Made by a program: the position numbers and the translations under genes
Source: Anaerolineae bacterium
GTDB taxonomy: Bacteria > Chloroflexota > Anaerolineae > B4-G1 > SLSP01
Assembly (NCBI GenBank): GCA_034437255.1
Contig: DAOTUH010000126.1
Coordinates: 19,198 to 83,197, forward strand
Length of the DNA: 64,000 nt
Reading direction: 5' to 3'
Shown here: positions 1 to 64,000 of the stretch, one piece after another
Numbering within the stretch: the first letter of the stretch is position 1
Layout: each line of letters opens with the position of its first letter
The notes under the pieces: generated by a model
What the model saw: the letters and a program-made list of their open reading frames with translations, nothing else
The model's database searches: none
Told to the model about the DNA's origin: nothing

Positions 1-837
1 GATGACGAAAAAAAGTAAAATGATGTAGAGCGTCAGGCCCGTGCCGCCGGTGAAGCGGAAATAGAGCACAGAGAGGCCGATCAGGCCCAGGAAGAAGATA
101 AGCATACGGGCCGTAGGATTGTCCCGGAGCCACTTGGCGGTCAACTCGAAGATGCTCATCTGGATCACACGCTCCATCTCCCGTTTGGGGAAGGAGACAC
201 CGACGCGATTCGGACCGGTAGCGGAGCCGTTTTCCCATCGCCAATAGACGAGCGTGCGATCCCCATCGATAGCGACCTGGGTGAAAGGCTCATCCTGGTA
301 GCGAACCTCGTCGGGCTGCACGCCTTCGAGCATGGCGACGATAATCTGCACGTCCGTCGAGCCTATGACCAGGCTGGAGTCGAACCACGTCGGCGTAATC
401 TGGAGCGACGCGTACTGCCGGTCTGTCACGTCCTGATAGACGAGATCAGGCATGGTGAACTCGACGTGCAGCGTGCCGGTCTCGCCAGCAGGAATAGCAT
501 GCTCGTCTAGATGAATCTCCACGCCGGTGTCAATATACGTCGATGGGCGGATGTCCGTCAGCGGGTTGCCATCGACGTTCGCGGACATATTGCCAATGTC
601 GTAGTCATCGTGCGGCGTGCCGATATCGACGATGTCGATGGGACTGGCGTAGCCCGCGTTTTCAAAAGTGATGTCATACTCGATCCGCACCGAGGCGTCC
701 GGCTGCACCTCGACGAACATGCGCAGCTCCCGCACGGAGAAGGAATAGTTCTGCGCCGCTGCCGGTCGTCCCAAGGTGAGCAAAGCCAGACAGACGATGA
801 CCAACATGCCGATTCTGTATGTGCGGTGATTTCTCAT
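1..837 (-). CDS. Exported/membrane protein, DUF2207-like architecture (5' end in window, gene runs off the window edge)
   Basis: ATG at 837 sits 5 nt downstream of a GGGAGGTG Shine-Dalgarno. Signal peptide MRNHRTYRIGMLVIVCLALLTLGRPAAA. No in-register minus-strand stop down to position 1. Hydrophobic helices at the C-terminal end. Absent from the ORF track because no stop lies inside the window. The overlapping plus ORF 511..921 is judged spurious. Confidence 0.7.
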   Translation of the reverse strand, partial: MRNHRTYRIGMLVIVCLALLTLGRPAAAQNYSFSVRELRMFVEVQPDASVRIEYDITFENAGYASPIDIVDIGTPHDDYDIGNMSANVDGNPLTDIRPSTYIDTGVEIHLDEHAIPAGETGTLHVEFTMPDLVYQDVTDRQYASLQITPTWFDSSLVIGSTDVQIIVAMLEGVQPDEVRYQDEPFTQVAIDGDRTLVYWRWENGSATGPNRVGVSFPKREMERVIQMSIFELTAKWLRDNPTARMLIFFLGLIGLSVLYFRFTGGTGLTLYIILLFFVI

Positions 838-994
838 TCAGCACCTCCCATATCCTACACACTAAAGCATGGCTCTGCTAAAAATTGGATTTTTAGTATT
901 TCGGTCTGCGCTATTCGCTGACCTTTGATACGTAAACTCACAGACCCTAGAATCAAGTTTCCGAAAAATCCGATTTTTTTGTCTCGATAAGTAA

Positions 995-2350
995 TTAGCC
1001 AGGATTTACAGCCCAAGTTCGAGGATCGCTGGGACAGCCGGCCACGCAAATCAGCAGATCGGGACAGACGTCACAGCGGCTCGGCGCTTCGACCCGTTCC
1101 CGATAGACGCGGAAGGCCTCGTGCTGCCAGATGGTGTCCCAGTCGTCCTGCAGGAGATTACCCGCGCTGCGATAGCGTCCGCGCGGCGGCACCACGGTCC
1201 CGTCCGGCTCGATGCGCGCAGCCACGTCACCTGCACAGCGCGGCCCCAGGCGAACCTGCGCCTTGAGCGGGGTGTCGGGATCGCGCGCCACGGGCGGCGC
1301 CCAGATAAAACGTGCCTGCGCCCCGTGGGCCACCTCCTCGACGCGATTAGCGACCTGCGGCATAGCCTCAGCAACGAAAGCCTCGTCCTCGCTCAAAGCC
1401 GGGTCCGCCGTCGCGTAGGCGACGAAGATGATGTTGTCCGCACCTATCTCCAGGAGCGAGATCACCGTCGGCTCCAGAGCGTCCAGCGTCGGCTCGATCA
1501 GCGGTACCTCGGCCACGGCGCAGAGCCCGCTGGTCTCCAGCCAGGCGAAGAGTTCGGTGGCCGCCACATGGTCGCCCTCACCGAGCAGCGCATCGTGCAG
1601 CGCGCCGTCGGTCGCCGCGTAGGGCAGCGTGACGTGATCGACGCCCGCCATGGCGAGGTCCGGGACGAACTCGGTGATATCCATCGCGCGCCCGCGCACG
1701 CCCGCGATAAGGCCCAGATCCTCGGCCCGCTCCACGGCACGTACGAGGTGCGCGCCTTCCGGCGCGACGGGCGCCAGGAACGTGACGTGCGGAATCCCGA
1801 CCTCCCACAGCCGGTCGAGCAGCGGCACGAGGTGCTCGGGCGATGCCAGCGGCACGGCGGCCTCCAGCGGCGCGATCAACTCCGCCGCCTCCGCCGAGAA
1901 AGGCGCCGACTCCAGGTTGAAGACGGGATACGTGTCCCCCGGTTGTAGGATCTGTGCGATCAGTCCCTGGACGCGCTCAATGTCGGCGCGCATGGTGGCC
2001 TCTGTTGCCCCCTTGAAGTTCTGTTTCAGCCGCCGCAGGATGGTAGCCTCGTCGTCGCCGTCCAGAAGACCCTTGACGATGAGCGTGCCCGTCAGCGTGA
2101 GGCGGGCCGCGGCCGTCGCATTTGCGATGAGCATGCCGCTGCCGTCGCGCTCCACGCGCAGGTGAAAGCGCGTGATGGTGCCGTCGTCGCTCTCCTGCAT
2201 AACGTGGGTGAGTCCCGGCTCCAGGGGCGGGGACGGTTCGGGACGTTGGACGTCAAACAACCGTTTTAGCCAATTCGATGGTGACATCATCTCCTCCTCT
2301 GAGAACAAGTCAAAGGTGATTCTACTGAAAAAAGGTTGTGCCTCACGCAA
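995..2350 (-). CDS. Radical-SAM/SPASM-family paralog with N-terminal PqqD-like RRE domain; CxxxCxxC motif absent, predicted catalytically degenerate
   Basis: N-terminal ITRFHLRVERDGSGMLIANATAAARL resembles a PqqD-like RiPP recognition element. The C-terminal CDVCPDLLICVAGCP is SPASM-like. No CxxxCxxC is present anywhere. Overall co-linear with the 3375-4772 gene. Confidence 0.6.
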   Translation of the reverse strand: MREAQPFFSRITFDLFSEEEMMSPSNWLKRLFDVQRPEPSPPLEPGLTHVMQESDDGTITRFHLRVERDGSGMLIANATAAARLTLTGTLIVKGLLDGDDEATILRRLKQNFKGATEATMRADIERVQGLIAQILQPGDTYPVFNLESAPFSAEAAELIAPLEAAVPLASPEHLVPLLDRLWEVGIPHVTFLAPVAPEGAHLVRAVERAEDLGLIAGVRGRAMDITEFVPDLAMAGVDHVTLPYAATDGALHDALLGEGDHVAATELFAWLETSGLCAVAEVPLIEPTLDALEPTVISLLEIGADNIIFVAYATADPALSEDEAFVAEAMPQVANRVEEVAHGAQARFIWAPPVARDPDTPLKAQVRLGPRCAGDVAARIEPDGTVVPPRGRYRSAGNLLQDDWDTIWQHEAFRVYRERVEAPSRCDVCPDLLICVAGCPSDPRTWAVNPG

Positions 2351-2440
2351 AGACGCCGCCGACCAAAGGTCGGACAGTCGCCAAGATTTTAAATTTGTCC
2401 TTACTTTTCTGAATATTAAAGCCAGCCTAGATCAATAAAA

Positions 2441-2513
2441 TCTACCATCTTATGAATTTCCTTTGCGTTCTTGGCGCCTTTGCGTGAGGTTGATGGTTAT
2501 TTCAGTGAAGTCA
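2441..2513 (+). repeat. Conserved ~72-nt element R, copy 1, containing mini-ORF MNFLCVLGAFA (2452-2487)
   Basis: About 93% identical to 58141-58213. Outer inverted repeat ACCATC...GATGGT. Internal direct repeat CCTTTGCGT x2. Confidence 0.5.
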
Positions 2514-2556
2514 AAGGGCAAAGGTAAAAACCGGATTATTGAGAAGCCTATGAATC

Positions 2557-3351
2557 TCACGTGACGACGCGCAGCCAGCCGCCGTCGACGTAGTACGTCG
2601 AGCCGACGCAGTAACTGGCGCGCGGCGAGCAGAGAAAGACGAAGAAGTCGGCCAACTCCTCCGGCGTGGCGAAGCGCCCGATGGGTGTCTTTTCCTCGGC
2701 GATCTGCCGGAGGTACGTCTCCCAGCCCATCTCCCGACCGGCGGTCAGCGCTTTCGCCGTCTTGATCCAGTCGCCGGTCTGGATCAGGCCGGGGTTGATA
2801 CAGTTGACGCGGATGTTGTCGCCGATAAGCTCCTCGGCCAGGCACTTGGAGAACATGGCGAGTGCCGCTTTGGTGACGTTGTAGATGGGCTCGTAGCCCA
2901 GCGGCTGGCGGGCGCAGATGGAGGCGTTGTTCAGGATCACGCCGCCTCCGCGCGCTTGCATCAGGGGCGCCAGGCCCCGGGAGAGCCGCACCGCCGCCAT
3001 CACGTGCAGGTCCCAGTAATACTGCCACATCTCGTCCGGCGCCTCCAGGATCGTCTCGTTGCTGCCGGTCCCCGCGTTGTTGATGAGGATGTCGACGCCG
3101 CCAAAGGCGCGCTCGACCTCTTCGATCAACCGCTCGATGTCGCCGGCGACGGTCACGTCCGTGCGCACACCCAGCACCTCGACGTCGTGCGCGTCTCGAA
3201 TCTCCGCTGTTGCTTCGTTGAGCCGCGCAGCGTCCCGCGCGCAGAGCACCACGTGGACGCCTTCCGCCGCCAATCCCTTGGCAACCGCCAGTCCAATGCC
3301 CGCGCTCCCGCCCGTGATGACCGCGACGTTGCCTTCCAATCCAAGATCCAT
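2557..3351 (-). CDS. SDR family NAD(P)-dependent oxidoreductase
   Basis: TGGSAGIGLA Rossmann motif. YxxxK-type SDR core inferred from overall SDR-like sequence. Start moved from the track's 3429 to the ATG at 3351 (MDLGLEGNVAVITGG), which has a GAGG upstream and avoids overlap with the preceding gene. Confidence 0.85.
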   Translation of the reverse strand: MDLGLEGNVAVITGGSAGIGLAVAKGLAAEGVHVVLCARDAARLNEATAEIRDAHDVEVLGVRTDVTVAGDIERLIEEVERAFGGVDILINNAGTGSNETILEAPDEMWQYYWDLHVMAAVRLSRGLAPLMQARGGGVILNNASICARQPLGYEPIYNVTKAALAMFSKCLAEELIGDNIRVNCINPGLIQTGDWIKTAKALTAGREMGWETYLRQIAEEKTPIGRFATPEELADFFVFLCSPRASYCVGSTYYVDGGWLRVVT

Positions 3352-3374
3352 GTTTTCCTCTCTTTCTCTACCTT

Positions 3375-4772
3375 CTATCGACAGCCGTATGCGCGTGCCT
3401 CGCGCTCCAACCGGCAGCCGCCGCCGCACATCTCAAGATCAGGGCAATCCCAGCAGGTCTCCGGAAGCCCCGCCGCCTGCGGATTCTCCTCACGCTCCCG
3501 GAAACTACGGAAGAGATCGCTGTTCCAGATGGCGTCCCAGGGATCGCGCAGCAGGTTGCCCGCCGTCACGTAGTACGATTGGCAGGGCAACACGTCGCCA
3601 TTAGGCTCGACGCAGATGGAGTACTCAGCGGCGTTGCAGCGTTTGGGCGCCAGGCCCAGCGCCACCGGCGAGAGCTCGCAGTAGTCGGTCACGGTGTACC
3701 AGAGAAAGCGCATGCCCAGCTCGGCAGCGCGTTCCCGCACGGCCACCAGCACCGACGCCATCTCCTCCGCCGGGATCGCATCGGGCGTCGCCAGGCCGCG
3801 TCCCGCGTAGATTATGCCATTCATCGCGAAGGTCGTCAGGCCGAGGTTGTGCACGAAATCGACGGTCTCCAGAGCGTGATTGACGTTGCGGCGCGTCAGC
3901 GTGGTGTTGGTGATGGTGTGGAAATCGCACACCAGTGCGTTCTCAATGCCCCGCACGGTCTGCTTGAAAGCGTCAGCGTTGACCATAGCGTTGTGCACGT
4001 CGGCGCGGCAGGACTCCAGCGTGATCTGCACGTGGTTGAGGCCCGCGTCGCCCAGCGCGTCCACCAGCGGTCGATGGGAGAGCGCGCGCCCGTTGGTGTT
4101 CATCCCCACGATCTGGCCCAGGTCATCGGCGTGCCGGACGATGGCGGGTAGGTCTGGGTGCAGCGTCGGTTCGCCACCGGTGAGGATGATGTGCGGCACC
4201 CCCACGTCGGCCAGCGTCTCCAGCACGCGGAACCAGTCTTCGGTGGGCAGCGGGGGCATCTCACGTCGGCCCGGCTCGTTGTAGCAATGCGCGCAGGCGT
4301 TGTTGCACCGGTAGGTCAGCGCCAGGTCGGCTTTGAAGGGCGCGCTGACGGGCGTGCTAAAGAGCGGCGCGAATTCCACCAGCGACTGGACCGCGCAGGT
4401 CGGGCAGCCGGATTCGACGGTACGGAACCGGTCGATGAGTTCGTAGACCTGGGCCAGCGCCGCGTCGAGCGCCGCGCGCGCCACACCCCGGTACCGTTGT
4501 GCGAGCGCCGCGCGCGCCCGAGCCTGCGGCACGTCATCCAACGCCAGTTTCGCCATCTCCGTCGCCGTCGCGTTGAGATGCACGGCGTCGGTCACGTCGG
4601 CGAAGAGCACGCCCGATCCGTCCTCTGCAACGCGCAGATGCAAGCGCCGCTTGCCCTCCCTCACCGGCACCGGATACGTGTACAAGCCCGGTTCCGGCGG
4701 TGCAGGCGGCGCTAACAGCGTCCACGCTGCCTGAACCTCTTCTTGAACCTGCGCCCACCAGCTGCCCATCAA
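3375..4772 (-). CDS. Radical SAM/SPASM-domain enzyme (PqqE/MftC-like) with fused N-terminal PqqD-like RRE
   Basis: LTYRCNNACAHCYN carries the CxxxCxxC AdoMet-cluster motif. GGEPTLHPDL. C-terminal Cys-rich SPASM region CWDCPDLEMCGGGC. N-terminal LHLRVAEDGSGVLFADVTDAVHLNATATEMAKLAL resembles a PqqD/RRE fold. Confidence 0.85.
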   Translation of the reverse strand: MMGSWWAQVQEEVQAAWTLLAPPAPPEPGLYTYPVPVREGKRRLHLRVAEDGSGVLFADVTDAVHLNATATEMAKLALDDVPQARARAALAQRYRGVARAALDAALAQVYELIDRFRTVESGCPTCAVQSLVEFAPLFSTPVSAPFKADLALTYRCNNACAHCYNEPGRREMPPLPTEDWFRVLETLADVGVPHIILTGGEPTLHPDLPAIVRHADDLGQIVGMNTNGRALSHRPLVDALGDAGLNHVQITLESCRADVHNAMVNADAFKQTVRGIENALVCDFHTITNTTLTRRNVNHALETVDFVHNLGLTTFAMNGIIYAGRGLATPDAIPAEEMASVLVAVRERAAELGMRFLWYTVTDYCELSPVALGLAPKRCNAAEYSICVEPNGDVLPCQSYYVTAGNLLRDPWDAIWNSDLFRSFREREENPQAAGLPETCWDCPDLEMCGGGCRLEREARAYGCR

Positions 4773-4954
4773 TTACCTCTCATATCGGCCCGCGCGTAAC
4801 CCGCGCCGCGTCTACGAAGCAGGCACCTACACAACCAGACGCTCACCGGACGCGCCGCGCCACCGCTTCCAGCCGCGTTAGCGGCGTCGGGTTGATGCGC
4901 TGGTTAGGTGCCTCCGCTCTGCATACCAACCTCTTTACCCAAAAATCCTTGTTT

Positions 4955-6229
4955 TCAATCGGCTATTGCCATACCTCGTTCAACTACCTCAATCGCTTGT
5001 CCAACACCGTCTTCAGCACGGATCCGCTCACCCAATGCATCAGCATGTACCCGAATGTTTTTGTCTGTGACTGCCGTGGCAATCGCCGCTCCCAACTTCC
5101 TCACTGTCATTCTCTTGCGCGGTATTGCCTTCGGCCCAACACCAAGCCTCATTACCTGCCGCGCCCAGAATGGCTGATCACCAAAGTGGGGCACCAACAC
5201 CGAAGGCACACCTGCTCGCAACCCCGCAGCCGTCGTTCCCGCTCCACCATGATGCACCACCGCGGCTACGCGCGGGAATAGCCAATTGTGAGGCACCGAT
5301 TCAAGTTTGAACACACCATCCGGCAAATCAACACTCTTCAGCCCGCCCCAACCTGACGCAACCAGCCCTCGTTGCCCTGACCGCTTCAGCGCTTTCAGGA
5401 CGATCTCGGTCGTTGATTCTGGATCACGGCTTGACATACTTCCAAAGCCAACATATACCGGAGGTGGGCCAGCCTCAAGGAATCTCACTAAATCGGTGGG
5501 GGGGAGCCAATCTGACGAGTGGTCAAGGAACCAGTATCCTGTGACATGAATGTGCTCATCCCAATCCGGTGGCTTAGGGACGACAGATGGACTGTAGCTG
5601 TAAAGCATGGGTACCGGTCGTCCATCCAGCTGGCCATAGGGCCACTTGAAGAGCGAAATTGGCGGCAATCCCAACTGCTTTTGCCGCCAGTGGTTGATGA
5701 AGCGCCCCGTGAGCTGTTGTGCAAATTGCTCAACCATGATGTGTGTCGAGAGATTGTAACTGCCGCCTAAGGGGAGGAAAGGAAACGCCAGGTTCGGAAA
5801 GCTGCGGGTACGATTGAAGAAAGGAAACGGTAAGGCCCAAAAACAAGGCAATCTTTGCTTCTCAGCAATATGATAAGCTCCTATTCCAAGCGTTGAAAAG
5901 ATGATGGCTTCCGCCGTCTGAGAAGCCTGCCAGACTCTACCCGCGAGTTGCTCCAGCGTCGGCTGCATCATACGGATGATTTGCCACATTCCCTGAATGA
6001 CATTGCGGCCCGATTCTAGCACATCCCACGCAGCTTCTGTCCCCAACAACTCTCGTGCGTTCATGCCAAGAGAAAAGAAATCCAATCCTTGACTTCTGAC
6101 AAACCTCTCGAAATCATCAGTCGTGACAAAAGTCACTTCATATCGCCTGGTCTTCTGCAGCCCTACGCCCAGCGCCACGAGTGGTTGCACGTCACCACGC
6201 GAGCCAAGTGCCAAAATCATACTGCGCAT
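4955..6229 (-). CDS. GT1-family glycosyltransferase (MGT/UDP-glycosyltransferase-like)
   Basis: N-terminal ILALGSRGDVQP. C-terminal HHGGAGTTAAGLRAGVPSVLVPHFGDQPFWA is a UDP-sugar binding signature. AAGGAAA SD before the ATG at 6229. Confidence 0.85.
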   Translation of the reverse strand: MRSMILALGSRGDVQPLVALGVGLQKTRRYEVTFVTTDDFERFVRSQGLDFFSLGMNARELLGTEAAWDVLESGRNVIQGMWQIIRMMQPTLEQLAGRVWQASQTAEAIIFSTLGIGAYHIAEKQRLPCFWALPFPFFNRTRSFPNLAFPFLPLGGSYNLSTHIMVEQFAQQLTGRFINHWRQKQLGLPPISLFKWPYGQLDGRPVPMLYSYSPSVVPKPPDWDEHIHVTGYWFLDHSSDWLPPTDLVRFLEAGPPPVYVGFGSMSSRDPESTTEIVLKALKRSGQRGLVASGWGGLKSVDLPDGVFKLESVPHNWLFPRVAAVVHHGGAGTTAAGLRAGVPSVLVPHFGDQPFWARQVMRLGVGPKAIPRKRMTVRKLGAAIATAVTDKNIRVHADALGERIRAEDGVGQAIEVVERGMAIAD

Positions 6230-6299
6230 CGGCGTTTCCTTGGATATTCTACGTCAACCATTCATAGATTTAACAGCAAAGGGCACCTAACCAGCACGT

Positions 6300-6450
6300 G
6301 TGTGGCTCGGTGGGACACCGGCCACAGCGCATCGTGTCAGCATTCGCACTGTGTGGCTCGGTGGGACACCGGCCACAGCGTATCGTGTTAGCATTCGCAC
6401 TGTGTGGCTCGGTGGGACACCGGCCAAAGCGTATCGTGTCAACATCCAGT
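6300..6450. repeat. Tandem direct repeat, 3 x 51 bp
   Basis: GTGTGGCTCGGTGGGACACCGGCCACAGCG(C/T)ATCGTGT(C/T)AGCATTCGCACT repeated three times with 1-2 mismatches. Contains the hairpin core CGGTGGGACACCG. Confidence 0.9.
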
Positions 6451-6452
6451 AC

Positions 6453-6794
6453 CTACCACTTGGGCGCTTCTTCGATTTGATAGCTGGCGCCGCAGTAGGG
6501 GCACTCGACAAAAATCGCGCCGGCGCGCACCGAGAGATTATCTTTATCCAGAGTTCCGCCGCAGTTTCGGCACGTCATCTCTTCCAGCTTCACGTCGCCG
6601 CTAAGATCGATCTTCTGCACGATGGTCTTCTCCTCGTGCTTGGGCCGCACGCGGGTGAGATAAATCATCACGCCGGCCCCGGCCATCAGGATCACGCCGA
6701 CGATCACGCGGATAAACTGACCTTGCGCGCCGACGACGAACATCACGCCAAAGAACGCCAACACCGCTGCGATGATATAGGTCACAATCTCCAT
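6453..6794 (-). CDS. Small membrane protein with C-terminal zinc-ribbon
   Basis: TM helix IVTYIIAAVLAFFGVMFVVGA and a second hydrophobic segment. CRNCGG...CPYCG zinc ribbon. ACGGAGGTT SD before the ATG at 6794. The track's longer start at 6836 is judged less likely. Confidence 0.65.
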   Translation of the reverse strand: MEIVTYIIAAVLAFFGVMFVVGAQGQFIRVIVGVILMAGAGVMIYLTRVRPKHEEKTIVQKIDLSGDVKLEEMTCRNCGGTLDKDNLSVRAGAIFVECPYCGASYQIEEAPKW

Positions 6795-6910
6795 GGAACC
6801 TCCGTTGTGAATGGATGGTTTGCGCAATACTCTCATTATAGTCTGATTTGGACAGCAGCATAGCGGCGGGACATGAAAGGTCTTCTCAGGAAACGGTGAC
6901 GATCAAGTTG

Positions 6911-6919
6911 TGCTATACT
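6911..6919 (+). promoter_or_regulatory. Possible extended -10 promoter element (TGcTATACT) upstream of 6970 gene
   Basis: TGnTATACT lies 50 nt upstream of the GTG start. No convincing -35. Confidence 0.25.
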
Positions 6920-6969
6920 GGTAGAAACGATGAGCAGTCCATGTCCATCGACCTAAGGAGGCAACTTCT

Positions 6970-8169
6970 GTGAGACGCCCGATACGATTTCTATGGCTGT
7001 TTTTGATGTTCACGACGTTGGCTTGTGTCTTGCTTGCGACGGAGGAGCCCACGACCACACCGACCGAGGAGGAAGCCAACACGGCGGGAGCGCCTACGTC
7101 CACCGACACCTCCGATCCGGCAATGACACAAACGCCAACTGCAACGACTGAAGGCGACGAAACGAGGAACGGCGACACACCCACCTCAACACCGGCAGGC
7201 TGCACGTTAGGCGCGAGCTTCATCGAGGACGTGACCATTCCCGATGACACTGCGCTGGAACCCGGCGCGGACTTCCGCAAGACGTGGCGGCTGCGCAACT
7301 CCGGAAGTTGCAATTGGGAAGCGGGCACGCGGTTGGTTTTCGTGAGCGGGGAGACGCTGAACGGGCCAGACAGCGTGATCGTCCCGGCGGCTGCGGCCGG
7401 ATCGACGGCCGAGGTCAGCGTGGAGCTCACCGCGCCCACGACGCCGGGCACCTATCGCAGCGAGTGGCGGCTGCAAGCGCCGGACGGCACCCGGTTCGGC
7501 ACCACCATCTACGTGCAGATCATCGTGCCGGAGCCACCGACGGTCACGCCCACGCCGACCGATACGCCTGCCCCGATCACTGCAACGCCGACGCCCACGT
7601 CAACGCCAGACGAGACAGGCTGCACCACACCCTACGATCCCGCTTTCACCGCGACGATGGACTACGCCGCCGACCTGGGCTTTGACATTGGATGTGCCGA
7701 GAGCTTTGGATACGATATGTCCGGTGCTGTGCAGATTTTCTGGGCCAACGTCGACGAGCCTAATCCCCATTTGCACTACCGGACGCTGATGATCTGGAAC
7801 AAGCCCTACAAGCAGGGCGAGATTTACTACGTCACCGTCTCCGAGACAACACCCGTGCAGCCCTTCCACGCCAGCTACGACACCTGGGAAGAGGAAATGC
7901 CCGAAGTCCCGCCGGACTGCGCCGACATGCCGGTGCCCGACGGTTACCTCATCCCTATTCGAGGTTTCGGCAAGCTCTGGTGTGAGCAGGAGCTCTGGAC
8001 AACTATCGGCTGGCCCAGTGAGTCGGAGGTTGCCATCACGTTTCGCGTCCAGCAGACCGAACACGGCCGGTTGATGCGCTTTGGCGATCCGCTGATCAAC
8101 ACCTATGTTGTGGCGTGGGATTATGATACGAACGAGGCACTGGTGCACATGAATCCGATTGAGCCGTAG
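6970..8169 (+). CDS. Secreted Thr/Pro-rich protein with central Ig-like (NBR1/CARDB-like) domain
   Basis: AAGGAGG SD then a GTG start. Hydrophobic signal with LACVL lipobox-like motif. Long T/P/E-rich linkers. CNWEAG...TRLVFVSG motif. Confidence 0.7.
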   Translation: MRRPIRFLWLFLMFTTLACVLLATEEPTTTPTEEEANTAGAPTSTDTSDPAMTQTPTATTEGDETRNGDTPTSTPAGCTLGASFIEDVTIPDDTALEPGADFRKTWRLRNSGSCNWEAGTRLVFVSGETLNGPDSVIVPAAAAGSTAEVSVELTAPTTPGTYRSEWRLQAPDGTRFGTTIYVQIIVPEPPTVTPTPTDTPAPITATPTPTSTPDETGCTTPYDPAFTATMDYAADLGFDIGCAESFGYDMSGAVQIFWANVDEPNPHLHYRTLMIWNKPYKQGEIYYVTVSETTPVQPFHASYDTWEEEMPEVPPDCADMPVPDGYLIPIRGFGKLWCEQELWTTIGWPSESEVAITFRVQQTEHGRLMRFGDPLINTYVVAWDYDTNEALVHMNPIEP

Positions 8170-8261
8170 GCGAAAAACGTTAGAACGTTTGAACGTTCAA
8201 ACGCTCTAACGTCTCCGCTTGTGTTCTCGGGTTTCGTGTACCAGCTCGTTATCGTGCGCGG

Positions 8262-11156
8262 CTAGCGTGGTCGATGTCCCGTCAATCTCTCTCGCAGTTC
8301 GATAAACGCTTCGAGATCGCCTTCGGCGAGGAGGCGGGCCTGGTCGAGCCACGTGGACGTGTAACGGACGCGAATGCCGCTCTCGCGGAGTATAGCTTGA
8401 ATCTCCTCCGGCGTCAGGGCCGCCAGCTGCTCGAAGAGCGCGATGCCGGCCGCGTTGAGCAGCTTCTCGCTCTTTGGCCCCAGCCCCCAGATGCGCTGGA
8501 GGTCGTCGGGCTCCGTCAGCTTGCGCTCTTGCACCGGCTCCGGCTTGGCTGCCGGCACAGCAAAGGAGATCGCCGCGGTCGGCGGCGTGGGCATGCGCCA
8601 GCGGTAATCGTGCTGCATGGCCTGCTTGAAATCCTCCTGGATGCCGGACTTATCGTGGATCTTCCACTGATCGCCCGTCCAGCGGTAAAGCAGCAGCCCA
8701 CGGATCTGTTGTGCATACGGCCGCATGTTCCAACCATCGATCTCCTCGTAGATTTTGCGCACCCAGCCGATGTTAGCGTTGATCCACCCCTGCGACGCCG
8801 GATTGTCGCACGTGGGCGCGTTGTCCGGGCGACAGACGTGATTCGTCTCGGTGATGTAGACGGGCAGATCCTTCCACTTGTAGGGAATGCGCTCCATAAA
8901 CTGTCGATAGGTCTGGAAATCGAAGTAGTGATCGTTCAACAACGGATCGCCAAAGGTTTCCAGATGCGTGATGGCTTCCAGCGACGGTCCGTGCGTGTAG
9001 GCGTGCAGGATGAAACCATCCAGCGAATCGATGTTGTCCATCATCTTCTGGAAGTAATCTAAGGGCCGCCAGCGCACATTGCCCAGCAGGGGCATGGACG
9101 AAGAGTTGTAAGGGTCGACGGCGCCAGGACAGACCAAGGCGTTGGGCAGCACGTCCTTGATGGCAGCGTAGATCTTGTTGAAGGCCTCCGCGTAAAGCTC
9201 TGCCGTGATGTGTTGCTTAGGATGATGCAGCCCGCCCGGATGCTCGCTGGGATTGTTTTGCTCGTTGCCAATCTGGATCGTCCAGGTGTAGTCATCCGGC
9301 GAGAGATCGTCCCGCTTGAGGTAAATCTCAACCCAGCGCGCGCACGCCTGCGCGAACTCATCGTAGTGGCGGGATTCGGGCAGCGTGCCGCCGGGATGGT
9401 AGCCATGATTGAGACGTACGATGACACCGTAGTCCTTCTCCATCCAATCCTGGACGCGGTTGCGGATATCCTGATTCAGACCGACGTCCTGGGGACGCCG
9501 CCGTACTACCTCTGTGAAGAAGACCCAGCCCTTCTTCCCCCCGGCGTTGAAGAGATTGCGGATCGGGTCCCGCGTGTAGTGGTCGTCGCTAAGCTGGGCA
9601 GCATGCATGCCGAAGATGTGGGGCGAGAGCCCGCGATCTAGCCAGCCGTCGCGCGCCTGTACCCGCTGATCTTTCTGCTCGGGACGACGCACATACCAGG
9701 CCGCCACATGTCCCTCTCTCCGCGAGGGCGTCCGAACCTTGATCCATTTCTCTTGCTCGCCGATTTTGTTCCCCGTGACTGTAGGATCTTCCAGAGAGCG
9801 CAACACGGCACCATGCGGCACCCACCAGACCTGGACATGATCCGTTCCCGGCCCGCTGCGCACCCGCAGCCCGTACTCGGGGCTTTCCACGACAACGAAT
9901 CGAGCGGGCTCGCCGGACGGCGTCGGTTTTGGCTCAACCTCGGTCTCGAGCTTGAGATACCAGGCCGCCGTGTAGCCGCTCTCATCTTCCGCCGTCTGAA
10001 CGTGTAGCCACTCGTCGTGCTCGCCGATTTTGCGCCGCACCTGGTCGGCCGGTTCTAGCGCTTTAATGATCGCACCATCGGGCATCTGGGCGACGATGTC
10101 GTGCTCCGTGCCCGGCCCGCTGCGGAGCTTGAGCGGCATCTCTGGGCTTTCTACCACTAACAACAGCGTAGGCGTCGGCTTCTCCTTCTCCGGCAGCCGC
10201 AGATACCACGCCGCCGTGTAGCCTTGTTTCCCGTCCGGTGTCTTGACCTTGAGCCATTCCCCGTACTCGCCAATCTTACGGCGCACGTCGATGTCCGGCT
10301 CCAACGCCTTGAGCACCGTCCCGTCGGGCATCTCGGCGACAATCTCATGTTCCGTGTCCGGCCCGCTGCGCAACTTGAGGGGGGTCTCGGGGCTCTGGAC
10401 GACGACGGAGAGCGTCGGCTCCGGCTGTTCCTCCTCCGGCAGTTTCAGATACCAGGCAGCCACGTACCCGTTCTGACCGTTGTGCAGCCGCACCCACAGC
10501 CACTGACCGTGCTGCCCGACCTTCTTGAGCGTGACATCCACCTTTTCCAACGAACCCAGGACAGTCTCATGATCCACGCGCCCAACTTGCTCGCTGCCCA
10601 CGTAAGGCCTGGCCCGCACGTTCAGGAACCCAACCTCCGGGCTGTGCACTTGCACCTTCATGGTGGGCTTAGCGGGTGGTTCCGGCTCCACGCCACCCTC
10701 CGAAAACGGCAACAGATAGGGGCGAGGATTCACGATATCGTAGGGAAAATAGGTCTCGTTGCTTCCCGTCGCGCCATCTTTCTTAAGTGTCAGGTGAAGA
10801 TGCGCACCAAAGGAGTTCCCACTATTCCCGCCCAACCCGATCAGCTGCCCGGCCCGCACGGCCTGGCCTTCGATGACGACGACGGAGGAAAGATGCGCGT
10901 AGACGCTGGTGAAGCCATTGCCGTGCTGAACGCGAACCTGATTGCCGTAGGGTCTCTTGTTGGGATTGGAGTTACCATCAAGACTAACGCGACTCACGAA
11001 GCCATCGGCGACGGCATAGACCTCACTTCCTTCCGGCGCCTTGAAATCCAGCCCCTCGTGTCCAGGCAACCCAAACTTCTGGTAGAACTCCGGTCGGACA
11101 CCGAATTCCTGGGTGATCCTGTTAAACTCTGTCGGCCAACGCATACGAAAACTCAT
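8262..11156 (-). CDS. Multidomain cell-wall hydrolase: M23 peptidase + 4 SH3b-like repeats + clan GH-A glycoside hydrolase + C-terminal helix-hairpin-helix
   Basis: HEGLDF...HLHLT is an M23 signature. Four near-identical ~95-aa repeats end in AAWYLKLP. IGNEQN and YITETN resemble GH-A acid/base and nucleophile motifs. IWGLGPKSEKLLNAAGIALFEQLAALTPEEI is HhH-like. GGAGGG SD before the ATG at 11156. No signal peptide. Confidence 0.8.
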   Translation of the reverse strand: MSFRMRWPTEFNRITQEFGVRPEFYQKFGLPGHEGLDFKAPEGSEVYAVADGFVSRVSLDGNSNPNKRPYGNQVRVQHGNGFTSVYAHLSSVVVIEGQAVRAGQLIGLGGNSGNSFGAHLHLTLKKDGATGSNETYFPYDIVNPRPYLLPFSEGGVEPEPPAKPTMKVQVHSPEVGFLNVRARPYVGSEQVGRVDHETVLGSLEKVDVTLKKVGQHGQWLWVRLHNGQNGYVAAWYLKLPEEEQPEPTLSVVVQSPETPLKLRSGPDTEHEIVAEMPDGTVLKALEPDIDVRRKIGEYGEWLKVKTPDGKQGYTAAWYLRLPEKEKPTPTLLLVVESPEMPLKLRSGPGTEHDIVAQMPDGAIIKALEPADQVRRKIGEHDEWLHVQTAEDESGYTAAWYLKLETEVEPKPTPSGEPARFVVVESPEYGLRVRSGPGTDHVQVWWVPHGAVLRSLEDPTVTGNKIGEQEKWIKVRTPSRREGHVAAWYVRRPEQKDQRVQARDGWLDRGLSPHIFGMHAAQLSDDHYTRDPIRNLFNAGGKKGWVFFTEVVRRRPQDVGLNQDIRNRVQDWMEKDYGVIVRLNHGYHPGGTLPESRHYDEFAQACARWVEIYLKRDDLSPDDYTWTIQIGNEQNNPSEHPGGLHHPKQHITAELYAEAFNKIYAAIKDVLPNALVCPGAVDPYNSSSMPLLGNVRWRPLDYFQKMMDNIDSLDGFILHAYTHGPSLEAITHLETFGDPLLNDHYFDFQTYRQFMERIPYKWKDLPVYITETNHVCRPDNAPTCDNPASQGWINANIGWVRKIYEEIDGWNMRPYAQQIRGLLLYRWTGDQWKIHDKSGIQEDFKQAMQHDYRWRMPTPPTAAISFAVPAAKPEPVQERKLTEPDDLQRIWGLGPKSEKLLNAAGIALFEQLAALTPEEIQAILRESGIRVRYTSTWLDQARLLAEGDLEAFIELRERLTGHRPR

Positions 11157-11244
11157 AATGAAACCCTCCTTGCCTCGTGGATTTAACGTCCCTTTTGGCA
11201 TCTTCCGGGATACTTGGAGCATCCCGGAAGATCAGTGAAAACCC

Positions 11245-11631
11245 TTACTCCTGGGCCTGCTGCACAGCTTTGAGCGCCGCGGCTGCGGCATTCCCCACGG
11301 ATTCGATCATCTTGGCACGGTTGTCCATGGCCTGCTGGACGGTCTGGGTGTGGATGTCCCAGACGCCCCTATCCACCGTGCCGTCCTCGGCCTGGGGTAT
11401 GCAGATATCGATGTCGCCGTCCAGTCGGACCTGGGTGAAGGCGCGTAGCTCGATCTTGCCCTCGCCGGCGGCGCCCGCTACGTCCGGTCGCTCAGCGACG
11501 AAAATCTGCACTTGATCGTGGGGCGTGGTGTACGTTCGCACGTCCAGGACCGCCACGTCGCTGACGAAGGACTCCACCTTTTCCGCCAGGTCACTCGCGA
11601 ACTTCCGAACCGCTTCCTGTAAGTTAGCCAT
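11245..11631 (-). CDS. Hypothetical 128-aa protein, homologous to the C-terminal domain of the adjacent caspase-like peptidase
   Basis: Shared motifs are TYTT, DGDID and W.IH...V..A...RA with residues ~560-650 of the 12405-14375 product. Lies 12 nt downstream of the upstream gene in the same operon. Confidence 0.6.
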   Translation of the reverse strand: MANLQEAVRKFASDLAEKVESFVSDVAVLDVRTYTTPHDQVQIFVAERPDVAGAAGEGKIELRAFTQVRLDGDIDICIPQAEDGTVDRGVWDIHTQTVQQAMDNRAKMIESVGNAAAAALKAVQQAQE

Positions 11632-11643
11632 TGTCCTCTCCTT

Positions 11644-12408
11644 TTAGATTAGAGTTTCGATATCGGGCCACGAAGCCCGTAGTTCTTTCAATACGTCTCG
11701 CACAAACCGCCACGTGGCGGGTAGCAACAGGACCTGTCCTCCGGGAACCGAGGCTTTCACCGCCAACCCGGCGGCGCCCGTCGCCACCACAGAGACGAGA
11801 CGCGTCAGCGCGATGCGCGAGGCCAGCGCCAGATGCACTGCCTGCCGGTGTTCCGCTATCGAGGACGGCGTGAGCGCCGGCGCCCAGGTCGTGCCGAAGT
11901 CGCCCGTCCAGCCCACCTCGGTGCGACCGACGAACCGACCGCCCACGGTGGTCTCGATGCGGACGTAGTGCGAGACCATCTCGCGCACCCGCTCCACAAA
12001 GCTGTTCCATTGTTTGTAGGCGTCGCTGTCCATGACGCGCTCTGATTCACCCGGCCCAAACGCCACCGGCCGCTGCAGCGTGGTGACGCTTTGCCGCAGC
12101 GCTTGCCGAGGATCGGTCAGACGATCACCCGTGCCAAAGGCCACCGGCTCTGACGGGTCAAACCGTGCCAGTTCCCGCTCGGCGTGCGCCAGATCACGCT
12201 GGCTCAGTTCCAGCGCTTTCGCCCGCGCTGCCAACTCGGTCTGCGCCGCCTCTGGGTTTTCTGACAGGTCGACGCGCCAGGTCAGCACGTCGGGTGCTGC
12301 CTCGCCGGCGCCGAAGGAGACGGCCTCCGCTTCGACGGCCCAGATGCCCAGCGGATCTTCGGCCTCCGACCGCGAGACCCCGGTCAGCGTGAATCCGGCG
12401 CCGGTCAT
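11644..12408 (-). CDS. Hypothetical 254-aa protein, translationally coupled (ATGA overlap) to caspase-like gene
   Basis: ATG at 12408 overlaps the TGA of the upstream gene. Internal repeat PVAFGTGDRL / PVAFGPGESE. No recognised domain. Confidence 0.5.
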   Translation of the reverse strand: MTGAGFTLTGVSRSEAEDPLGIWAVEAEAVSFGAGEAAPDVLTWRVDLSENPEAAQTELAARAKALELSQRDLAHAERELARFDPSEPVAFGTGDRLTDPRQALRQSVTTLQRPVAFGPGESERVMDSDAYKQWNSFVERVREMVSHYVRIETTVGGRFVGRTEVGWTGDFGTTWAPALTPSSIAEHRQAVHLALASRIALTRLVSVVATGAAGLAVKASVPGGQVLLLPATWRFVRDVLKELRASWPDIETLI

Positions 12409-14375
12409 ACAGGCTTCAGGCTCTTGAGCAGATTCGTCGCCATCTCCGCCATGGCCTCCAGGAACTGCGCCCGGTTGATCTGGGCCTCCTTGACCATGTC
12501 GGCGTGAATCTTCCACAGCACCTCGTCGACACCGCCGTCCGCTTTCTCCGGCACATAGCTCTGGATGTCCCCGTCAAACTCGATACGCGTCAACGCACGC
12601 GGCGTCGCCGCAGCCTCTGCATCTTTGATGACAGCTGCGAGATCCTCAGTGGTGTAAGTTTCCACCTCCAGCGTGGGGATCTCCTCGGCGGCTTTGCCCA
12701 GCGCCTCCGCCAGTTGATCGGTGAAGGTGCGCAGCGAGTCGGTCAGCCCGGCGAACTGATCCCGCAGGCCGAAGGCGACGGCGTAGTCCTCGGCTCCTGA
12801 TGGCTCTGGTGCGAGCGCCGTGGTCGGTTCGCTTTCTTCCGAGGGTGCTGAGGCGGCTTCGCTCTCTGCTTCTGCCAGCTTCTCTTTTGTGCTCTCGCTG
12901 ATAGTGATGGTGGGACGCTCCGTCTGCGGGCTCTCTTCGTCCTCCGCCACCGAGAGGCGCACCGCCGGATCGCCGATGATGACGTAGCCGCGCGCGTCGT
13001 TGTTCGCCGTCCACATACCCGCTAGCTTCACGTCGTCGCGCCGCTTGTCGAACTCGTTGACCTCCTCGATCTCGCTGGCCAGCACCACGGAGAGCTCGGC
13101 GTGGCGCTCGTTGAACCACTCCAGAGCCGCGCCCACGGGATAACCGGCCATCAGCTGATCCAGCGTGTCTTGAAAGACCTGTAACTGGCGCCCTGCCCCG
13201 CTCCACAGGAAAGAGTATCCCCAGGCGCGCTCGACGTGGCCCACGACGGCCAACGCGCCGCCCTTGGGATGGCCCAGGAGCCGTTGCGGCAACCGCGCGA
13301 TAAAGGCGTGGGGCGCGATCTCGGCCGGCTCATCAAAGGCCCTGTGCGCAAACTGATCCAGCTTGGGCGTTCCCGCACCGTAGCAGGCGAAGAAGAAAGC
13401 CATGGTGCCGGCCAGCCGCGCGTTCGAGGCGACGTCATCGGCCGAGAAGTAGAACGCCTCAGGAATCGGATCGTGCCACTCACGGGGGCCAGGCCAATCC
13501 TCACAGAGCAGCGCGCCCTGGTGCTTGAGCTGGCGCGGGTCTCCTTTGGGAAAGCCCATCCCGTGACTGGCCGAGAAGAACAGTACCGGCGTCCCGTCGC
13601 CGCCCAACAGCGTTTCGAGACGCGCCTTGGTCGCCTGCCCGATGAACTGGCTATCCCACGACGGCTGTTTGTCCGACATGGCCTCGACCAGGGGACGCAC
13701 CAACTCCTTGGCACTCATCTCCGTCGCCCGGTCGTGCTGGTTCTTCACACCAAAGAATCGCGCGCGACGCGGCAGCCGTAAATCGCCGGTCTCCGCTGCC
13801 ACCACACTCTCCGCATACTGCGCGTACTCCTCGAGCGTGTCGAAGAAAATGCGCCCGACGGCATACTGCACGTCGAGCTGATACTGGAAGCGGTAGGGAA
13901 TCGTCTCTGGCCCGCCGACGATCAGCAGATAGTAGGGCACTTTGGCGGGATTGGCCGGCCCCGGCCCCATGTTGCGCGGATCGCGGCCCAAGAAATCCAA
14001 GTAGGAGTCGGCCGGCCGGTAGCCCGCCGCGCGCATGTACTCCTGATAGAATCGTTCGTCGTCCTGCGTGGCCTGCTCCTTGCGCAGATCCAACAGCGGC
14101 TTGAGGGCCTCACGGATCGCCGGGGCCCGTTCGTCCTTTGCTCCGAAAATTACGGCCCATCCCGTCTCCGCCAGGTTCGTCTGATCGGCATTGATGCCAA
14201 AATGTGGCTGCATGCTGTCATGGCGATTCTTCAACTCCCGGTAATACTCGTCATCTTTGCTCAAGGGCTCGCCCAGCGCGACCGACGCCACGTCCTCAGG
14301 CAGCATGGGCGGCGTCCAATACTTCCCGCTGGCACCATTGATACCATTGACGTAAAGCAGCTTCTCTTCATTCAT
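12405..14375 (-). CDS. Clan CD caspase/gingipain-like cysteine peptidase with extra C-terminal domain
   Basis: His motif LFFSASHGMGFP and Cys motif FFFACYGAGTP in the order and spacing typical of C14/C25 peptidases. ATG at 14375 overlaps the NTPase stop by 8 nt. Confidence 0.75.
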   Translation of the reverse strand: MNEEKLLYVNGINGASGKYWTPPMLPEDVASVALGEPLSKDDEYYRELKNRHDSMQPHFGINADQTNLAETGWAVIFGAKDERAPAIREALKPLLDLRKEQATQDDERFYQEYMRAAGYRPADSYLDFLGRDPRNMGPGPANPAKVPYYLLIVGGPETIPYRFQYQLDVQYAVGRIFFDTLEEYAQYAESVVAAETGDLRLPRRARFFGVKNQHDRATEMSAKELVRPLVEAMSDKQPSWDSQFIGQATKARLETLLGGDGTPVLFFSASHGMGFPKGDPRQLKHQGALLCEDWPGPREWHDPIPEAFYFSADDVASNARLAGTMAFFFACYGAGTPKLDQFAHRAFDEPAEIAPHAFIARLPQRLLGHPKGGALAVVGHVERAWGYSFLWSGAGRQLQVFQDTLDQLMAGYPVGAALEWFNERHAELSVVLASEIEEVNEFDKRRDDVKLAGMWTANNDARGYVIIGDPAVRLSVAEDEESPQTERPTITISESTKEKLAEAESEAASAPSEESEPTTALAPEPSGAEDYAVAFGLRDQFAGLTDSLRTFTDQLAEALGKAAEEIPTLEVETYTTEDLAAVIKDAEAAATPRALTRIEFDGDIQSYVPEKADGGVDEVLWKIHADMVKEAQINRAQFLEAMAEMATNLLKSLKPV

Positions 14376-17300
14376 AATTACTCTCCTCTGCGAATCCCTC
14401 CGCGTCCAAGTCCAACTCACTTTCCACGTACTGCCAGGATAAATCCAACACGTCCTCGAACCGTACCAGATACCGCCGTATGGTGCCATCCCTGGAACCG
14501 GAGGCCAGATAGTGGCCATCGGGGCTGAAGGCCAACGTGTACACGATGGGATCGGTATGCCCAGGAAGCACAGCCATCAACGTTGGCGCGCGGGCTGGGA
14601 ATCGATCCAACTTCCAGAGGCGCACGTGACTATCACGCGCCGCCGTCGCCAGGTACAGCCCGTCGGGTGAGAAAGCGACACCATAGACGAAGGCCGGATG
14701 CTTCAACGGCGCTACCACGGTCGTCATGGTCTGCATGCTCCAGAGGCGCGCCGTCTGGTCCCACGCGCCGGAGGCCAAATATTGGCCATCAGGGCTGAAG
14801 TCCAGGGCAGGCACGTAGTTGCTGTGCCCCGTCAGCGTGACCGCCATCGTGACGGAGAGGCCACGCTCGGTCTCTCGCACATCGAAGAGGTGGATGTTCC
14901 CACCCAGGTAGCCCAACGCCATCCGGTCCCCCTGAGGACTTAATGTCCCACCCCAGAGGCCGCCGCGCGGAATCGTCACGCGATGATCAAGCGTCCAATC
15001 CTCCGTCCGCCAGACAAAAGCCTGCCCGCCATTGGAGACAGTGAGGAGGAAGCGACCGTCCGGCGTGAAGAAGGCCCGCTCCACATCTGCACGGTGTCCT
15101 GTCAACGTGGCGATAAGCGCACCCGTGCCCGTGTCCCATACCCTCGCATTGTTATCCGTGGCGCAGGAGACCAGATATGCGCCGCTAGGACTATACACCA
15201 GGTCCCAGAGCTCACCGCCAAGATAGCCTTCGATCTCCCGGACCACGTTGCCGTGCACCTGGGACCAGATACGCACCTCTCCGCTCTTACTGGCCGAAGC
15301 GAGGAACGTGCCATCAGGGCTGTACGTCACCTTGCGCACCAAGTCGCTGTGTCCCGTGAGCGTCGAAAGACCGGCCTGCCGGGGGAAATCCCGGTCCCAG
15401 ATGCGCACCGTGTTGTCACCGGCGCCGGCAGCCACCCAGCGGTCATCCGGGCTGAAAGCAACGTCCAGCACTACGTTGCCCGGCCCCCTCAACACGCTGA
15501 TGGCGTGCTGGTTACGCGAGCCTACGTCCCATAGATGCACCGTCCGATCCCGCGAGCCGGAGAGCAGATAGCGCCCGTCGGCACTGAAGGCCAGGGTTCT
15601 CACCTCGGCGCTGTGCCCGACCAGTGTCAGAACGGCCTCACCTGTGTCGAGATCCCAGAGTCGAATCGTTTTATCGGCGGAGGCCGAGGCCAACAGCGGT
15701 TCCGTCGGGCTGAAAGCCACCGCTTCCACGGCTTCGGTATGGGCCGTCAGTTGGCGCGGCGGGCTGACCGACAGCAGGCTAGGACCTAGAGCCCGCAACT
15801 GCCAGAGCCAAACCGTCCCGTCGTAGCACGCCGCTGCCAGGGTGAATGGCTCTCCAGTAACCATGGCTTCGATAGGTGAAGCGGTGCCTGTGAACGCAAG
15901 ATCGGCCACGCGGCGCGGCAGCTCGTCCAGGGTGAGCAGCAGCTCCGGCACCAGCGTATCGCCCCGCCGGCCCAGGGACCAGATCCGTATCAGCCCCTCT
16001 TGATCAGGTGAGTAGACATCCCGCAGCGTTTCCCCATAATCCCCACCCGTGGCAAGATAGTAGCCCTGCGGGTCGAAGGCCACGGTGTAGATCTCATCGT
16101 ACATCCCATCCGGCGTTATGACGCGCAGGCTTTCTACCCACGTCTCGGCCTCTGTGTCCCAGATTTCCACGATGCCGCCGGTCTCTCCATCGTCGCCGCC
16201 GGTCGCCAGAAACCGTCCGTCGGGACTCAACGCAAGATCGTAAACGGCACCCCGCGTCGGGAGAGGGATTAGCGTTTTCACGTTCATGCGAGTGTCGATG
16301 CGTTGCACGCCGCCGGCGGGCAGTGCTGTATAGAGAAAGCGACCGGTCTCGTCATAGGCTACGCTATGCACTTGATCCATCAGGCCCCCATACACCGAGA
16401 CGGGATAATACTCCTGCACCGCCTGGCGCAGCATGATTTGGGCCTCGTAGGTATTGATCTCGCCCATCAGCGTCTGGCTGCTCTCCTGCCACCAGCCGCG
16501 CAGACTGGGCTGAGTCCCGGCGCGGGCCAACCGGATGCTCTGCTCCCGGTCGGTCTCCAACACCGAGCGTGCCTTGGCGGCCAACTCGCGGGAATAGGCC
16601 TGCAGGCCGTTACGCATGGCTATCCACGCCAGCAGGCTGACCACAACCAGCACCATCCCGGCGAAGACGGCGCCCACGAGACGCAAACGGCGTGCGCGGC
16701 GCTGCGCTTGATCGGCCCGGCGGCTGGCTTCCAAGAACTCCTCTTCGAAGGGCTCCAGCTGGTCGGGATGGACCTCGGCCCAGGCGAGCGCCTCCTCCAG
16801 CGTCGCGTCGAGGTACAGGAGCGCCGCGTCGTCGGTCTCCTTCCACCGCTTAGCCGTGGTGCGCAGCGGCGTCTGCCGCGCCGCCTCCCACGTGCGGTTC
16901 GACTGCCGGATGGGATCGATAAGCCGGTCGTGGACCAGCTCATACCAGCGGGCACCGGCGCGCAGGTCCGAGCGGATGAGGTGCCGGGCATCCAGCACAT
17001 CGACGGCGGTGTTGGGCAGACCGGCGGTCTCCTCCGGCCCGCGCATAGCCAGGCCGCGCGTTCCCACCGACGTGATAAGATGCTCGGCGGTCCAGCGACG
17101 CACCTGCCGTTCGGGCACCTCGGTCTCGGCGATGACGTGGGCGATGGCGCTCTCGTAGAAATCGACCAGGGCACGGTCAATATCGCCGTATTGCTGAACC
17201 TCGTTCCACTGGATCAGGTTGTCTTCCTGAGCCGGCAGGTTCGCCCACAGCCGCTGACAGACCACCTGCAGCTGCACCGGCTCGACGAAGCGCCCCAGCA

Positions 17301-18048
17301 CCTCAACCTCGTCGTCGCGCCCATACCGCTGCACCTTGCTGCGTCGCAGGTCGTCGACCAGGCGCTCGGCCACGCCCTCGTCGAAGGGAACGCCGGTCTG
17401 GGCCGCCGGCTTGCGGACGGCTTGGATGGCGCCCTCGACGCCCAGCCGCTCCATACGGAAGCGAGCGCGGAGCCGGCGGGGCAGCAGCGGCGCGTAGGGC
17501 TCGACTTCGGCAACGTAATCCTCCCGCATGGCAAAGACCACGCCCAACGTGGGCAGCGCGTCCAACGCCCCCTCAACCTGGACGAAGAAACTCTCGGCGT
17601 CCTGCCAGCGGTGGCGGTGCGCCGTAAAGAGCTCCTCGAACTGATCGACGATGAGCAGCGGCGGGCGGTCGTCATCGGGCAGATACGTCTGCAAGAAATC
17701 GAGCAGGGACTGTTCGCCCAGTGGCGCCGGCGGCTCGTCCTCGCCGACCAGCGAGAGCAGCACACTGAAGACGAAGACGTTGTCCACGTCCGCGTCGGTC
17801 AGGCCGGGCGGCAGATCGTTGGCGACGCGCACCACGGGCAGCACGTTGAAAAGCTCCTCCTCCAGCGCGAGGATGACCTCGGCGTTGAGCAATGACGTCT
17901 TGCCGGCGCCAGAGGGCGCGTAGAAGAGCACCACGCGCTCGGCCAGGATCAGGGAGAGCAAGTCGCGTGCCTCGCGGTTGCGCCCGAAGAAATTCTTGCG
18001 GTCGGCGCGCTCGTAGGGGCGGGGACCGACGTAGGGATTTCCTTTCAT
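14368..18048 (-). CDS. STAND-like (nSTAND1-like N-terminus) P-loop NTPase - single TM helix - WD40 beta-propeller
   Basis: The N-terminus NPYVGPRPYERADRKNFFGRNREARDLLSLI...LFYAPSGAGKTSLLNA shows an nSTAND-like signature. Hydrophobic helix LVGAVFAGMVLVVVSLLAWIAM near residue 480. At least 10 WD40 repeats (GHSAEVRTLAFSADGRYLLSGSRDRTVHLWD and others). Start ATG 18048 overlaps the upstream stop as ATGA. Confidence 0.85.
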   Translation of the reverse strand: MKGNPYVGPRPYERADRKNFFGRNREARDLLSLILAERVVLFYAPSGAGKTSLLNAEVILALEEELFNVLPVVRVANDLPPGLTDADVDNVFVFSVLLSLVGEDEPPAPLGEQSLLDFLQTYLPDDDRPPLLIVDQFEELFTAHRHRWQDAESFFVQVEGALDALPTLGVVFAMREDYVAEVEPYAPLLPRRLRARFRMERLGVEGAIQAVRKPAAQTGVPFDEGVAERLVDDLRRSKVQRYGRDDEVEVLGRFVEPVQLQVVCQRLWANLPAQEDNLIQWNEVQQYGDIDRALVDFYESAIAHVIAETEVPERQVRRWTAEHLITSVGTRGLAMRGPEETAGLPNTAVDVLDARHLIRSDLRAGARWYELVHDRLIDPIRQSNRTWEAARQTPLRTTAKRWKETDDAALLYLDATLEEALAWAEVHPDQLEPFEEEFLEASRRADQAQRRARRLRLVGAVFAGMVLVVVSLLAWIAMRNGLQAYSRELAAKARSVLETDREQSIRLARAGTQPSLRGWWQESSQTLMGEINTYEAQIMLRQAVQEYYPVSVYGGLMDQVHSVAYDETGRFLYTALPAGGVQRIDTRMNVKTLIPLPTRGAVYDLALSPDGRFLATGGDDGETGGIVEIWDTEAETWVESLRVITPDGMYDEIYTVAFDPQGYYLATGGDYGETLRDVYSPDQEGLIRIWSLGRRGDTLVPELLLTLDELPRRVADLAFTGTASPIEAMVTGEPFTLAAACYDGTVWLWQLRALGPSLLSVSPPRQLTAHTEAVEAVAFSPTEPLLASASADKTIRLWDLDTGEAVLTLVGHSAEVRTLAFSADGRYLLSGSRDRTVHLWDVGSRNQHAISVLRGPGNVVLDVAFSPDDRWVAAGAGDNTVRIWDRDFPRQAGLSTLTGHSDLVRKVTYSPDGTFLASASKSGEVRIWSQVHGNVVREIEGYLGGELWDLVYSPSGAYLVSCATDNNARVWDTGTGALIATLTGHRADVERAFFTPDGRFLLTVSNGGQAFVWRTEDWTLDHRVTIPRGGLWGGTLSPQGDRMALGYLGGNIHLFDVRETERGLSVTMAVTLTGHSNYVPALDFSPDGQYLASGAWDQTARLWSMQTMTTVVAPLKHPAFVYGVAFSPDGLYLATAARDSHVRLWKLDRFPARAPTLMAVLPGHTDPIVYTLAFSPDGHYLASGSRDGTIRRYLVRFEDVLDLSWQYVESELDLDAEGFAEESNYE

Positions 18049-20090
18049 CGTTGCGTCGCCTCCCACCGCTCGCGCAGCTCGGCCGTGAATTGATGTGTGC
18101 TACCCCAGAAGACGTTGATCTCAGCATCCTGGAAATACTGGCGCAGGAAGTGCTGCACGGCGCCTACGTCCTCCACCTTCCCACTGGCGCTGTCCAGTTG
18201 TACCGTGACGTGCTTGAAACGGTGTCGCTGATTGAGCGTGGTCACCAAGCCCCGCAGGATCACGCGAAACTCCCAATCGTAGAGGCTGTACCCGATGAAG
18301 AGCAGCGTGCTGTTAGCCAGCGCGCCCCGGATGTACGTGGGGATGCGCTCCATCTCCGCCGAGACCTTGACGAGGAAGTCGAGGTAGTGATCGGAGGTGA
18401 GCACCAGGGATTCCGGCACCTCGTCGTGACCGAAGAGATGGTAGACCAGCGGCGTGTCCGGCGTCGGCACGTAGTTGGGATCATCGGCAAAGCGGCTGGA
18501 GAGCCAATCCAGGTCGCGGTGCCAGGGGCAGATCTCGCGTTCAGCGTCTCGACCGCGCGCGGCTAGGGCCGCCGTCATGAAGTTATCGAGGTTGGTGGTG
18601 ACGTAGAGCGGCAAATTTAGATCTGCCAGCACCTCGTGCGGATCGTTAGGATCGTCACCGGCGATGCGCTGCCATTCCACTGCATCCACCAGATCCGACA
18701 CGCTCTCCGGCGGTTGGGATGGTTGCAATTCCTCCGGCAATCGCTCGTAGAAATGGTTCACCATGGTACTCAGCAGTTCGTAGCGGGGGAAATCCTCGCC
18801 CTGGCTGCTGGCGAGATACTGCGCCACCCACGGCAAGACGATGCGGTCGGCGAAGGGATAGGCGTGAAGTCGCGTCCACCCACCGGCGATTTCTCGGGGC
18901 AGGGGCAACCAGCGCCCATGCACTCTTGGCCCGATCACGGGGATGCACTTGCCGCGCTGGATCATACGCAGGAGTCCGGTCCAGAAGATCCGGGGATTCT
19001 GCCCACCCAGCACCGCGCCGCGCGCGTCGGCTTCGGCGCTCCACAGTTGGGCTGACTTGAGCCGCATAAAGAGCACGGGCACGGCAGCATCGGGGCGACC
19101 GGCGGAAAGCAACGTGCTCCGCGCCACGTTGAGCGCCACGTCCACCTGCCCGTCTTCAAGGAGTCGACAGTAGAACGTCGCGCTGAGCTTGCGGGCCGTC
19201 TCCACCGCCACAAAATCCTGCATGGCAACGACGGCGGGCACGCCGACGGCGACCAGCTTCGGCGCCAGTCCCCGGAAGGCGTCGCCGGTAGCCCGCTGCG
19301 CGCTCTGGCAGGCATTCAGAAAGATCAGGCGGGGTCGCACGTCCTGGCGCGCCAGCGTATGCACCAGCGCCTCGTCGGTAACGAGCTCCGTGGCGCCGTC
19401 CTCGTTCTGGAGAAAGAGCACGGCCCGCTCGCGCCGCCGGCTGTAGGCGCCGTGCCCCACGTAGTGCAGGATGTGATACCCTTCGCGCAACGCTGCTTCA
19501 AGCCGTTCCAGCGTGACGGGCGGCTCCAGAAAATCGAGGGCGATCTCGTCCTCGCTCATCTCTTCAAAAGCCGCCGTGAGCAGCGCGCGCTCGGTCTCCG
19601 TCTCCACCGGCGTCAGCTCGTAGGCCGATGCCAGATCACTGGGATTGGAGATGACCGCCAGCACACGAATGGGGCGTTCTTCGACGGCGCCGCCCCAAGG
19701 TAGCGAGACGGGCAGATAGCGCGAGAAGGGTGTCTTCGCCGTCGCCGAGAGCAGCGTCGTCCCGGTGTGGAGCAGTTCCCAGGGCAGCACGTGGAGCTCC
19801 GCCGCCTGCGCGTCGATGCGCAGCCTGATCCGGCGGCGTTCCGCTTGCCCGCGCACCTCGCTCCAGGCCTGGCGCAGCGCGTCGTCTTCTAGAAGCAAAT
19901 CGAGGAGCTGCTGCCCATCGGCTACGGGATCGCCGCTAGAGGTCCAGTTGGCCGCCTCCGCCGCCAGATAACCCCGGGGGAACTCCTGCTCTCCCTCAAG
20001 CGTGATCTCGACGGGATACCCTTGCTCTCGTCGGGGAAAGATGCGGACTTCCAAATCCGCGAATCCGTTCTTGGTGCCGGTTTCACGCAT
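18045..20090 (-). CDS. CHAT-domain protease fused to SIR2-like (SIR2_2-type) domain
   Basis: CHAT His/Cys dyad HYVGHG...LIFLNACQSA. C-terminal PLYVTTNLDNF...LLFIGYSLYDWEFRVIL matches SIR2_2-like motifs. ATG at 20090 with AAGGA SD preferred over the TTG at 20186. Confidence 0.8.
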   Translation of the reverse strand: MRETGTKNGFADLEVRIFPRREQGYPVEITLEGEQEFPRGYLAAEAANWTSSGDPVADGQQLLDLLLEDDALRQAWSEVRGQAERRRIRLRIDAQAAELHVLPWELLHTGTTLLSATAKTPFSRYLPVSLPWGGAVEERPIRVLAVISNPSDLASAYELTPVETETERALLTAAFEEMSEDEIALDFLEPPVTLERLEAALREGYHILHYVGHGAYSRRRERAVLFLQNEDGATELVTDEALVHTLARQDVRPRLIFLNACQSAQRATGDAFRGLAPKLVAVGVPAVVAMQDFVAVETARKLSATFYCRLLEDGQVDVALNVARSTLLSAGRPDAAVPVLFMRLKSAQLWSAEADARGAVLGGQNPRIFWTGLLRMIQRGKCIPVIGPRVHGRWLPLPREIAGGWTRLHAYPFADRIVLPWVAQYLASSQGEDFPRYELLSTMVNHFYERLPEELQPSQPPESVSDLVDAVEWQRIAGDDPNDPHEVLADLNLPLYVTTNLDNFMTAALAARGRDAEREICPWHRDLDWLSSRFADDPNYVPTPDTPLVYHLFGHDEVPESLVLTSDHYLDFLVKVSAEMERIPTYIRGALANSTLLFIGYSLYDWEFRVILRGLVTTLNQRHRFKHVTVQLDSASGKVEDVGAVQHFLRQYFQDAEINVFWGSTHQFTAELRERWEATQR

Positions 20091-20206
20091 GATCGTATCC
20101 TTGGCTATGGAAAATGCGCCACTTGAAGTGTGTCGGCCCAGATTCACCGAAGGTTCAAAAATAGTATAGCATAGATTTGAGGGCAAAACAATAGAGGTGT
20201 GGGAAG

Positions 20207-20262
20207 TGTTGCGTGTTGCGTATTGCGTGTTGCGTGTTGCGTGTTGCGTGTTGCGTGTTGCG
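20207..20262. repeat. Heptanucleotide microsatellite (TGTTGCG)x8, one unit TATTGCG
   Basis: Directly visible. Lies in the divergent intergenic region between the CHAT-SIR2 operon start and degV. Confidence 0.95.
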
Positions 20263-20386
20263 TGATGGTCTCTGTCGGGGTTTGACTTTGTAGGCGTACG
20301 ATGAGAGGATGCCGGGGCGGATGGGTGTCTTGAGTCTGGTGTGGAGTATAATAAGAATCGACAATAAGAGATCCAGGAAGGAGATT

Positions 20387-21250
20387 ATGAGCAGTTCAAA
20401 GGTAGCACTGGTCACCGATAGCACCTGCGATATTCCCGTCGAGATGGTAGAGCGGTACGAGATTGTCGTCATTCCGGCGTACGTCATCTGGGGTGAGGAG
20501 CAATTCAAGGACCGTGTGGATCTGCATGCCAGGGAGTTCTATCAACGTTTGCAGAGCGATTCGGTCTATCCGTCGTCGTCTCATCCTACGCCCGGCGATT
20601 TCTTCAAGCTTTACCAGCGCCTGATTGACGAGGGCGCCGAGGAGATCGTGGTCGTCACTGTGAGTAGTGCCATGAGCGGCACGTACAACGCCGCCAAACA
20701 GGCCGGCGGGATGGTTGAGTCTCCCGTCCACGTGGTGGATTCGAAGGGACCGTCTATGTCTCTGGGCTGGCAGGTGCTGGCGGCGGCCCGGGCGCGCGAG
20801 GCCGGCGGCGGGGCGGAGGCCATGGTCGCCGCGGCCGAGGACGCGCGCTCGCGCATGGCCCAGCTGGTCTACATGGAGTCCATCGAGTATCTCCACAAGG
20901 GCGGGCGCATCGGCAACGCGGTGAATCTACTGGGGACGCTGCTCAAAATCAAGCCCGTGGTGTACATCGATCACGAGACCGGCATGGTGAACGTGGAGAC
21001 CGCCGCGCGCACGCGCAAGCGCGGCATCAACACGCTCTACAAGGGCTTCTTCAAGCGGCTGGACACGACGAAGCCGCTCCACGTCGCCGTGCTCCATGGC
21101 GACGTGCCGGAGGACGCGCAGGCGCTGGCGGCGCGCATCCGCGAGGAACTCAACCCTAAGGAACTGGTCATCAACATCACCGGGCCCGTGCTGGGAATCA
21201 ACACCGGCCCGGAGGCGCTGGCGCTGGCGGGATATACGGAAGCGACATAG
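20387..21250 (+). CDS. DegV family fatty-acid-binding protein
   Basis: KVALVTDSTCDIP N-terminus and overall DegV/EDD fold signature. GGAAGGAG SD before the ATG at 20387. Confidence 0.85.
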   Translation: MSSSKVALVTDSTCDIPVEMVERYEIVVIPAYVIWGEEQFKDRVDLHAREFYQRLQSDSVYPSSSHPTPGDFFKLYQRLIDEGAEEIVVVTVSSAMSGTYNAAKQAGGMVESPVHVVDSKGPSMSLGWQVLAAARAREAGGGAEAMVAAAEDARSRMAQLVYMESIEYLHKGGRIGNAVNLLGTLLKIKPVVYIDHETGMVNVETAARTRKRGINTLYKGFFKRLDTTKPLHVAVLHGDVPEDAQALAARIREELNPKELVINITGPVLGINTGPEALALAGYTEAT

Positions 21251-21346
21251 GCTCGTAGTCAGCGACAAAGCGTGAGCGGAGTCGCGTCTTGAGACGGCGC
21301 TCCGGCTGCGCCTGCGTGCCTGACTACAAACTTACGGGAGGTTTCT

Positions 21347-21700
21347 ATGACGACCAAAGTCATCGTACACGTCGATCTGGATGACGTCACGCGCGTGAAA
21401 AGCGCGTTAGCCAACATCGAGAATCTGCTGGCTGCCGTAAATCCACGTGAGGCCGACGTGGTACTGTTAGCCAACGGGCAAGCGGTGAAGTTTCTGCAGA
21501 CTGAGACCAGCGTAGGCTACGCGGATCGGCTCCAGCGGCTGACGCGGTTGGGCGTGCGCGTCCTCGTCTGCCGGAACTCGCTGGAGCATCTGGAGATCGC
21601 GCCGGAACGCCTGCTTGACGTCTGCCAGATCGTGCCCGCCGGCATTGTGACGCTGGCCCGTCTGCAGAACGAGGAAGAATTCGGTTACGTCAAGCCATGA
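21347..21700 (+). CDS. DsrE/DsrF-like (YchN-like) family protein
   Basis: 117 aa, MTTKVIVHVDLDD...VLLANGQAV, typical size and pattern. GGGAGG SD. Confidence 0.55.
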   Translation: MTTKVIVHVDLDDVTRVKSALANIENLLAAVNPREADVVLLANGQAVKFLQTETSVGYADRLQRLTRLGVRVLVCRNSLEHLEIAPERLLDVCQIVPAGIVTLARLQNEEEFGYVKP

Positions 21701-21822
21701 GGTGATTGAGGTCGAGTTGTGCAAGATAGGTTCGTATTAGCGACGAAGTCCTTGGACACTTGGCCTGGGGCCAATGCCCAAGGGTTGCCCGTGGGGCAGG
21801 CATCAGCGGAGTCGCGTTTCTC

Positions 21823-22125
21823 TTAGAACCTAACGGAGAAAGGAGGATAAGGATCATTACGAACTTGCTCTTCGTACTCTGAGCGTCCTTTATGACAAGC
21901 GAAAATCGACATCAATAAGGATTTGCGAATTCGAAGCTGCTTTGCGATCAGGCTTTCTAATTTACGAGAAAGCTCTTTTTGTCCATGGGACACCTTAGTT
22001 GCGATAGTCGGTAGACCAGGAAGAGAAAGCTCATACCAAACATGATCAGCACTACGATGCTTCGCCTCAGTGAACCCTAATTTGCGCGTAAGAGCCTTTT
22101 CCAATTTATGGACTTTGATCGGCAT
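21823..22125 (-). CDS. HicA-like toxin (YcfA family) candidate
   Basis: KLEKALTRKLGFTEAKHRSADHVWYEL and VSHGQKELSRKLESLIAKQL match the HicA consensus pattern. AT-rich context. Confidence 0.5.
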   Translation of the reverse strand: MPIKVHKLEKALTRKLGFTEAKHRSADHVWYELSLPGLPTIATKVSHGQKELSRKLESLIAKQLRIRKSLLMSIFACHKGRSEYEEQVRNDPYPPFSVRF

Positions 22126-22131
22126 TTGTTT

Positions 22132-22389
22132 CTAAGCAGGAATAGGGCGAAGATATGATTTCAGATGACGGAACAAAGATCGAGTTGGCCCATCTGTTTT
22201 GTCAACAAGAATATCATAGTACTCCAGCAAAGACTGTATATAATCCGCACGAGCGGCTTCTAGCGAATCCCCATATCCATAAACGAGAAAAATGTCATTG
22301 CTAATGATAAAAAAGCCCTCGTCTCGTTCGATGTCTAGAGCGATAGGTTTTACGATCTTCCAACCGGGAGCAATTTTGCCGGTCAGCAC
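22132..22389 (-). CDS. HicB-like antitoxin (UPF0150-like) candidate
   Basis: 85 aa. IERDEGFFIISNDIFLVYGYGDSLEAARADYIQSL resembles HicB N-domain. Lies 7 nt upstream of the HicA-like gene. Confidence 0.45.
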   Translation of the reverse strand: MLTGKIAPGWKIVKPIALDIERDEGFFIISNDIFLVYGYGDSLEAARADYIQSLLEYYDILVDKTDGPTRSLFRHLKSYLRPIPA

Positions 22390-22695
22390 AACACGGAGGT
22401 CGGGCTCTTAGCAGGTTCAGTACGAGACGCCAAGCCGACGCGAGTGAAAGTATCACTAGCATGAGTGTGCCAGTCTCCTGACGAAACATGGTACCGTTTG
22501 ACCAAGACAGTCATCTATTTTACTCCTCTTCTGTTTCCTCGGGAGTCTCTACATCAGTAAAAACTGATTCCTCGTCTTCTTCGGTACTATCCCATTCCTC
22601 GCGAAGTAAACATCCTATCGCCAACCAACGGGCAAGCAGTAAAATTCCTGAAGTCCAAGACCAACGCAGCGTACGTGCGTCACCTCTAGTATGAG

Positions 22696-24522
22696 TCAAA
22701 CCATGAGTTGGTCGAGATTAAGTTGCTTCAAAGTTAGTCCGGTGGGCGCGCCCGTCTCCAGATCCCAGCCGTATTCGGCGTAGGCGCCCGCGAGCAGCGC
22801 GTCCAGGTCGGGGACGTGGCCCTCGGTGCCACCCTCCAGGGATTTGCGCAGCAGCTTCGGCAGGCGCTCGTCGGCGCGCGTGAGGCCCCGTTGCAGGTTG
22901 AGCAACCGCTTGAGCGTGACCATGCGCTTGCCCAACGTGAGCAGATCCTCGGTCGCCAGGTCCCAACCCGTGACGGCGTTCATGGCGCGCAGCACCCGCT
23001 CGACGCCGGGATTCTGGAACTGGCAGAGGATCATGGCGTTGTAGAGCGAGCGCCACGCCTGATGCCGCGCTGCCATTTGCCCCTTGGCCTCGGAGTCATC
23101 GAAGCGGTCGCCGGGCGTCACGCCCAGCTCGAAGGGCGGCCCCTGGCCCGTATCGACGCCGTACATGTCGCCCTGCATGTGGCAGGCGCCGCGCGGGGAG
23201 AGCGCGTAGGTCGCGGCCATGGCGCCAAAGGCGCGGGGATCGTGCATAGGCACCTCGAGCTGGTTTACGGTGACGGCCAGCTCGGGCGCGCCGACGTGGG
23301 CCGCCAGCGCAGCGCTGCCGTCGGCCAGCAGCGCGCCGATGCCCTCCCGGTGCGCCATCAATTCGATAAGGCGATGCGCGGTCTCGACGTCGCCGTAGCG
23401 GATCTCCAGGCCGCCGGTCTCCTCGGGCGTGAGCATGCCTCGCTCGAAGAGCTCGCAGGTCAGCGCGAGGGTGCTGCCGGTGCTGATGGTGTCGAGGCCA
23501 TAGCGGTTGCAGAGGTGCCCCGCCTTGATCACCGCCTGCAGGTCATCGATCATCATCAGCGAACCGAAGGCGATGATGGTCTCGTACTCCGGCCCGTCGA
23601 CGCGGTCCAGGCCGTAGCGAGGCGCGCGGGTCTCGCGCCCACAGACGATGGGACAGCGATAGCAAGCGCGGTTGCGGTTCTGGTATTGCTCGGCCATGAG
23701 CACGCCGGAGAGGTTGCTGGCTTCGGGCCAGCGCCCCTGCTGGAAATAGCGGATGGGCACGTCGCCGTACATCAGCCCCATATCGACGTAGCCGGCGGTG
23801 CCCGCCATGCGCAGCGACATCGCCGCCACGTCCTCGTCGAGGTCGGCCAGGATCTCCTTGACCACGGCTTTGAACGCGGCCTCGTCGGCCAGCGGGACGG
23901 ACGCCGTGCCCCGCACGCCGATGGCCTTGAGCCCCTTGGCGCCCATGACGGCGCCCATGCCGGTGCGCCCGGCAGCGCGCCCGTGGTCGTTCATCACGGC
24001 GGCCATAAGCGCGCGGTGCTCCCCCGCCGGGCCGATGCAGGCGACGCGGGCCTTGGGCTCGTCCAGCCGCTCGCGGACGCGATCCTGGGTCTCGTAGCTA
24101 TCGAGGCCCCAGAGCGCCGTTGCGTCGTGCAGCGCGGCGTCGCCCTCCACGATGGAGAGCCAGACCGGCTGCTCGGCCTGCCCGGTGATGACGACGCCGT
24201 CGTAGCCGGCGAAGCGCAGTTCCGGCCCGAAGAAGCCGCCCGCGTTGGCCTCGCCCCAGATGCCGGTGGCGGGCGAGAGCGCGCAGACGCTGTACCGTCC
24301 CGCCGAGGGCATGGTGGTGCCCACCAACGGGCCGGTCATGAAGATCAGGGGGTTCTCCGGGCCGAGGGGATCGGTAGTCGCGTCCACCAGGTCGTAGGCG
24401 TAGCGCGCCGCCAGCCCGCTCCCGCCGACGAAGCGGCGAGCATAGGTCGCGTCGACAGCCTCGTCACGCAGTTGGCCGGTCGTGAGATCGACGTATAGAG
24501 TTTTGCCTGTATAGCCGTACAT
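22696..24522 (-). CDS. aor: Aldehyde ferredoxin oxidoreductase (tungsten AOR family)
   Basis: 608 aa. N-terminal MYGYTGKTLYVDLTTG and full-length AOR-like sequence. Confidence 0.9.
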   Translation of the reverse strand: MYGYTGKTLYVDLTTGQLRDEAVDATYARRFVGGSGLAARYAYDLVDATTDPLGPENPLIFMTGPLVGTTMPSAGRYSVCALSPATGIWGEANAGGFFGPELRFAGYDGVVITGQAEQPVWLSIVEGDAALHDATALWGLDSYETQDRVRERLDEPKARVACIGPAGEHRALMAAVMNDHGRAAGRTGMGAVMGAKGLKAIGVRGTASVPLADEAAFKAVVKEILADLDEDVAAMSLRMAGTAGYVDMGLMYGDVPIRYFQQGRWPEASNLSGVLMAEQYQNRNRACYRCPIVCGRETRAPRYGLDRVDGPEYETIIAFGSLMMIDDLQAVIKAGHLCNRYGLDTISTGSTLALTCELFERGMLTPEETGGLEIRYGDVETAHRLIELMAHREGIGALLADGSAALAAHVGAPELAVTVNQLEVPMHDPRAFGAMAATYALSPRGACHMQGDMYGVDTGQGPPFELGVTPGDRFDDSEAKGQMAARHQAWRSLYNAMILCQFQNPGVERVLRAMNAVTGWDLATEDLLTLGKRMVTLKRLLNLQRGLTRADERLPKLLRKSLEGGTEGHVPDLDALLAGAYAEYGWDLETGAPTGLTLKQLNLDQLMV

Positions 24523-24614
24523 AATGATCTCCCTGGATAGTCAGATAGTCGTTAGTCGGGTAGTCGCTTAGTCATCTGGTCATTTTCAGGCGATAGAACG
24601 GACATAAGAAAGTC

Positions 24615-24759
24615 GTATCCGTTTAGTATTTTGGAGGTGCGACGCACTTAGGGATGCACATGCTACTGAATCTTCATGAACGACGCAAGAAGCCTCTGGT
24701 ATCATAGACTTGGGTTCGAAAGTGCGTTGCACCTGTCGTTTGCTCACAAAACTAAACGA
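24615..24759 (+). repeat. Conserved structured element E, divergent copy D
   Basis: Shares CCGTTTAG...GAGGTGCGACGCACT...AGTGCGTTGCACCTG...CTAAACG framework with copies at 30184, 42973 and 47229. Interior differs. Confidence 0.45.
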
Positions 24760-24850
24760 TTACAGAAAGTCAACGGATGCAAAAGGATGCAACGGATGGA
24801 ACGGATTAAAGATCAGAAATCCGTTCCATCCGCTAAATCCGTCGATCTGA

Positions 24851-26017
24851 TCAGAAGTCGATGGACTCGCCCTCATAGGCATATTCAAAGAAGCGCCGCA
24901 GTTCGTCCACGTTGGGTGTGCGGGCGGAGGCCACCAGGGAGCCGTCGGTGAAGGCTTTCTCCACCAGGGCCTCGACGTTGGCCTCGAACTCCGCGCGGCT
25001 GACGCCTATCTCCGCGATGCTGACCGGGCTATCGAGGTCGCGGAGGAGTGTGCGGACGCATAGCGCCAGCGCGCGAGCCGCCGCCACGTCGTCATGCTCC
25101 TCGGCACAGCCAACGACCTCGGCCAGCTCTGCGAAGCGCGCCGGCGCTTCCCGGGCGATGAACTCAACGGTATACGGGAGCAGCAGGCCGACGGCGCGAC
25201 CGTGGGGGACGTGGAAGACGGCGCCAAGCGCGTGTCCCGTCGCGTGGGCCATGGACGCCAGGGCGTTGCCGAAGCCCAATCCGGCCAGCGTCGCCGCGTT
25301 GTGCATCTTGGTGCGCGCCTCGCGGTCAGCGCCGTCGGCGTAGGCGCGCGGCAGATAGGTCATAATCTTGCGGATAGCGTCCAGGCAGAGGCCATCGGTC
25401 ATGTCGGTGTGCCAGGTGCAGGTGTAGCCTTCGAAGGCGTGGGCCAGCGCGTCGAGGCCGGTGTCGGCGGTGAGCTGGGGCGGCATCTCCATCACCATGT
25501 CGGGATCGACGATGGCGAGGTCGGCAACGTTCTCGCGGTTGCCCAGGCTCAGCTTACGCTGCGCGCCGGTGTCGGTGAGGATGATGGGCCAGGTGACCTC
25601 GGCGCCGGTGCCGCTGGTGGTGGGCACGGTGATGAGCCGCGCTTTTTCCCGCAGCCCCAGGTCGATAAAGGGCAGGATCTCGTCGGGCGCCAGGTCGGGG
25701 CACTCGTAGAGAATCCAGATGGCCTTGGCGGCGTCCATGGCGGAGCCGCCGCCCACGCCAACAATCCAATCCGGTGCGAAGGCCTGCGCCGTCACCGCGC
25801 CCTCTCGTGCCGTTTGCAGGCTGGGTTCGGGTTCGACGGCGTCGAAGATCTCGCTGGCGAGGCCGGCCTTGGTCAGATGGCGTGTGACGGTATCGACCAG
25901 GCCCAACTCGACCAATGTTTTGTCGGTGACGACCAGCGCGCGTTCACCCTGGATATCGTCCAGCGCGTCCAGCGCATCGTCACCAAAGATGATCTGCGGA
26001 GCGGTGAAGTACCACAT
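24851..26017 (-). CDS. Iron-containing alcohol dehydrogenase
   Basis: 388 aa. GGGSAMDAAK and HAxxHxxG metal-binding motifs. Confidence 0.9.
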   Translation of the reverse strand: MWYFTAPQIIFGDDALDALDDIQGERALVVTDKTLVELGLVDTVTRHLTKAGLASEIFDAVEPEPSLQTAREGAVTAQAFAPDWIVGVGGGSAMDAAKAIWILYECPDLAPDEILPFIDLGLREKARLITVPTTSGTGAEVTWPIILTDTGAQRKLSLGNRENVADLAIVDPDMVMEMPPQLTADTGLDALAHAFEGYTCTWHTDMTDGLCLDAIRKIMTYLPRAYADGADREARTKMHNAATLAGLGFGNALASMAHATGHALGAVFHVPHGRAVGLLLPYTVEFIAREAPARFAELAEVVGCAEEHDDVAAARALALCVRTLLRDLDSPVSIAEIGVSRAEFEANVEALVEKAFTDGSLVASARTPNVDELRRFFEYAYEGESIDF

Positions 26018-26427
26018 TATTCACCAAACTCCGTGGGAATCTGGCTTGTGCAAGCCATGATCTCCTTGGCGGCCTGGGGATAGCGCATGATCTTCATCAT
26101 GTTGCCCGCAAGCTTAAGCTGACGGGTCATCAGTCCCTGGATGGGATCAATCTTGCCCTCGATGACTTTGCGCCACGTGTTGAAAGGAGCCTTGATAACG
26201 AACTCCGCCGGCTCCTCGACGAGGCTCTCCAGTTCCTTGGCGCCGGTGCTCTCGCCGTGATAGAGTCCCAGAAAGAGGTAGCGAGTCTCAGGACAGGCAT
26301 CGTCGCTCTCAACGACGAAGGTGAAGTCGCCCTCCCAGTCCTTGGCAGATTCGGCGTAGGAGTCGCTGGTGTTCAGCAACCCGCTGAGTTCTTTGATCCA
26401 TGCATCTGAGGGGAATGTCAGTGCCAT
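26017..26427 (-). CDS. SCP2 sterol-binding domain protein
   Basis: 136 aa. C-terminal KLAGNMMKIMRYPQAAKEI is an SCP2-type motif. Confidence 0.7.
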   Translation of the reverse strand: MALTFPSDAWIKELSGLLNTSDSYAESAKDWEGDFTFVVESDDACPETRYLFLGLYHGESTGAKELESLVEEPAEFVIKAPFNTWRKVIEGKIDPIQGLMTRQLKLAGNMMKIMRYPQAAKEIMACTSQIPTEFGE

Positions 26428-26582
26428 GCTTATCTCCTTGTGATAAAGTTTAGAATCTGTTATGCGTTAGTGGATATAGGCTGCGTGATACGCAAAACGT
26501 GAAACGTGAGGATATCTGTAGAAGTCACGCTTCACGTCTTACCGTCCGTCAAAAGAGGCATGATGGTAAAAGTGACACCTTG

Positions 26583-26680
26583 ATCTCGTCTGAGCCGCCC
26601 CCGGGAGCGCGGAGCCTGCCTGGAGAGGCCCGGGGCCGGGAGCATCATTGCGCGGCTTTTACCCCAATGCCAAAAGAGGC
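26583..26680 (+). repeat. GC-rich ~95-nt element F, copy 1
   Basis: About 85% identical to 31796-31895. Inverted repeat CCCCGGG...CCCGGGG. Ends in CTTTTACCCCAATG. Confidence 0.5.
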
Positions 26681-26687
26681 GTCATGA

Positions 26688-27374
26688 TTACTCGGTAGCG
26701 TAGGTCTCCTCGAAGGGCTGTAGAACCACCCAGCCGTCGCCGTCGAACTTGAGCTGGATCGATTCGCCGCTGCCCTTGCCGATAAAAGTCTTGAAGGAGA
26801 TGTCGGTCACGATCTCCGGCGATAGGGAGCCCGACCAGGCCACGGTGGCGTTGGGATCGGTGAAGATGGGCTGTCCGGCGCCGACGCGCAGCGTGAGCGG
26901 ATCGTAGTGTGTGGTAAGGGCAACGAGGCCCCGGCCCGAGAGCTCGACGTTGAAGAGCCCGCCGGCGAGCATGCTGGACGCGCGCCGCATCATCTTGATG
27001 TCCCACGTGATGCCTTCTTCGAAAGCCAGCAGATCGTTGCCGTTGACGAAGATGGTATCGTCTTCGAGCCGCAAAATCTGCACCTTCTTGCCCTCGTCGG
27101 CCAAGTAGACGCGACCCTGCCCCTCCATCCGCATGAGCCGCGCGCCTTCGCCGGAAACCATCTTTTTCAAGAGCTTCTTCATCCCCTGTTTCATGACGCT
27201 CTCGCGCGTGAACTTGACGCTGCCGACGTAGGCGATCATGGTGCCGATCTTGGCCCACGCGCGATCCTTCAGGTTGACCTCCAGCAGATAGGGATTCTCA
27301 AGTTCGAAGAAACTATTGGCCGCACTATCTTGCGCACTGGACTTCACGAATTCCTCAACCGAATACTTGGACAT
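26688..27374 (-). CDS. AIM24 family protein (DUF124)
   Basis: 228 aa beta-rich protein with the AIM24 pattern (GxxxxxxLxGxGxxxxQ). Confidence 0.75.
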   Translation of the reverse strand: MSKYSVEEFVKSSAQDSAANSFFELENPYLLEVNLKDRAWAKIGTMIAYVGSVKFTRESVMKQGMKKLLKKMVSGEGARLMRMEGQGRVYLADEGKKVQILRLEDDTIFVNGNDLLAFEEGITWDIKMMRRASSMLAGGLFNVELSGRGLVALTTHYDPLTLRVGAGQPIFTDPNATVAWSGSLSPEIVTDISFKTFIGKGSGESIQLKFDGDGWVVLQPFEETYATE

Positions 27375-27488
27375 CTCTGCCTCCTCGTTTAGGATTTGGG
27401 AGTTGATTTGTCTATAACGCCTCTATATCTATGCAGGGACATCTACGACACCTTCAACTATAGCACAAACCTGACAGTTTGTTGAATA

Positions 27489-28763
27489 CTATCCCTGCCC
27501 CAGAGACAGCGTCGGTTCATCGGAGCGAAGTTGCGGTTCCATGACCCGGCCCCGTCGCACAAACCACCGGTAGACCAAGTAGACGGAGAGTCCGTAAGAG
27601 ACGATGGTGGTGATGAAGACCGGGTTGAAGCCGTAGGCCTCCTGGACCGGCCCGCTGATGGAGGGCGTGACGGCGCGGCCAAAGTTCCAGATCATGCTGT
27701 AGAGGCTGGCGGTCATATTGCGCGAGGCCTCGTCGCTCTCCTCCATGACCATGGTCTGGTAGACCGGGCCGGAGAGGTTCATCAGCGCCATCCGCATGAA
27801 GAACGAGATCACGGCCAAGGCGAGGCTAGGCACAAAACCCAGCGCGATCAAGAAGGGGATGGAAAGCCCTTGGGTGATGACCACCGTCTTGGCTTTACCC
27901 CACTTCTCCGCCAACACCGGCGCAATGAGCAGCGCCACGCCCATGCCCAGCGAGCCGAAGCCGAAGAGCGAGCCGATGACGTCGTCGGGCAGAGCATAGC
28001 GATAGCGGAAGAAGATGTTCAGGAAGGGGATGAGCATCCCAGCACCTAGCGAAATGATGAGCGAGGGAAGCAGCAGGCGTGTCATGGGGCGTCGATGGCG
28101 CCACAGCGCCCGGAACGGAGCCACCGGATCCTCGGCGTGGACGGCCTGGCCGACGGGCAGACGGCTGATGGGAACCAGCGCGATGAGATTCAAGAAGGTG
28201 GTCATTCCCAGGGCGCCCGCGTAAGCCGGGCTGGCGGTTGGTGTGGTACCGATCCATCCTGCGATCAGCGCCGGCAGCGAGCCGCCGAAGAACCTCCCGA
28301 CGAAAGACGACATGGTCATCACGCCGGAGTTGAAACTGAAGAGATGGGTGCGCTCGGTCTCGCTGCTGTGTTCCATAAGAAAGGGCGCCGAGGTGACGCT
28401 GAAGAGGCTCATCCCCACGCCACGCAACGCCCCGGTGCCGATAAGCATCCAGCGGGTGGGAACGAGGAGCATCAACGCCTGAGCCAGCACAGTCAGCCCG
28501 CTGCCCAGCACCATGGTGCGCTTGTATCCCACGCGATCGCTGACGTAGCCGGCGAACAGTGCGACGATGAGCGCCGTCAGTGGCGGGATGCTAATCAGCA
28601 TGCCTAAAAAGTCCCGCCGGTATCCCAGGCTGAGGACGTAGAAGTTGAAGAAGAGCTGGTAGATGCCCCATCCGGTGCCCTGCAGCGCCGTGATCAACAG
28701 ATAGAGGCGCGCCTCGGGCGAGAACCTCCGCAGGTTATTCAGATAAGATCGTACGGTTTCCAT
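27489..28763 (-). CDS. MFS transporter
   Basis: 424 aa with 12 predicted TM segments. D-R-x-G-R-K-like motif DRVGYKRTM. Confidence 0.85.
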   Translation of the reverse strand: METVRSYLNNLRRFSPEARLYLLITALQGTGWGIYQLFFNFYVLSLGYRRDFLGMLISIPPLTALIVALFAGYVSDRVGYKRTMVLGSGLTVLAQALMLLVPTRWMLIGTGALRGVGMSLFSVTSAPFLMEHSSETERTHLFSFNSGVMTMSSFVGRFFGGSLPALIAGWIGTTPTASPAYAGALGMTTFLNLIALVPISRLPVGQAVHAEDPVAPFRALWRHRRPMTRLLLPSLIISLGAGMLIPFLNIFFRYRYALPDDVIGSLFGFGSLGMGVALLIAPVLAEKWGKAKTVVITQGLSIPFLIALGFVPSLALAVISFFMRMALMNLSGPVYQTMVMEESDEASRNMTASLYSMIWNFGRAVTPSISGPVQEAYGFNPVFITTIVSYGLSVYLVYRWFVRRGRVMEPQLRSDEPTLSLGQG

Positions 28764-28818
28764 GCATCATTTCTCCAAATAATGGTTTGCCATGCTAAGG
28801 ATAATGGAGGGTTAGTAT

Positions 28819-28846
28819 TTGTCAACCCTCACCCTAAGAGTATAAT
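28819..28846 (+). promoter_or_regulatory. Sigma70-like promoter TTGTCA-16-TATAAT upstream of rnz
   Basis: Read directly. About 90 nt upstream of the RNase Z start. Overlaps a 7-bp inverted repeat GGAGGGTT/AACCCTC. Confidence 0.5.
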
Positions 28847-28938
28847 GGCGCCATGTACATTTGGTGGTGGGACGCAGGTCTGCATTGCTTGCGCACGACG
28901 GGCGTTCTCTGCCACACAACATCTTTGCACACCGGAGA

Positions 28939-29940
28939 TATACCATGATTGAAGCCGTTCTGCTCGGCACCGCCGCCTCGGCCCCCACCATTCAGCGCGG
29001 CCTGCCCGCCCAAATTGTCATTCACCAGGATGAGCGGTTCCTCATCGACTGCGGCGAGGGCACCCAGCGGCAGATCCTGCGCAGTGGCCTCGGTTTCCGC
29101 CGTTTGGAGCGGGTTCTGATCACCCACGGGCACCTGGATCACATACTAGGTCTGGGCGGCCTGGTCTCCACCTTCGCCCGTTGGGAAGCGGTGGATCAGC
29201 TGAATATCTACGGCGGGCGCTGGGCCTTGGATCGGATCGAAGATTTGCTCTTCCGCGTGGTACTGCGCGGCGCGCGTCCGCCGGTGCCGGTTGAACTTAA
29301 CGATATTCAACCGGGTCTGTTGTTTGAAAGCGAGACACTCAACGTTTCAGCCTTTGCCGTCGAGCACCGGGGCCCTGGCTGTCACGGCTATCTTTTTCAG
29401 GAGAAGGCGCGCCGGCCCTTCCTGGTAGAAAAAGCCGAGGCGCTGGGCGTGCCCGCCGGCCCCGAGCGCCGCGAGCTGGTCAACGGACAGTCTGTCACAC
29501 TGGAAGATGGGCGCGTTATTGAGCCGGACGACGTGCTGGGGCCAGATCGACCCGGTGTCTCCGTGGCGATTACGGGCGACGTCGCCAGCATTGCCGAGCT
29601 GGTCGTGTCGCTTCAAGGTGTCGATCTGCTGGTCTGTGAGGCGACCTATCTTGAGGAAGATGCCGAGATGGCCAAGCAGTTCGGTCACCTGACGGCAGCG
29701 CAGGCTGCAACGTTGGCGCGCGAGGCCGGCATGCGGAGCCTGGTGCTCAATCACCTCTCGCAGCGCTATCGCGTGCGCGATATGCTGACGGAAGCGCGGG
29801 CCATCTTCCCCAACACCATCGTCGCCCGCGATTTTGACCGGTTCCGCGTCACCCGAGATCGCATCGATCTGGTGAACGAGGAGCTCCACAATGATGAGAC
29901 GTTCTTCAAGACGTTAGTCGACGAGAGCGCAGACAGATAA
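28939..29940 (+). CDS. rnz: Ribonuclease Z (metallo-beta-lactamase tRNA 3'-processing endonuclease)
   Basis: ITHGHLDHILGL is the HxHxDH motif. Overall RNase Z/ElaC pattern. Start at MIEAVLLGTAAS (28939) preferred over the track's 28861. Confidence 0.85.
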   Translation, partial: YTMIEAVLLGTAASAPTIQRGLPAQIVIHQDERFLIDCGEGTQRQILRSGLGFRRLERVLITHGHLDHILGLGGLVSTFARWEAVDQLNIYGGRWALDRIEDLLFRVVLRGARPPVPVELNDIQPGLLFESETLNVSAFAVEHRGPGCHGYLFQEKARRPFLVEKAEALGVPAGPERRELVNGQSVTLEDGRVIEPDDVLGPDRPGVSVAITGDVASIAELVVSLQGVDLLVCEATYLEEDAEMAKQFGHLTAAQAATLAREAGMRSLVLNHLSQRYRVRDMLTEARAIFPNTIVARDFDRFRVTRDRIDLVNEELHNDETFFKTLVDESADR

Positions 29941-29972
29941 TCCCCCACTTGAGCCAACAAGCAAAGTCTGAT

Positions 29973-30002
29973 TTGACAACACCGCCTTTTCCTCTGTATA
30001 AT
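29973..30002 (+). promoter_or_regulatory. Consensus promoter TTGACA-18-TATAAT
   Basis: Perfect -35 and -10 hexamers. About 370 nt upstream of the BMP gene start, implying a long leader that contains element E copy A. Confidence 0.6.
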
Positions 30003-30183
30003 GGCAGATGTCAGACAAATACATCCCCATTCGGATGCCCTTTATTAAGATGTTTCTTGTTCTGACACGTTTTCCCGGTAAAATCAGTCAAAGTGAAGTG
30101 TAACTATCGAATCCACCCTTGATCAGTGACGTGAAGGAGGTGAGAACTCGGCACCACTCGAATCAAGATAATGATCAAGTTTT

Positions 30184-30332
30184 GTATCTGTTTAGTCTTC
30201 TGGGGTACGACGCACTTTCGCTGACGTTCACGAACCTGGGATTCCTAAACTATGCTCGTAAAATATTGTAGCCCGGTTTGTTTCGGTTCGTAAGTGCGTT
30301 GCACCTGGACGCTCACAAACCTAGACGGTTAC
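30184..30332 (+). repeat. Conserved structured element E, copy A (5' leader of BMP gene)
   Basis: Nested potential helices CTGTTTAG/CTAGACGG and GGTACGACGCAC/GTGCGTTGCACC. Ends 40 nt before the GTG start at 30374. Confidence 0.55.
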
Positions 30333-30373
30333 CAAGTTTTTAGCAACATATCCTAAAGAGGAAGAAAAACACT

Positions 30374-31471
30374 GTGAAACGCAACCTATGGAAAGTTCTC
30401 TCTGTGGCAATGGGTTTGATTATCGTCCTCACGGGATGTGGCCTGGGTGCCCCGCCCGAACCTGAAGAGGCCTTCAAGGTAGCCTTCGTCTACATCGGCC
30501 CTCCCGGCGACCCGGGCTGGACGTACGAGCACGACCGCGGACGCAAGATGCTGGAGGAGGAGTACGGCGACGCGGTCGAGACGACGTATATCGAAAACGT
30601 GCCCGAAGGCCCCGACGCCGCCCATGTGATCCGCAACTACGTGCAGCAGGGCTACGACATGATCTTCACCACGTCTTCTGGATACATGGATCCCACGCTC
30701 GAAGTGGCCCAGGAGTTCCCCAACGTCCTCTTCGAACACTGCTCCGGCTACGAGACCGCCGATAACATGTCCACGTACTTCGGACGCATGTACCAGCCGC
30801 GCTATCTTTCCGGCATCGTCGCCGGCGAGATGACGGAAGCCAACCAGATCGGCTACGTCGCGGCCTTCCCCATCCCCGAGGTGATTCGCGGCATCAACGC
30901 CTTCACCCGTGGCGTGCGCTCCGTTAACCCGGAGGCCGTGGTCAGCGTGGTGTGGACCAACACCTGGTACGATCCCGTCAAGGAGCGTGAGGCGGCTGTC
31001 GCGTTGTTAGACGAGGGCGTCGACCTCGTCACCCAGCACCAGGACACGACCGAACCCCAGAAGGCCGCGCAGGAACGCGGCGCGCTGAGCGTCGGCTACG
31101 ACTCCGACATGCGGTCCTTCGTCGGCGACACGGTGCTGACCAGCCCGGTTTGGAACTGGGGCACCTACTACGTCGATACCGTCGGCGCGGCCATGAACGG
31201 CGAGTGGGAAACCCACCAGTTCTGGGGCGGCATGGAAACCGGCGTCGTGGAGCTGGCTGACTACAGCCCCAAGGTATCCGAGGACGTTCGGAACACGGTG
31301 GCCTCGGAACGCGAGCGGATCGTTGATACCGACTGGGATATCTTCTGCGGCCCGGTCAAGGACCAGGACGGCAACGTCGTGGTCGCCGAGGGCGAATGCA
31401 TGAGCGACGAAGATATGCTCAACATGAACTTCTTCGTCGAGGGCGTCTCCGGCACCATCCCGGAAGGGTAA
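30374..31471 (+). CDS. BMP-family ABC transporter substrate-binding lipoprotein (nucleoside-type)
   Basis: Lipobox LTGCG. KVAFVYIGPPGDPGWTYEHDRG and overall PnrA/Med/TmpC family similarity. Confidence 0.9.
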   Translation: MKRNLWKVLSVAMGLIIVLTGCGLGAPPEPEEAFKVAFVYIGPPGDPGWTYEHDRGRKMLEEEYGDAVETTYIENVPEGPDAAHVIRNYVQQGYDMIFTTSSGYMDPTLEVAQEFPNVLFEHCSGYETADNMSTYFGRMYQPRYLSGIVAGEMTEANQIGYVAAFPIPEVIRGINAFTRGVRSVNPEAVVSVVWTNTWYDPVKEREAAVALLDEGVDLVTQHQDTTEPQKAAQERGALSVGYDSDMRSFVGDTVLTSPVWNWGTYYVDTVGAAMNGEWETHQFWGGMETGVVELADYSPKVSEDVRNTVASERERIVDTDWDIFCGPVKDQDGNVVVAEGECMSDEDMLNMNFFVEGVSGTIPEG

Positions 31472-31795
31472 TCACTGGGGTGTGTTTCGTTTGAGTCGCG
31501 TGCGTATTGCGTGTTGCGTATTCTACGCGAGAAGCTATCTTAGCGATGCCCGGCTCATTCAGAATACACGTAGTTCGTTCGGGTGGAGGGGGGGGACGCA
31601 CGTCTGCTCCCTCCGCCCCTCCAGCCTAGGACAGAAAACGTGAGGGGCAATGCCGGCTCACCAGGGAAGAGTAAAAATCGGACACGGACGAACACAGAAA
31701 AACACGGCAAAAACAAAAAACGAAGCGAAGCCGTAGCGAAGCCGTGGCGAAGCCGTGATCGCAGTCCGTGTTCTGCCGTGTCCTAAAATGGCATG

Positions 31796-31895
31796 ACGGT
31801 AGAGTACGCTTGAGGCGCCCCCAGGAGCGCGGAGCCTGCCTGGAGAGGCACGGGGGCTGGGAGCATCATTGTGCGTCTTTTACCCAAATGTCTAA
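31796..31895 (+). repeat. GC-rich ~95-nt element F, copy 2
   Basis: Matches 26583-26680. Located inside the 505-nt spacer between the SBP and ATPase genes. Confidence 0.5.
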
Positions 31896-31976
31896 AATAG
31901 AACCCTCGTTGTAGTAGTGTTAGCTGCTGCCAGACATTGCCGTTGACGTTTTAGGTTCTATGAAGAGGAGAAATTT

Positions 31977-33506
31977 ATGACCGAAGAACACGCCCCGGTC
32001 CTTGAGATGCACAATGTCACCAAGCGATTTCCCGGGGTTCTCGCCAACGACCACGTCGATTTAGAGCTCTATCCTGGCGAAGTGCTGGCCCTGCTGGGCG
32101 AAAATGGCGCCGGAAAAAGCACCTTGATGAACGTCCTGGTGGGGCTCTACCGCCAAGACGAGGGTGAGGTCTACGTGCGCGGCGAGCGGGTGGAGATCCA
32201 TTCGCCCCGCGACGCCGACGCGCTGGGTATCGGCATGGTCCACCAGAACTTCAAGCTGGTGGAGACAATGACTGTCGCCGAAAACATCGTCCTGGGCATG
32301 CGCGACCTGGCCTTCACGCCAGACATGAACCAAGTTGCAGCGCGTATTAACGAGATCTCCGAACGCTACAATCTCAAAGTCGATCCTAAAGCCAACATCT
32401 GGCAGTTGAGCGTCGGCGAGCAACAGCGCGTGGAGATACTCAAGCTGATCTATCGCGGCGCCAACATCCTGATCCTGGATGAGCCCACGGCTGTGCTCAC
32501 CCCGCAGGAGTCCGAGGAACTGGCGCGCGTGCTCAACGTGATGACCGGTGAGGGAAAGTCCGCCGTTTTTATCACCCACAAGCTGGACGAGGTCATCGCC
32601 TTCTCTGACCGGGTGCAGGTGCTGCAGCAAGGAAAGAGCGTGGCGGTCAAGAAGACATCCGAGACAACGCGGCAAGAGCTGGCGCGCCTGATGGTCGGGC
32701 GCGAGGTGCTCTTCCGGCTGGAGAAGGAGCCGTGCGAGCCAGGTGGCGTGGTGCTAGAACTAGAAAACGTGCACGCCCTCGACGATAAAGGACTTCCGGC
32801 CTTGCGTGGCGTGTCCCTGGAGGTCCGATCGGGCGAAATCCTGGGCATCGCCGGGGTGGCTGGCAACGGACAGCGCCAGCTCTCCGAGGTGATCACGGGG
32901 TTACGCCAGGTGATGAAGGGAACGATTCAGATCAACAGCACACCCATGACGAACACATCGCCCTTGCGCGTGATTAAGGCGGGTGTCAGCCACATCCCCG
33001 CCGACCGCATTGGCATGGGCGCCGTCAGCGACATGGCTGTCTCCGACAACCTGGCGATGAAAGGCTACCGCTCACCGCCGCTGGCCGAGAGCGGCATCCT
33101 GCGTCCCAAGCGGATCCTGGAATTCGCCAGACACCTGATCACCACGTTCAATATCAAGACGCCTACCCCGCACACCCACATCAAGTTCCTCTCTGGCGGT
33201 AACATTCAAAAAGCGATCCTGGCCCGCGAGATCGAGGCGTGCAGCGGGCTTCTGATCGCCGTCTATCCATCGCGGGGTCTGGACGTGGGCGCCACGGAGT
33301 CGGTGCGCAAGTTGTTACTTGAAGAGCGGGACGAGGGCAACGCGGTTCTGCTCATCTCCGAAGACCTTCAGGAGCTGATGACCATCGCCGACCGCATCGC
33401 CGTCCTCTTTGAGGGCCGTATCATGGGTGTGGTGCCGGCTTCGGAGGCCGATATCGAACAGCTGGGCATGATGATGGCCGGTGAGGAAAAAGTGCCCGCC
33501 GGGTAG
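31977..33506 (+). CDS. ABC transporter ATP-binding protein with duplicated ATPase domains
   Basis: Two Walker A motifs (GENGAGKST, GVAGNGQ-type), LSGGxQQ signatures and a duplicated arrangement typical of nucleoside/sugar CUT2 ATPases. Confidence 0.9.
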   Translation: MTEEHAPVLEMHNVTKRFPGVLANDHVDLELYPGEVLALLGENGAGKSTLMNVLVGLYRQDEGEVYVRGERVEIHSPRDADALGIGMVHQNFKLVETMTVAENIVLGMRDLAFTPDMNQVAARINEISERYNLKVDPKANIWQLSVGEQQRVEILKLIYRGANILILDEPTAVLTPQESEELARVLNVMTGEGKSAVFITHKLDEVIAFSDRVQVLQQGKSVAVKKTSETTRQELARLMVGREVLFRLEKEPCEPGGVVLELENVHALDDKGLPALRGVSLEVRSGEILGIAGVAGNGQRQLSEVITGLRQVMKGTIQINSTPMTNTSPLRVIKAGVSHIPADRIGMGAVSDMAVSDNLAMKGYRSPPLAESGILRPKRILEFARHLITTFNIKTPTPHTHIKFLSGGNIQKAILAREIEACSGLLIAVYPSRGLDVGATESVRKLLLEERDEGNAVLLISEDLQELMTIADRIAVLFEGRIMGVVPASEADIEQLGMMMAGEEKVPAG

Positions 33507-33598
33507 CCAGCAATCTCACATCGGGTAGCGGATAGGATCAACAAACCCTCCTATTGTGAGTTCCGACCACCGCTGCCAGATCACGTAAGGAGTCATAG

Positions 33599-34711
33599 AT
33601 GCAAATTGTCTTTGAAAAACGAGGATCCGTTTCACGTCGCGCCATTGTCCTGGTTCCCATAATCTCATTCTTAGTCTCGCTCTTGCTGGGCGCGATCCTG
33701 CTCATCGCCTCCGGCGTCAATCCGCTGATCACCTACGCGGCCATGACCCGAGGCGCTTTCGGCTCGTGGCGCAGCATCTCCGAGATGCTGGTGAAAGCCA
33801 TTCCGCTGATGCTGACCGGTTTGGGCGTCTCCATCGCCTTCCAGATGCGATTCTGGAACATCGGAGCCGAGGGACAGTTGGCCCTGGGCGGCGTTGCAGC
33901 CGCCTGGGTGGCGCTCTTTCTCGCCGATTTCATCCCCAATCCCCTGTTGCTCCCGACGGTACTGCTCTTCGGCGTACTGGCCGGCGCGCTGTGGGCCGGC
34001 ATCCCCGCGACACTGAAGGCAACGCTGGGCGTGGACGAGACGCTGACCACGCTGATGCTCAACTACGTCGCCATTCTGTTCTCTGAGCATCTCTACTACG
34101 GCCCCTGGCGCGATCCCGGCGGCTACGGATTCCCGGGGACGGCGCCCTTCCCCGAAGCCGCGTGGCTCCCGCGTTTGGGCAACACCCGCGCGCACCTGGG
34201 ACTGATCTTCGCCCTTATCGCGGCGGCGGCGCTCTGGTTCATCTTCAGACGCACCCGCTGGGGATTCGAGCTGCGCATCATCGGCGAAAATCAACGCGCG
34301 GCCCGCTACCTGGGCATTAACATCGGGCGGAACATCGTGCTGGCCCTTCTCATCTCTGGCGCGCTGAGCGGCCTGGCCGGCGCCTGCGAGGTAACCGGCA
34401 TCTCGCGCCGTTTGCAGCAGGGGCTCTCTTTGGGCTACGGTTACACGGCCATCATTGTGGCCTGGATGGCACACCTCAATCCCATCGGCGTCATTTTCGT
34501 CGCCCTTCTGATGGGGGCGCTGCTGGTCGGCGGCGATCAGGTGCAGATGATGATGCGATTGCCGGCTGCCGTGGGCGTCGTGCTTCAGGGCATGATCCTC
34601 TTCCCCATGTTAGCAGGGAGCCTGTTCACCGAATTCAAGCTGCGTATCATCCGTCCTGCGCAAGACAAAACGAGCATCCCGACAACCACAACCACGGAGG
34701 TACCATCGTGA
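33599..34711 (+). CDS. ABC transporter permease
   Basis: 370 aa polytopic membrane protein. BPD/branched-chain-type permease pattern. Confidence 0.9.
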   Translation: MQIVFEKRGSVSRRAIVLVPIISFLVSLLLGAILLIASGVNPLITYAAMTRGAFGSWRSISEMLVKAIPLMLTGLGVSIAFQMRFWNIGAEGQLALGGVAAAWVALFLADFIPNPLLLPTVLLFGVLAGALWAGIPATLKATLGVDETLTTLMLNYVAILFSEHLYYGPWRDPGGYGFPGTAPFPEAAWLPRLGNTRAHLGLIFALIAAAALWFIFRRTRWGFELRIIGENQRAARYLGINIGRNIVLALLISGALSGLAGACEVTGISRRLQQGLSLGYGYTAIIVAWMAHLNPIGVIFVALLMGALLVGGDQVQMMMRLPAAVGVVLQGMILFPMLAGSLFTEFKLRIIRPAQDKTSIPTTTTTEVPS

Positions 34712-35667
34712 GCGCTATGCCACTGTTGACTTCGATCTTGGCCATCACGCTACGCGCCGGCGCGTCGCTCATCTACGCGACGGTCGGCGAGATCTACACC
34801 GAACGCTCCGGCATCCTCAACCTGGGACTTGAGGGCATCATGCTCATGGGCGCGGTGACCGCTTTTGCCACCGCTTATTACACGAAAAGCACCTGGGCAG
34901 GCATCGCCGTCGCGATGCTGGTGGGCGCTGCATTAGCTGCCGTTCACGCATTTCTATCCGTCACCATGCGCGCTAACCAGGTGGTGAGTGGCCTGAGCAT
35001 CACGCTCTTTGGACGTGGCATGGCCAGCTTCCTGGGACAGCGTCTGGGACCGGCAAGTAACGGTTACTATCTCGTCGGTCTGGTAGGCCCCCGCTTCACC
35101 GCCAAGGCCATCCCGTTCTTGAGCGACGTTCCCATCCTGGGCGCAGCCTTCAAACAAGACGTTCTCACCTATCTACTCTACGTTCTGGTGCCGGTGGCGT
35201 GGTACTACCTCTACAAGACCCGCAACGGTCTGAACCTGCGCGCCGTGGGCGAGAATCCGCAGACGGCCGACGCCATGGGCATCAACGTGATCCGGGTACG
35301 CTATATCTACACCATCCTCGGCGGCATGCTGGTAGGCCTGGGCGGCGCCCATCTTTCTCTGGCCTACACGCCGGGCTGGGCGGAGAATATCACCGGCGGG
35401 CGCGGCTGGATTGTCATCGCGCTGGTCATCTTCGCCATGTGGAATCCGGGACGCGCGGCGCTGGGCGCCATCCTCTTCGGCGGCATCAATGCCGTGCAGT
35501 TCCGCCTGCAAGCAGCGGGCACGACGATTCCCTCGGCCTTTCTGAACATGATGCCCTATTTCGCCACCATCCTGGTGCTCATCGCCATGACGTGGTGGGA
35601 AAACCTGAGTAAGCGGATCGGGGCGCCAGCAGCGCTGGGTGAATCCTATATGCGCGAGGAGAAGTAA
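34708..35667 (+). CDS. ABC transporter permease
   Basis: 319 aa polytopic. Overlaps the upstream permease by 4 nt. Confidence 0.9.
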   Translation: MSAMPLLTSILAITLRAGASLIYATVGEIYTERSGILNLGLEGIMLMGAVTAFATAYYTKSTWAGIAVAMLVGAALAAVHAFLSVTMRANQVVSGLSITLFGRGMASFLGQRLGPASNGYYLVGLVGPRFTAKAIPFLSDVPILGAAFKQDVLTYLLYVLVPVAWYYLYKTRNGLNLRAVGENPQTADAMGINVIRVRYIYTILGGMLVGLGGAHLSLAYTPGWAENITGGRGWIVIALVIFAMWNPGRAALGAILFGGINAVQFRLQAAGTTIPSAFLNMMPYFATILVLIAMTWWENLSKRIGAPAALGESYMREEK

Positions 35668-35669
35668 GT

Positions 35670-36086
35670 ATGACAGATGACTATCGAGCTGCTTTTTACC
35701 GACATTGGGATAGCTCTGCCTTATTAGCACAAGAAGCCCAGGGAGAGTCCGGTTCTACCGCCCTACGATACTGGCAGGAAGCCGCTTACTTGGCAGGGTA
35801 TATCGTTGAATGTGGCACGAAGATGATGATAGAGGAAGCTGATGGCAATCCTTGGGGACACGATCTCGGAGAGCTAAAAAACCAGGCTCTGGCGGTCGCC
35901 AGCACCTTGCGTTTACCCGCCCAACTTTCCAGTCTGTTGAGCAGAATAGACACAGGAGATCTCCAAAATTGGCACCCGAGCCTGCGTTATGCTGCAGAGG
36001 AGCCAGGGGAACTTGGCTCTTATCAAGGTATCGTGAGTGAATCTCATGACCTTGCAAATGAGTTGTATGTCTGGATAACAAGGTAA
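35670..36086 (+). CDS. HEPN-like small protein (candidate)
   Basis: 138 aa. ALRYWQEAAYLAGYIVECGTKMMI resembles the HEPN helix pattern. Lower-GC DNA. Start is 3 nt after the permease stop. Confidence 0.4.
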   Translation: MTDDYRAAFYRHWDSSALLAQEAQGESGSTALRYWQEAAYLAGYIVECGTKMMIEEADGNPWGHDLGELKNQALAVASTLRLPAQLSSLLSRIDTGDLQNWHPSLRYAAEEPGELGSYQGIVSESHDLANELYVWITR

Positions 36087-36101
36087 GAGGATAGGGGGAA
36101 C

Positions 36102-37472
36102 ATGATGCAGAGCATCAGGTTCGATGATGTGTTAGCAAAGATAGTTGACATTATTTGCAATTTTCAGCATGCCAACCTCTTGCAGAGCGTCACGCTTATC
36201 CGCGATCCTTTGGGACGGGTTCAATTGGCCTTGGCGTGGAAAGCCGAAGGGGAAGGCCGTCAAAGGATACCAGAGTGGGTTGCAGAATTGGAACACAAGT
36301 GTCGAGAGGGCCTGGGTATCTATTGGCGATCCGTCATCTGGACGTTGACGGGGATGGAAGAACAGCTGTCAGAGCCAGGTGCCCAACAACTCATGCGTCA
36401 GGCCCGCGGCGATTCGGGACAACAGGCTTGGTCGGCGTTGTGGGAGGAGATATGTGCGCAACGGGTGCCTTGGTCCCACCCCCTCACCAAAACGTCGGCG
36501 TTTGCCTGGTACAAGATCGAGAAGGTTTTTTCCAATGCCAGTTGGTTGACTCCCCCGGCTAAACCGCTGTGGCCTTTAGACGCCCAAAATCCGGCCGTGG
36601 TGGCATTTCATTCTTTTAAAGGCGGTGTTGGTCGGACATTGTCCGTCGCCGCCGTAGCCCTTATCTTGGCACAGAACGGGCAAAACGTTGCTATACTCGA
36701 TCTGGATCTGGAAGCACCAGGGTTGGGAGAACTGTTCTTTGATGTAGAAAATTTTGACTTGGGCGTGGTGGATTATTTGCTGGCGTATCAACTCACAGGG
36801 CAACGGCCCAGCACACTCAGCCGGCACGTTGCCAACATCACAGATTCCACGTTAATTGGAGATATATACCAACAACCCATTCGGCTTTTGCCAGCTGGCC
36901 CCATTGATACGAATTTCCCGGAGAAGATAAGTCGCCTGGATTGGGGTGCGAGCATGCGGACGCAAATCTCTGGAGACGCGCTGAAAGCATTGCTCCGACA
37001 TGTACGCGATCAATATAGCCCGGATTTTGTCCTCCTTGATTCTCGCTCCGGTTTGCACGATCTTGGGGGTCTGTCTCTGCTGCACCTCAGTCACCTGGCG
37101 ATTTTGTTGGGGCGTGATACGTCCGCAAGCTGGCATGGATTACAGGTCATCCTAGAACTCTTCCGAGATGCCCCGCACGCGCCCCTATTTTTCCTAGTTG
37201 AGGCATTGGTCAGGCCGGAAGAGCTGAACGGCGAGCTTTGGGATCTAGACTATCAAAGCCGCGCTCAGCAGATCATGATGGAGATCAGTTACCCTAAAGA
37301 TCTACCCGATCTGGGTTTCTCTCTTTATGGCGTACCGATTGTGTACGATAAGACGCTCCACGCGGTGACGCGGATCAACGAATCTGTGGCAGAGCGCCTA
37401 ACTGGGGCAGAAAGCGACTATGTTCGTCTGACACAGGAGATCTGTTTGCAGGTGGAACGAACGTGTTTCTAG
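36102..37472 (+). CDS. ParA/MinD-family deviant Walker A (KGGVGRT) ATPase with ~200-aa N-terminal domain of unknown function
   Basis: VVAFHSFKGGVGRTLSVAAVALILAQNGQNVAILDLDLEAPGL. Walker B-like FVLLDSRSG. Lower-GC DNA. Confidence 0.7.
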   Translation: MMQSIRFDDVLAKIVDIICNFQHANLLQSVTLIRDPLGRVQLALAWKAEGEGRQRIPEWVAELEHKCREGLGIYWRSVIWTLTGMEEQLSEPGAQQLMRQARGDSGQQAWSALWEEICAQRVPWSHPLTKTSAFAWYKIEKVFSNASWLTPPAKPLWPLDAQNPAVVAFHSFKGGVGRTLSVAAVALILAQNGQNVAILDLDLEAPGLGELFFDVENFDLGVVDYLLAYQLTGQRPSTLSRHVANITDSTLIGDIYQQPIRLLPAGPIDTNFPEKISRLDWGASMRTQISGDALKALLRHVRDQYSPDFVLLDSRSGLHDLGGLSLLHLSHLAILLGRDTSASWHGLQVILELFRDAPHAPLFFLVEALVRPEELNGELWDLDYQSRAQQIMMEISYPKDLPDLGFSLYGVPIVYDKTLHAVTRINESVAERLTGAESDYVRLTQEICLQVERTCF

Positions 37473-37497
37473 TCGATCACGTTGAGGGCAGGAAAAC

Positions 37498-39042
37498 ATG
37501 AAACATAGGGATGAGTTGTTACACGCTCTGGAAAAAATCGGTCAATGGGGAGCCAAGGCCGAGACACTGGATCAAGAAACTTTACTCCATGCCACCCTCC
37601 CTACCCAGGCATTGAAACTCATTCATGATCCCGAGATTCTGCTCATTGTGGGAGGACGTGGGGCCGGGAAAACCCATCTTTTCCGTCTACTGAACATCTT
37701 GGAAGCGCGCGAGATTCATCTGGAGGAGATGATACTCCGACAACGCGAGCAGGATCGTTGGCTTACCGGTTTCAGCACGTTGACCGATGCCGGGCAGCGA
37801 TTCCCAACGTCCTCTACCCTCCATGCGCTGGCCAAAGACCGGACTCGCGCAGAGCTGGTTTATTTCTGGCGAGGCTTGTTGGCCCACGTCTTGCTGCGCA
37901 AGCGTGACGAGGCCTTTCTTGCGCCTTTCCACGCGACCCTGCAAGATGCCCTTTCAGCTCAAGCGTTCAAGACGTTAAGCCAGGATGTTTTCAAAATCAA
38001 CCATATATGGGACCTCACGCAATCTTCCAACGTCTCTGCGGCTATGGATCAAGCCTTCTACAAGCTAGACGCGAGCTTGAAGTCGTCGGGTCAAGAGCAG
38101 TATCTGTTCATCACCTATGATGACCTAGATCATCTGGCTCTAGATTGGGAACAGGGCCGTAAATTGATCCAATCCCTGTTTCAGTTCTGGATGGAACAAT
38201 GGCGAATTCTGCATTACATACGCCCCAAGATTTTTATCCGTCAGGATTTGTGGGCACCGGAGTTCTTGGATTTCCCCGATGCCAGTAAATTCAACGCACA
38301 CCGGATAGTGTTGACGTGGACGCCGCGCCTGCTATACCAGCTGGTGTTCAAGGCCTGGGCCAACGTGCCGGAGCCACTCGGTAAGGCGGTGCGCGATTTT
38401 TTAGATCATCATCTTCAAATCCGATTTAGCCAAGGCGCATTGGGTTGGATGTACGAAGATTACCCCCGCCATCCCAACGAAGGCGAACTCCAAGCGGTGA
38501 TGCACGCCCTCGTCGGACCATATATGGGCAGCGGCCCGACCAAAGGCCGCTCTTACAATTGGCCCCCCAATCACCTGCAGGATGCGAAAGGCGACCTTTA
38601 CCCCCGTTCTATGCTGCTACTTTTCTCCAAAGCGGCGAGTGATGAGCTCAGCTATGGACGTGGGCGCGAAGATCCGGCATATCTACTGACGCCGACTTCA
38701 TTCCGACAAGCGATGACGGAAGTCTCCAAGCAGCGGCTTCTAGAACTGGAAGAGGAATATCCTTGGATTAAACGGCTTAAGCCTCATTTGCAAGATAAGT
38801 TGGTTCCCATGCCGCAGAGTGAAATGGAGGAACTACTAAAGGAGATTTCATGGGAGGAAGCGTCGTCCCGCGAGACCCCGCCACATACCGCTCCGCGCCA
38901 GTTGATAGCGTACATGCTTTCCATTGGCGTCCTCCGCCGGACCAATGACGGGCGACTACATGTGCCCGATATCTATCTTTATGGCTTTGAGCTTAAGCGC
39001 AAAGGCGGTATTCGTAAGCCAAGAGAGGAACTCCAATTTTGA
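37498..39042 (+). CDS. P-loop NTPase (AAA/STAND-like) of unknown family
   Basis: Walker A LIVGGRGAGKTHLF. Walker B YLFITYDDLDHL. 514 aa. Lower-GC DNA. Confidence 0.7.
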   Translation: MKHRDELLHALEKIGQWGAKAETLDQETLLHATLPTQALKLIHDPEILLIVGGRGAGKTHLFRLLNILEAREIHLEEMILRQREQDRWLTGFSTLTDAGQRFPTSSTLHALAKDRTRAELVYFWRGLLAHVLLRKRDEAFLAPFHATLQDALSAQAFKTLSQDVFKINHIWDLTQSSNVSAAMDQAFYKLDASLKSSGQEQYLFITYDDLDHLALDWEQGRKLIQSLFQFWMEQWRILHYIRPKIFIRQDLWAPEFLDFPDASKFNAHRIVLTWTPRLLYQLVFKAWANVPEPLGKAVRDFLDHHLQIRFSQGALGWMYEDYPRHPNEGELQAVMHALVGPYMGSGPTKGRSYNWPPNHLQDAKGDLYPRSMLLLFSKAASDELSYGRGREDPAYLLTPTSFRQAMTEVSKQRLLELEEEYPWIKRLKPHLQDKLVPMPQSEMEELLKEISWEEASSRETPPHTAPRQLIAYMLSIGVLRRTNDGRLHVPDIYLYGFELKRKGGIRKPREELQF

Positions 39043-39530
39043 AAGAAACAGAACCTGCTTTCAGATCCATGCAGCCCACTTCGCGCATGTGTTTCGTATG
39101 TGGACGAGAAAATCCGACCGGTTTGCATATCCAGTTCTACGAAAACCGTGCCGAAGAGCAGGTCGTCGCGCACGTCGAAATCCCCGATTCGTATCAGGGC
39201 TATCCCGGCATCGCCCACGGCGGGATTGTCGCCGCGATTCTGGACGAGGTCTCCGGTCGCGCCGTCATGATGGACGCGGACGAGACGCCCTTCTGGGTCA
39301 CGGCGAAACTCGAGATCCGTTACCGCGAGCCGACGCCCACCGAAACGCCGCTGGAAGCGGTCGGCTGGGTAGAGGAGCGCCACCGACGTTCGGCCCGGGT
39401 CGCCGGGGAGCTCCGGCGTGAAGATGGCACCGTCACCGCCGAGGTCACGTCCGTCGTCGTCTGCCCCAGGGAGGAGACGCTGCGCGAGTGGCAACAGGAG
39501 CGCGAGTTCTGGCGAGTGACGGACACCTGA
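39039..39530 (+). CDS. PaaI/hotdog-fold thioesterase
   Basis: GIAHGGIVAAILDEVSGRAV hotdog motif. 163 aa. Confidence 0.75.
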   Translation: MKETEPAFRSMQPTSRMCFVCGRENPTGLHIQFYENRAEEQVVAHVEIPDSYQGYPGIAHGGIVAAILDEVSGRAVMMDADETPFWVTAKLEIRYREPTPTETPLEAVGWVEERHRRSARVAGELRREDGTVTAEVTSVVVCPREETLREWQQEREFWRVTDT

Positions 39531-39585
39531 GTCTTGTAACGGGGTAAGAGTTGCCAATAGCTGGAGGCTAGAGAGGGAATAACTT

Positions 39586-40719
39586 ATGAGAGAACGACGA
39601 CGAGGACTCCTGAAACCAGAACTGCTGGATGCGGCGCTGCCGCTGCTGGCGACACTGGCGGCGCTGATCATCGGCGCGGTGTTGCTGCTCTTTCTGGGCG
39701 CGAATCCCATTTCTGCCTACGGCGCGCTGTTTGAGGGCGCTTTTGGCAGCGCCAACTCGATAGCCGAGACCCTGGTGAAGGCGACGCCCCTGCTGCTGGT
39801 CGGCGTGGGCATCTGCATCGCGGCGCGCGGCGGCGTCAACAACATCGGCGGTGAAGGACAGCTGGTGGTCGGCGCGCTGAGCGCGACCATCATCGGACTG
39901 GCACTACCAGGAGTCAGCGGCTGGCTTATCATCCCGCTGGCGATGCTCGCAGGATTTGTCGGCGGCGCGATCTGGGGCGGCATTCCCGGCTATCTCAAGG
40001 CGCGCTTCAACGTCAACGAGATCCTGAGCACCATCATGATGAACCAGATCGCCGTCCACGGGATGAACTTCTTGCTCAACGGCCCGCTCATCGATCCGGT
40101 GCAGCTGCAACGCGCCTCGCGTATCCCCCAGACGGCGCGCCTCGCGCGCGGGTTTGATCTGCCACGCCTGGTGCCCACCCGCCTGCACCTTGGGGCCGCC
40201 TTCGCCGTGTTGGCGGCCATCGTCGTCTATATCTTGCTCTGGCGCACCACGCTGGGCTATCGCATCCGCGCCGTGGGACTGAATCCAGAGGCGTCACGGT
40301 ACGCCGGCATCAACGTGCCCCAGCACATCGTCCTCTCGCTCCTGTTAAGCGGCGCCCTGGCCGGGCTGGCCGGCGCCGTGCAGGTCTACGGTCTGCATCA
40401 CCGGATGTTCACCGATGGCTCCACCACCGGCTTCACCGGCAACGCCGGCTTCAACGGCATCGTCACGGCGCTCTTTGGACAGCTGCACCCGTTAGGGACG
40501 ATTCCGGCCTCTTTTCTCTTCGGCGGATTGCTCGTTGGTGCGAATAAGTTACAGCGGACTGCACAGGTGCCCGGCGCCCTGATCACCACGCTGAACGGCC
40601 TGGTCGTGATCTTCGTCGTCAGCAGCGAGATCTGGCAGCGGCGGCGCGCGAAGCGACGGTTGACTGCCGAGGAGACGCCCGGCACTGACGACGAAATATC
40701 TGAGGAGGTGGAGGCATGA
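39586..40719 (+). CDS. ABC transporter permease (second BMP-type system)
   Basis: Paralogous to 33599-34711 (PLITYAAM / PISAYGAL pattern). Confidence 0.9.
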   Translation: MRERRRGLLKPELLDAALPLLATLAALIIGAVLLLFLGANPISAYGALFEGAFGSANSIAETLVKATPLLLVGVGICIAARGGVNNIGGEGQLVVGALSATIIGLALPGVSGWLIIPLAMLAGFVGGAIWGGIPGYLKARFNVNEILSTIMMNQIAVHGMNFLLNGPLIDPVQLQRASRIPQTARLARGFDLPRLVPTRLHLGAAFAVLAAIVVYILLWRTTLGYRIRAVGLNPEASRYAGINVPQHIVLSLLLSGALAGLAGAVQVYGLHHRMFTDGSTTGFTGNAGFNGIVTALFGQLHPLGTIPASFLFGGLLVGANKLQRTAQVPGALITTLNGLVVIFVVSSEIWQRRRAKRRLTAEETPGTDDEISEEVEA

Positions 40720-41651
40720 TCGCTGATCTCTTTTCCGCGCAGGTCTTGATCGGCATACTGGCGTCGGCTATCCGGCTGGCGACGCCCTATCTCTACGCCG
40801 GGATCGGCGAGACCATCGCTCAGCGCAGCGGCGTGCTCAATCTGGGCGTCGAAGGTCAGATGCTGTTGGGGGCCTTCGCCGCATTCTACACCGTCTATCT
40901 GACCGGCAATCTCTGGCTGGGCATCGGCGTTGCGCTCATCGTTGGGATTGTCATGGGGTTGATCATGGCCCTTGTCAGCGTCACGCTCCAGGCGCAGCAG
41001 GGCATCAGCGGCATCGGCGTCTTCCTCTTTGGGCTGGGGCTGAGCGATCTGCTCTTCCAGAAGCTGATCGGCACGGTGGAGACGGTCAGCGGTTTTCCGC
41101 CTCTGCACTTGCCCATCCTCAGTGATCTACCGGTGCTGGGAAAGATTTTCTTCCAGCACAACATCCTGGTCTACATCGCCTTCGCCTTGGTTCCCGTGGC
41201 CGGATTTCTGCTCAACAAGACGACGCTGGGGCTGAAGATCCGCTCCATCGGCGAGAATCCGAAGGCTGCTGATTCGCTCGGCGTCAACGTCAACAGGATT
41301 CGCTATCTGACCGTCACGGTGGGAAGTATGTTGGCAAGTCTGGCGGGCGCGTCGCTGTCCATCGCCCTGCTCAACGTCTTCCAGCAGAATCTCACCAGCG
41401 GCCTGGGGTTCATTGCCGTGTCGCTCGTCTACTTCGGCGGCTGGCGACCGGTCGGCGTGCTGGGTGGCGCGCTGCTCTTCAGCGCTGTCAACGCCTTGCA
41501 GCTCTGGGTGCAGGTGTTGGGCATTCCGATCCCGTCGGAATTCGCCGTGATGATGCCCTATCTGCTGACCATCGTTGCGCTTATCGCCGCCGGGCGGCGG
41601 GCGCAGGCGCCCAGCGCGTTGACCAAACCCTTCGTCCGAGGCGGTGAATAG
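40716..41651 (+). CDS. ABC transporter permease
   Basis: Paralogous to 34708-35667. 4-nt overlap with the upstream gene. Confidence 0.9.
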   Translation: MIADLFSAQVLIGILASAIRLATPYLYAGIGETIAQRSGVLNLGVEGQMLLGAFAAFYTVYLTGNLWLGIGVALIVGIVMGLIMALVSVTLQAQQGISGIGVFLFGLGLSDLLFQKLIGTVETVSGFPPLHLPILSDLPVLGKIFFQHNILVYIAFALVPVAGFLLNKTTLGLKIRSIGENPKAADSLGVNVNRIRYLTVTVGSMLASLAGASLSIALLNVFQQNLTSGLGFIAVSLVYFGGWRPVGVLGGALLFSAVNALQLWVQVLGIPIPSEFAVMMPYLLTIVALIAAGRRAQAPSALTKPFVRGGE

Positions 41652-41857
41652 TCGATGTTGAGCTCTGTCCGAGACAAAAACCAACCAACGGATTGAACGG
41701 ATGAAACGGATTCTTACTTGATCTGTTGCATCCAAGGATGACCTTTGACCTTTGGCATTCGACATTTGACATAGACTCCTTTTCAAGGAGGTGCGATGGA
41801 CCCAATCTGGCATTTAGCTTAACGATTCTTTCAGCCCTTACCAAGAGGAGATAAACA

Positions 41858-42859
41858 ATGCGTAAACTATACAGCACCATGATCGGCTTAGTTCTGTTGA
41901 GTTTGTTGCTTGTCGGCTGTGGTGGCGCGGCGGAGGATGACGGCGTCTTCCGCGTGGCGGTGGTCATGCCCAGTGCGATCAATGACCTCGCTTTCAGCCA
42001 GAGCATGTACGATGCGTTGATAACGCTTCAGGAAGAGCGCGGCGGTGAAGAGAATTTCGAGATTGCCTACTCCGACGGGACCTTTGTCGTCGACGAGGCT
42101 GCGGCCGCCATCCGCGACTACGCCGCCGAGGGCTATGACCTGGTCATCGCTCACGGCTCGCAGTATGGCAGTTCGTTGCAGGAAATCGCGCCCGACTTCC
42201 CCGACACCAGCTTCGCCTGGGGCACCACGGTGGACACCTTCGTCGATCAGGGCATAGACAACGTCTTCGCCTACGAGGCGCGGGCGGAAGAGGGCGGCTA
42301 CGTCAACGGCGTCATGGCTGGCACGCTGACGGAAAGCGGCGTCATCGGCGTGGTGGGACCCATTGAGACTGGCGATGCCAAGCTCTACGTGGACGGCTTC
42401 GTCGCGGGCATTAACGCCGCCAATCCAGACGCGCAGGTTAACGTCAACTGGATCGGCTCTTTCAGCGACGTGGCCCTGGCCTCTGAGGCCGCGCAGACCC
42501 ACGTCAACGCCGGTGCGGACCAGCTTAGCGGCACCGCCCAGATGGTCGTAGGCGCCATTGGCGTGGCCGAGGAGAACGACGTCGCCTGGTACGGGACCCA
42601 GTCCAGCCAGACGTCGCTGGCGCCCAGCGTTGTTGTCGCCAACCAGATCTACGATTGGACAGGCATCTTGAATGAGATACTGACCCTGATCGAGGAAGGA
42701 ACCTTGGGTGGCAAAGCCTTTGCCCTGACGCTGGAAAACGGCGGCCTGGTCATCGAATACAACCCGGATTATCCACTGCCTGATGACGTAAAGACGCTGG
42801 CCGAGGATACCATCCAGGGCATCATCGACGGCTCCATCACCGTGGACGTGGCCGAGTAG
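41858..42859 (+). CDS. BMP-family ABC transporter substrate-binding lipoprotein
   Basis: Lipobox LVGCGG. RVAVVMPSAINDLAFSQ. BMP family. Confidence 0.9.
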   Translation: MRKLYSTMIGLVLLSLLLVGCGGAAEDDGVFRVAVVMPSAINDLAFSQSMYDALITLQEERGGEENFEIAYSDGTFVVDEAAAAIRDYAAEGYDLVIAHGSQYGSSLQEIAPDFPDTSFAWGTTVDTFVDQGIDNVFAYEARAEEGGYVNGVMAGTLTESGVIGVVGPIETGDAKLYVDGFVAGINAANPDAQVNVNWIGSFSDVALASEAAQTHVNAGADQLSGTAQMVVGAIGVAEENDVAWYGTQSSQTSLAPSVVVANQIYDWTGILNEILTLIEEGTLGGKAFALTLENGGLVIEYNPDYPLPDDVKTLAEDTIQGIIDGSITVDVAE

Positions 42860-42972
42860 TTGTAGGATAGGACGACGAGCACGAGGAGACATCCGATTTC
42901 GCGTGAAGTTCACGTTGAGAAATCGGATGTCTTTTCCCAACCACAGGCATTTGAGCTGTGGCTTTAGCAGAA

Positions 42973-43121
42973 GTATCTGTTTAGTCTTCTGAGGTGCGAC
43001 GCACTTTCGCCGAAGTTCACGAGCCGAGGACTCCTAAACCATGCTCGGAGAACTTTGTAGCGCGGTTTATTTCGATCCGTAAGTGCGTTGCACCTGGACG
43101 CTCATAAACCTAAACGGTTGC
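42973..43121 (+). repeat. Conserved structured element E, copy B (5' leader of ABC ATPase gene)
   Basis: About 95% identical to copy C and about 85% to copy A. Ends 20 nt before the ATG at 43142. Confidence 0.55.
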
Positions 43122-43141
43122 TAGCAAAAAAGGATAAGCGC

Positions 43142-44707
43142 ATGACATACGAGGATCGATTACCTTCGAGCGACCAGCGAATTGAGCGGCTGGAGATGTG
43201 CGACATCACCAAGCGCTTTCCCGGCGTGCTTGCCAATAGCTGCGTCCGCTTCGACGTGCATGCCGGTGAGGTTCACGCGCTGCTCGGTGAAAACGGCGCC
43301 GGCAAGAGCACGCTGATGAACGTCCTCTACGGGCTCTACCAGCAGGATGAGGGCGAGATCAGGATTAATGGCGAACCGGTGACCATCGAATCGCCCGTCG
43401 ACGCCATCAAGTTGGGCATTGGCATGATCCATCAGCACTTCATGCTGGTCCCCACGCTGACGGTGGCCGAAAACGTCGCGCTGGGGCTGCCCTCGTCGCG
43501 GGGATTCCTGACCGATCTTGACCGGGTCGCCGAGCGCATCATCGAGCTGGGGGAGACCTACGGCCTCGTCGTCGATCCCGAGGCTTACGTCTGGCAGCTC
43601 TCCGTCGGCCAGCAGCAGCGCGTGGAGATCATCAAGGCGCTCTATCGAGGTGCCCAGCTGCTTATCCTGGATGAGCCTACGGCGGTGCTGACGCCTCAGG
43701 AGGTCGATGACTTCTTCGCCATTCTCCGTCAGATGGTGGCGGAGGGCCATGCAGTGATCTTTATCTCCCATAAGCTCCACGAGGTCCTGGCCATCAGCGA
43801 CCGAGTGACCGTGCTGCGCGATGGCGTCGTGACCGGCAGCCGTCCGCTGGGCGAAGCCACCAAAGAGGATCTGGCGCGCATGATGGTGGGACGCGAGGTG
43901 GATTGGCAGCCGGAGCGTCCGCCGGTGGAACGCGGCGACGTGCGGCTCTCGCTTCGGAACCTTCAGGCCTTCAACGACCGGGAACAGCTGGCGCTGAAGG
44001 GCGTCGACCTCGACGTGCACGCGGGGGAGATCCTGGGGCTGGCGGGCGTCTCCGGCAACGGTCAGCGGGAACTGGCGCAGGTCGTCACCGGGCTACGGGA
44101 GGCCACGCAGGGCGCGGTGTTGATGGACGGTCAGGAAGTGACCGAGGCCTCGGCCAAGGCTCGTATTGAGCGCGGGATCTCCTACATCCCCGAAGAGCGG
44201 ATGCGCGACGGGATGATCAAGGAGTTCAGCGTGGCGGAAAACCTGATCCTGCGCGAGCATCACCAGACGCCCTATTCGGAGCGTGGCTTTCTCAGATTTT
44301 CGGCCATAGCAGAGCGCTCCAAATCGCTGATCCAGCGGTTCAATGTGAAAACGCCTTCCCAGGAGACCCCGGCGCAGAACCTCTCCGGCGGCAATATTCA
44401 GAAACTTATCCTCGCCCGGGAGATATCGCGTCATCCCAAAATCATCGTCGCTGCCCAGCCGACGCGCGGTCTGGACATCGGCGCGACCGAGTACGTGCGC
44501 AATCAGCTGCTGAAACAGCGCTCTGACGGCGTCGCCATCCTGCTGATCTCCGAGGACCTGGACGAGATCCTCGCCCTCTCGGATCGCATCGCCGTCATCT
44601 ACGAAGGGCAGATCATGGACGTGCTGCCGGCTGATGAGGCGACGGCGGAGCAGCTGGGCTTGCTGATGGCTGGCGTGAAGTCTGAGAGGACAAGAGAGGT
44701 TACTTGA
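43142..44707 (+). CDS. ABC transporter ATP-binding protein with duplicated ATPase domains
   Basis: Paralogous to 31977-33506. Start at MTYEDRL with AAGGA SD preferred over the track's 43088. Confidence 0.9.
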   Translation: MTYEDRLPSSDQRIERLEMCDITKRFPGVLANSCVRFDVHAGEVHALLGENGAGKSTLMNVLYGLYQQDEGEIRINGEPVTIESPVDAIKLGIGMIHQHFMLVPTLTVAENVALGLPSSRGFLTDLDRVAERIIELGETYGLVVDPEAYVWQLSVGQQQRVEIIKALYRGAQLLILDEPTAVLTPQEVDDFFAILRQMVAEGHAVIFISHKLHEVLAISDRVTVLRDGVVTGSRPLGEATKEDLARMMVGREVDWQPERPPVERGDVRLSLRNLQAFNDREQLALKGVDLDVHAGEILGLAGVSGNGQRELAQVVTGLREATQGAVLMDGQEVTEASAKARIERGISYIPEERMRDGMIKEFSVAENLILREHHQTPYSERGFLRFSAIAERSKSLIQRFNVKTPSQETPAQNLSGGNIQKLILAREISRHPKIIVAAQPTRGLDIGATEYVRNQLLKQRSDGVAILLISEDLDEILALSDRIAVIYEGQIMDVLPADEATAEQLGLLMAGVKSERTREVT

Positions 44708-44830
44708 CCCTAGGGCGGTCGTCGCTGGCGACAGACTTGCTCTTTCTTTCACATCTGGCTACAATGGGCGTGCATGACTTGGCTAACCACCCGGCCCTGT
44801 TAGGGGCCGTTTTAGTTGAGGAGGTTCTTG

Positions 44831-45682
44831 ATGCTACGTAACGTGAAAACCTATCACAGACCGGCTACCGTTGAGGACGCCGTATCGTTGGTGCAGACCA
44901 GCGCCCACGCGGCTTATCTCGGCGGCGGCGCATGGCTCATGGCGCAGGGCGACACCCAGCTCGAGGTCGCTGTGGATTTACAGGATATCGGTCTCGATGT
45001 GCTAAAGGGCGATATTGACGCGGTGCGCATCGGCGCGATGGTCACACTCCAGGAGATCATCGATCACAGCGACGCGGGTAAGCTGGCCAACGGCGGGCTG
45101 GCGAAAGCCGCCGGGCTGACCCAATCCCGCAATCTGCGTGAGCAGGGCACGCTGGGCGGCACGCTGATCACCGCCGGGCCCGCCGACCCCCTGACCACAG
45201 TGCTACTGGTGCTCGATAGCGAGATCTTCTACGCCGATTCCACGGGCCACTCCGCGCCCTTCGCGAGTTTTGTCGCGTACCGGGACCGGCTGATTAAGGC
45301 CCGCGCGCTTCTCACCGAGGTGCGCGTCACGCGCCCGCCCACGCGCAGTGCAGCCGCCTACGAGGTCGTCGGACGCTCGCCCAAGGACAAGCCCATCGTC
45401 GGCGCGGCGGCCTACATTGAGATTGAAGAGGGGCTGGCCGCCACGGTGCGCCTGGCCGTCGGCGGCGCTGACGCCAAGCCCGTGCGCCTGCTCAAAGCGG
45501 AGCATCTGCTGAAAGATACCTTACTCAGTCAGACCAATATTGATGCTGCCTTGCGTCCGGCGCTGGCGCAACTCAAGCCTGTTGGCGATTTTCGTGGCAG
45601 CGCAGAGTACCGCCTAGAAATGGCGAAGGTGCTCTCTCGCCGCGCGCTCACGGCGGCGTGGAAAAAGGCGCGACGCGGGTGA
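44831..45682 (+). CDS. FAD-binding subunit of molybdopterin-dependent dehydrogenase (CoxM/XdhB-like)
   Basis: YHRPATVEDAVSLV...AYLGGGAWLM is an FAD_binding_5 pattern. GAGGAGG SD before the ATG at 44831. Confidence 0.8.
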   Translation: MLRNVKTYHRPATVEDAVSLVQTSAHAAYLGGGAWLMAQGDTQLEVAVDLQDIGLDVLKGDIDAVRIGAMVTLQEIIDHSDAGKLANGGLAKAAGLTQSRNLREQGTLGGTLITAGPADPLTTVLLVLDSEIFYADSTGHSAPFASFVAYRDRLIKARALLTEVRVTRPPTRSAAAYEVVGRSPKDKPIVGAAAYIEIEEGLAATVRLAVGGADAKPVRLLKAEHLLKDTLLSQTNIDAALRPALAQLKPVGDFRGSAEYRLEMAKVLSRRALTAAWKKARRG

Positions 45683-46617
45683 ACAACGCCAAAGAATCGA
45701 GACTGCCCCACAGCGAGAAGGACGAATCACGCGAATCGTTGGGCTGGAATTACGGCGGTCAGGCCGTCATTGAGGGCGTCTTGATGCGCGGCGCGCACCA
45801 GGCAGCCATCGCCGTGCGCCGGCCCGACAACGGGGAGATCGTCGTCAAGACAGAGCCGGTCAGCGCGCTCTATCGCGGCCCCATCAGCAAGATCCCCTTT
45901 CTGCGCGGCATCCCCATGCTCTGGGACGCGCTGGGGCTGGGGATGCGGGCGCTCTTTTACTCCGCCGAGGTGGTGGGACAGGCTGAAGATCCTGAGTTCA
46001 CTATGGAAGGCGGCGCCGGCATCGCCACAGGCGCGTTCTCGCTGCTCGTTGGCGTGTCGCTCTTCATGCTCTTTCCTTCTTGGCTGGCGGGGCTGCTGGT
46101 CCCAGAGAACGAGCTCCTCTTCAACTTCGTGGAGGGCGGCATTCGCCTGCTGATGCTGGTGGCGTATATGGTGCTCGTCGCGCAGATGGAGGAGATCCGC
46201 CGGGTCTTCGCCTATCACGGTGCCGAACACGCGACCATCAACGCCTACGAAGACGGCGCGCCGCTCACCGTCGAAGATGTGCGTCCCTACTCCACGGCTC
46301 ACGCGCGCTGCGGGACGGCCTTTCTGCTCCTGGTGGTGCTGATCTCCATCCTGGTCTTCCTACCCTTCGGCAAGCCACCGCTGCTGATCCGCCTGGCGTC
46401 GCGCCTGGTGATGGTCCCGGTCATCTCCGGCATCGCCTACGAGGTGCTGCGCTTTACCGGCAAGCACGCCGATAATCCGCTGATCCAGTGGCTCATCAAG
46501 CCCAACCTGGCGCTCCAGCGGCTCACCACGCGGAAGCCGGACGACGAGATGCTGGAAGTCGCCATCATGGCGTTGAAGGCGGTGCTGGAGAAGGAGAAGG
46601 CGCCAACCGCTCCGTAG
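45658..46617 (+). CDS. DUF1385 family membrane protein (YqhQ-like)
   Basis: YHGAEHATINAYE motif and TM segments. Start uncertain because it overlaps the upstream gene by 25 nt. Confidence 0.7.
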   Translation: MEKGATRVNNAKESRLPHSEKDESRESLGWNYGGQAVIEGVLMRGAHQAAIAVRRPDNGEIVVKTEPVSALYRGPISKIPFLRGIPMLWDALGLGMRALFYSAEVVGQAEDPEFTMEGGAGIATGAFSLLVGVSLFMLFPSWLAGLLVPENELLFNFVEGGIRLLMLVAYMVLVAQMEEIRRVFAYHGAEHATINAYEDGAPLTVEDVRPYSTAHARCGTAFLLLVVLISILVFLPFGKPPLLIRLASRLVMVPVISGIAYEVLRFTGKHADNPLIQWLIKPNLALQRLTTRKPDDEMLEVAIMALKAVLEKEKAPTAP

Positions 46618-46671
46618 GGCTGACGCAAGCTTTCTTAATGCTCCCCGCTCTCGTCAACCGCGTAGCCTAGT

Positions 46672-46900
46672 GGAGGCCGGGGGCGGGCACGGTGGGGACA
46701 CCGGCCCGAACGAGAAGGTAGGCGTGATGGGGAGGCCGGGAACGGGCACGGTGAGGACACCGGTCCGAACTAGAGAAGAGCGGGCGCGGTGGGGAGACTG
46801 GGGGCGGGCACGGTAGGGACACCGGCCCGAGCGAGAGAAGGGCGGGCGCGGTGGGGAGATCGGCCCGAACTTTAGGGACACCGGCTCGAGATACCCGTGG
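46672..46900. repeat. Tandem direct repeat, ~60 bp x 3.5
   Basis: Units GGAGGCCGGGGGCGGGCACGGTGGGGACACCGGCCCGAACGAGAAG.... Shares the core CGGTGGGGACACCGGCC with the 6300-6450 array. Confidence 0.9.
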
Positions 46901-47033
46901 GGACGACGCGATTGGGCTCCAGGAAGAGCGAGATATTGGCGGCGATGATCAGCGCACCGAGGGTGATCAACAGATAGTCCCAGAGATGACGGAGCGCACG
47001 CCGCCAGCGCGATGATAGACGGGGTCGTTTCAC
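46872..47033 (-). pseudogene. Truncated remnant (53 codons) of a YitT-like membrane protein gene, ending in the tandem array
   Basis: Strong GAGGAGG SD then a GTG at 47033. LITLGALIIAANISLFLEPNRVVPTGISS resembles the YitT/DUF161 N-terminus. The frame terminates inside repeat unit 4. Confidence 0.35.
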
Positions 47034-47228
47034 GTAGTTTCCTCCTCGTCGTACAAAATCATCAACGGATTTAGCGGGTTAAATACGAGTACGGACTTAC
47101 CAGCATGATCGTGGACTGCTTTGTGACTTTGGAAGGACATGCTCACAGGAGCGAGTCGCCCTTTGAATCTGTTGGGAAAGCTCGCACGTGTACTGAAGAA
47201 GACATTCGCGTCTGGGAAAACGGAGGGT

Positions 47229-47377
47229 GTATCTGTTTAGTCTTCTAAGGTGCGTCGCACTTTCGCCGACGTTCACGAGCCGGGGACTCCTAAACCATGC
47301 TCGGAGAACTTTGTAGCGCGGTTTGTTTCGATCCGTAAGTGCGTTGCACCTGGACGCTCACAAACCTAAACGGTTGC
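47229..47377 (+). repeat. Conserved structured element E, copy C
   Basis: Nearly identical to copy B. Lies 3' of the convergent CAP-domain gene and is not in a leader. Confidence 0.55.
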
Positions 47378-47384
47378 CGGAGGG

Positions 47385-48512
47385 TTAGCGGCGGCGCAGA
47401 AAGAGTGCGATGCCCAGAAGCCAGGCGATGCCCTGCAGGAGGAAGATGATCAGCACCGGCCAATCGGTGCCACCGTTGGATTCGACCCACGTTTCGGTGG
47501 GAAGCGGCGTCCACGTCGGTAGAGGCGTGATCTCGGCGCTCTCGGTTGTATCGAGCGGCGTCTGCGTCGGGAGCGGCGTGCTCTCCTCGACGGAGGGGAC
47601 GGGCCTTGTCGGGAGCGGCGTCGGCGCGGTCTCACCACCGGCGCCCTCGGGCGTGGATGTGGGCAACGGCGTGACTTCGGGCACCGCCGTCGTCTCGGGC
47701 AGCGGCGATTCTGTCGGCGCATCACCGGGAGACACCAGCCGAATCGTGTCCTCGCTGATCGTGGTTCGCCCTGCGCCATCCCGGAACTGTACGTAGACCG
47801 CGTAGCTCCCCGGTTCCGTGCCCTCCAACGTCCAGGGCACGAGTTCCTCCCAGGGCTGCCACGGTTCGCCGTCAAAATCGGGGCTGTTGCTGATGCGGAT
47901 CTCAATGGCCTCGCCGATCCGCGCGCCCTCGCCGAGCGGCTCGGCCTGCTCGTTGGTAAGGCGCAGCGCAACTTGTGGGGACTCCGTCACCTTGGCTCCA
48001 TCGTTGATGAAAATGGGGAGTACGCCAGGACGCGAGCCGAAGTCGACGACAAAGTAATTGACGCCCTGGGGATCGCTGGCGTAGCCCACGCCGACCTCGC
48101 GATAGCGCGGATCAACGAAGAACTTCCAGCGGTCCGGCTCCTCACGGAACCAGTTGAGGGCATTCTCCGCCGTTCCCAACCCGGCCCAGATGGTCTCATT
48201 GACCAACAAGCCGTTGTCCCAGGCCTGATAGCCCGCTTCCCGGATGCGCTGCTGGTACGTGGACCCGTCCGACCCCACCTGATCGATGCGGGCATTCTCG
48301 GCCATGTCGGTGGCGTGACGCTGGGCCGCGTTGGTCAAGAGCGTGGAGGAGGCCAGCGGCGGCAGGCCCTGATCCAGTCGCGCCTGGTTGATCAGGCGAA
48401 GAAAGAGCCGCGCCGGATCGTCCTGCGTCCGCGCGATGGGCCGACCTGCGTGCAGCCAGAGCAGACTGCCAAATAGAATGCTCGCCAAGATGATGCGCAG
48501 GGTCCGCCTCAT
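47385..48512 (-). CDS. CAP (SCP/PR1-like) domain protein with Pro/Thr-rich linker and C-terminal TM anchor
   Basis: CAP motifs HATDM...ENI..G...A...W..E and VGVGY...YFVVDFG. Signal peptide at M54. ATG 48512 overlaps the upstream stop (ATGA). Confidence 0.8.
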   Translation of the reverse strand: MRRTLRIILASILFGSLLWLHAGRPIARTQDDPARLFLRLINQARLDQGLPPLASSTLLTNAAQRHATDMAENARIDQVGSDGSTYQQRIREAGYQAWDNGLLVNETIWAGLGTAENALNWFREEPDRWKFFVDPRYREVGVGYASDPQGVNYFVVDFGSRPGVLPIFINDGAKVTESPQVALRLTNEQAEPLGEGARIGEAIEIRISNSPDFDGEPWQPWEELVPWTLEGTEPGSYAVYVQFRDGAGRTTISEDTIRLVSPGDAPTESPLPETTAVPEVTPLPTSTPEGAGGETAPTPLPTRPVPSVEESTPLPTQTPLDTTESAEITPLPTWTPLPTETWVESNGGTDWPVLIIFLLQGIAWLLGIALFLRRR

Positions 48513-49297
48513 ACGTGCTCCTCGGTCAAGACGGCTCTGAACTCGGTAATCAGCGCAGACGTGGCACCGATCAATGGATCGGACACCGCGTCCGTCCATG
48601 GGCCGCCAGACAGCCGCTCTACAGCGCCGCCCGCCTCTTCCACGAGGAGCACGGCCGCCGCCTGATCCCACGTCCCCAGATGTTGAGCCACGAAGAGATC
48701 AAGCCAGCCGGCAGCGACGTAAGCCATATTGAGCGCCGCCGAGCCCAGGCAACGCAGCGTGCGCGCCTCGACCAGCATCCGGCTGACCAGAGCGGCGTGC
48801 TGCTTGCGAAGATCATAGTCGCGCGGCCAATCCGTGGCAAAGACCATCTCCTCGACGCGGGTCCGGCCCGACGTGCGGAGCGATGCGCCGTTGAGCGTAG
48901 CCCCGCCGTTGCGGTAAGCCGCAAAACAATGATCGCGCAAGGGATCGTAAATCACGCCCACTGAGGGCTGCCCCGCGTCCAGCGCGGCGATGGAGACACA
49001 GAAATTCGGGTTGTTCCGCGAGAAGTTTGTAGTGCCGTCCAACGGATCCACGAACCAGCGCACCCGGCCCTCATGCGCGTCGGGGCCTGCCTCCTCCGAG
49101 GTGATGGCGTGGTCAGGAAAAGCCTCGTGCAGCCCCTGGATAATGATCGCTTCTGCCGCCAGGTCGGCCTCGGTGACGATGTCGCGGAAGCCCTTGGACG
49201 TGACCGCGTGCGCCGTCGCCCAACGCTCACCCAACTCGGCGCCCGCCTCCCGGGCAAGCCGCACCGCGACGGACATCCACTGTTCGTATTCGCTCAT
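48509..49297 (-). CDS. Inositol monophosphatase family protein
   Basis: WFVDPLDGTTNF and other IMPase motifs. Confidence 0.85.
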   Translation of the reverse strand: MSEYEQWMSVAVRLAREAGAELGERWATAHAVTSKGFRDIVTEADLAAEAIIIQGLHEAFPDHAITSEEAGPDAHEGRVRWFVDPLDGTTNFSRNNPNFCVSIAALDAGQPSVGVIYDPLRDHCFAAYRNGGATLNGASLRTSGRTRVEEMVFATDWPRDYDLRKQHAALVSRMLVEARTLRCLGSAALNMAYVAAGWLDLFVAQHLGTWDQAAAVLLVEEAGGAVERLSGGPWTDAVSDPLIGATSALITEFRAVLTEEHV

Positions 49298-50550
49298 GGC
49301 AGCTCCTCAGCCGCTCGCGCGCACGCTTCCTGGGCGGTGGTCAACACGTCGAGCACACTTTGGTCGGTGTTCAGATTGAAGAGGCTCCGCACCAGCGCAG
49401 CGCGGCACTCCGGCTGACCGGTGACCGGCCTCCACGTTGACCAGCCATTCTGCTCGGCTGCAGTCAGCGTCATGGCAAGCAGTTGTCGTTTTGATGCACG
49501 CAGCGTTTCGTCAGCCTGCCAGGACTCCGCCAGCGAACGCCGGACCGGCAGGTAATTCGTCTGTTCAAACCAGATGGCCTGCGCTTCAGGGGAGAGCATC
49601 CAAATGGCGACCTCCAGGGCAGCATCGTGCTGTGAGCCATCGGAGGACAGAGGCAACACGGCCGGCCCGCGCCAGAGCGAGCCGCCTGTGTCGGAGACCG
49701 GGGGCAATGTCATCACCCCCAGAGGAAAATTCCACCCGCTTAACACACGGTTGACCACCTCAGGCTCCTGTAGACTAGAAGCGATAAGCAATGCAAGGGT
49801 GCTGTCTCCAAACTGGTCGATCCCGGCATCCAGAAATTCGTAAACCCGCCCACATCCCCGGCTGAGCACGTCATGCCCAACGCTGGCTGCGGCGACCGCA
49901 CCGGAACTCTCGAAGTTATAGTGCCCATGGGCGTCAACGATGGATTCGCCGCCTGTGGTCAGCAAGCTCAACAGGACATCGGCCTGCGCCGGGATACCCA
50001 GACCTATCTGTCCGTTTCCCATGTCCGTGGCAGCACAGGCCGTGTCGAGCAGATCCGACGCCGTCGCGGTCTCCGCCTCGTAGCCCAGATCTCGCACCCA
50101 GGCCTGATTGTAATAAAGCACGCTGGTCGCCAGCCCCAGCGGGAAGGCGACCAACGTTCCATCATCTTCGTACAGAGCCTCCGCCATCGGCAGTAGATCA
50201 CGCCGTATGGAAGAAGGCAGCGCCAAGGAGACCATCCTATCATGAAACTGGGGGACCGTATCGGCTCCGGTCACGACGAGATCGGGTTGCTGTGCCGCCG
50301 GCAACGTGTTCAGCTTCTCTAGAATCTCTTCCTGGTATTCTACAATCAACGTTGGCCCGTCGGGATGCCCAGCGTCGAACCGGTCTCCCAATGCCTCAAG
50401 CGCCGCCCGTTCTGCCCCGGCGAAGGTGTGCCAGAGCACAACGATATCCGGCCCCGGGCCCAAAGCCGATATGGTGTTATTACAGCCTGCCATGAGAAGA
50501 AGCACCATGGCGCCGATGATCAAACGGTATACCTTACAGATATGTCTCAT
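49294..50550 (-). CDS. ABC transporter substrate-binding lipoprotein (solute-binding family 1)
   Basis: Lipobox LLMAGCNN. 418 aa periplasmic binding protein pattern. Confidence 0.8.
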   Translation of the reverse strand: MRHICKVYRLIIGAMVLLLMAGCNNTISALGPGPDIVVLWHTFAGAERAALEALGDRFDAGHPDGPTLIVEYQEEILEKLNTLPAAQQPDLVVTGADTVPQFHDRMVSLALPSSIRRDLLPMAEALYEDDGTLVAFPLGLATSVLYYNQAWVRDLGYEAETATASDLLDTACAATDMGNGQIGLGIPAQADVLLSLLTTGGESIVDAHGHYNFESSGAVAAASVGHDVLSRGCGRVYEFLDAGIDQFGDSTLALLIASSLQEPEVVNRVLSGWNFPLGVMTLPPVSDTGGSLWRGPAVLPLSSDGSQHDAALEVAIWMLSPEAQAIWFEQTNYLPVRRSLAESWQADETLRASKRQLLAMTLTAAEQNGWSTWRPVTGQPECRAALVRSLFNLNTDQSVLDVLTTAQEACARAAEELP

Positions 50551-50608
50551 GTCTTAAACTCACTGTTCTTTTGTCTCGACAGATGACGTGCTTCGACGGC
50601 CCATCATA

Positions 50609-52213
50609 TCACAGATCGGTGCGATGGTTTATCCGCTTTAGGCGCCGCATGACCACGTCACGCAGCAACGTCAATTCCTCAAGGCCCATGTAACGCATTA
50701 ACATGATGTAGATTAGCATGCCCAGGCCGCTCGCCAATCCCACCTGCATCAGTACGCCCTCGAAGCCGGTCTGACCGAGGCGCTTGACGGCCCAGTTCCC
50801 GGCGAAGACAAAGGGCGCCATTACGACCGAAGCGCCCAGCGAAAGGCGCACCGTGTGTCCCAGGCCGTAGTCACTCAAATTCCCCACTTCGCGAATAAAA
50901 AGCGCCAACATCAACAACGCATGGAGGGTCAATTTGATAGAATTGGCCAGGATCAGCAGGGGGAGCGTCAGCTGGCCCGCGACCGTGGGCAAAAAAGCCA
51001 ACAGAGAGTAGATGGCCGTGGTCACCACCCCAACGAGCGCCGGCGTCCAGGTGTTCTTGCGGGCGTAGAAAGCAAAGATCAACGGCTGATCAAGTGCGGC
51101 AAAGATCAGCCCCAATAGATTGAATCGTAGTGCGACGGCGACGGCTTGCGTATCCGCCACCATAAAGTTTCCCCGTTGGAAGAGCAGCGCCACCAGAGGC
51201 TCAGCGAGGACGAGCATCAGTGAGGCAGCCGGCAAGACCAGGATGAGCACCAACCGCAGGCCCTGGGCCAGGGTCGCCCGGAACTGGGTCTCCTCCTCAT
51301 CGGTGGCGTAGCGGGAGAGCGTGGGCAGGATGGCGATGGAAATGGCGGTCACCACCATGCCCAGCGGAAACTGGATGATAGTGGCCGCGTACTTCATCCA
51401 CGCGATGCCGCTGGGTCCGGTCCGAGAGGCCAGGTTGAAGCTGAGCGCCACGGCCACTTGATCGACGATCAAGCCCAGGCCGATGGGCAGGTACAACGCG
51501 GCGATGGTGCGTAGGGCTGGGTGCCCCACAAAGGGGAAGATAAAACGCAGATGTGCGTCCCGGAGATCACCGAGCTGGAAGAGCACCTGCATCAGACTGC
51601 CCGCCAGGAGGCCCACGGCCAGGCTGAGCGCGCCTAGACGGCTCCGCCCCAGCAGAACCACGACGATGACCAACGTCGCGTTGGAAACCGCGCCCAGAAA
51701 CGCCGGACGTTTGAAGCGTTGAAGGGCATAAAGCACGCCGGAGAGCAAACCGGCGGTGTTTAGGAAGAGAATGGCAGGTGTGGTGATGCGGATCATCTGC
51801 GCCGCCAGCGTCAGGTACTCAGTCGTCAGCCCGGCGCCCAGGATTCGCGCCACGGCGGGCGCAGTCACCTCGATGATCAGGATGAAGGCGCCCAGAAAGA
51901 TCGCCAAGAGGGAGATCAGCAGGCTGATCAACCGCCAGAGCTCTGAACGGCGCTCTTCGGGCGTATAATCAGAGAAAACCGGCACCAGGGCCGAGCTCAA
52001 CATGCCCCCAACCAGCAGATCGTAGAGCATGATCGGCACTTGCGCCGCCACGTCGAAGGCGCTGACCGCGCCGCCGGCGCCGAAGAAGTACGACTTGGCC
52101 ATCTCGCGCACCAGGCCCAGCACCCGGCTGCTCACATTGCCGATGGAAATCAGCGCAGCGGCGCGGGTGACCTGCCGTGTTTCACTTGAGATGATCGTCG
52201 TTTCTTGACCCAT
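50609..52213 (-). CDS. murJ: Lipid II flippase MurJ (MviN)
   Basis: 534 aa, 14 TM segments. N-terminal RAAALISIGNVSSRVLGLVRE is MurJ-typical. Confidence 0.9.
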   Translation of the reverse strand: MGQETTIISSETRQVTRAAALISIGNVSSRVLGLVREMAKSYFFGAGGAVSAFDVAAQVPIMLYDLLVGGMLSSALVPVFSDYTPEERRSELWRLISLLISLLAIFLGAFILIIEVTAPAVARILGAGLTTEYLTLAAQMIRITTPAILFLNTAGLLSGVLYALQRFKRPAFLGAVSNATLVIVVVLLGRSRLGALSLAVGLLAGSLMQVLFQLGDLRDAHLRFIFPFVGHPALRTIAALYLPIGLGLIVDQVAVALSFNLASRTGPSGIAWMKYAATIIQFPLGMVVTAISIAILPTLSRYATDEEETQFRATLAQGLRLVLILVLPAASLMLVLAEPLVALLFQRGNFMVADTQAVAVALRFNLLGLIFAALDQPLIFAFYARKNTWTPALVGVVTTAIYSLLAFLPTVAGQLTLPLLILANSIKLTLHALLMLALFIREVGNLSDYGLGHTVRLSLGASVVMAPFVFAGNWAVKRLGQTGFEGVLMQVGLASGLGMLIYIMLMRYMGLEELTLLRDVVMRRLKRINHRTDL

Positions 52214-52368
52214 GACAAGAAGACATTCTACCGGCTTTCAGACGATTGGCAAGAGATCAACGACGCCACAGATCCACGTCTTATGAAAAAGCCCCCGGAA
52301 GCGTGTGTCAAAGGGCAAAGACCTCAACGTGATCGAGGGTCTTTTCCAAAGCACCGTCCGCGTTCGAG

Positions 52369-53676
52369 TCAGGCGAGGACGCCGGCTGCCTCGGCGCGAG
52401 CGTTCTCCTCGCGCGCGATGCGACGCCCCTCGTCCTCGTCCACGCGGGTCAGCAGGAAGATGCCCCCCAGGAAGAAAATGATGAGTGAGACGATGCTCAG
52501 CCGGCTCTCGCCGGCCAACTGCGAGACGATGCCGAAGAGTAACGGTCCCACGATGCCCGCGAACTTGCTGGAGATGTCGTAGAAGCCGAAGAACTCCGCG
52601 CTGCGAGCCTTGGGCGCCATCTGGCTGTAAAGACTACGGCTGAGGCCCTGCGTCCCGCCCTGGACCATGCCGACGGCGAAGGCCAGTGCCCAGAAATGCC
52701 ACGCGGTGCTCATAAAGTAGCCACCCACGGTGATGAGCGCGTACCAGCCCAGCCCCAGGATAATGGCGCGTTTGGTGCCGAGCCACTTGCTGATCTTTCC
52801 AAAGAGCAGGGCGAACGGAATCCCCACGAATTGGGTCAAGAGCAACGCGCCGACGAGATCCAGCGTGCCGATACCGATTTCCTGGCCGTAGATGGTGGCC
52901 ATCTTGATGATGGTGCCGATGCCATCGTTGTAGAGCCAGAACGCGATAAGGAACTTGAGGAGCTCTTGATACTTGCGGATATCCTGGAAGGTATGGCCCA
53001 GGCGCCGGAAGCCTGCGATCCACGGCGTGACGCCCTCGCCAATGCCGGTCTTGTTAGCCGGCGGTTCGGGGACGCGCCGCAGCAAGGGCACGGTGAAGAT
53101 CGCCCACCAGATGGCCACGGTGAGGAAAGAGAGCCGCGTGCCCCAGTTGTTGCCGGTGATGAACCAGATCATGGCGATGTTGACAGCCAGCAGCAACCCA
53201 CCGCCAACGTATCCCAGCGCGTAGCCTTTAGTCGAGACGTAGTCTCGTTCGTCCTCGTCCGTGATGTGGGAGAGCAGAGCATCGTAGAAGATGTACGAGC
53301 CGCCGAACCCGACGGAGCCGAAGAAAAACAGGGCCATGGCCAGCATCCAGTCGCCCGTGTTGATGAATACCATGAGCGTGGTCGCCACAATGCCTATCGC
53401 AGCAAAGAGTGACAGAAGCCGCTTCTTCCCGCCGGTATAGTCGGCGATGCTGCCCAAGATGGGTGCCAGTAGCGCGACGACGAGCAGGGAGAGCGAGTTG
53501 ACATAGCCCCAATACGCCGTCGCCACGTTGCCCGCGAAGACACCCTGCGCGATCTGACCGAAATAGGTGGGCAGCACTGCCGCTTCGACCGTCGTCGAAA
53601 AGGCCGAACTGCCCCAATCGTAGAGACACCAAGCGTTCGTGATTTGTTTGTGGTTGTACTGCTGCTCTTTGTTCAT
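52369..53676 (-). CDS. MFS transporter (UMF1-like)
   Basis: About 435 aa polytopic. AAGGAAG SD before the ATG at 53676 (MNKEQQ...), preferred over the track's 53766. Confidence 0.85.
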   Translation of the reverse strand: MNKEQQYNHKQITNAWCLYDWGSSAFSTTVEAAVLPTYFGQIAQGVFAGNVATAYWGYVNSLSLLVVALLAPILGSIADYTGGKKRLLSLFAAIGIVATTLMVFINTGDWMLAMALFFFGSVGFGGSYIFYDALLSHITDEDERDYVSTKGYALGYVGGGLLLAVNIAMIWFITGNNWGTRLSFLTVAIWWAIFTVPLLRRVPEPPANKTGIGEGVTPWIAGFRRLGHTFQDIRKYQELLKFLIAFWLYNDGIGTIIKMATIYGQEIGIGTLDLVGALLLTQFVGIPFALLFGKISKWLGTKRAIILGLGWYALITVGGYFMSTAWHFWALAFAVGMVQGGTQGLSRSLYSQMAPKARSAEFFGFYDISSKFAGIVGPLLFGIVSQLAGESRLSIVSLIIFFLGGIFLLTRVDEDEGRRIAREENARAEAAGVLA

Positions 53677-53879
53677 GTGTCTTCCTTGTGGAGTATGAAA
53701 ATAACAACGAAAGCATTGTACTGTAGGGGAGTATAGACGCAAGTGAAATCTGGATACTGATAGCACTCAAGCATCCACTAGAATTATGGACAAATCCGCC
53801 GTTCCAGCTATAATAACACTCCGATGAAATGATGAAATAAGGTATGCCCGTCTCCCACACCGATCAAAGGAGATCACAC

Positions 53880-54215
53880 ATGAAATTGACCACAGAGAAG
53901 TTCAAGAACGCTACGCTGATCCGCATTGAAGGTCGTATTGACAGCCAGACCGCGCCGGAACTGGAAACCGCCCTGACAGACATCATGGACGACGGACGCT
54001 ACAAAATTGTGCTGGACATGAATGAGGTGGAGTTCACCTCGAGCGCCGGATTGCGCGTGCTGATCAGTGCGCAGAAGAAATGCAAGCACCTGAATCGAGG
54101 TGAGATCGTGCTGGCCGACGTCCCGGAACGCATCGAGAAGGCCCTCGATCTGGCGGGCTTGCTGCCCATCTTCCGCATTACTGATGACGTATTGCACGCC
54201 GTAGGCAACATCTGA
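53880..54215 (+). CDS. STAS-domain anti-sigma-factor antagonist (RsbV/SpoIIAA-like)
   Basis: FTSSAGLRVLIS phospho-Ser region. AAAGGAG SD before the ATG at 53880. Confidence 0.85.
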   Translation: MKLTTEKFKNATLIRIEGRIDSQTAPELETALTDIMDDGRYKIVLDMNEVEFTSSAGLRVLISAQKKCKHLNRGEIVLADVPERIEKALDLAGLLPIFRITDDVLHAVGNI

Positions 54216-54293
54216 GATCGTTTTTTTCCGTCTTAGCGAGGGACCGCCCATTTGTCTTACAAGCAGCCCCCCACGACCTGTTGATCAAGCCTC

Positions 54294-54737
54294 ATGACTA
54301 AGAAGAGAGCAACCTTCACCGCTCGCTTTGAGAACCTCGCGCTGATTGACGCGCTGGCTGCCGAAGCCGCGGCCGCGGCCGGATTGGACGTACAAGCCAC
54401 TTATGGCGTCGAGATGGCCGTCGATGAAGCATGTTCCAATATCATCGAACACGCCTATGGCGGCGAATCCGACGAAGTTATCGAATATACGCATGAGATC
54501 AAAAAAGACCGTCTGATCATTACATTGCGCGATTACGGCGAGCCGTTCGATCCTAGCTGCGTCGCCGAACCGGATCTGTACTCAGATGTCGAAGAGCGGA
54601 ATGTGGGCGGCCTGGGATTTTTCTTTATATGTCAACTGATGGATGAAGTGGACTTTGAATTCTCCCCGGACCAAGGCAACCTATTGACGATGGTGAAGCA
54701 CAGGCCTGCCGCCGGAAACCGTGAGCGCGTAGCATGA
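54294..54737 (+). CDS. Anti-sigma regulatory factor Ser/Thr kinase (RsbW/SpoIIAB-like, HATPase_c)
   Basis: EACSNIIEHAY N-box. GGLGFFFICQLMDEV G-box. Confidence 0.8.
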   Translation: MTKKRATFTARFENLALIDALAAEAAAAAGLDVQATYGVEMAVDEACSNIIEHAYGGESDEVIEYTHEIKKDRLIITLRDYGEPFDPSCVAEPDLYSDVEERNVGGLGFFFICQLMDEVDFEFSPDQGNLLTMVKHRPAAGNRERVA

Positions 54738-56776
54738 GAACGTGGCTGCGCACCCTCGCCCGGCGACTGTTCCCCGAGATTGAATCCTTGGGACCGCGCG
54801 AGCGCACCTACAGCCTTGCGGACATCACCGGGGTGCTTTATGCGTCACCGTTAGCCGTGGTAGGCCTGATCTGGCTGATCACCGTCACCGATCTTACCCT
54901 ATTCCTCGAGGCGTGGTCTCTCCTGCTCCTGCTGCTGGGGTTGCTCTTTATCTTCGAGTGGCTCGATTTCTTCGTCTTCGTCGAGGTCACGCCGGGTATT
55001 TACGCGGATTGGCGCTGGTCCCTCTGGAGCGTTATCACGTGGTCGGCCGTACTGATCCTCGGTCCTATGACGCTCTGGCTGACAACGCTCTGGCGAACCA
55101 TCGCGTTCATCCGAAAATGGCAACGAGCCAAGGTCAAGGATTGGCGGTGGAATATCTCCCGGAACTTCGCCATCGACATCGCCTCGGTGACTTTTAACGG
55201 ACTCGTTGCACTCTATCTTTATCAGAGGTGGGGTGGGCAAATCCCTCTGCCTGGTCTGAGCCTGCTGGACTTACTGCCGGCGCTTTACGCGATGCTGGTT
55301 TGGCTCTTACTCTCCGTCCTTCTCTGGACGCCACTTCTGGCGCTCTTCAGCACCTCCAAGGAGTTCGCCTGGGCCCAAAATCCCTGGGTTACCTTCATCC
55401 GCTACATGGGGCTGACCGTGGGCTGGCACCTGTTGATGGATCCCTTCGCTATTCTCGCGGCCGGTCTGTACGCCGAGTACGACATAGGCGGCTACTCGCT
55501 CTTCATCCTGATCCTGCTAATGGCCGGATTACTGGCGCACCAGCTGAGCCAGGCCGTCGAACGGAGCCAGCTCCGTTCCCGTGAGCTGGAAAAACTGGAA
55601 CGCCTGGGGCGCGCCCTTATCAACATGCCGCCGGATGCCTCCCGGCTCTCCGAGATTCTGGCAGAACATCTCTGCAACATGTTTCCCTATGGCCAGATCG
55701 AGATCCGGTGTTTTCCCGATACCACGCTGTTGCACACGCCCGACGATTGGTCCCCCGTACCCGAAGGCGCGTGGTCATGGTTGCAGACGACCTGCGAAGC
55801 CCAAGTCTTCCAACCCGAAACGACGACGCCCTGGGCCGAGACGCTTGAACACAAAGCCGTGATCCTGGCGCCCATCGTGACGCAAGATAGCCGCGTTCCG
55901 CTGGGCGGTATCTATCTCGCCCGCTACCGCGACACCGACAGCATCGCCAATTTGCTGCCGGCCGTCCAGACGTTGACGGCTCAGATTGCATCGGCCCAGC
56001 AACAGGCCCAGGCCTACCGGCGGACGTTGGCCTTGCAACAAGCCGAGCAAGAGTTGCGCGTTGCGGGGCAGATCCAGGCCAGTTTTTTGCCGCGCGAGTT
56101 ACCACATATCCCAGGCTGGGAAATCACGGCGAGCCTGCGTCCGGCGCGCGAGACCTCTGGCGACTTTTACGACGTGATCCCGCTTCCCAACGGACGCTTC
56201 GGCATCCTCATCGCCGACGTGGCCGGGAAGGGCACCGGCGCCGCGCTCTACATGGCCCTCAGCCGCACGCTGCTACGCACCTACGCGCTCCAGTATCACA
56301 CGCGCGCTGACTACGTTCTACGCGTGGCGAACCGCCGCATCTTGATGGACACCGACACCGATCTCTTCGTCACCGTCTTCTACGGGGTACTTGATCCCAT
56401 GACGGGTACACTGCGCTACGGTAACGCCGGTCATATCCCACCCTACGTGCTGCGTGCCGGGGTGAACGCCGCGTCCCAGGGGTTGATCCGCACCGGAATG
56501 CCCTTGGGCCTCTACGAAGGCGAGAACTGGCGCGAGGAAGAGACGACGCTTGACGCGGGAGACACGCTGATTCTTTACACGGATGGCGTCACCGACGCAG
56601 AGAATGCAGAAGGAACTTTCTTCGGACACGAGCGTCTGCTCGACAGGGCCCAGGCTCATGCCGGATCTCCCGCGTCCGCACTCCAAGACGCCCTTCTCTC
56701 CGAGGTATACGGATTTGTCGGTGAAGGCATGCAATCCGACGACGTTACACTGATGGTTCTGTCAAGGCAAAAATGA
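54734..56776 (+). CDS. Membrane-integral PP2C (SpoIIE/RsbU-type) Ser/Thr phosphatase
   Basis: About 8 N-terminal TM helices. C-terminal GDFYDV...ADVAGKG...LYTDGVTDA PP2C motifs. Confidence 0.85.
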   Translation: MRTWLRTLARRLFPEIESLGPRERTYSLADITGVLYASPLAVVGLIWLITVTDLTLFLEAWSLLLLLLGLLFIFEWLDFFVFVEVTPGIYADWRWSLWSVITWSAVLILGPMTLWLTTLWRTIAFIRKWQRAKVKDWRWNISRNFAIDIASVTFNGLVALYLYQRWGGQIPLPGLSLLDLLPALYAMLVWLLLSVLLWTPLLALFSTSKEFAWAQNPWVTFIRYMGLTVGWHLLMDPFAILAAGLYAEYDIGGYSLFILILLMAGLLAHQLSQAVERSQLRSRELEKLERLGRALINMPPDASRLSEILAEHLCNMFPYGQIEIRCFPDTTLLHTPDDWSPVPEGAWSWLQTTCEAQVFQPETTTPWAETLEHKAVILAPIVTQDSRVPLGGIYLARYRDTDSIANLLPAVQTLTAQIASAQQQAQAYRRTLALQQAEQELRVAGQIQASFLPRELPHIPGWEITASLRPARETSGDFYDVIPLPNGRFGILIADVAGKGTGAALYMALSRTLLRTYALQYHTRADYVLRVANRRILMDTDTDLFVTVFYGVLDPMTGTLRYGNAGHIPPYVLRAGVNAASQGLIRTGMPLGLYEGENWREEETTLDAGDTLILYTDGVTDAENAEGTFFGHERLLDRAQAHAGSPASALQDALLSEVYGFVGEGMQSDDVTLMVLSRQK

Positions 56777-56862
56777 GCCTCGTGCGTCGCTGTAATGTAA
56801 TGAGGCGCGGACATGATCCAGCGTGCTTCGCAACAAACTCATATCGAAAGGATGGTTGATCC

Positions 56863-57879
56863 ATGAACATCTTAGTCACCGGTGGGGCCGGCTACATCGG
56901 CAGTCACACCTGCGTCGAGCTGTTGAACGCCGGGCATGACGTCGTGGTCGTCGATAACCTCGCCAACAGCAAGCGGGAATCTCTGCGGCGAGTGCAGGAG
57001 CTGACCGGGAGGCCGCTCACGTTCCACAAAGCCGATCTTCGGGATCGTGCGGCGCTAGACGCGGTCTTCGCGGCGACCCCCATCGACGCGGTGATTCACT
57101 TCGCCGGGCTCAAAGCCGTGGGCGAGTCCGTGGAAAAGCCGCTGACTTACTATCACAACAACGTCACGGGCACACTGGTGCTCTGCGACGTGATGCGAAC
57201 GCACGACGTGGACGACATTGTCTTCAGCTCGTCGGCCACGGTCTACGGCGATCCTGAGGAGGTGCCCATCCCGGAGACTGCGCCGCTGGGGCCGACTAAT
57301 CCCTACGGGCGCACCAAGTGGATGATCGAGGAGATTCTGCGCGACTTGCACGGCGCCGATCCGGCCTGGAACATCGCCTTGCTACGCTACTTCAATCCGG
57401 TCGGGGCGCATCCCAGTGGGCGCATCGGCGAGGATCCCAGCGGCATCCCCAACAACTTGCTCCCATACATCGCGCAGGTCGCCGTGGGCAAGCTCGACGA
57501 GCTGCGCGTCTTCGGCGCCGATTATCCCACCCACGATGGGACCGGCGTCCGCGATTACATCCATGTGGTGGATCTGGCCGTGGGCCATCTCCGCGCGCTG
57601 GACAAGCTGACCACCGATCCCGGCGTCGTGACCTACAATCTGGGCACCGGTCAGGGCTACAGCGTGCTTGACGTCGTCCAGGCCTTCGAGCGCGCATCGG
57701 GACAGGAGATCCCCTACCGGATCACGGGCCGGCGTCCCGGCGACGTGGCGACCAGCTACGCGGACCCCAGCAAGGCCGGAGAAGAGCTGGGCTGGGAAGC
57801 GGAGCGCGGTATCGAGGAGATGTGTGCCGACGTCTGGCGCTGGCAGTCCAACAATCCGAACGGGTACGAGGAAACCTGA
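56863..57879 (+). CDS. galE: UDP-glucose 4-epimerase
   Basis: [19 protein letters not shown]...YGRTK catalytic YxxxK. Confidence 0.9.
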
Positions 57880-58016
57880 ACAAGGCGCCGTCTGCCGGAT
57901 GGACTTGCAGTTTCAGATCAGCACATCACTTAAAAAGCACCGATACTGACGCGCGCCATCTGATACGAGAACAAAATAACGGTCAACTCGCAACCTTGGC
58001 TGCCATGAAAAAAGGT

Positions 58017-58116
58017 CCAAAACTCGGAGTTTTAGTGGTTTACCCCCTACATCTAGTGATTTTGGTTACGAAAAATCTACATGTAGTGTCAAGTTCCGGA
58101 AAACTCCGAGTTTTCC
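58017..58116. repeat. Inverted pair of 15-bp near-palindromes AAAACTCSGAGTTTT separated by ~60 bp
   Basis: 58017-58035 and 58097-58116 are reverse complements. Between them lies a CTACATCTAGTG / CTACATGTAGTG repeat. Confidence 0.7.
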
Positions 58117-58133
58117 CAGTTATTTCAGTGCAG

Positions 58134-58215
58134 TCAAAATTTACCATCTTATGAATTTCCTTTACGTTCTTGGCGGCTATGCATGAGGTTGATGGTTATT
58201 TCAGTGCAGTCAACA
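58134..58215 (+). repeat. Conserved ~72-nt element R, copy 2, with mini-ORF MNFLYVLGGYA (58151-58186) and 19-bp flanking direct repeat
   Basis: Matches 2441-2513. GTTATTTCAGTGCAGTCAA occurs at 58119-58137 and 58195-58213. Confidence 0.5.
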
Positions 58216-58250
58216 GTAGGCCAGGAAAAGTATATTAACAAATGCTCGGA

Positions 58251-58320
58251 GCCCCCGTCTCGGGGGCGGTCTCCCTAAAACCGAGAGGTTCGCGATTAGC
58301 CGTCCCCGAGACGGGGACGG
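58251..58320 (+). other. Two GC hairpins that are also mutually complementary (CCCCCGTCTCGGGGG ... CCCCGAGACGGGG)
   Basis: Read directly. In the 630-nt AT-rich spacer upstream of the cyclase gene. Confidence 0.4.
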
Positions 58321-58509
58321 GAAGCGGAGGGTGTATAAGGCTAACGTAAAGAAACTTTTACGGACGTACTTAGTAATTCAGTTCTCCCAGGAGAGCCAAA
58401 GATTAGGCTCAATCAGGCTGGTAAGTAACTTATCCCAACCCTCCGGCTCATCGTCTTACTTGTCACCAGTATCCCAAAGTCACGATCACAAAGCTGAAAC
58501 GAGGCACCG

Positions 58510-61500
58510 ATGAAGCAAAGGGACCCTGTCCCCGATAATCGAGAGCTGCTGACGGCCTTACGCAACTATTTACCCCCGTCACTCGCACAGTGCAAACTCC
58601 AGGCCGGCGCGCAGGACCTACCCCTCGCTTGCGTGCAGCACCTGGATGCGCTGCTGCGCACCATCGCCACGTACCTGCCCCGCCAGGTGGTCGAGCCGCT
58701 GCTGATTGATCCGCGGCTGGGCCGCGCCGAGGGCGGCTTTGTCCACGGCACGGTGATGTTCGCCGATATCTCCGGCTTCACGCCGCTCTCCGAGACGCTG
58801 TCGAAGTTGGGCAAGGCCGGCGCCGAGGAGATCACGAACATCGTCAACCATTTCTTCACCGAGCTCATCGCCGTCGCCGAGCAGTACGGCGGCGATCTAT
58901 TTAAGTTCGGCGGGGACGCACTGTTGCTCTTCTTCGGCGGCGAAGCCCACGAGTTGCGCGCCTGCTGGGCCGCGCTGCACATGCAGGAGACCATGGCGCA
59001 ATTCCGGGAGACGGTCACCTCGCAGGGTGTCTTCAAGCTGCAAATGAGCGTGGGCATCGGCACCGGCCCGCTGTTTATGGCCAACCTCGGCTCGGACGAA
59101 GGCATGGAGTTCGCCGTCATGGGCCAGACGATGACGCAGATGGCCCAGGCGGAGCACTACGCTTCGGCCGGCGAGATCTTCGTTGATACAGAGACGTATC
59201 ACGCCCTCGCCGGTCAGGCTAACGTTCAAACGCCGGGACCCCGAAAGGGCGAAATGCCAGAAGGCTTCTACCAGCTGCTGGGATTCAAGAAAGGACGGCC
59301 CGATCCGACAGGCATGGTGGCCGTGACGCTGCCGTTTCCCGCGTTACCTCAAGACAACACGCTGGCATGGGCCAGAGAAGCGGTGCGGCGCATTCAGGCC
59401 CTGGCGCTTTTTCTGCCGCCCGGCCTGCTGGATCGCATCAAGCTGGAGCCGGAGCGCGTCGTCATTGGCGGCGAGTATCGCCCGGTGACGATCTTCTTCG
59501 CCAATTTCTACGGCATCAACGAGATCATCGCGCGGCTGGGGCCGGAGCGCAGCGCCGAGATCACGGCGATTCTCAACACGCACTTCACCAAGATGCGCCG
59601 GATCATCGACAAGTACGGGGGCGTGGTCAACAAGGTCAACACCTACGTCGTGGGGCACAGCATTATGGCGCTCTTTGGTGCGCCCCGCGCCCACATCGAC
59701 GATCCGGAGCGGGCCGTGCGCGCCGCACTGGAGATGCAGGCGGCCATGGCGGCCTTCACGAACCTGGAGACCTCGGAGGGCACCTTCTCGCTTAAGCAGC
59801 GCATCGGCGTGAACACCGGCCTCGTCTTCGCCGGAAACGTCGGCTCGCCCACGCGCCAGGAGTATTCCGTGATGGGCGACGAAGTCAACCTTTCTTGCCG
59901 CCTGATGGGCGTCTCCGAGGAAGGACAGGTGCTCATCAGCCTGCATACCGCACGCCAGACGGGCAGCACCCTGCTCTTACAGTCGCAGCCTCCGGTCAAG
60001 GTCAAGGGGAAGTCGCAGTTCATCTCTGTTTACGAAGCGGAGGGGGTGCGAGAGCAGCGCGCCCACGAGCGGCGTCCCTTGGTCGGGCGGGAGATGACGT
60101 GGGCTACGATTCATGACTTGAGCGAGCAGGCGCTGGCCGGGGAGACACGGATCTTGACCCTGGTGGGCAACGTCGGCCTGGGCAAGTCGCGGCTTCTGGC
60201 GGAGCTGGCAGTCCACTGGCTGGAGGAGCATGGCGCATTGAGCGTCGAGACCGCCTGCCCGTCCTTTGGTCGCCACACGCCCTACCTACCCTGGCGTAAT
60301 TTACTTCGCCCCCTCTTCGGCCTGGAGGCTAACGACACCCCAGCAGAGAAGCTGGAAAAAATCGATGCGTGCCTCACGGACATCGATCCGACGTGGAGCG
60401 ATTGGACCGTGTTGATGGCACGACTGCTGGGCATGGAGATCAAGGAGACGGACCTGGTGCGGGCCCTCGACGCGCAGACCCGGCAACGGTTGATCTTCCG
60501 CGTGGTAGCCGGGCTGGTGGATCACGTCGCTGCCCGGCAGCCGCTGCTGCTGATCATCGACGACCTCCAGTGGGCCGACGATACCTCGGTGGCTCTGGTC
60601 AATCACGTGGCACACGAGGTGACGGGACGCCCGCTGCTGCTGGCGCTGGCGTATCGCCCCGATGACAGTCTGGCCCTGGAGGTCGCGGATCTGCCGCATC
60701 AGGCCCACGTCCAGCTGGATGGGCTCTCGGAGGACGCGGCGCTGCAGCTGCTGGACACCCTGCTCCCCACGACGCCGCAGATGCCGACCCGGCTCAAATC
60801 CCTGATCCTGCGCAACGCCCAGGGCAATCCGCTCTTTATCGAGAAGATGGCCCACACCCTTATCGAGAGCTACCTGACGCTCGATGAGGAGAGCGGCACC
60901 TATCGCGCCCGGGAGGACCTGGAGCAGATCGAAGTCCCAGAGACGATCAACCGTGTGATCATGAGCCGCATGGATCGCCTGGACGAGAGCAGCCGCAACG
61001 TGTTGAAAGTGGCCTCTGTCATCGGCAAGGAGTTCAAGCACTGGCTGTTGAACGAAATCTACCCCTATCGGCACGCCGAAGGAGAACTCCAAGAGCGGCT
61101 AGATCGGCTCTCAGAGCGCGACATCCTGGAGGGGCCCCACTCTGAACTGCTTTATTTATTCCGCCACATCCTGACCCGCGAAGTTGCCTACGAAAGCCTG
61201 CTCTACGCCGACCGGCGCCAGCTGCATCGCAACATCGGCACGTCCATCGAGCGGCAGCGTGCCGGTCGGTTAGCAGAGTACTGGGAGGTGCTGGCCTATC
61301 ACTTCGGCCTGGCTGAAGAATGGAGCAAAACCCTGGACTATCGTCTCAAAGCCGCGCACAAGGCCCAGGAGATCTACGCCAACGAGGACGCCCTGCACCA
61401 CTATCGCGCCGCGTTGAAGGCAGCGGACAAGGTGACGGAGAGTGCTGCCTCCCGGCTGGAGGCCCACGAAGGCCTGGGCGAGGTGCTGGATACGCTGGGC

Positions 61501-62757
61501 GAGTACGATGAAGCGTTGGCGCACCTTGAACAGGCGCGGGCGCTGGTGGGCGAGGCTGGATTTGAGGAAGAAACGGCAGCACGTCGGCTGGCGGATCTGT
61601 GTCGGAAGACGGCGGCGGTTTATGAGAAGCAAAGCAAGTACGATACGGCATTTGAGTGGTTACAACAGGGACTTGCTCAATTAGACAGATTAGAAACAAT
61701 TGAAACAGCACGTATCTGTTTATTGGGAGCAGGAGTCTACAGAAGACAAGGAAATAACGACAAAGCGATTACCTGGTGTCAAAAAAGCCAACATGTGGCT
61801 TCTCAGATTCATACTCGAGAGAGTCAGCAAGTTATAGCACATGCCTACTATAACCTTGGTGGGATTTATACACGGCTAGGCGACTTGACTCGTGCAGAGT
61901 GGTTCTGCAAAGAAAGCATAAAAGTTTATCGAGGGATTGAGGGCCTCGTTGGATTATCACAAGCATATCTTAATCTAGCCAACGTGTATTTGGATAGAGC
62001 AGACGAAGGAGATTGGGTAAGAGGTACAGAATACTACCTACAAGCTTTGGAGATCAAGCGCAAAATCGGCGATGTTTATGGTCAAGCCATGATCACACTT
62101 AACCTAGGACAAGCTTACTTAGAACAAGGTTCTCTTGAACAAGCCTCTAGCTACAACGAACAAAGCCTGGAAGTGTGGCAAGATCTGGGGTCACCTTACA
62201 TGATTGCTGTGCTCAACAACAATATGGCAGCTGTAAATCTACGTCGCGGCTATCCTGAAAGAGCACTGAGACTTCTCCAAAAGAGCCTGGAAACCTTCAA
62301 ACAAATAGAGTCTTTTGACATTCTCCCCGAAATATACCGGCACCAAGCCATAGCTTATCTACTACAAAACAGATTCGATAAAGCGTTGAGATCTTGCCAA
62401 TCTTCTCTCAGGCTAGCTCAAGATCAAGAAATGCAACTGGAAGAAGGTGCCACTCGCCGGGTATTGGGACAAATCTATCTGGCCCAGGGCGAGCTCGCTA
62501 AAGCAAAACGAGAGCTCCAACAAAGCCTACACATTTTAGAGGAACTCAACAGTCGTTACGAAATCGGCAAGACGCACTTCCAGCTGGCACGATTGTACCA
62601 GGCGTTGGGGGAACAGGATTTTCTGGAGGTGTACGTGGATAAGGCCCAGACGATTTTCGAGGACCTGGGCGCGCGCCTGGATCTTGAAGAGGCCCGCACG
62701 CTGCGTGAAGAGATGGCCCAATCATCAGTGGATAAAGAAACAGAGGAAAAGGAGTGA
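58510..62757 (+). CDS. Adenylate/guanylate cyclase (two class III cyclase domains) - AAA/STAND ATPase - TPR repeats
   Basis: FADISGFTPLSE and FANFYGINEI cyclase motifs. LTLVGNVGLGKSRL Walker A. LLIIDDLQWAD Walker B. Multiple C-terminal TPR-like repeats. Confidence 0.9.
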   Translation: MKQRDPVPDNRELLTALRNYLPPSLAQCKLQAGAQDLPLACVQHLDALLRTIATYLPRQVVEPLLIDPRLGRAEGGFVHGTVMFADISGFTPLSETLSKLGKAGAEEITNIVNHFFTELIAVAEQYGGDLFKFGGDALLLFFGGEAHELRACWAALHMQETMAQFRETVTSQGVFKLQMSVGIGTGPLFMANLGSDEGMEFAVMGQTMTQMAQAEHYASAGEIFVDTETYHALAGQANVQTPGPRKGEMPEGFYQLLGFKKGRPDPTGMVAVTLPFPALPQDNTLAWAREAVRRIQALALFLPPGLLDRIKLEPERVVIGGEYRPVTIFFANFYGINEIIARLGPERSAEITAILNTHFTKMRRIIDKYGGVVNKVNTYVVGHSIMALFGAPRAHIDDPERAVRAALEMQAAMAAFTNLETSEGTFSLKQRIGVNTGLVFAGNVGSPTRQEYSVMGDEVNLSCRLMGVSEEGQVLISLHTARQTGSTLLLQSQPPVKVKGKSQFISVYEAEGVREQRAHERRPLVGREMTWATIHDLSEQALAGETRILTLVGNVGLGKSRLLAELAVHWLEEHGALSVETACPSFGRHTPYLPWRNLLRPLFGLEANDTPAEKLEKIDACLTDIDPTWSDWTVLMARLLGMEIKETDLVRALDAQTRQRLIFRVVAGLVDHVAARQPLLLIIDDLQWADDTSVALVNHVAHEVTGRPLLLALAYRPDDSLALEVADLPHQAHVQLDGLSEDAALQLLDTLLPTTPQMPTRLKSLILRNAQGNPLFIEKMAHTLIESYLTLDEESGTYRAREDLEQIEVPETINRVIMSRMDRLDESSRNVLKVASVIGKEFKHWLLNEIYPYRHAEGELQERLDRLSERDILEGPHSELLYLFRHILTREVAYESLLYADRRQLHRNIGTSIERQRAGRLAEYWEVLAYHFGLAEEWSKTLDYRLKAAHKAQEIYANEDALHHYRAALKAADKVTESAASRLEAHEGLGEVLDTLGEYDEALAHLEQARALVGEAGFEEETAARRLADLCRKTAAVYEKQSKYDTAFEWLQQGLAQLDRLETIETARICLLGAGVYRRQGNNDKAITWCQKSQHVASQIHTRESQQVIAHAYYNLGGIYTRLGDLTRAEWFCKESIKVYRGIEGLVGLSQAYLNLANVYLDRADEGDWVRGTEYYLQALEIKRKIGDVYGQAMITLNLGQAYLEQGSLEQASSYNEQSLEVWQDLGSPYMIAVLNNNMAAVNLRRGYPERALRLLQKSLETFKQIESFDILPEIYRHQAIAYLLQNRFDKALRSCQSSLRLAQDQEMQLEEGATRRVLGQIYLAQGELAKAKRELQQSLHILEELNSRYEIGKTHFQLARLYQALGEQDFLEVYVDKAQTIFEDLGARLDLEEARTLREEMAQSSVDKETEEKE

Positions 62758-62762
62758 GGGAG

Positions 62763-64000
62763 ATGAAAAAGAGATGGATTTGGTTCAGCTTCGCACTGTT
62801 AACGGGTATGATTCTGTTACTGCCCTGGATATTTGGAGAGAGTCAATCGTCTGTTTCGGCGGCGCCCATTGAGCCCATGACGGGGGGTGAGGAGGCGCCG
62901 GATACAACGGTCTCGTCCACGTCGCATCCACAATCCACCGAGCGGCAGGTCTGCCCCAGCGGCTGCGCGTACGACTCTATTCAAGGCGCCGTCGACGCGG
63001 CCAATGATGGCGACATTATCAAAGTTGCCGAGGGTGTATATACGCACGCCCATCAAACCAAAGGCCTTACGCAGATCGTGTATCTCACCAAAAGTGTGAC
63101 TATCCGGGGCGGATATGATACAAGTTTCACCGAACCCCCTGACCCCTGGGCGCACCCCACAACGCTCGACGCGCATGGCTTAGGGCGCGTGCTCTACATA
63201 ATGGGTGACATCAGCACGACTATCGAAGGTCTGGAGATAACAGGCGGTGACGCCACTGGATTGGGAGGAGCAGAATATGATGCCGGTGGCGGTGTGTATG
63301 TCCTCAGCGCCACGGTCACGTTGAATCACAACAGCATCTACAGTAACACGGTAACCAGCCTTTCTGCCAAAGGGGGCGGGGTATATCTTCGCGCTGCCAC
63401 CAACGCGATATTGGAGAGCAACTCAGTTTATATGAACGTGATGACGAATACGGGGAGCAATGGCGGCGGTATAGCTATCCAAGATTGTCCAGGCATCTCG
63501 TTGAGTTGGAATAACGTCGAGGGAAATGTAGCGACTGAGTTTGGAGGTGGTGTCACGGTTGTAGGCGGATCAGGGACAACGTTGAACGATAACTTCGTTT
63601 ACAACAACATGGCTGCCTATGGGGGCGGCATCAACGTCGGTGCCCCGGACACTGTGCTCAGTCGAAACGACGTGCAACATAACCATGCAAGCGCCGATGG
63701 TGGAGGCATTTCATTGAGCGAGGGGAGCGACGGTGCCAAGGTCACCGGCAATCTGGTACATCACAACCACGCGAATCAACTGGGCGGCGGCCTCAAACTC
63801 CACGCGATTCAAGGGGTCACATTGGACAATAACGTTATTGTGGATAATACCTCCCTCGCTGATGGCAGTGGCCTCCATATTGGGGGAAGCGTTGTCGAAC
63901 TTTACCACAATACCCTCGCCCACAACGAAGGTTCCGGTGATGGAATTAATATCGTGCAGATCGGAATCGTAACACCCACGTATAGCCGCGTCGCATTGAC
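62763..64000 (+). CDS. Secreted right-handed parallel beta-helix repeat protein (3' partial, runs off window)
   Basis: GGAGTGAGGGAG SD then an ATG. Signal peptide MKKRWIWFSFALLTGMILLLPW. Repeated GGG(V/I)...N..(Y/V).N beta-helix turns. Open frame to the window end. Absent from the track because there is no stop in the window. Confidence 0.75.
   Translation, partial: MKKRWIWFSFALLTGMILLLPWIFGESQSSVSAAPIEPMTGGEEAPDTTVSSTSHPQSTERQVCPSGCAYDSIQGAVDAANDGDIIKVAEGVYTHAHQTKGLTQIVYLTKSVTIRGGYDTSFTEPPDPWAHPTTLDAHGLGRVLYIMGDISTTIEGLEITGGDATGLGGAEYDAGGGVYVLSATVTLNHNSIYSNTVTSLSAKGGGVYLRAATNAILESNSVYMNVMTNTGSNGGGIAIQDCPGISLSWNNVEGNVATEFGGGVTVVGGSGTTLNDNFVYNNMAAYGGGINVGAPDTVLSRNDVQHNHASADGGGISLSEGSDGAKVTGNLVHHNHANQLGGGLKLHAIQGVTLDNNVIVDNTSLADGSGLHIGGSVVELYHNTLAHNEGSGDGINIVQIGIVTPTYSRVAL

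Follow-up and report, generated by a model that had tools for sequence, protein, structure and literature searches.

A single gene in the stretch of DNA analysed here (64,000 nucleotides, referred to as the window) encodes a predicted bifunctional cell-wall hydrolase that lacks a leader, would be made in the cytoplasm and has the layout of a phage endolysin, yet is chromosomal in its Anaerolineales lineage. The protein, hereafter the lysin, joins a known peptide-cutting domain to a predicted sugar-cutting domain of an undescribed family that is also phage-borne. Its ORF is a genuine gene, found only once in the window, and belongs to an uncultured, filamentous member of the Anaerolineales. We put just short of even the likelihood that the lysin serves the protease/STAND conflict module encoded upstream as its endolysin-like lytic output (Table 1).

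Table 1. Features of the lysin locus in window coordinates (residue numbers refer to the lysin).
Feature	Positions	Strand	Remarks
Terminator-like hairpin with T-run	8183..8198	minus	3' of the lysin stop; marks the end of the co-directional cluster; weak evidence
Lysin CDS	8262..11156	minus	965 codons including the stop (964 aa); full-length orthologues up to 84% identical
C-terminal helix-hairpin-helix-like module (COG3743/DUF4332-like)	8307..8519	minus	residues about 880-950
Clan GH-A (beta/alpha)8 glycosidase domain (predicted), uncharacterised family	8571..9659	minus	residues 500-862
Four SH3b (SH3_3) wall-binding repeats	9681..10658	minus	residues 167-240, 249-322, 331-404, 419-492
M23 (LytM-type) metalloendopeptidase domain	10677..11156	minus	residues 1-160; Pfam PF01551
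RBS AAGGAGGG	11164..11171	minus	7 nt before the lysin ATG; kept in the window and five orthologous loci (L001, L002, L003, L043, L125)
Stem-loop TCTTCCGGGAT / 9-nt loop / ATCCCGGAAGA	11201..11231	minus	between the 128-aa gene and the lysin; without U-tract
s128b, 128-aa protein	11245..11631	minus	no known domain; shares homology with the last ~115 aa of the clan-CD peptidase (tblastn, alignment)
p254, 254-aa protein	11644..12408	minus	family without known fold; conserved C-terminal hydrophobic helical hairpin; fast-evolving
Clan-CD (caspase/gingipain-like) cysteine peptidase	12405..14375	minus	weak Peptidase_C25 match; C-terminal s128b-like domain
nSTAND1 NTPase with WD40 beta-propellers	14368..18066	minus	Pfam
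CHAT peptidase fused to SIR2-like domain	18045..20186	minus	Pfam; PADLOC matches ThsA-like SIR2, SAVED_CHAT

The lysin lies within an uninterrupted minus-strand ORF (8262..11222 in the ORF listing). The start at 11156, chosen in the original prediction, is the true one, as both the RBS and the start codons are kept in orthologues and the 22 codons farther upstream are not conserved. An MSFR start (ATG-AGY-TTY-CGN) follows the same RBS in L001, L002, L043 and L125, whereas in L003 the RBS is kept and the start differs (MAFS, ATG-GCT-TTC-AGT). A secretion signal is absent, as had also been predicted: no signal peptide is possible in the lysin, whose M23 domain begins at about residue 5; the maximal upstream extension (to 11222) would add hydrophilic sequence and is limited by a stop codon. 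The protein contains no hydrophobic segment anywhere, and neither a lipobox nor a transmembrane (TM) anchor was found in it. The gene is co-directional with those upstream, and 88 nt separate its start from the stop codon of the 128-aa gene, in agreement with the approximately 90 nt first reported. The TCTTCCGGGAT/ATCCCGGAAGA stem in this gap is seen again in L001 and L002, and other hairpins occupy the same place in L043 and L003. The gap and its stable hairpin mean that the lysin may be separately transcribed or regulated, which counts against coupling to the upstream genes. Downstream, the gene that follows is convergent, and the terminator-like hairpin is weak evidence because the number of sites found by the scan was not above that in shuffled sequence.

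The predicted leaderless layout of M23, four SH3b repeats, GH-A glycosidase and HhH module proved structurally correct, the glycosidase call holding at clan level only. Peptidase_M23 matches residues 32-128 (PF01551, E 1.9e-25, 89.3 bits against a cut-off of 28.7), and the Zn-binding and catalytic motifs are intact (H33-E-G-L-D37, of the form H33-x3-D37, and H119-L-H121, of the form H119-x-H121). M23 activators of the EnvC/NlpD type are degenerate and lack these motifs. The domain is thus predicted to retain its active site and would cut peptidoglycan cross-bridges or stem peptides. Partial NCBIfam matches to MepM, ShyA and DipM score far under every equivalog cut-off, and among the PHROGs the domain matches endolysin and tape-measure families. 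SH3_3 is matched above threshold in four stretches (PF08239, E 7.4e-32, 109.7 bits); most orthologues have three repeats. The claim that the repeats are nearly identical in DNA does not hold: pairs are 53-70% identical in DNA and 35-68% in protein, the longest common exact word is 15 nt, Tandem Repeats Finder reports no tandem repeats, and a repeat search returned 66-78% identity over short stretches only. The "mirrored" plus-strand ORFs at 10030 and 10243, cited as a sign of repeat identity, are ordinary antisense ORFs of a GC-rich gene. The C-terminal module has only sub-threshold HhH-type matches in Pfam (TfoX_C, IMS_HHH, DUF4332 and HHH_5, residues 884-945), together with NCBIfam matches to the C-terminal extensions of NuoE, L21 and PhaH. 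It resembles solved COG3743-like domains (PDB 8yy9_O, E 4.5e-7) and is found in all 27 full-architecture orthologues.

Residues 500-862 are assigned with high confidence to a clan GH-A (beta/alpha)8 barrel and predicted to be a retaining beta-glycosidase. The putative acid/base is at Asn631-Glu632, directly after beta4 (strand at domain residues 127-130), and the putative nucleophile, Glu770, lies within the beta7 strand (domain residues 267-272). Among 38 homologues, the Asn-Glu pair and the beta7 Glu are invariant or almost so: residue E133 of the domain never varies and E271 is conserved to at least 90%. Conservation also extends to His718/Tyr720 and Arg581/Asn583. The lysin domain matches no Pfam or PHROG model, and some of its homologues show weak sub-threshold Pfam matches to DUF5722, Glyco_hydro_cc and Glyco_hydro_39 (GH39). 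A named family (GH39, GH5 and the like) was considered and rejected, as identity to solved structures, PslG and GH39 included, is only 12-14% and no Pfam GH model reaches threshold. The GH-A assignment of the original prediction therefore stands for the clan but does not extend to a named family.

The family to which this domain belongs comprises about 850-1200 clusters at 50% identity. Its members are fused to Amidase_2, M23, M23 with SLT, LysM, SH3_3, ChW or GH108; in some, carbohydrate- or surface-binding modules of the F5/8 type C and N_BRCA1_IG kinds are present, and in two (P0315 and P0322) the fusion partner is a STAND-type ATPase. Signal peptides occur in a few members and in two the domain follows a TM anchor, which argues that it acts outside the membrane. 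The family also occurs in 36 IMG/VR contigs, real phage genomes among them, with viral homologues 28-39% identical, and no match was obtained in 50,697 GenBank phage records. Lysin-like phage proteins carry the GH-A domain as their N-terminal catalytic domain. On one phage contig (L008, with thymidylate synthase, DNA polymerase and primase), a GH-A plus M23 protein is followed by a 75-aa holin-like ORF with one TM segment. We know of no clan GH-A enzyme that cuts the glycan strands of peptidoglycan.

Upstream of the lysin, the peptidase, p254 and s128b form a triad for which no Pfam or PADLOC model was matched and no PHROG match was found. The catalytic dyad of the peptidase, His272 (SHG) and Cys332 (FACxG), is invariant in nine homologues. 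The s128b homologues (n=37) are all stand-alone proteins of about 124-138 aa; the s128b-like domain thus occurs on the peptidase and by itself, and is not found in the lysin. No Pfam match to an effector-associated domain (EAD) was obtained. As for p254, a gasdermin- or holin-type membrane breacher was considered and set aside, since the protein has neither the gasdermin fold nor the topology of a small multi-TM holin.

In the window, L002, L043 and L125, the genes follow one another in the order peptidase, p254, s128b, lysin, and what lies at the contig ends of L001, L003 and L126 agrees with this arrangement, over lysin identities as low as about 64%. In L125, the four genes occupy the same chromosomal site (flanked by DegV, AFOR and Fe-ADH) without the CHAT-SIR2 and STAND genes that the triad is additionally joined to in the window, which indicates that the four-gene block is a stable unit. 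The "defence operon plus lysin" proposed earlier therefore survives as a linkage to upstream genes, but the stable partner is the triad and not the CHAT-SIR2/STAND pair. Triad and lysin are linked in three arrangements: that of the window clade and L125, and two others. In L057, from a different lysin clade, lysin and peptidase form a single in-frame ORF of 1584 aa, followed by p254 and s128b, and in L122 s128b-like and p254-like genes come after a differently built lysin (C39-like, SH3b and GH-A). However, eleven orthologues built from the same four parts share a conserved set of housekeeping neighbours (DMT transporter, EF-G-like, DEAD-box helicase, RsgA) with no triad gene within 8-10 kb, so the lysin can do without the module. 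Another conserved neighbour in that clade encodes a secreted GH-A-like protein. The triad occurs without a lysin in four of five sampled independent p254 neighbourhoods (L123, L124, L127/128 and L129/130). Orthologues of the same architecture are spread over several Anaerolineae lineages, and the context clades mostly follow the lysin tree, so the association is in part inherited synteny and not repeated independent acquisition.

Repeated adjacency, together with one fusion to the caspase-like protease module, suggests a role in programmed self-lysis. Among the three roles first proposed for the lysin, an effector released on cell death is the best supported, the support being genomic association (the four-gene block, the L057 fusion, L122 and the STAND fusions). 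We infer that the lysin of this lineage is coupled in function to a predicted active clan-CD peptidase, to p254 with its hydrophobic hairpin and to the adaptor-like s128b. Infection or damage would trigger the STAND/peptidase module; the proteases and SIR2 would then kill the cell or permeabilise its membrane; and the lysin, by itself unable to pass an intact membrane, could afterwards reach the wall and dismantle it. It would thus execute lysis as an endolysin does, but with no classical holin. A more far-reaching proposal, which we regard as improbable when taken whole, is that the central domain defines a new family of bacterial wall glycosidases within clan GH-A, possibly the first GH-A enzymes whose substrate is peptidoglycan or a wall glycan tightly associated with it. 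Chloroflexota phages would use it as a lysin, and their hosts would have connected it with caspase-like peptidases and STAND NTPases, through operon linkage and fusion, so that it provides the lysis in programmed death of multicellular filaments, with the 254-aa and 128-aa proteins replacing the holin as membrane-breaching or adaptor parts.

The main rival, to which we give a real chance although one well below even, is a housekeeping autolysin of filamentous Anaerolineales, serving for example septal splitting, filament fragmentation or turnover of sheath and wall; it would be exported without a classical signal peptide, and its adjacency to protease and STAND genes would be a by-product of rearrangement or island insertion. 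The single copy in the window, the spread of same-architecture orthologues over Anaerolineae lineages and the eleven housekeeping sites without conflict genes all fit this explanation, as do a lysin tree that mirrors the context groups in the manner expected of vertical inheritance, an upstream gap and hairpin that permit independent expression, and a CHAT-SIR2/STAND pair that is an indel relative to L125. However, it leaves unexplained the in-frame lysin-peptidase ORF of L057, the s128b/p254 pair beside the differently built lysin of L122 and the GH-A fusions to STAND-type ATPases. Moreover, a constitutively active M23 domain and glycosidase without an export signal are hard to square with routine wall growth, and no known leaderless export route was identified. 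A separate question, that of substrate, is compatible with either role. By analogy with PslG and CcsZ, the GH-A domain might cut a secondary wall polymer, sheath or exopolysaccharide rather than peptidoglycan, with M23 and SH3b only anchoring or assisting, and might thereby serve filament release or biofilm dispersal. We consider such a matrix or sheath hydrolase rather unlikely. All characterised clan GH-A enzymes known to us act on non-peptidoglycan beta-glycans, which favours it, as do the F5/8 type C and N_BRCA1_IG modules of some relatives and the secreted GH-A-like protein beside the housekeeping-clade lysins. Against it stand the repeated fusions of the family to Amidase_2, M23, SLT, LysM, SH3b and GH108, the N-terminal catalytic position of GH-A in lysin-like phage proteins, and the low identity to PslG or any GH39.

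The two other roles of the original prediction fare much worse. A secreted or contact-dependent bacteriolysin directed at competitors is very unlikely: the pairing of M23 with a glycosidase does resemble some secreted bacteriolysins and a few relatives have signal peptides, but the lysin has neither a signal peptide nor a T6SS, T7SS, CDI or LXG-type delivery domain, no secretion-system gene was found among the scanned neighbours, and the gene downstream is convergent, with no small immunity-like gene on that side. That the lysin belongs to a resident prophage or is a domesticated phage endolysin, produced together with a holin by a phage lysis cassette, is hardly credible at this locus, even though the leaderless arrangement of a catalytic domain, binding repeats and a second catalytic domain, the PHROG matches of the M23 part and the occurrence of the GH-A family in phage genomes are all features common to phage lysins. 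The window contains no tRNA, its scanned ORFs have no matches to phage structural, packaging or integrase families, and every scanned neighbouring ORF with a Pfam match is metabolic, transport or signalling. In the ORF lists, nothing resembling a small multi-TM holin was noted beside the lysin. The distance to viral homologues, the empty comparison with GenBank phages and a chromosomal synteny conserved in several lineages likewise argue against a prophage.

If the GH-A domain truly degrades wall, a sizeable family, new as judged by Pfam and PHROG, would be added to wall hydrolases and phage lysins; to our knowledge, the GH-A fold is not used by known muramidases or glucosaminidases. If the lysin is indeed the lytic output of the module, its linkage and fusion to triad and STAND proteins would offer a concrete, testable case of caspase-like and NLR-like systems in multicellular bacteria turning a death signal into physical lysis, a step still unclear even for LypABC, which has been studied experimentally. 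Were it only a housekeeping autolysin, it would still point to how leaderless wall enzymes reach the Chloroflexota wall.

Several known systems share parts of this design. Modular phage endolysins of monoderm hosts combine a catalytic domain, SH3b or LysM repeats and a second catalytic domain, and their release depends on a holin. The lysin resembles them in being leaderless, with an N-terminal M23 domain, SH3b repeats and a second, predicted glycosidase domain, in the endolysin matches of its M23 part and in belonging to a GH-A family that adjoins a holin-like ORF in phage contigs. However, it is chromosomal and vertically inherited, lacks a phage context and an adjacent holin, is much larger, has an additional HhH-like module and uses a clan GH-A domain in place of a lysozyme, GH73, GH25 or transglycosylase fold. 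With clan GH-A enzymes (nearest GH39, represented by beta-xylosidase 1w91 and PslG 4zn2; also GH51, GH5, GH26 and GH53), it shares the (beta/alpha)8 barrel, Asn-Glu after beta4, Glu on beta7 and the Arg, His and Tyr positions. It differs from them in sequence, and its domain partners indicate the bacterial wall and not plant or matrix glycans. Similarly, the M23 fold signature and the HxxxD and HxH zinc ligands are those of LytM/lysostaphin-type enzymes (MepM, ShyA, LytM), but the lysin lacks a signal peptide, a lipobox and a TM anchor, is fused to a predicted glycosidase and scores below the NCBIfam equivalog cut-offs. In LypABC, a CARD-NLR-like lysis system of Caulobacter, a STAND/NLR-like ATPase acts with peptidases and peptidase activity is required for host cell lysis (PMC13236601). 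LypABC has no peptidoglycan hydrolase, and no holin-endolysin genes are reported for it (PMC13236601), in contrast to the dedicated lysin predicted here. A further parallel is with the NTPase/peptidase conflict systems of multicellular bacteria, for which lysozyme and papain-like peptidoglycan peptidase effectors have been predicted (Kaur, Burroughs, Iyer and Aravind, 2020; PMC7159879). As in those systems, the lysin is co-directional with CHAT-SIR2, nSTAND1-WD40 and clan-CD peptidase genes in a filamentous Chloroflexota lineage, and a small domain common to the peptidase and a stand-alone protein is reminiscent of adaptor (EAD) logic. The present case differs in that no adaptor domain is present on the lysin, the association is restricted to certain lineages, the triad falls outside Pfam and PADLOC models and the effector would be not a single domain but a full endolysin-like protein.

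The M23 and SH3b parts of the lysin are ordinary. Pfam places Peptidase_M23 at residues 32-128 (E = 1.9e-25), with the zinc motifs H33xxxD37 and H119xH121 intact, and SH3_3 in four stretches (E = 7.4e-32), as originally predicted. The repeats are not near-identical at the DNA level, as had been claimed: their pairwise nucleotide identity is 53-70 %, their longest common word is 15 nt, and Tandem Repeats Finder detects no tandem repeats in the region. The proposed C-terminal HhH stands as a module, matching two solved chains (8yy9_O, E = 4.5e-7) and resembling a small domain at the C-termini of NuoE, L21 and PhaH extensions in NCBIfam, but the HhH-type Pfam matches at residues 884-945 are all sub-threshold. 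The gene is a single uninterrupted ORF, and its product from the start at 11156 has 964 residues. That start is preceded by the ribosome-binding site AAGGAGGG, which is kept in five orthologous loci (L001, L002, L003, L043, L125). All of these share the start ATG-AGY-TTY-CGN (MSFR) except L003, which begins MAFS, and the 22 codons upstream are unconserved among them. The lysin lies 88 nt from the co-directional upstream gene, close to the ~90 nt first given, and a promoter scan of this gap found no sigma-70-like promoter. A signal peptide is impossible, because the M23 catalytic domain begins at about residue 5, the sole possible N-terminal extension is hydrophilic and ends at a stop codon, and no 19-residue window across the whole protein reaches TM-like hydrophobicity. 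The reported absence of a secretion signal thus also applies upstream of the chosen start. The lysin is leaderless, with two intact predicted hydrolase active sites and wall-binding repeats.

Residues 500-862, the presumed glycosidase, have no Pfam, NCBIfam or PHROG match. A word-indexed search found 103 homologues of this domain, the taxon-named ones being from Anaerolineae, Chloroflexota or an unclassified 'bacterium'. In their alignment (A1, domain numbering), R82, N84, E133, H219, Y221 and W310 are invariant, and N132 and E271 are at least 90 % conserved (E133 and E271 are lysin Glu632 and Glu770), a pattern that, from GH5-type signatures, we take to be typical of clan GH-A. The AlphaFold2 model built from A1 (pLDDT 91.6, pTM 0.92) has eight beta/alpha units, with the Asn-Glu pair right after strand 4 and the second Glu inside strand 7. 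The top Foldseek matches in the PDB all belong to clan GH-A (GH39 PslG, GH53, GH5 CcsZ, GH26 and others), at 7-18 % identity. Since modelled fold, Glu positions and structural matches agree, the clan assignment is sound. The glycosidase prediction therefore stands at clan level; no GH family can be assigned, the homologues giving only weak DUF5722, Glyco_hydro_cc and GH39 matches. Literature searches on DUF5722 and on GH-A endolysins returned nothing relevant.

The domain family is large: an exhaustive profile search gives 1526 clusters at 50 % identity with an E-value limit of 1e-3, 1196 with a limit of 1e-10 and 856 with a limit of 1e-30. The 103 homologues carry SH3_3, M23, LysM, ChW or GH108 partners. 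Nine representatives, from which architectures were read, combine the domain with Amidase_2 (several proteins), M23 and SLT, LysM and Amidase_2, N_BRCA1_IG and F5/8 type C (P0282), or N_BRCA1_IG and Amidase_2 (P0267); N_BRCA1_IG is also fused to it in P0054. In P0315 and P0322, the GH-A domain and a beta-propeller (WD40 or PD40) lie behind a STAND-type ATPase and a single TM helix; P0315 has Amidase_2 domains as well, and both proteins resemble transmembrane NTPases with wall-hydrolase ectodomains. Most members lack a signal peptide and three have a classical one. The fusion partners indicate a substrate outside the cytoplasm, in the cell wall, which would be peptidoglycan or an associated polysaccharide, and by this predicted architecture the family is clearly wall-associated, while undescribed in the Pfam, NCBIfam and PHROG libraries searched. 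In Chloroflexota, a large set of proteins of ~540 aa (P0046-P0094), also without signal peptide, joins an N-terminal ribbon-helix-helix (ParG-like) domain to LysM and GH-A; as with the HhH of the lysin, a wall hydrolase here carries a module of DNA-binding type.

The genes around the lysin are listed in the table. The C25-like protein carries a putative catalytic dyad (SHG/His272 and FACxG/Cys332) typical of clan CD and invariant across nine homologues. Its C-terminal domain is homologous to s128b, which is a stand-alone copy of that domain, a layout that recalls homotypic adaptor domains; a search for informative fusions recovered 37 s128b homologues, all stand-alone. For p254, a gasdermin or holin identity was rejected, as there was no PADLOC or Pfam match and no structural neighbour, and a membrane role, suggested by one conserved hydrophobic hairpin, is speculation. 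The N_BRCA1_IG gene is kept beside the lysin in L001, L002 and L125. The other window ORFs scanned either lack a Pfam match or encode proteins of metabolism, transport or signalling. Among them, the radical-SAM cluster may serve peptide or glycan modification, and the cyclase is a large signalling or conflict-type NTPase.

Features of the window and of related loci (L numbers)
Feature	Location	Strand	Basis or remark
CHAT-SIR2 protein	18045-20186	-	Pfam
nSTAND1-WD40 protein	14368-18066	-	Pfam
656-aa protein, weak Peptidase_C25 match	12405-14375	-	Pfam
Its C-terminal domain	12405-12830	-	31-37 % identity to s128b; homology covers the last ~115 residues of the protein
p254, 254 aa	11644-12408	-	ORF and homologues
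128-aa ORF	11624-12010	-	spurious; taken as GC-rich artefact because Arg/Gly-rich and overlapping conserved p254 in another frame; unconserved
s128b, 128 aa	11245-11631	-	ORF and homologues
Lysin ORF	8262-11222	-
Terminator-like hairpin	downstream of lysin, before convergent N_BRCA1_IG gene		terminator scan; site counts not above those of shuffled sequence
N_BRCA1_IG protein, 399 aa, N-terminal hydrophobic segment	6970-8169	+	convergent with lysin
Two radical-SAM/SPASM proteins, short-chain dehydrogenase, GT28/UDPGT-type glycosyltransferase	995-6229	-
1415-aa adenylate/guanylate cyclase, AAA_16 STAND-like ATPase, TPR	58510-62757	+
Site lacking the window's 14368-20186 (-)	L125:5373-6031		CHAT-SIR2 and nSTAND1-WD40 missing
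LRR-Roc-COR gene, example	L060:2787-5456
Lysis/protease island	L057:124-13598
641-aa GH-A+M23 gene, then 75-aa ORF	L008:9950-12105

Judging by its related loci, the window belongs to the uncultured Anaerolineales. When the operon proteins were compared with 122 loci by tblastn and the neighbours clustered, 27 lysins had the full architecture, and their context groups agreed with the lysin tree. In the window, L001, L002, L003 and L043 the order is peptidase, p254, s128b, lysin, whereas 11 loci have a housekeeping context (DMT transporter, EF-G-like protein, DEAD-box helicase, RsgA, secreted GH). In L052, L055, L058, L060 and L061 the lysin is followed by a co-directional gene for a ~890-aa LRR-Roc-COR protein (ROCO-type GTPase), a further signalling or conflict-type neighbour. 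L057 encodes a 1584-aa fusion, residues 12-888 resembling the lysin and 904-1582 the peptidase, with p254 and s128b homologues downstream and a second leaderless lysin (SH3b-muramidase(PF11860)-HhH) ahead. The island around it is dense, also holding an nSTAND1 fragment, a C11 clostripain-like peptidase and a CHAT-TPR protein. In L122, a lysin of different build (C39-like, SH3b and GH-A) precedes s128b-like and p254-like genes. Reverse sampling from p254 homologues found the triad of peptidase, p254 and s128b intact in every neighbourhood; a lysin follows it in L125/L126 only and is absent after it in L123, L124, L127/128 and L129/130. L125 (GCA_049975525.1) is syntenic with the window, with which it has in common the N_BRCA1_IG gene and a flank of DegV, AFOR and Fe-ADH; its site without the pair lies between DegV and the block of peptidase, p254, s128b and lysin. 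By this comparison, the CHAT-SIR2/nSTAND1-WD40 pair is an insertion or deletion relative to L125, which makes the four-gene block the stable unit and the pair a variable add-on. Triad and GH-A lysin are thus associated in three or more arrangements, including one fusion, and this association is neither universal nor necessary for the lysin. Neighbourhoods of two distant homologues (P0017, P0040) showed no consistent conflict genes.

The lysin is linked to a clan-CD peptidase module that, judging from the conserved dyad, is apparently active. It would be unable to pass an intact membrane and so, like endolysins, would act only after a membrane breach or cell death, an event that the module of peptidase, p254 and s128b would bring about, here together with the SIR2 and STAND proteins. 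We lean tentatively towards this reading, giving it slightly less than even confidence. The lysin could instead be a housekeeping autolysin, in keeping with the 11 loci of housekeeping context, a reading that is somewhat less probable yet a serious contender. An interbacterial toxin is improbable for this leaderless protein.

A prophage endolysin is the least probable reading. The domain does occur in viral sequence, in 36 IMG/VR contigs (28-39 % identity), mostly as the very first N-terminal part of proteins of 320-800 aa, and several of the contigs have an M23 match behind it; the IMG/VR contigs are the only viral evidence, as neither GenBank phages nor PHROGs gave a match. Two were examined for phage genes: L008 is a genuine phage fragment (thymidylate synthase, DNA polymerase, primase), and the neighbours in L007 had no PHROG match. 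The 75-aa ORF of L008 looks holin-like, having a single TM helix and ending in a charged tail, and with the GH-A+M23 protein it forms a candidate endolysin-holin pair from a phage of Chloroflexota. In the window, none of the scanned ORFs matched a phage family, and tRNA and Rfam scans found nothing.

The recurring link of GH-A domains to caspase-like and STAND modules was, to our knowledge, not previously known, and it is an association only. An endolysin-like enzyme dependent on a peptidase module would have parallels in known systems. Peptidoglycan-attacking effectors were predicted in related systems (Kaur et al., PMC7159879), and experiments on the NLR-like LypABC system show that modules of peptidase and NTPase are able to bring about lysis (PMC13236601).

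Follow-up and report, generated by a model that had tools for sequence, protein, structure and literature searches.

What could a bacterium achieve with a single operon that brings together a CHAT protease, a SIR2-like domain, a STAND NTPase with WD40 repeats, a second cysteine protease and two small proteins? Such an operon lies in the window (i.e., the whole 64,000-nt stretch of an Anaerolineae contig analysed here), where all five open reading frames of the initial annotation were confirmed on the minus strand: gene A (18045-20090, 681 aa counted from its ATG), gene B (14368-18051, 1227 aa), gene C (12405-14375, 656 aa), gene D (11644-12408, 254 aa) and gene E (11245-11631, 128 aa). Position 20186, which had been given as the end of the operon, is the TTG of the longest possible reading frame of A, and the ATG start is at 20090. 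The gene junctions bear out the proposed translational coupling: A/B and C/D are ATGA overlaps, the B stop lies over the C start in an 8-nt overlap (ATGAATGA), and D and E are separated by a 12-nt spacer that contains AAGGAGAGG. A further gene, F (8262-11156, minus strand, 964 aa), whose ATG at 11156 is preceded by AAGGAGG (longest reading frame start at 11222), is probably a sixth operon member. The 88-nt E-F spacer (fold energy -32.1 kcal/mol, z -3.3) holds a 12-bp perfect inverted repeat (AUCUUCCGGGAU ... AUCCCGGAAGAU, 11200-11232, minus strand) that is not followed by a T-run, and a related locus (L005) keeps the hairpin, with two base pairs in which both partners differ. A terminator-like hairpin with a T-run, found by consensus scan at 8183-8198 (minus strand), 64 nt past the F stop codon, could mark the end of the transcription unit, but weakly so, because the count of such sites in the region is not above that of shuffled sequence.

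The five-gene order, the conservation of which the initial annotation had left to be checked, is shared by 16 other genomes whose proteins are 30-56% identical, and the arrangement is thus not due to chance. Across these loci identities drop in parallel, most in the WD40 region (30%) and least in the C protease (56%). The protease family is present in at least 587 species genomes of Chloroflexota, Nostocales and Acidobacteria, and also on plasmids; its distribution is patchy across phyla and dominated by Anaerolineae, Chloroflexia and Nostocales, all of them filamentous or multicellular groups. D comes next after full-length C in 53 of 57 loci and E is present in 41 of 57, both being absent (0/12) where C is devoid of its C-terminal alpha-beta3-alpha domain. 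In 44 of 45 metagenome loci the SIR2-like domain is followed immediately by nSTAND1. Of 37 loci, 30 have a CHAT gene no more than 10 kb from C and the other seven have C-D-E without CHAT within that distance, and 12 of 17 loci have A-B but no C; therefore, modules A-B and C-D-E can work apart. Short variants of C adjoin CHAT-nSTAND1 proteins, among others on plasmids of Nostoc and Sinorhizobium, and the sensor domain is exchanged among TM-WD40, CHASE2, FGE-sulfatase, TPR and DUF4337. Plasmid copies sit next to transposases and genes for WYL proteins and PD-(D/E)XK nucleases, also in the unicellular Sinorhizobium, and one metagenome-assembled genome (MAG) carries two copies (L049 and L069). The neighbours in the window are metabolic and housekeeping genes with no defence island, and no copies of the system were found in 2.9 million viral contigs.

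The N-terminal part of A is a CHAT domain (PF12770, aa 58-351, nt 19038-19919; 7.8e-30, 104.7 bits against a cut-off of 24) with the His/Cys dyad already recognised at first annotation, i.e., H213 (followed by G) and C261 within the motifs HYVGHG (at residue 209) and LNACQSA (at residue 258); every aligned homologue retains xHG and [AS]C[QE]S. Its C-terminal part matches SIR2_2 (aa 495-635, nt 18186-18608; 1.1e-20, 74.6 bits against a cut-off of 24.5) and is homologous to the SIR2 domain of ThsA (profile against ThsA structures, E 2e-13), the PADLOC match to the ThsA SIR2 region (4e-11) covering profile positions 89-223 of ThsA only. Of the SIR2_2-type NADase domain first proposed, the SIR2_2 and ThsA homology thus stands, and the canonical NADase site does not. 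N500 is kept, but F553 stands at the position of the canonical catalytic His, and the GxG loop has become G387-P-R389. In A, as in nearly all of the 20-24 homologues compared, the position occupied by the catalytic His in ThsA (H152, in YKMHG), DSR2 (H171) and KomC (H146) is a Phe (YHLFG) that is nearly invariant in the A family; 7 of 23 homologues have lost the catalytic Asn, and GPR, GPW or GHR replaces GxG in the clade of A. A His two residues upstream of F553 (H551) is retained by at least 90% of homologues. The initial annotation had held that catalytic residues varying among homologues would speak against it, and in the SIR2-like domain they do vary. With the His replaced by Phe, the Asn variable and the GxG loop lost in the clade, NAD+ depletion by A appears unlikely.

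B begins with an nSTAND1 NTPase (PF20703, aa 6-406, nt 16834-18036; 6.8e-36, 125.1 bits against a cut-off of 27.1) whose Walker A (S47-GAGKT-S53) and Walker B (D136-QFEE) motifs are invariant, as SGAGK[ST]S and DQxEE, among 29 homologues. A single strong hydrophobic helix (aa ~457-479, nt ~16615-16683; mean Kyte-Doolittle hydropathy 2.56 in a 19-residue window), preceded by RRADQAQRRARRLR, is followed by a WD40 region (aa ~560-1215, nt ~14407-16374; Pfam 4.3e-107, 10 repeats) that is long enough to form two propellers, an architecture in agreement with the P-loop NTPase, transmembrane (TM) segment and WD40 part originally described. In 28 of 29 homologues a TM helix comes after the NTPase, and in 25 of 29 the NTPase side has more K+R (positive-inside rule); the WD40 part is predicted to be extracytoplasmic.

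The protease part of C (aa 1-~475, nt 12951-14375) is a gingipain-fold (C25-like, clan CD) cysteine peptidase, as the clan CD assignment made at the outset had it: its dyad, H271 (SHGMG) and C331 (FACYGAG), is invariant in 118 sequences, and the fold and His/Cys dyad are those that place a peptidase in family C25. The Pfam score of C itself (PF01364) is 19.4 bits against a gathering cut-off of 23; many homologues have a precomputed PF01364 match, and plasmid homologues are named C25 family in RefSeq. At 53-60% identity across phyla the protease is unusually conserved. C has no N-terminal hydrophobic segment (top hydropathy window 0.96) and, with no signal peptide, propeptide or T9SS C-terminal domain, is predicted to be cytosolic and not secreted; no gasdermin-fold pore former lies beside the protease at the locus. 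A disordered linker (aa ~476-543, with the motif AVAFGL at 532-537) leads to a C-terminal alpha-beta3-alpha domain (aa 544-656, nt 12408-12746), of which E is a free-standing copy (residue 1 of E aligns with residue 541 of C; BLASTP 2e-18; hhalign probability 99.8%, E 1e-27) that has no hydrophobic helix and no Pfam family across 27 homologues. D consists of a small N-terminal sheet, a helical bundle, what is probably a divergent copy of the same domain (aa ~129-219) and a terminal helix, its homology to E being based on a modest hhalign probability (56%) and the matching order of secondary structure. D matches no known family or fold, and neither D nor E has a match in Pfam or NCBIfam families. 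The domain common to C, D and E is new and undescribed, and in 554 representatives it is either free-standing or fused to C25-like peptidases only. It had been overlooked in the initial annotation, as had the degenerate SIR2 site and the probable sixth gene. D loops also carry three conserved V-S/A-F motifs (aa 30-32, 89-91 and 115-117); the V-S-F/Y(-G) motif, present once in C and three times in D, is absent from the other four of the six proteins, its sites lie in loops or linker and the F/Y is conserved at 93-97%.

F combines an M23 metallopeptidase (Pfam 2e-25; HxxxD and HxH present) with four SH3_3 domains (SH3b repeats) and a GH-like region of ~450 aa, and has no evident signal peptide or path across the membrane. 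An equivalent gene comes after E in three further loci (L005, L007 and L008). F is found in a minority of loci only; across all flanks, 12 of 13 wall-hydrolase-like reading frames directly adjoin the system on the same strand, in 12 related loci, with catalytic domains that vary among M23, C39_2-like and muramidase.

We consider that the operon is most likely an undescribed trigger-and-self-destruct (defence or programmed-death) system of mostly filamentous bacteria. We postulate that two separable modules and an accessory wall hydrolase form a system in which a ligand is the trigger, NTP the gate and proteolysis the route to cell death or lysis, and give this reading a probability of about 0.5. 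B would be a single-pass membrane protein with its NTPase in the cytoplasm and its WD40 propellers outside, acting like a transmembrane NLR/Apaf-1, and binding of an external ligand would make the NTPase domains oligomerise inside the cell. A would be a partner dedicated to B. The SIR2-like domain of A, which occupies the spot where other variants join CHAT directly to nSTAND1, most likely serves as the dock to B or as a nucleotide-binding part. Oligomerisation of B could then gather the CHAT domains and render the protease active. Cytosolic C would be kept latent in a complex with D and E via their common domain until the CHAT protease (or C itself) cleaves the V-S-F/Y-G loop motifs in the C linker and in D, which would release the executioner protease C and/or D, and F, an endolysin-like M23-SH3b protein, might finish the process in this genome by degrading the wall. 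It is by analogy with apoptosomes and Craspase, and from the architecture, that we infer the protease-substrate relations and the lethal outcome. A bolder and rather unlikely version would be a bacterial "extrinsic death pathway", in which an outside signal (possibly phage adsorption, wall damage or the surface of a neighbour) passes through a transmembrane NLR-like receptor to an apoptosome-like platform at the inner membrane face and on to a two-tier caspase-type cascade. If true, CHAT would be the initiator, the gingipain-fold executioner would be freed from a D/E inhibitor complex at the V-S-F/Y-G sites, some lineages would end the cascade in endolysin-driven autolysis, and the SIR2 domain would be an old enzyme fold put to new use as a non-catalytic adaptor.

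This proposal has to be weighed against the model of the initial annotation, in which a STAND sensor frees two effectors, one a CHAT protease and the other a SIR2 NADase, and NAD+ depletion kills the cell as in Thoeris ThsA, DSR and Avs5. The Pfam, PADLOC and ThsA-structure matches and the conserved H551 speak for it, as do two-gene loci of SIR2-like and nSTAND1 proteins without CHAT, where the SIR2-like protein is the sole evident effector, a hint that it may retain an independent activity. We nevertheless regard the model as improbable, given that the His essential in ThsA, DSR2 and KomC corresponds to a nearly invariant Phe, that the Asn is variable and the GxG loop lost in the clade of A, and that Nostoc variants have dropped the SIR2-like domain altogether and fuse CHAT straight to nSTAND1.

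The operon might also have no immune role and serve non-lethal or developmental signalling in filamentous bacteria, an envelope receptor controlling proteolysis and wall remodelling during, e.g., filament breakage, necridium-type cell death or envelope-stress repair. A predicted extracytoplasmic sensor, linked peptidoglycan hydrolase genes, housekeeping neighbours and no viral copies found, an unusually conserved C protease, the dominance of filamentous groups and a CHAT domain in A that resembles, at the domain level only, that of HetF would all suit such a role. Its patchy spread and plasmid copies by transposases and nuclease genes, even in a unicellular host, do not, and sensor exchange, two copies in one MAG and a WD40 part that evolves fastest are traits typical of conflict systems, so we judge this alternative unlikely. 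Still harder to sustain, and in our view very improbable, is the idea that A-B and C-D-E are independent systems that happen to lie side by side, with F an unrelated neighbour: although each module is found without the other and F in few loci, the B stop overlaps the C start, the five-gene order persists in 16 loci, even where identity is as low as about 30%, CHAT genes usually lie near C, short-C variants adjoin CHAT-nSTAND1 genes in cyanobacteria and on plasmids, and hydrolase genes, where present, are almost always the immediate same-strand neighbour.

The operon has no counterpart among named defence systems, as the initial annotation had claimed, and PADLOC returned only partial domain matches on the operon. 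Its assignment to the NTP-dependent conflict systems was upheld overall: an NTPase switch, a variable sensor, caspase-type effectors and a patchy spread enriched in multicellular bacteria are all present, and the operon proteins gave no Pfam match to the EAD or Death-like domains used in coupling. C shares only 12-13% identity with the gingipains RgpB and Kgp (MEROPS family C25) and, unlike these, lacks an Ig-like domain in addition to the secretion elements named above, is predicted to be cytosolic and ends in a new domain. F and its counterparts pair wall-cleaving domains with SH3b and have no signal peptide, like phage endolysins (M23 or CHAP/amidase with SH3b), but they are chromosomal, have no recognisable holin and are linked to a STAND/protease system instead of a lysis cassette.

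With Avs5 (SIR2-STAND) and SAMD9 (variant SIR2-STAND; PMC5445408) the operon shares a SIR2-type domain placed directly N-terminal to a STAND NTPase and followed by a C-terminal repeat sensor, except that here this adjacency crosses a gene boundary. Avs/AVAST was rejected: there is no PADLOC Avs match, the effector is a separate protein, the NTPase belongs to another clade (nSTAND1), the SIR2 catalytic His is absent, and a predicted extracytoplasmic TM-WD40 sensor stands in place of the cytosolic TPR domain with which Avs binds phage proteins. Thoeris was likewise rejected, as none of the six proteins matches TIR (ThsB) or SLOG; A has the homologous SIR2_2 fold of ThsA but no SLOG or TM domain, and a Phe at the equivalent of H152. 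A parallel to the proposed proteolytic step is offered by type III-E CRISPR Craspase (TPR-CHAT Csx29, which cleaves Csx30) and SAVED-CHAT, where a sensor-activated CHAT protease cleaves a small partner from the same operon and releases an effector; here CRISPR, SAVED and cyclic-nucleotide components are all absent and the partners are unrelated in sequence and fold.

EACC1-caspase, a membrane-associated two-gene system (Kaur et al. 2020, PMC7159879), likewise places a caspase-superfamily protease close to the membrane, in some cases together with nSTAND1 and TM segments, and gives it a small constant partner, but D and E lack the single conserved TM helix that defines EACC1; with no EACC1 partner and 16.5 bits against a cut-off of 140 for the NCBIfam model "caspase, EACC1-associated" (caspase_w_EACC1), it was rejected. 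A further close comparison is with Apaf-1 and the apoptosome, with bacterial Apaf-1-like proteins (PMC12803255) and with the caspase/CHAT-STAND-WD40 "conflict systems" of multicellular bacteria (Kaur et al. 2020, PMC7159879; Kaur et al. 2021, PMC8195603, where nSTAND1 was defined), neither of the two latter papers mentioning C25, gingipain or a CHAT-SIR2 fusion. Common to Apaf-1, these conflict systems and our operon are a P-loop STAND NTPase, a WD40 sensor and a clan-CD protease, and the conflict systems share with it the enrichment in Chloroflexota and Nostocales and the exchange of sensor and effector domains. What sets the operon apart is that protease and NTPase are encoded by two genes, with a degenerate SIR2-like domain as the bridge between the proteins, that a TM helix is predicted to put the WD40 sensor outside the cell, and that a second, gingipain-fold protease, two partners with an undescribed common domain and linked wall-hydrolase genes are added to the scheme.

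The five minus-strand genes proposed in the initial annotation are borne out by listing ORFs in six frames and by reading the junctions directly: A, a CHAT plus SIR2-like protein (18045-20090, 681 aa from its ATG), B, an nSTAND1-TM-WD40 protein (14368-18051, 1227 aa), C, a C25/gingipain-like protease (12405-14375, 656 aa), and the small partner proteins D (11644-12408, 254 aa) and E (11245-11631, 128 aa). Only the outer boundary of gene A had to be revised, as 20186 corresponds to the TTG that opens the longest ORF, and an ATG start gives 20090. The tight spacing described earlier is also there: A/B and C/D overlap by ATGA, B/C by 8 nt (ATGAATGA), and D and E are separated by a 12-nt spacer containing AAGGAGAGG.

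Protein B had been described as an nSTAND1-like P-loop NTPase with a membrane helix and WD40 propellers, and this description holds. It matches Pfam nSTAND1 (6.8e-36) and carries ten WD40 repeats, and its Walker motifs (A, SGAGK[ST]S; B, DQxEE) do not vary among 29 homologues, 28 of which have one hydrophobic helix after the NTPase. As Lys and Arg are richer on the NTPase-side flank of this helix in 25/29 homologues (7 vs 2 in the window), the NTPase is predicted to lie inside and the WD40 region outside. If this model holds, B would be a STAND/NLR-type switch sensing from outside the cell; to our knowledge, trigger binding by the bacterial Avs and NACHT sensors characterised so far is cytoplasmic.

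The clan CD His/Cys dyad read in the third gene is real by conservation, H271 (SHGMGFP) and C331 (FACYGAGTP) being invariant in 118 sequences; the Pfam match of C to Peptidase_C25 (19.4 bits) is below the cut-off of 23. Given that no signal peptide was found in its sequence, C is a cytosolic gingipain-fold protease. Its disordered linker (pLDDT < 50 at 514-545) leads into a domain (aa 544-651) whose three strands have one helix before them and a long one after, and E is a free copy of this domain (BLASTP 2e-18; hhalign 99.8%, 1e-27). The structure model of D (pLDDT 85.3, pTM 0.83) repeats the same order of elements at aa 129-219, and the profile of E aligns to this stretch (E-value 1.1e-4, probability 56%), so D probably carries a divergent third copy. 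In a profile-based search of 1.84 billion representatives the shared domain was found in 554 proteins, C-terminal every time, either free-standing or after one or two C25-like peptidase domains, which points to a system-specific unit and not a general adaptor. A promiscuous EAD-type adaptor, considered as a candidate, was rejected because these 554 representatives are free-standing copies or C25-like fusions only. PDB sequence searches with the C, D and E profiles gave nothing below E 0.06, and Foldseek found no match for D among viral structures; the new parts are one protein domain and D, a protein without a fold relative.

A V-S/A-F/Y tripeptide, often followed by G, occupies three conserved loop positions in D (aa 30-32, 89-91 and 115-119), and a single copy in C (aa 533-537) lies in the disordered linker, a few residues ahead of the shared domain, the F/Y being conserved at 93-97%. 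Within the window, [VI][SAD][FY]G has one occurrence in C, three in D and none in the other four proteins (A, B, E and F). Cutting C after its motif would release the shared domain with exactly the start that E has. These placements are no more than suggestive of V-S/A-F/Y(-G-L) being a protease cleavage or docking site.

The next gene past E, F (8262-11156, minus strand, ATG start after AAGGAGG), encodes an M23 peptidase with four SH3b repeats (Pfam) and a GH-like region, no signal peptide being evident at its N-terminus, and is probably the sixth gene of the operon. Among relatives in other genomes and contigs (L-numbers), F is found behind E in L005, L007 and L008, a C39_2-like plus SH3b protein without signal peptide stands immediately upstream of A in five distant five-gene loci, and a C39_2 plus muramidase protein is directly behind B in L093. 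In the flanks of ~160 loci, 12 of 13 wall-hydrolase-like ORFs lie right next to the system on its strand, and in these 12 loci they vary in type (M23+SH3b+GH-like, C39_2-like+SH3b, C39_2+muramidase, or muramidase alone). Besides F itself, such abutting hydrolases lie at 13181-16156 in L005, 13638-16562 in L008, 2291-3814 in L054, 2378-3892 in L070, 1362-3566 in L074, 1885-3630 in L081, 2508-4010 in L033, 5901-7817 in L093, 1-1266 in L088 and 3-4408 in L067; the N-termini inspected for signal peptides (window, L005, L008, L033, L054, L070, L074, L081 and L093) have none. The constant position combined with a changing catalytic domain argues for a functional link of wall hydrolases to a subset of the systems, the window's included.

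The E-F spacer holds a perfect 12-bp hairpin (11200-11232, minus strand, z -3.3) without a following T-run, conserved in L005 with two pairs altered on both sides, which may act in transcription attenuation inside the operon or in mRNA stabilisation. An Rfam scan of the whole window gave no matches, and promoter and terminator scans gave counts not above those of shuffled sequence, only a hairpin 3' of F being noted. Converging on the end of F is a plus-strand ORF (6970-8169) that has a hydrophobic segment at its N-terminus, a low-complexity region rich in Thr and Pro, and an Ig-like domain of the N_BRCA1_IG type. Elsewhere in the window, a second STAND-like signalling protein (58510-62757, plus strand, 1415 aa) combines two adenylate/guanylate cyclase domains, AAA_16 and MalT-like TPR repeats, and on the minus strand (995-6229) two radical-SAM/SPASM proteins (995-2350 and 3375-4772) adjoin a GT28/UDPGT-type glycosyltransferase (4955-6229), which could be a peptide-maturation cluster.

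The C family is large: of 8,000 candidates scored, more than 6,503 are significant relatives, the family comprises over 6,500 protein clusters, and it occurs in at least 587 GTDB species genomes. Among the matches listed, carriers are mostly Chloroflexota (Anaerolineae, Chloroflexia, Thermoflexales, Ardenticatenales, Thermomicrobiales); C is also present in Nostoc, Calothrix, Tolypothrix, Pantanalinema, Acidobacteria, Gemmatales, Desulfobacteraceae and Syntrophobacteraceae, and on plasmids of Nostoc, Planktothrix and Sinorhizobium, beside transposases, WYL and nuclease genes. The surroundings of C were surveyed in 79 genome loci. A full-length C with enough downstream sequence is present in 57; D is found behind it in 53 of these and E in 41, and neither is present in the 12 loci where C has no C-terminal domain. 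Where 6.5 kb was available on each side of C (37 loci), CHAT lies nearby in 30, nSTAND1 in 22 and the SIR2-like domain in 17. The five genes stay syntenic beyond the window, the complete order recurring in 16 loci with median identities to the window of 56% (C protease), 41% (NTPase), 40% (SIR2-like), 36.5% (CHAT), 34% (E), 33% (D) and 30% (WD40). When metagenome contigs were examined the other way round, outwards from the SIR2-like domain, nSTAND1 was directly downstream in 44/45 loci and CHAT upstream in 33/51, and C was found in only 5/17. Counted from both sides, A-B and C-D-E are thus two modules that can be separated but frequently come together.

Variants retain CHAT, nSTAND1 and the C25-like protease while the sensor changes: CHAT-nSTAND1-CHASE2 (L035, Nostoc), CHAT-nSTAND1-FGE-sulfatase (L073), CHAT-nSTAND1-WD40 (L076), nSTAND1-DUF4337 (L003) and nSTAND1-TPR (L138). 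CHASE2 is described as an extracytoplasmic sensor domain. The Nostoc sp. locus (L035 2305-17574, NZ_JBALDD010000008.1) encodes a TPS-domain (two-partner secretion) protein, TPR-CHAT, C, D, CHAT-nSTAND1-CHASE2 and DUF928, i.e., it has a second CHAT protein and no E. Short versions of C, without the shared C-terminal domain, D or E, occur in L073 and L076 and on plasmids of Nostoc sp. MS1 (L165) and Sinorhizobium (L166). All four are preceded by a same-strand hypothetical protein of 438-456 aa (L073 8627-9961; L076 8532-9899; L165 7657-8973; L166 7521-8849), one copy of which (L076) gave no match in a Pfam scan; a 438-aa protein is found behind a full-length C in L003 (12071-13387), and this protein may be an alternative partner of C. 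In L138 (1720-12809) a CHAT-less SIR2-like and nSTAND1-TPR pair comes directly after phage-tail-like/eCIS genes (Baseplate_J, DUF6519), and an eCIS_core gene (19353-21395) is near the system in L003.

Protein A matches Pfam CHAT (7.8e-30) and SIR2_2 (1.1e-20), and the His-Gly and Cys of the annotated CHAT dyad are conserved in every aligned homologue. The claim of an SIR2_2 NADase effector is not supported, although the homology of the domain to ThsA is genuine (profile E 2e-13). Whether aligned as single sequences or as profiles, A has Phe (vYHLFG) where ThsA has its catalytic His (vYKMHG), and this Phe is nearly invariant across the SIR2-like family; the Asn of TTN is missing in 7/23 homologues, and the GxG loop is GPR in the window's clade; mutant PDB structures of ThsA, DSR2 (H171A) and KomC (H146N) hit the catalytic positions. 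These replacements make canonical NADase activity unlikely. As a His two residues upstream of the Phe is conserved, a shifted catalytic site is conceivable. For annotation, a SIR2_2 HMM match does not equal NADase activity.

We put at about 0.5 the probability of a reading in which B would be a transmembrane STAND receptor, A its dedicated CHAT initiator docking via a non-catalytic SIR2 fold, and C-D-E a latent executioner complex that the shared domain holds together until proteolysis frees it, with F contributing lysis. If true, this would be a bacterial protease cascade in which an initiator works on an executioner, and the variants of culturable Nostoc, Calothrix and Planktothrix, together with the Sinorhizobium plasmid copy, make the idea testable. 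An SIR2 domain active as an NADase, for which the ThsA homology and the conserved upstream His would speak, is quite unlikely in view of the replaced catalytic positions. That two systems are merely adjacent is very unlikely; the modules do occur apart, and the five-gene order recurs across loci. What supports the immunity label is the domain content, the distribution (patchy, and on plasmids) and the swapping of sensors, and not island context, since the window has metabolic neighbours in place of a defence island and no C relative occurs among IMG/VR viral contigs. A non-lethal role in envelope or developmental signalling would suit such neighbours, and set against that same distribution and sensor swapping we regard it as unlikely.

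That this is not a named defence system, as initially suspected, agrees with PADLOC, which finds no system and only partial matches (the SIR2 part of ThsA, the CHAT part of SAVED_CHAT and a HEAT-ARM match to WD40), with none for C, D, E or F; NCBIfam adds nothing decisive. Full-text literature searches for the CHAT/SIR2/WD40/STAND/gingipain or C25 combination returned no description of the gene set, the C family or its partners from the library covered. The system differs from Thoeris, Avs, EACC1, the gasdermin system and Craspase in the features that define them. C25, gingipain or a CHAT-SIR2 fusion are not mentioned in the two papers on those NTP-dependent conflict systems that contain caspases and occur in multicellular bacteria (Kaur et al. 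2020, PMC7159879; Kaur et al. 2021, PMC8195603), the latter of which defined nSTAND1. It is to this general class, as the initial annotation had it, that the system belongs.

Follow-up and report, generated by a model that had tools for sequence, protein, structure and literature searches.

A previously unannotated domain shared by a C25-like peptidase and a free-standing protein in a gene cassette of filamentous Chloroflexota

A C-terminal segment of a C25-like cysteine peptidase from an Anaerolineae bacterium recurs as a small protein of its own, and this segment is an autonomous, portable and previously unannotated domain. It is described here from a 64,000-nucleotide stretch of contig DAOTUH010000126.1 (the window), where an operon on the minus strand encodes the domain at the C-terminus of the peptidase (DomA), a 254-residue protein (MID) and the domain standing alone (FREE). 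This trio is the constant unit of a cassette found in related loci; the C25-like catalytic moiety is usual but not obligatory, since the trio persists where the moiety is absent (loci L027/L029 and L052) or split off (L054). MID probably carries a diverged third copy of the domain and, given this copy, the three gene products, which are invariably co-encoded, are probably ancient paralogues at the domain level. The shared domain is most economically read as a module for interaction or assembly. The features of the operon are given below, from its first gene onwards, with the evidence in brackets.

18045..20186, minus strand: CHAT protease-SIR2 fusion, first gene of the operon (Pfam CHAT E=8.8e-30, SIR2_2 E=1.2e-20)
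14368..18048, minus strand: nSTAND1 NTPase with WD40 beta-propellers, an NLR/Apaf-1-like sensor (Pfam)
12405..14375, minus strand: C25-like cysteine peptidase (clan CD, caspase/gingipain-fold), 656 aa (Pfam and homologues)
13563..13565, minus strand: candidate catalytic His271, motif SHG (conserved in homologues)
13383..13385, minus strand: candidate catalytic Cys331, motif FACYGAGTP (conserved in homologues)
12768..12779, minus strand: VAFG linker motif (context YAVAFGLRDQ), directly N-terminal to DomA
12414..12755, minus strand: DomA, C-terminal shared domain of the peptidase, residues 541-654 (BLASTP E=2e-18; profile E=2.8e-41)
11644..12408, minus strand: MID, 254-aa protein (sequence family and AlphaFold2 model)
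12310..12321, minus strand: MID motif 1, VSFG, residues 30-33, in a predicted disordered loop (alignment A3, motif windows)
12133..12144, minus strand: MID motif 2, VAFG, residues 89-92, between two helices (A3, motif windows)
12055..12066, minus strand: MID motif 3, VAFG, residues 115-118, just before DomM (A3, motif windows)
11752..12027, minus strand: DomM, probable diverged third domain copy, MID residues ~128-219 (hhalign, HMM, models)
11674..11814, minus strand: hydrophobic end of MID, with residues 199-217 (IALTRLVSVVATGAAGLAV), a PGG turn and an amphipathic helix, 224-245
11245..11631, minus strand: FREE, stand-alone shared domain, 128 aa (BLASTP; AlphaFold2)
11200..11232, minus strand: perfect 15-bp hairpin within the 88 nt that separate FREE from the hydrolase gene
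8262..11156, minus strand: wall-hydrolase-like M23/SH3 protein (Pfam M23 E=2e-25, SH3_3 E=8.3e-32)
8559..8570, minus strand: AAISFA motif, in the hydrolase linker before the helix-hairpin-helix domain
8183..8198, minus strand: terminator-like hairpin and T-run 3' of the hydrolase gene

Results

Operon layout

The genes are tightly packed, with ATGA overlaps and spacers of 12 and 88 nt. The CHAT-SIR2 gene has its likely start at ATG 20090, and its product gives ThsA-like SIR2 matches in PADLOC. Its stop codon is overlapped (ATGA) by ATG 18048 of the nSTAND1-WD40 gene, the product of which matches nSTAND1 over residues 11-411 (E=6.9e-36) and WD40 (E=4.5e-107) in Pfam; no N-terminal adaptor is present, the nSTAND1 profile beginning at residue 11. 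The peptidase starts at ATG 14375 (MNEEK...), in agreement with its homologues, and the longer 704-aa ORF is not the right one. The MID start codon overlaps the peptidase stop codon (GTATGA). FREE lies two genes downstream of the peptidase, separated from it by the single gene for MID, and is preceded by a Shine-Dalgarno sequence (AAGGAG) of its own. The hydrolase gene likely starts at ATG 11156, and the hairpin and T-run that follow it are the probable end of the operon.

The shared domain

The preliminary description of this DNA had aligned residues ~560-650 of the peptidase with the 128-aa protein, quoting coordinates and peptides that are right. BLASTP aligns FREE residues 1-124 with peptidase residues 541-654 at 41/124 identities (33%, E=2e-18), and the shared-domain profile matches DomA with E=2.8e-41. 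In a six-frame translation of the window the shared-domain profile finds exactly two copies, the peptidase C-terminus and FREE, and the CHAT-SIR2 and nSTAND1-WD40 proteins are without it; in related loci the same profile finds the copy at the peptidase C-terminus and a downstream free copy. That the module also exists as a free-standing gene two ORFs downstream was likewise correct, and the arrangement is general: DomA and FREE are both present, in unchanged order, in 37 non-redundant loci, and the pairing of peptidase and FREE is repeated in each related locus that is complete.

A word-indexed search for homologues of the C-terminal domain of the peptidase returned only 5 fragments, and the family was revealed by an exhaustive profile search, which yielded 724 clusters at 50% identity. 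Among the best 150 of the 724 representatives the domain is always C-terminal or stand-alone. The set comprises 80 proteins with the peptidase region, 24 free-standing copies, 28 short forms and 18 fragments; a CHAT protease and an SH3 hydrolase carry the domain once each. No member of this set of 150 places it N-terminal to another module or fuses it to an NTPase. One of the 80 longer representatives scanned has a C39-like Pfam match. The cassette is almost confined to Anaerolineae and Thermoflexales.

The shared domain has no model in Pfam-A 2025, NCBIfam 20, PADLOC 2.0 or PHROGs 4, and no convincing PDB match in sequence and profile searches. The 128-aa and 254-aa proteins match nothing in Pfam, PADLOC or NCBIfam (E<=0.1) or in PHROGs (E<=0.01), and at E<=5 the individual members of alignments A1 and A3 yielded nothing beyond sporadic noise (such as MHC_II_beta, Poly_export and DUF2840). 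PDB searches by sequence and profile with A1, A2, A3, the peptidase and the large domain of the hydrolase produced no meaningful match, and the free domain found none by tblastn in phage and plasmid collections. Literature searches did not recover a description of the cassette.

AlphaFold2 models, all of them monomers, predict an alpha/beta domain of ~115 aa in which long N- and C-terminal helices form a stalk with a three-stranded sheet at its tip (pLDDT 89 for FREE). The most conserved residues are polar (T-Y-T-T, R, D-G-D, H, N-R), and the invariant or near-invariant positions are T33, Y34, T35, T36, R63, T66, D71, G72, D73, H94, N104 and R105. In the models the conserved polar residues fall in or beside the predicted sheet and at the start of the C-terminal helix, a pattern that could also point to a ligand-binding or catalytic site instead of a simple docking surface.

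MID and its probable domain copy

MID belongs to a family of at least 134 clusters, each of ~250-290 aa and all unannotated. Comparison of DomM with the shared domain by hhalign gives a probability of 79.5% (E=1.5e-5); with a broader profile the score is 26.4, where column shuffles reach 12.7 +/- 2.2 (maximum 20.8), and reciprocal HMM searches agree in register (E 5e-6 to 6e-5). The AlphaFold2 models of MID (pLDDT 82.7, pTM 0.79) and FREE have in common the order helix, three strands, long helix, and the G-D, H and R residues are retained in the diverged copy. Natural hybrids of the two proteins, P0076 and another in L040, are joined in register. This probable copy in the intervening protein had gone unnoticed in the preliminary description.

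The hydrophobic stretch near the C-terminus of MID has a Kyte-Doolittle 19-residue mean of 1.8, and alignment A3 contains invariant positions at G211, A212, P222, G223, Q225 and P230. In the AlphaFold2 model the segment packs as a soluble helical hairpin. MID matches no holin family among the PHROGs, and as a protease partner of ~250 aa it has neither the gasdermin fold nor membership of a gasdermin sequence family.

The peptidase

The catalytic part of the peptidase (~1-475) is followed by a low-complexity linker (~476-540) and then by the shared domain. Its match to Peptidase_C25 (PF01364) has E=6.8e-4 and 19.4 bits, under the 23-bit cut-off; homologues score 26-41 bits (top 40.6), and 28 of 80 representatives match the model at E<=1e-3. 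Among 41 full-length homologues, H271 is conserved in 39, G272 in 40, A330 in 38 and C331 in 39. From these motifs, His271 and Cys331 are a candidate catalytic dyad that fits the clan CD pattern (H-G, A-C). The likeness to C25 peptidases (gingipains, PorU) consists of a weak yet family-wide Pfam match and of the H-G and A-C dyad motifs. The differences are that the window peptidase lies under the gathering score, that it has no signal peptide, immunoglobulin-like domain or T9SS C-terminal domain, that it has no PDB relative by sequence, and that its family is cytoplasmic and restricted to the operon.

A recurrent linker motif

A short motif, A-V-[SA]-F-[GSA], is found at three exposed sites in the N-terminal region of MID, at one site ahead of DomA and at one in the M23/SH3 hydrolase. 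For the three matches in MID, chance alone would give ~0.2 by rough estimate. Residues 31-37 and 117-124 of MID have pLDDT <50, and F91 is nearly invariant in A3. Peptidase homologues and short DomA proteins keep the peptidase linker motif in the form x-[FY]-G-hydrophobic. The hydrolase motif is constant as A[AV][SA]F[GSA] in L005, L014 and L016-L018, while the rest of that linker varies. In both lineages that lack the peptidase, the motifs of MID and DomA have decayed, and L005, which has the peptidase and no STAND, retains them; the putative link between motif and peptidase comes from only these two independent peptidase-less lineages. Most clan CD peptidases need a charged residue at P1, and the motif contains no invariant charged residue of this kind.

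Two other roles for the motif were considered and ruled out. Binding of the A-V-S-F motif by the shared domain is rejected because decay of the motif tracks loss of the catalytic moiety although all three domain copies remain. Docking on the WD40 propeller of the STAND protein is excluded by L005, where motifs and peptidase are present without a STAND. The VAFSPDG-like matches in the STAND protein are presumably an ordinary WD40 repeat strand.

The wall hydrolase

The protein encoded after FREE combines an M23 peptidase with four SH3b domains and a large unassigned domain, ends in a helix-hairpin-helix domain and gives endolysin and metallo-endopeptidase matches among the PHROGs. No hydrophobic N-terminal segment is evident, and no stretch exceeds a hydropathy of 1.22. 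A similar hydrolase adjoins the cassette in 9 of 45 loci, mostly fairly close relatives of the window, and two different gene orders bring the cassette together with leaderless multidomain wall hydrolases.

Conservation of the cassette and its STAND context

Of 26 informative loci, 17 have a same-strand STAND gene immediately upstream; in the other nine there is none (7) or it is on the opposite strand (2). The free-domain copies of STAND-linked loci are 39-87% identical to that of the window. Cassettes without an upstream STAND occur in L005, L020, L045, L027/29, L052 and L054, and in several genomes the cassette stands alone among ordinary metabolic genes. Gene content varies between loci through extra peptidase and free paralogues, fusions and deletions, and some loci have two free paralogues alongside two peptidases. 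Identity between DomA and FREE is 0.346 +/- 0.042 within a locus (n=37) and 0.352 +/- 0.041 across loci (n=1332), compared with 0.487 for DomA-DomA and 0.511 for FREE-FREE. DomA and FREE are two fixed orthologous lineages and not locus-matched pairs, which fits obligate subunits of one complex.

Discussion

Comparison with known systems

Effector-associated domains (EAD1-11) belong to NTP-dependent conflict systems of multicellular bacteria (Kaur, Burroughs, Iyer and Aravind, 2020, PMC7159879; 2021, PMC8195603), and their hallmark is that copies in one locus are closer to each other than to those of other loci (PMC7159879). The domain described here resembles them as a small portable domain duplicated in neighbouring genes of a conflict-type locus, with one copy on a peptidase, in an nSTAND1/WD40, CHAT and SIR2 context in filamentous bacteria. 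Unlike them, it is absent from the NTPase and, in the best 150 of 724 representatives, is C-terminal when fused and attached nearly only to one peptidase family; its adjacent copies are no closer than non-adjacent ones, and it has no Pfam match. Pfam is expected to include EAD and Trypco models. Trypco1 and Trypco2 (PMC7159879) offer a parallel as small proteins that faithfully accompany a peptidase in conflict loci, but there is no detectable homology (Trypco1, E=0.071 in 1 of 28 members) and here the partner domain is also fused to the peptidase.

A protease with an oligomerisation domain, next to a gene for that domain alone, also recalls caspase-1 and the CARD-only proteins. Caspase-1 bears a CARD, and CARD-only proteins are encoded next to it. 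The shared domain differs from CARD in being an alpha/beta stalk and sheet instead of a six-helix Death fold and in being C-terminal instead of N-terminal; moreover, a probable third copy is part of a protein whose end is hydrophobic, and FREE persists without the protease. Bacterial gasdermins and caspase-like proteases form modules that are often near NLR-like repeat proteins, and the cassette resembles these in having a clan CD type protease beside a ~250-aa protein which might become active once an exposed linker is cut. A lysis cassette of the holin-endolysin type pairs a leaderless muralytic enzyme with a small membrane protein; here the M23/SH3 protein has endolysin matches and no hydrophobic N-terminus, MID has one hydrophobic stretch and no holin match, and the hydrolase adjoins the cassette in only 9 of 45 loci.

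Proposed mechanism and alternatives

We infer, with about an even chance of being right, that the three domain copies form a hetero-oligomer that tethers the peptidase to its substrates in a death or lysis module. The copies in DomA, MID and FREE would assemble so as to hold the peptidase to MID, and the peptidase would act on linker motifs of the A-V-S-F-G type, its own included, as well as those of MID and of the adjoining M23/SH3 hydrolase. Cleavage would free the hydrophobic C-terminal half of MID and the hydrolase, with envelope damage as the outcome, and the cassette would be the executioner arm behind the CHAT-SIR2 and nSTAND1-WD40 pair that directly precedes it in most genomes. A further reading, which we consider tentative and unlikely, is that of a self-contained protease-triggered lysis device, a latent complex of peptidase, membrane-active MID and regulatory subunit in which A-V-S-F-G linkers are cut and STAND/CHAT-SIR2 is often the trigger. 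The hydrophobic half of MID would then breach the membrane and the leaderless M23/SH3 hydrolase would be freed, making the device a functional analogue of caspase-gasdermin pyroptosis from unrelated folds.

The preliminary description had likened the segment to effector-associated or adaptor domains of STAND-based systems. An autonomous and portable domain it is, located at a protein terminus behind a flexible linker, and in the window, as in 17 of the 26 informative loci, the cassette directly follows CHAT-SIR2 and nSTAND1-WD40; the EAD principle is documented for nSTAND1 systems (PMC7159879, PMC10907252). The coupling to STAND finds no support. The domain is missing from the STAND and CHAT-SIR2 proteins, the best 150 of 724 representatives include no NTPase fusion, same-locus copies are not more alike than cross-locus copies, and cassettes occur with no STAND upstream, so that an EAD-like or Death/CARD-like adaptor that recruits the peptidase to an activated STAND by homotypic contact is highly improbable. 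A sensory role, in which a small molecule (e.g. the SIR2 product) or a peptide binds the domain and switches the peptidase on, would account for the near-invariant polar residues in or beside the predicted sheet and at the start of the C-terminal helix, some of which (G-D, H, R) survive even in the MID copy, and a SIR2 enzyme is encoded in the same operon. Nucleotide signals activate some bacterial caspase-like proteases. We nevertheless regard such a sensor as very unlikely: cassettes exist without any SIR2 gene nearby, the domain is not similar to known ligand-binding folds, three paralogous copies per cassette are unexpected for a simple sensor, and the polar residues could equally be a buried structural network.

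It is unlikely, too, that FREE is a decoy or inhibitor, a reading also raised in the preliminary description, that caps the C-terminal domain of the peptidase, as CARD-only proteins might, and keeps the enzyme monomeric or inactive until displaced by a trigger. FREE does consist of nothing but the domain, lacking both the motif and any further module, it is co-encoded in every case and has a strong ribosome-binding site to itself, and some loci pair two free paralogues with two peptidases; however, it is kept in L027/L029 and L052, where there is no peptidase catalytic domain to inhibit, it is as strongly conserved as DomA with no sign of locus-specific co-adaptation, and the third copy in MID is left unexplained. 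The cassette could also lie outside immunity and serve housekeeping or development in filamentous Chloroflexota (for example controlled remodelling of the wall, breakage of filaments or the export of a leaderless hydrolase), its proximity to STAND genes being secondary; this would suit the cassettes that stand among metabolic genes, the two gene orders with leaderless wall hydrolases, the near-restriction to Anaerolineae and Thermoflexales and the lack of matches in phage and plasmid collections or PADLOC. The tight same-strand and often overlapping linkage to CHAT-SIR2 and nSTAND1-WD40, across loci with free copies 39-87% identical, and the variable gene content typical of conflict systems make this reading quite unlikely.

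Significance

NLR-like STAND systems of multicellular bacteria are being mapped fast, and many of their downstream modules are still anonymous. One such module is defined here, with an unannotated domain family, a conserved arrangement of three genes, and candidates both for a processing motif and for a link to wall hydrolysis. Should the lysis model fail, the domain would remain a new family meriting a database entry and a structure; if the model is true, the cassette would be an independent invention of protease-gated cell death.

Gene organization of the locus

The shared domain is encoded within six closely packed genes, all on the minus strand:

18045-20186, minus: CHAT-SIR2 protein (Pfam CHAT, E=8.8e-30; SIR2_2, E=1.2e-20)
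14368-18048, minus: nSTAND1-WD40 protein (Pfam nSTAND1, E=6.9e-36 over residues 11-411, plus WD40)
12405-14375, minus: putative C25-like peptidase (Pfam Peptidase_C25, E=6.8e-4, 19.4 bits, below the cut-off of 23)
11644-12408, minus: MID, 254 aa, no Pfam match
11245-11631, minus: FREE, 128 aa, no Pfam match
8262-11156, minus: M23/SH3 hydrolase-like protein (Pfam M23 and SH3_3)

The CHAT-SIR2 stop overlaps the STAND start (ATGA), the STAND end and the peptidase start share 8 nt, and the peptidase stop overlaps the ATG of MID (GTATGA). MID and FREE are separated by 12 nt, with AAGGAG as the ribosome-binding site of FREE. The spacer between FREE and the hydrolase gene is 88 nt and contains a perfect 15-bp hairpin, and a terminator-like site lies 3' of the hydrolase gene. 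The hairpin (11200-11232, minus strand, arms ATCTTCCGGGATGCT / AGTATCCCGGAAGAT, 3-nt loop) has no U-tract and overlaps the spurious upstream ATG of a 986-aa ORF. For the hydrolase, ATG 11156 is the probable start, and a GGAGG site precedes it. The hairpin might set the hydrolase dose through processing, stability or attenuation.

A domain shared by the peptidase and a free-standing protein

The preliminary description proposed that the 128-aa protein and the peptidase C-terminus have a domain in common, and BLASTP confirms this: residues 1-124 of FREE align to peptidase residues 541-654 (the copy termed DomA) with 33% identity over 124 aa (E=2e-18). The coordinates and peptides quoted there were also correct. 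Searched with a profile of FREE homologues and peptidase C-termini (A1), the six-frame translation of the window yielded two copies and no more, and the related loci showed the same arrangement. In A1, strand 1 is conserved as L-E-V-x-T-Y-T-T, strand 2 as L-R-A-x-T and the turn that follows as D-G-D; then come a P, a G and W-x-x-H-x-x-x-V-x-x-A-x-x-N-R where the last helix begins.

No model of the domain is present in Pfam, NCBIfam, PADLOC or PHROGs, and tblastn of the free domain against phage and plasmid collections gave no match. When 1.84 billion representatives were searched exhaustively with HMMER, 724 clusters were recovered at E<=1e-3, of which 361 reach E<=1e-10. Each of the 150 best of these 724 either has the domain at, or close to, its C-terminus or consists of it entirely. 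Local classification of the same 150 identified the peptidase catalytic region in 80, free-standing Met-initiated domains in 24, a Met start plus ~30-170 aa of N-terminal low-complexity sequence that frequently includes an F-G motif in 28, and fragments in 18; CHAT (P0120) and an SH3-bearing hydrolase (P0164) were each found once. Pfam searches of 80 longer representatives agree with these classes (Peptidase_C25 28, CHAT 1, SH3_3 1, C39-like 1).

Conservation of the cassette

Contigs with FREE homologues and 41 loci from species-representative genomes were compared. Chloroflexota MAGs, from Anaerolineae, Thermoflexales and other groups, account for nearly all of them; two carry a Myxococcales label and one a Pseudomonadota label. 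These three (L032, L035, L036) have a second peptidase downstream of FREE, and in L032 and L036 the nSTAND1-WD40 gene is on the opposite strand; they represent either the cassette outside Chloroflexota or mis-binned contigs. Wherever the contig is complete, tblastn places DomA, MID and FREE in that order.

The catalytic moiety is dispensable for the cassette. L027/L029 and L052 have no peptidase, and their DomA is a separate protein of 142-169 aa; in L054, DomA (188 aa) and the catalytic part (472 aa) are encoded by different ORFs. L001-type loci have an extra peptidase lacking the domain and an extra free paralogue. These second paralogues occur in one sub-lineage (L001-L004, L042, L044, L046-L050; in L001 at about 4660-6924 and 10425-10796); the peptidase paralogue is 754 aa, with a ~275-aa N-terminal extension, and the free-standing one is 123 aa. 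In the divergent locus L054 (2511-8350), proteins of 1242 and 719 aa precede the cassette in place of CHAT-SIR2/nSTAND1, the 719-aa protein with a caspase-like LLIGIDYY motif by eye, which suggests a different sensor or protease pair upstream.

Mean identity is 0.487 among DomA copies and 0.511 among FREE copies, and between DomA and FREE it is 0.346 within a locus and 0.352 across loci. By these values, DomA and FREE each form an old lineage of orthologues. The pattern fits fixed, non-interchangeable subunits of one complex, and not locus-matched homotypic adaptors.

Relation to the STAND sensor

Among 26 non-redundant loci with sufficient upstream sequence, nSTAND1-WD40 is immediately upstream on the same strand in 17; two have a STAND gene downstream on the opposite strand, and seven have none (e.g. 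L005, which has a divergent DegV gene upstream). CHAT-SIR2 precedes nSTAND1-WD40 in most loci where sequence extends that far; the tblastn map showed no CHAT-SIR2 match ahead of it in L034, L038 and L039. The sensor association is frequent but facultative.

An alternative, put forward in the preliminary description, is that the domain acts as an effector-associated domain (EAD) coupling the peptidase homotypically to the STAND protein. In EAD systems the same adaptor is carried by NTPase and effector, and neighbouring copies are the most alike (PMC7159879); an nSTAND1/EAD8/trypsin system is one example (PMC10907252). The frequent STAND linkage speaks for such a model. However, profile search of the six-frame translation detected no copy of the domain in the STAND or CHAT-SIR2 proteins of the window, and same-locus copies are no more alike than cross-locus copies, so that the proposed coupling was not borne out.

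MID carries a probable third copy

The MID family comprises at least 134 clusters, none of them annotated and all within 250-290 aa; the sources that are named belong to Chloroflexota. The AlphaFold2 model of MID (pLDDT 82.7, pTM 0.79) has an N-terminal part of a small sheet and helices, followed by a helix (128-146), strands (149-155/158-165/171-175), a long helix (181-219) and a further helix (224-245). The order of elements in residues 128-219 matches that of FREE, except for two short helices between FREE strands 1 and 2.

In a profile-profile comparison with the MID family alignment (A3), A1 matched FREE 52-118 to MID 149-211 (probability 79.5%, E=1.5e-5), with agreement at T-x-V-x-[FW]-x-G-D, P and H-x-x-x-V-x-x-A-x-x-x-R; a local rerun gave 61.7% and E=7.7e-5. 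A broader domain profile scored lower against MID (26.4, P=0.0017), yet higher than any of 60 column-shuffled controls (mean 12.7, sd 2.2, maximum 20.8) and than a reversed control (12.8). An HMM of the MID C-terminus hit many domain sequences in one register (E from 5e-6, set of 190), and the domain HMM hit many MID sequences in a consistent register (E from 6e-5, set of 120).

Two unusual proteins support homology of this MID region to the domain. P0076, a metagenomic protein of 246 aa, joins the N-terminal part of MID through domain strand 1 (about half to two-thirds of a MID) in register to the rest of FREE; either a genuine recombinant or an artefact of assembly could explain it. In L040 (8381-10369), the peptidase C-terminal domain is nearer FREE (45%) than DomA (33%) and the MID and FREE genes are missing, apparently a deletion by recombination between two domain copies. 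We consider it probable that MID carries a third, diverged copy. Past this region come a hydrophobic stretch that is conserved in MID (199-217, mean hydropathy 1.8), a P-G-G-Q turn without variation and an amphipathic helix.

The peptidase and the wall hydrolase

Of 41 full-length homologues of the peptidase, 39 keep His271, 40 keep the next Gly, 38 keep Ala330 and 39 keep Cys331, an H-G/A-C pattern that we take to be the clan CD signature. Some homologues exceed the C25 gathering score, reaching up to 40.6 bits. Because these residues are kept, some homologues pass the C25 score and no solved relative is detectable by sequence, we describe the peptidase as C25-like and presumably active.

Against PHROGs, the hydrolase gives endolysin-type matches; its N-terminus is not hydrophobic, and the helix-hairpin-helix domain at its C-terminus matches TfoX_C and DUF4332 weakly. 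Its large domain (residues ~470-880) has no Pfam or PDB match and contains GNEQN and ITETN motifs reminiscent of clan GH-A glycoside hydrolases. A similar hydrolase adjoins the cassette in only 9 of 45 loci, although two gene orders are represented. In L027/L029, the cassette is preceded by a 1127-aa hydrolase that ends in a domain related to this large domain; by eye, the start of this protein resembles a lytic transglycosylase, and its central part might be the source of the one C39-like match in Pfam.

A motif that tracks the catalytic domain

Three copies of A-V-[SA]-[FY]-[GSA] are conserved across the MID family (residues 30-33, 89-92 and 115-118), all in loops, two of the three with pLDDT <50. 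A single copy in the peptidase (YAVAFGLRDQ, residues 531-540) lies where its low-complexity linker ends, right before DomA, and is kept in homologues and in many short DomA proteins. One copy is also found in the hydrolase (AAISFA, residues 883-888; 8559-8570, minus), in the linker between the large and helix-hairpin-helix domains; there, A-[AV]-[SA]-F-[GSA] is kept in L005, L014 and L016-L018 and the remainder of the linker varies. By a rough amino-acid-frequency estimate, ~0.2 occurrences of the loose motif are expected in a protein of MID's size, against the three present. A motif scan found none in CHAT-SIR2 and five in the STAND protein, which we take to be ordinary WD40 strand.

The motifs have decayed in MID of both peptidase-less lineages, as has the DomA motif of L027/L029, and the L029 hydrolase stops right after a DYRWR motif, without the linker. 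The split-peptidase locus L054 keeps two of the three motifs; L005, with peptidase and no STAND, keeps them all. Decay in the peptidase-less lineages and retention in L005 indicate that the motif tracks the catalytic domain, and neither the shared domain nor the sensor. Read most simply, these two independent losses suggest that the motif would be a recognition or cleavage site.

Proposed mechanism

Paralogous domain copies are co-encoded, with a third probable in MID, the peptidase dyad is conserved, exposed motifs are common to MID, the peptidase linker and the neighbouring wall hydrolase, and operon linkage to an NLR-like sensor is frequent. On this basis, we propose that the domain copies would form a hetero-oligomer holding the peptidase beside MID. 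Cleavage at the motifs would split the MID N-terminal region from the domain-plus-hydrophobic half, free the peptidase from DomA, and free the hydrolase from its helix-hairpin-helix tail; the outcome would be envelope damage. We put the assembly role of the domain copies at even chances, regard processing by the peptidase at the motifs as a tentative step, somewhat less probable, and consider lysis an unlikely outcome. Alternatively, FREE might be a decoy inhibitor, the conserved polar residues of the domain might form a ligand-binding site, or the whole cassette might have a non-immune, wall-remodelling role.

No description of the domain, MID or the cassette was found in the family libraries or literature searched. 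Conflict loci of multicellular bacteria in which a protease is paired with a small, duplicated domain are an already known theme; what appears to be new is the domain itself, its triplication within one cassette, the motif and the possible link with a wall hydrolase.
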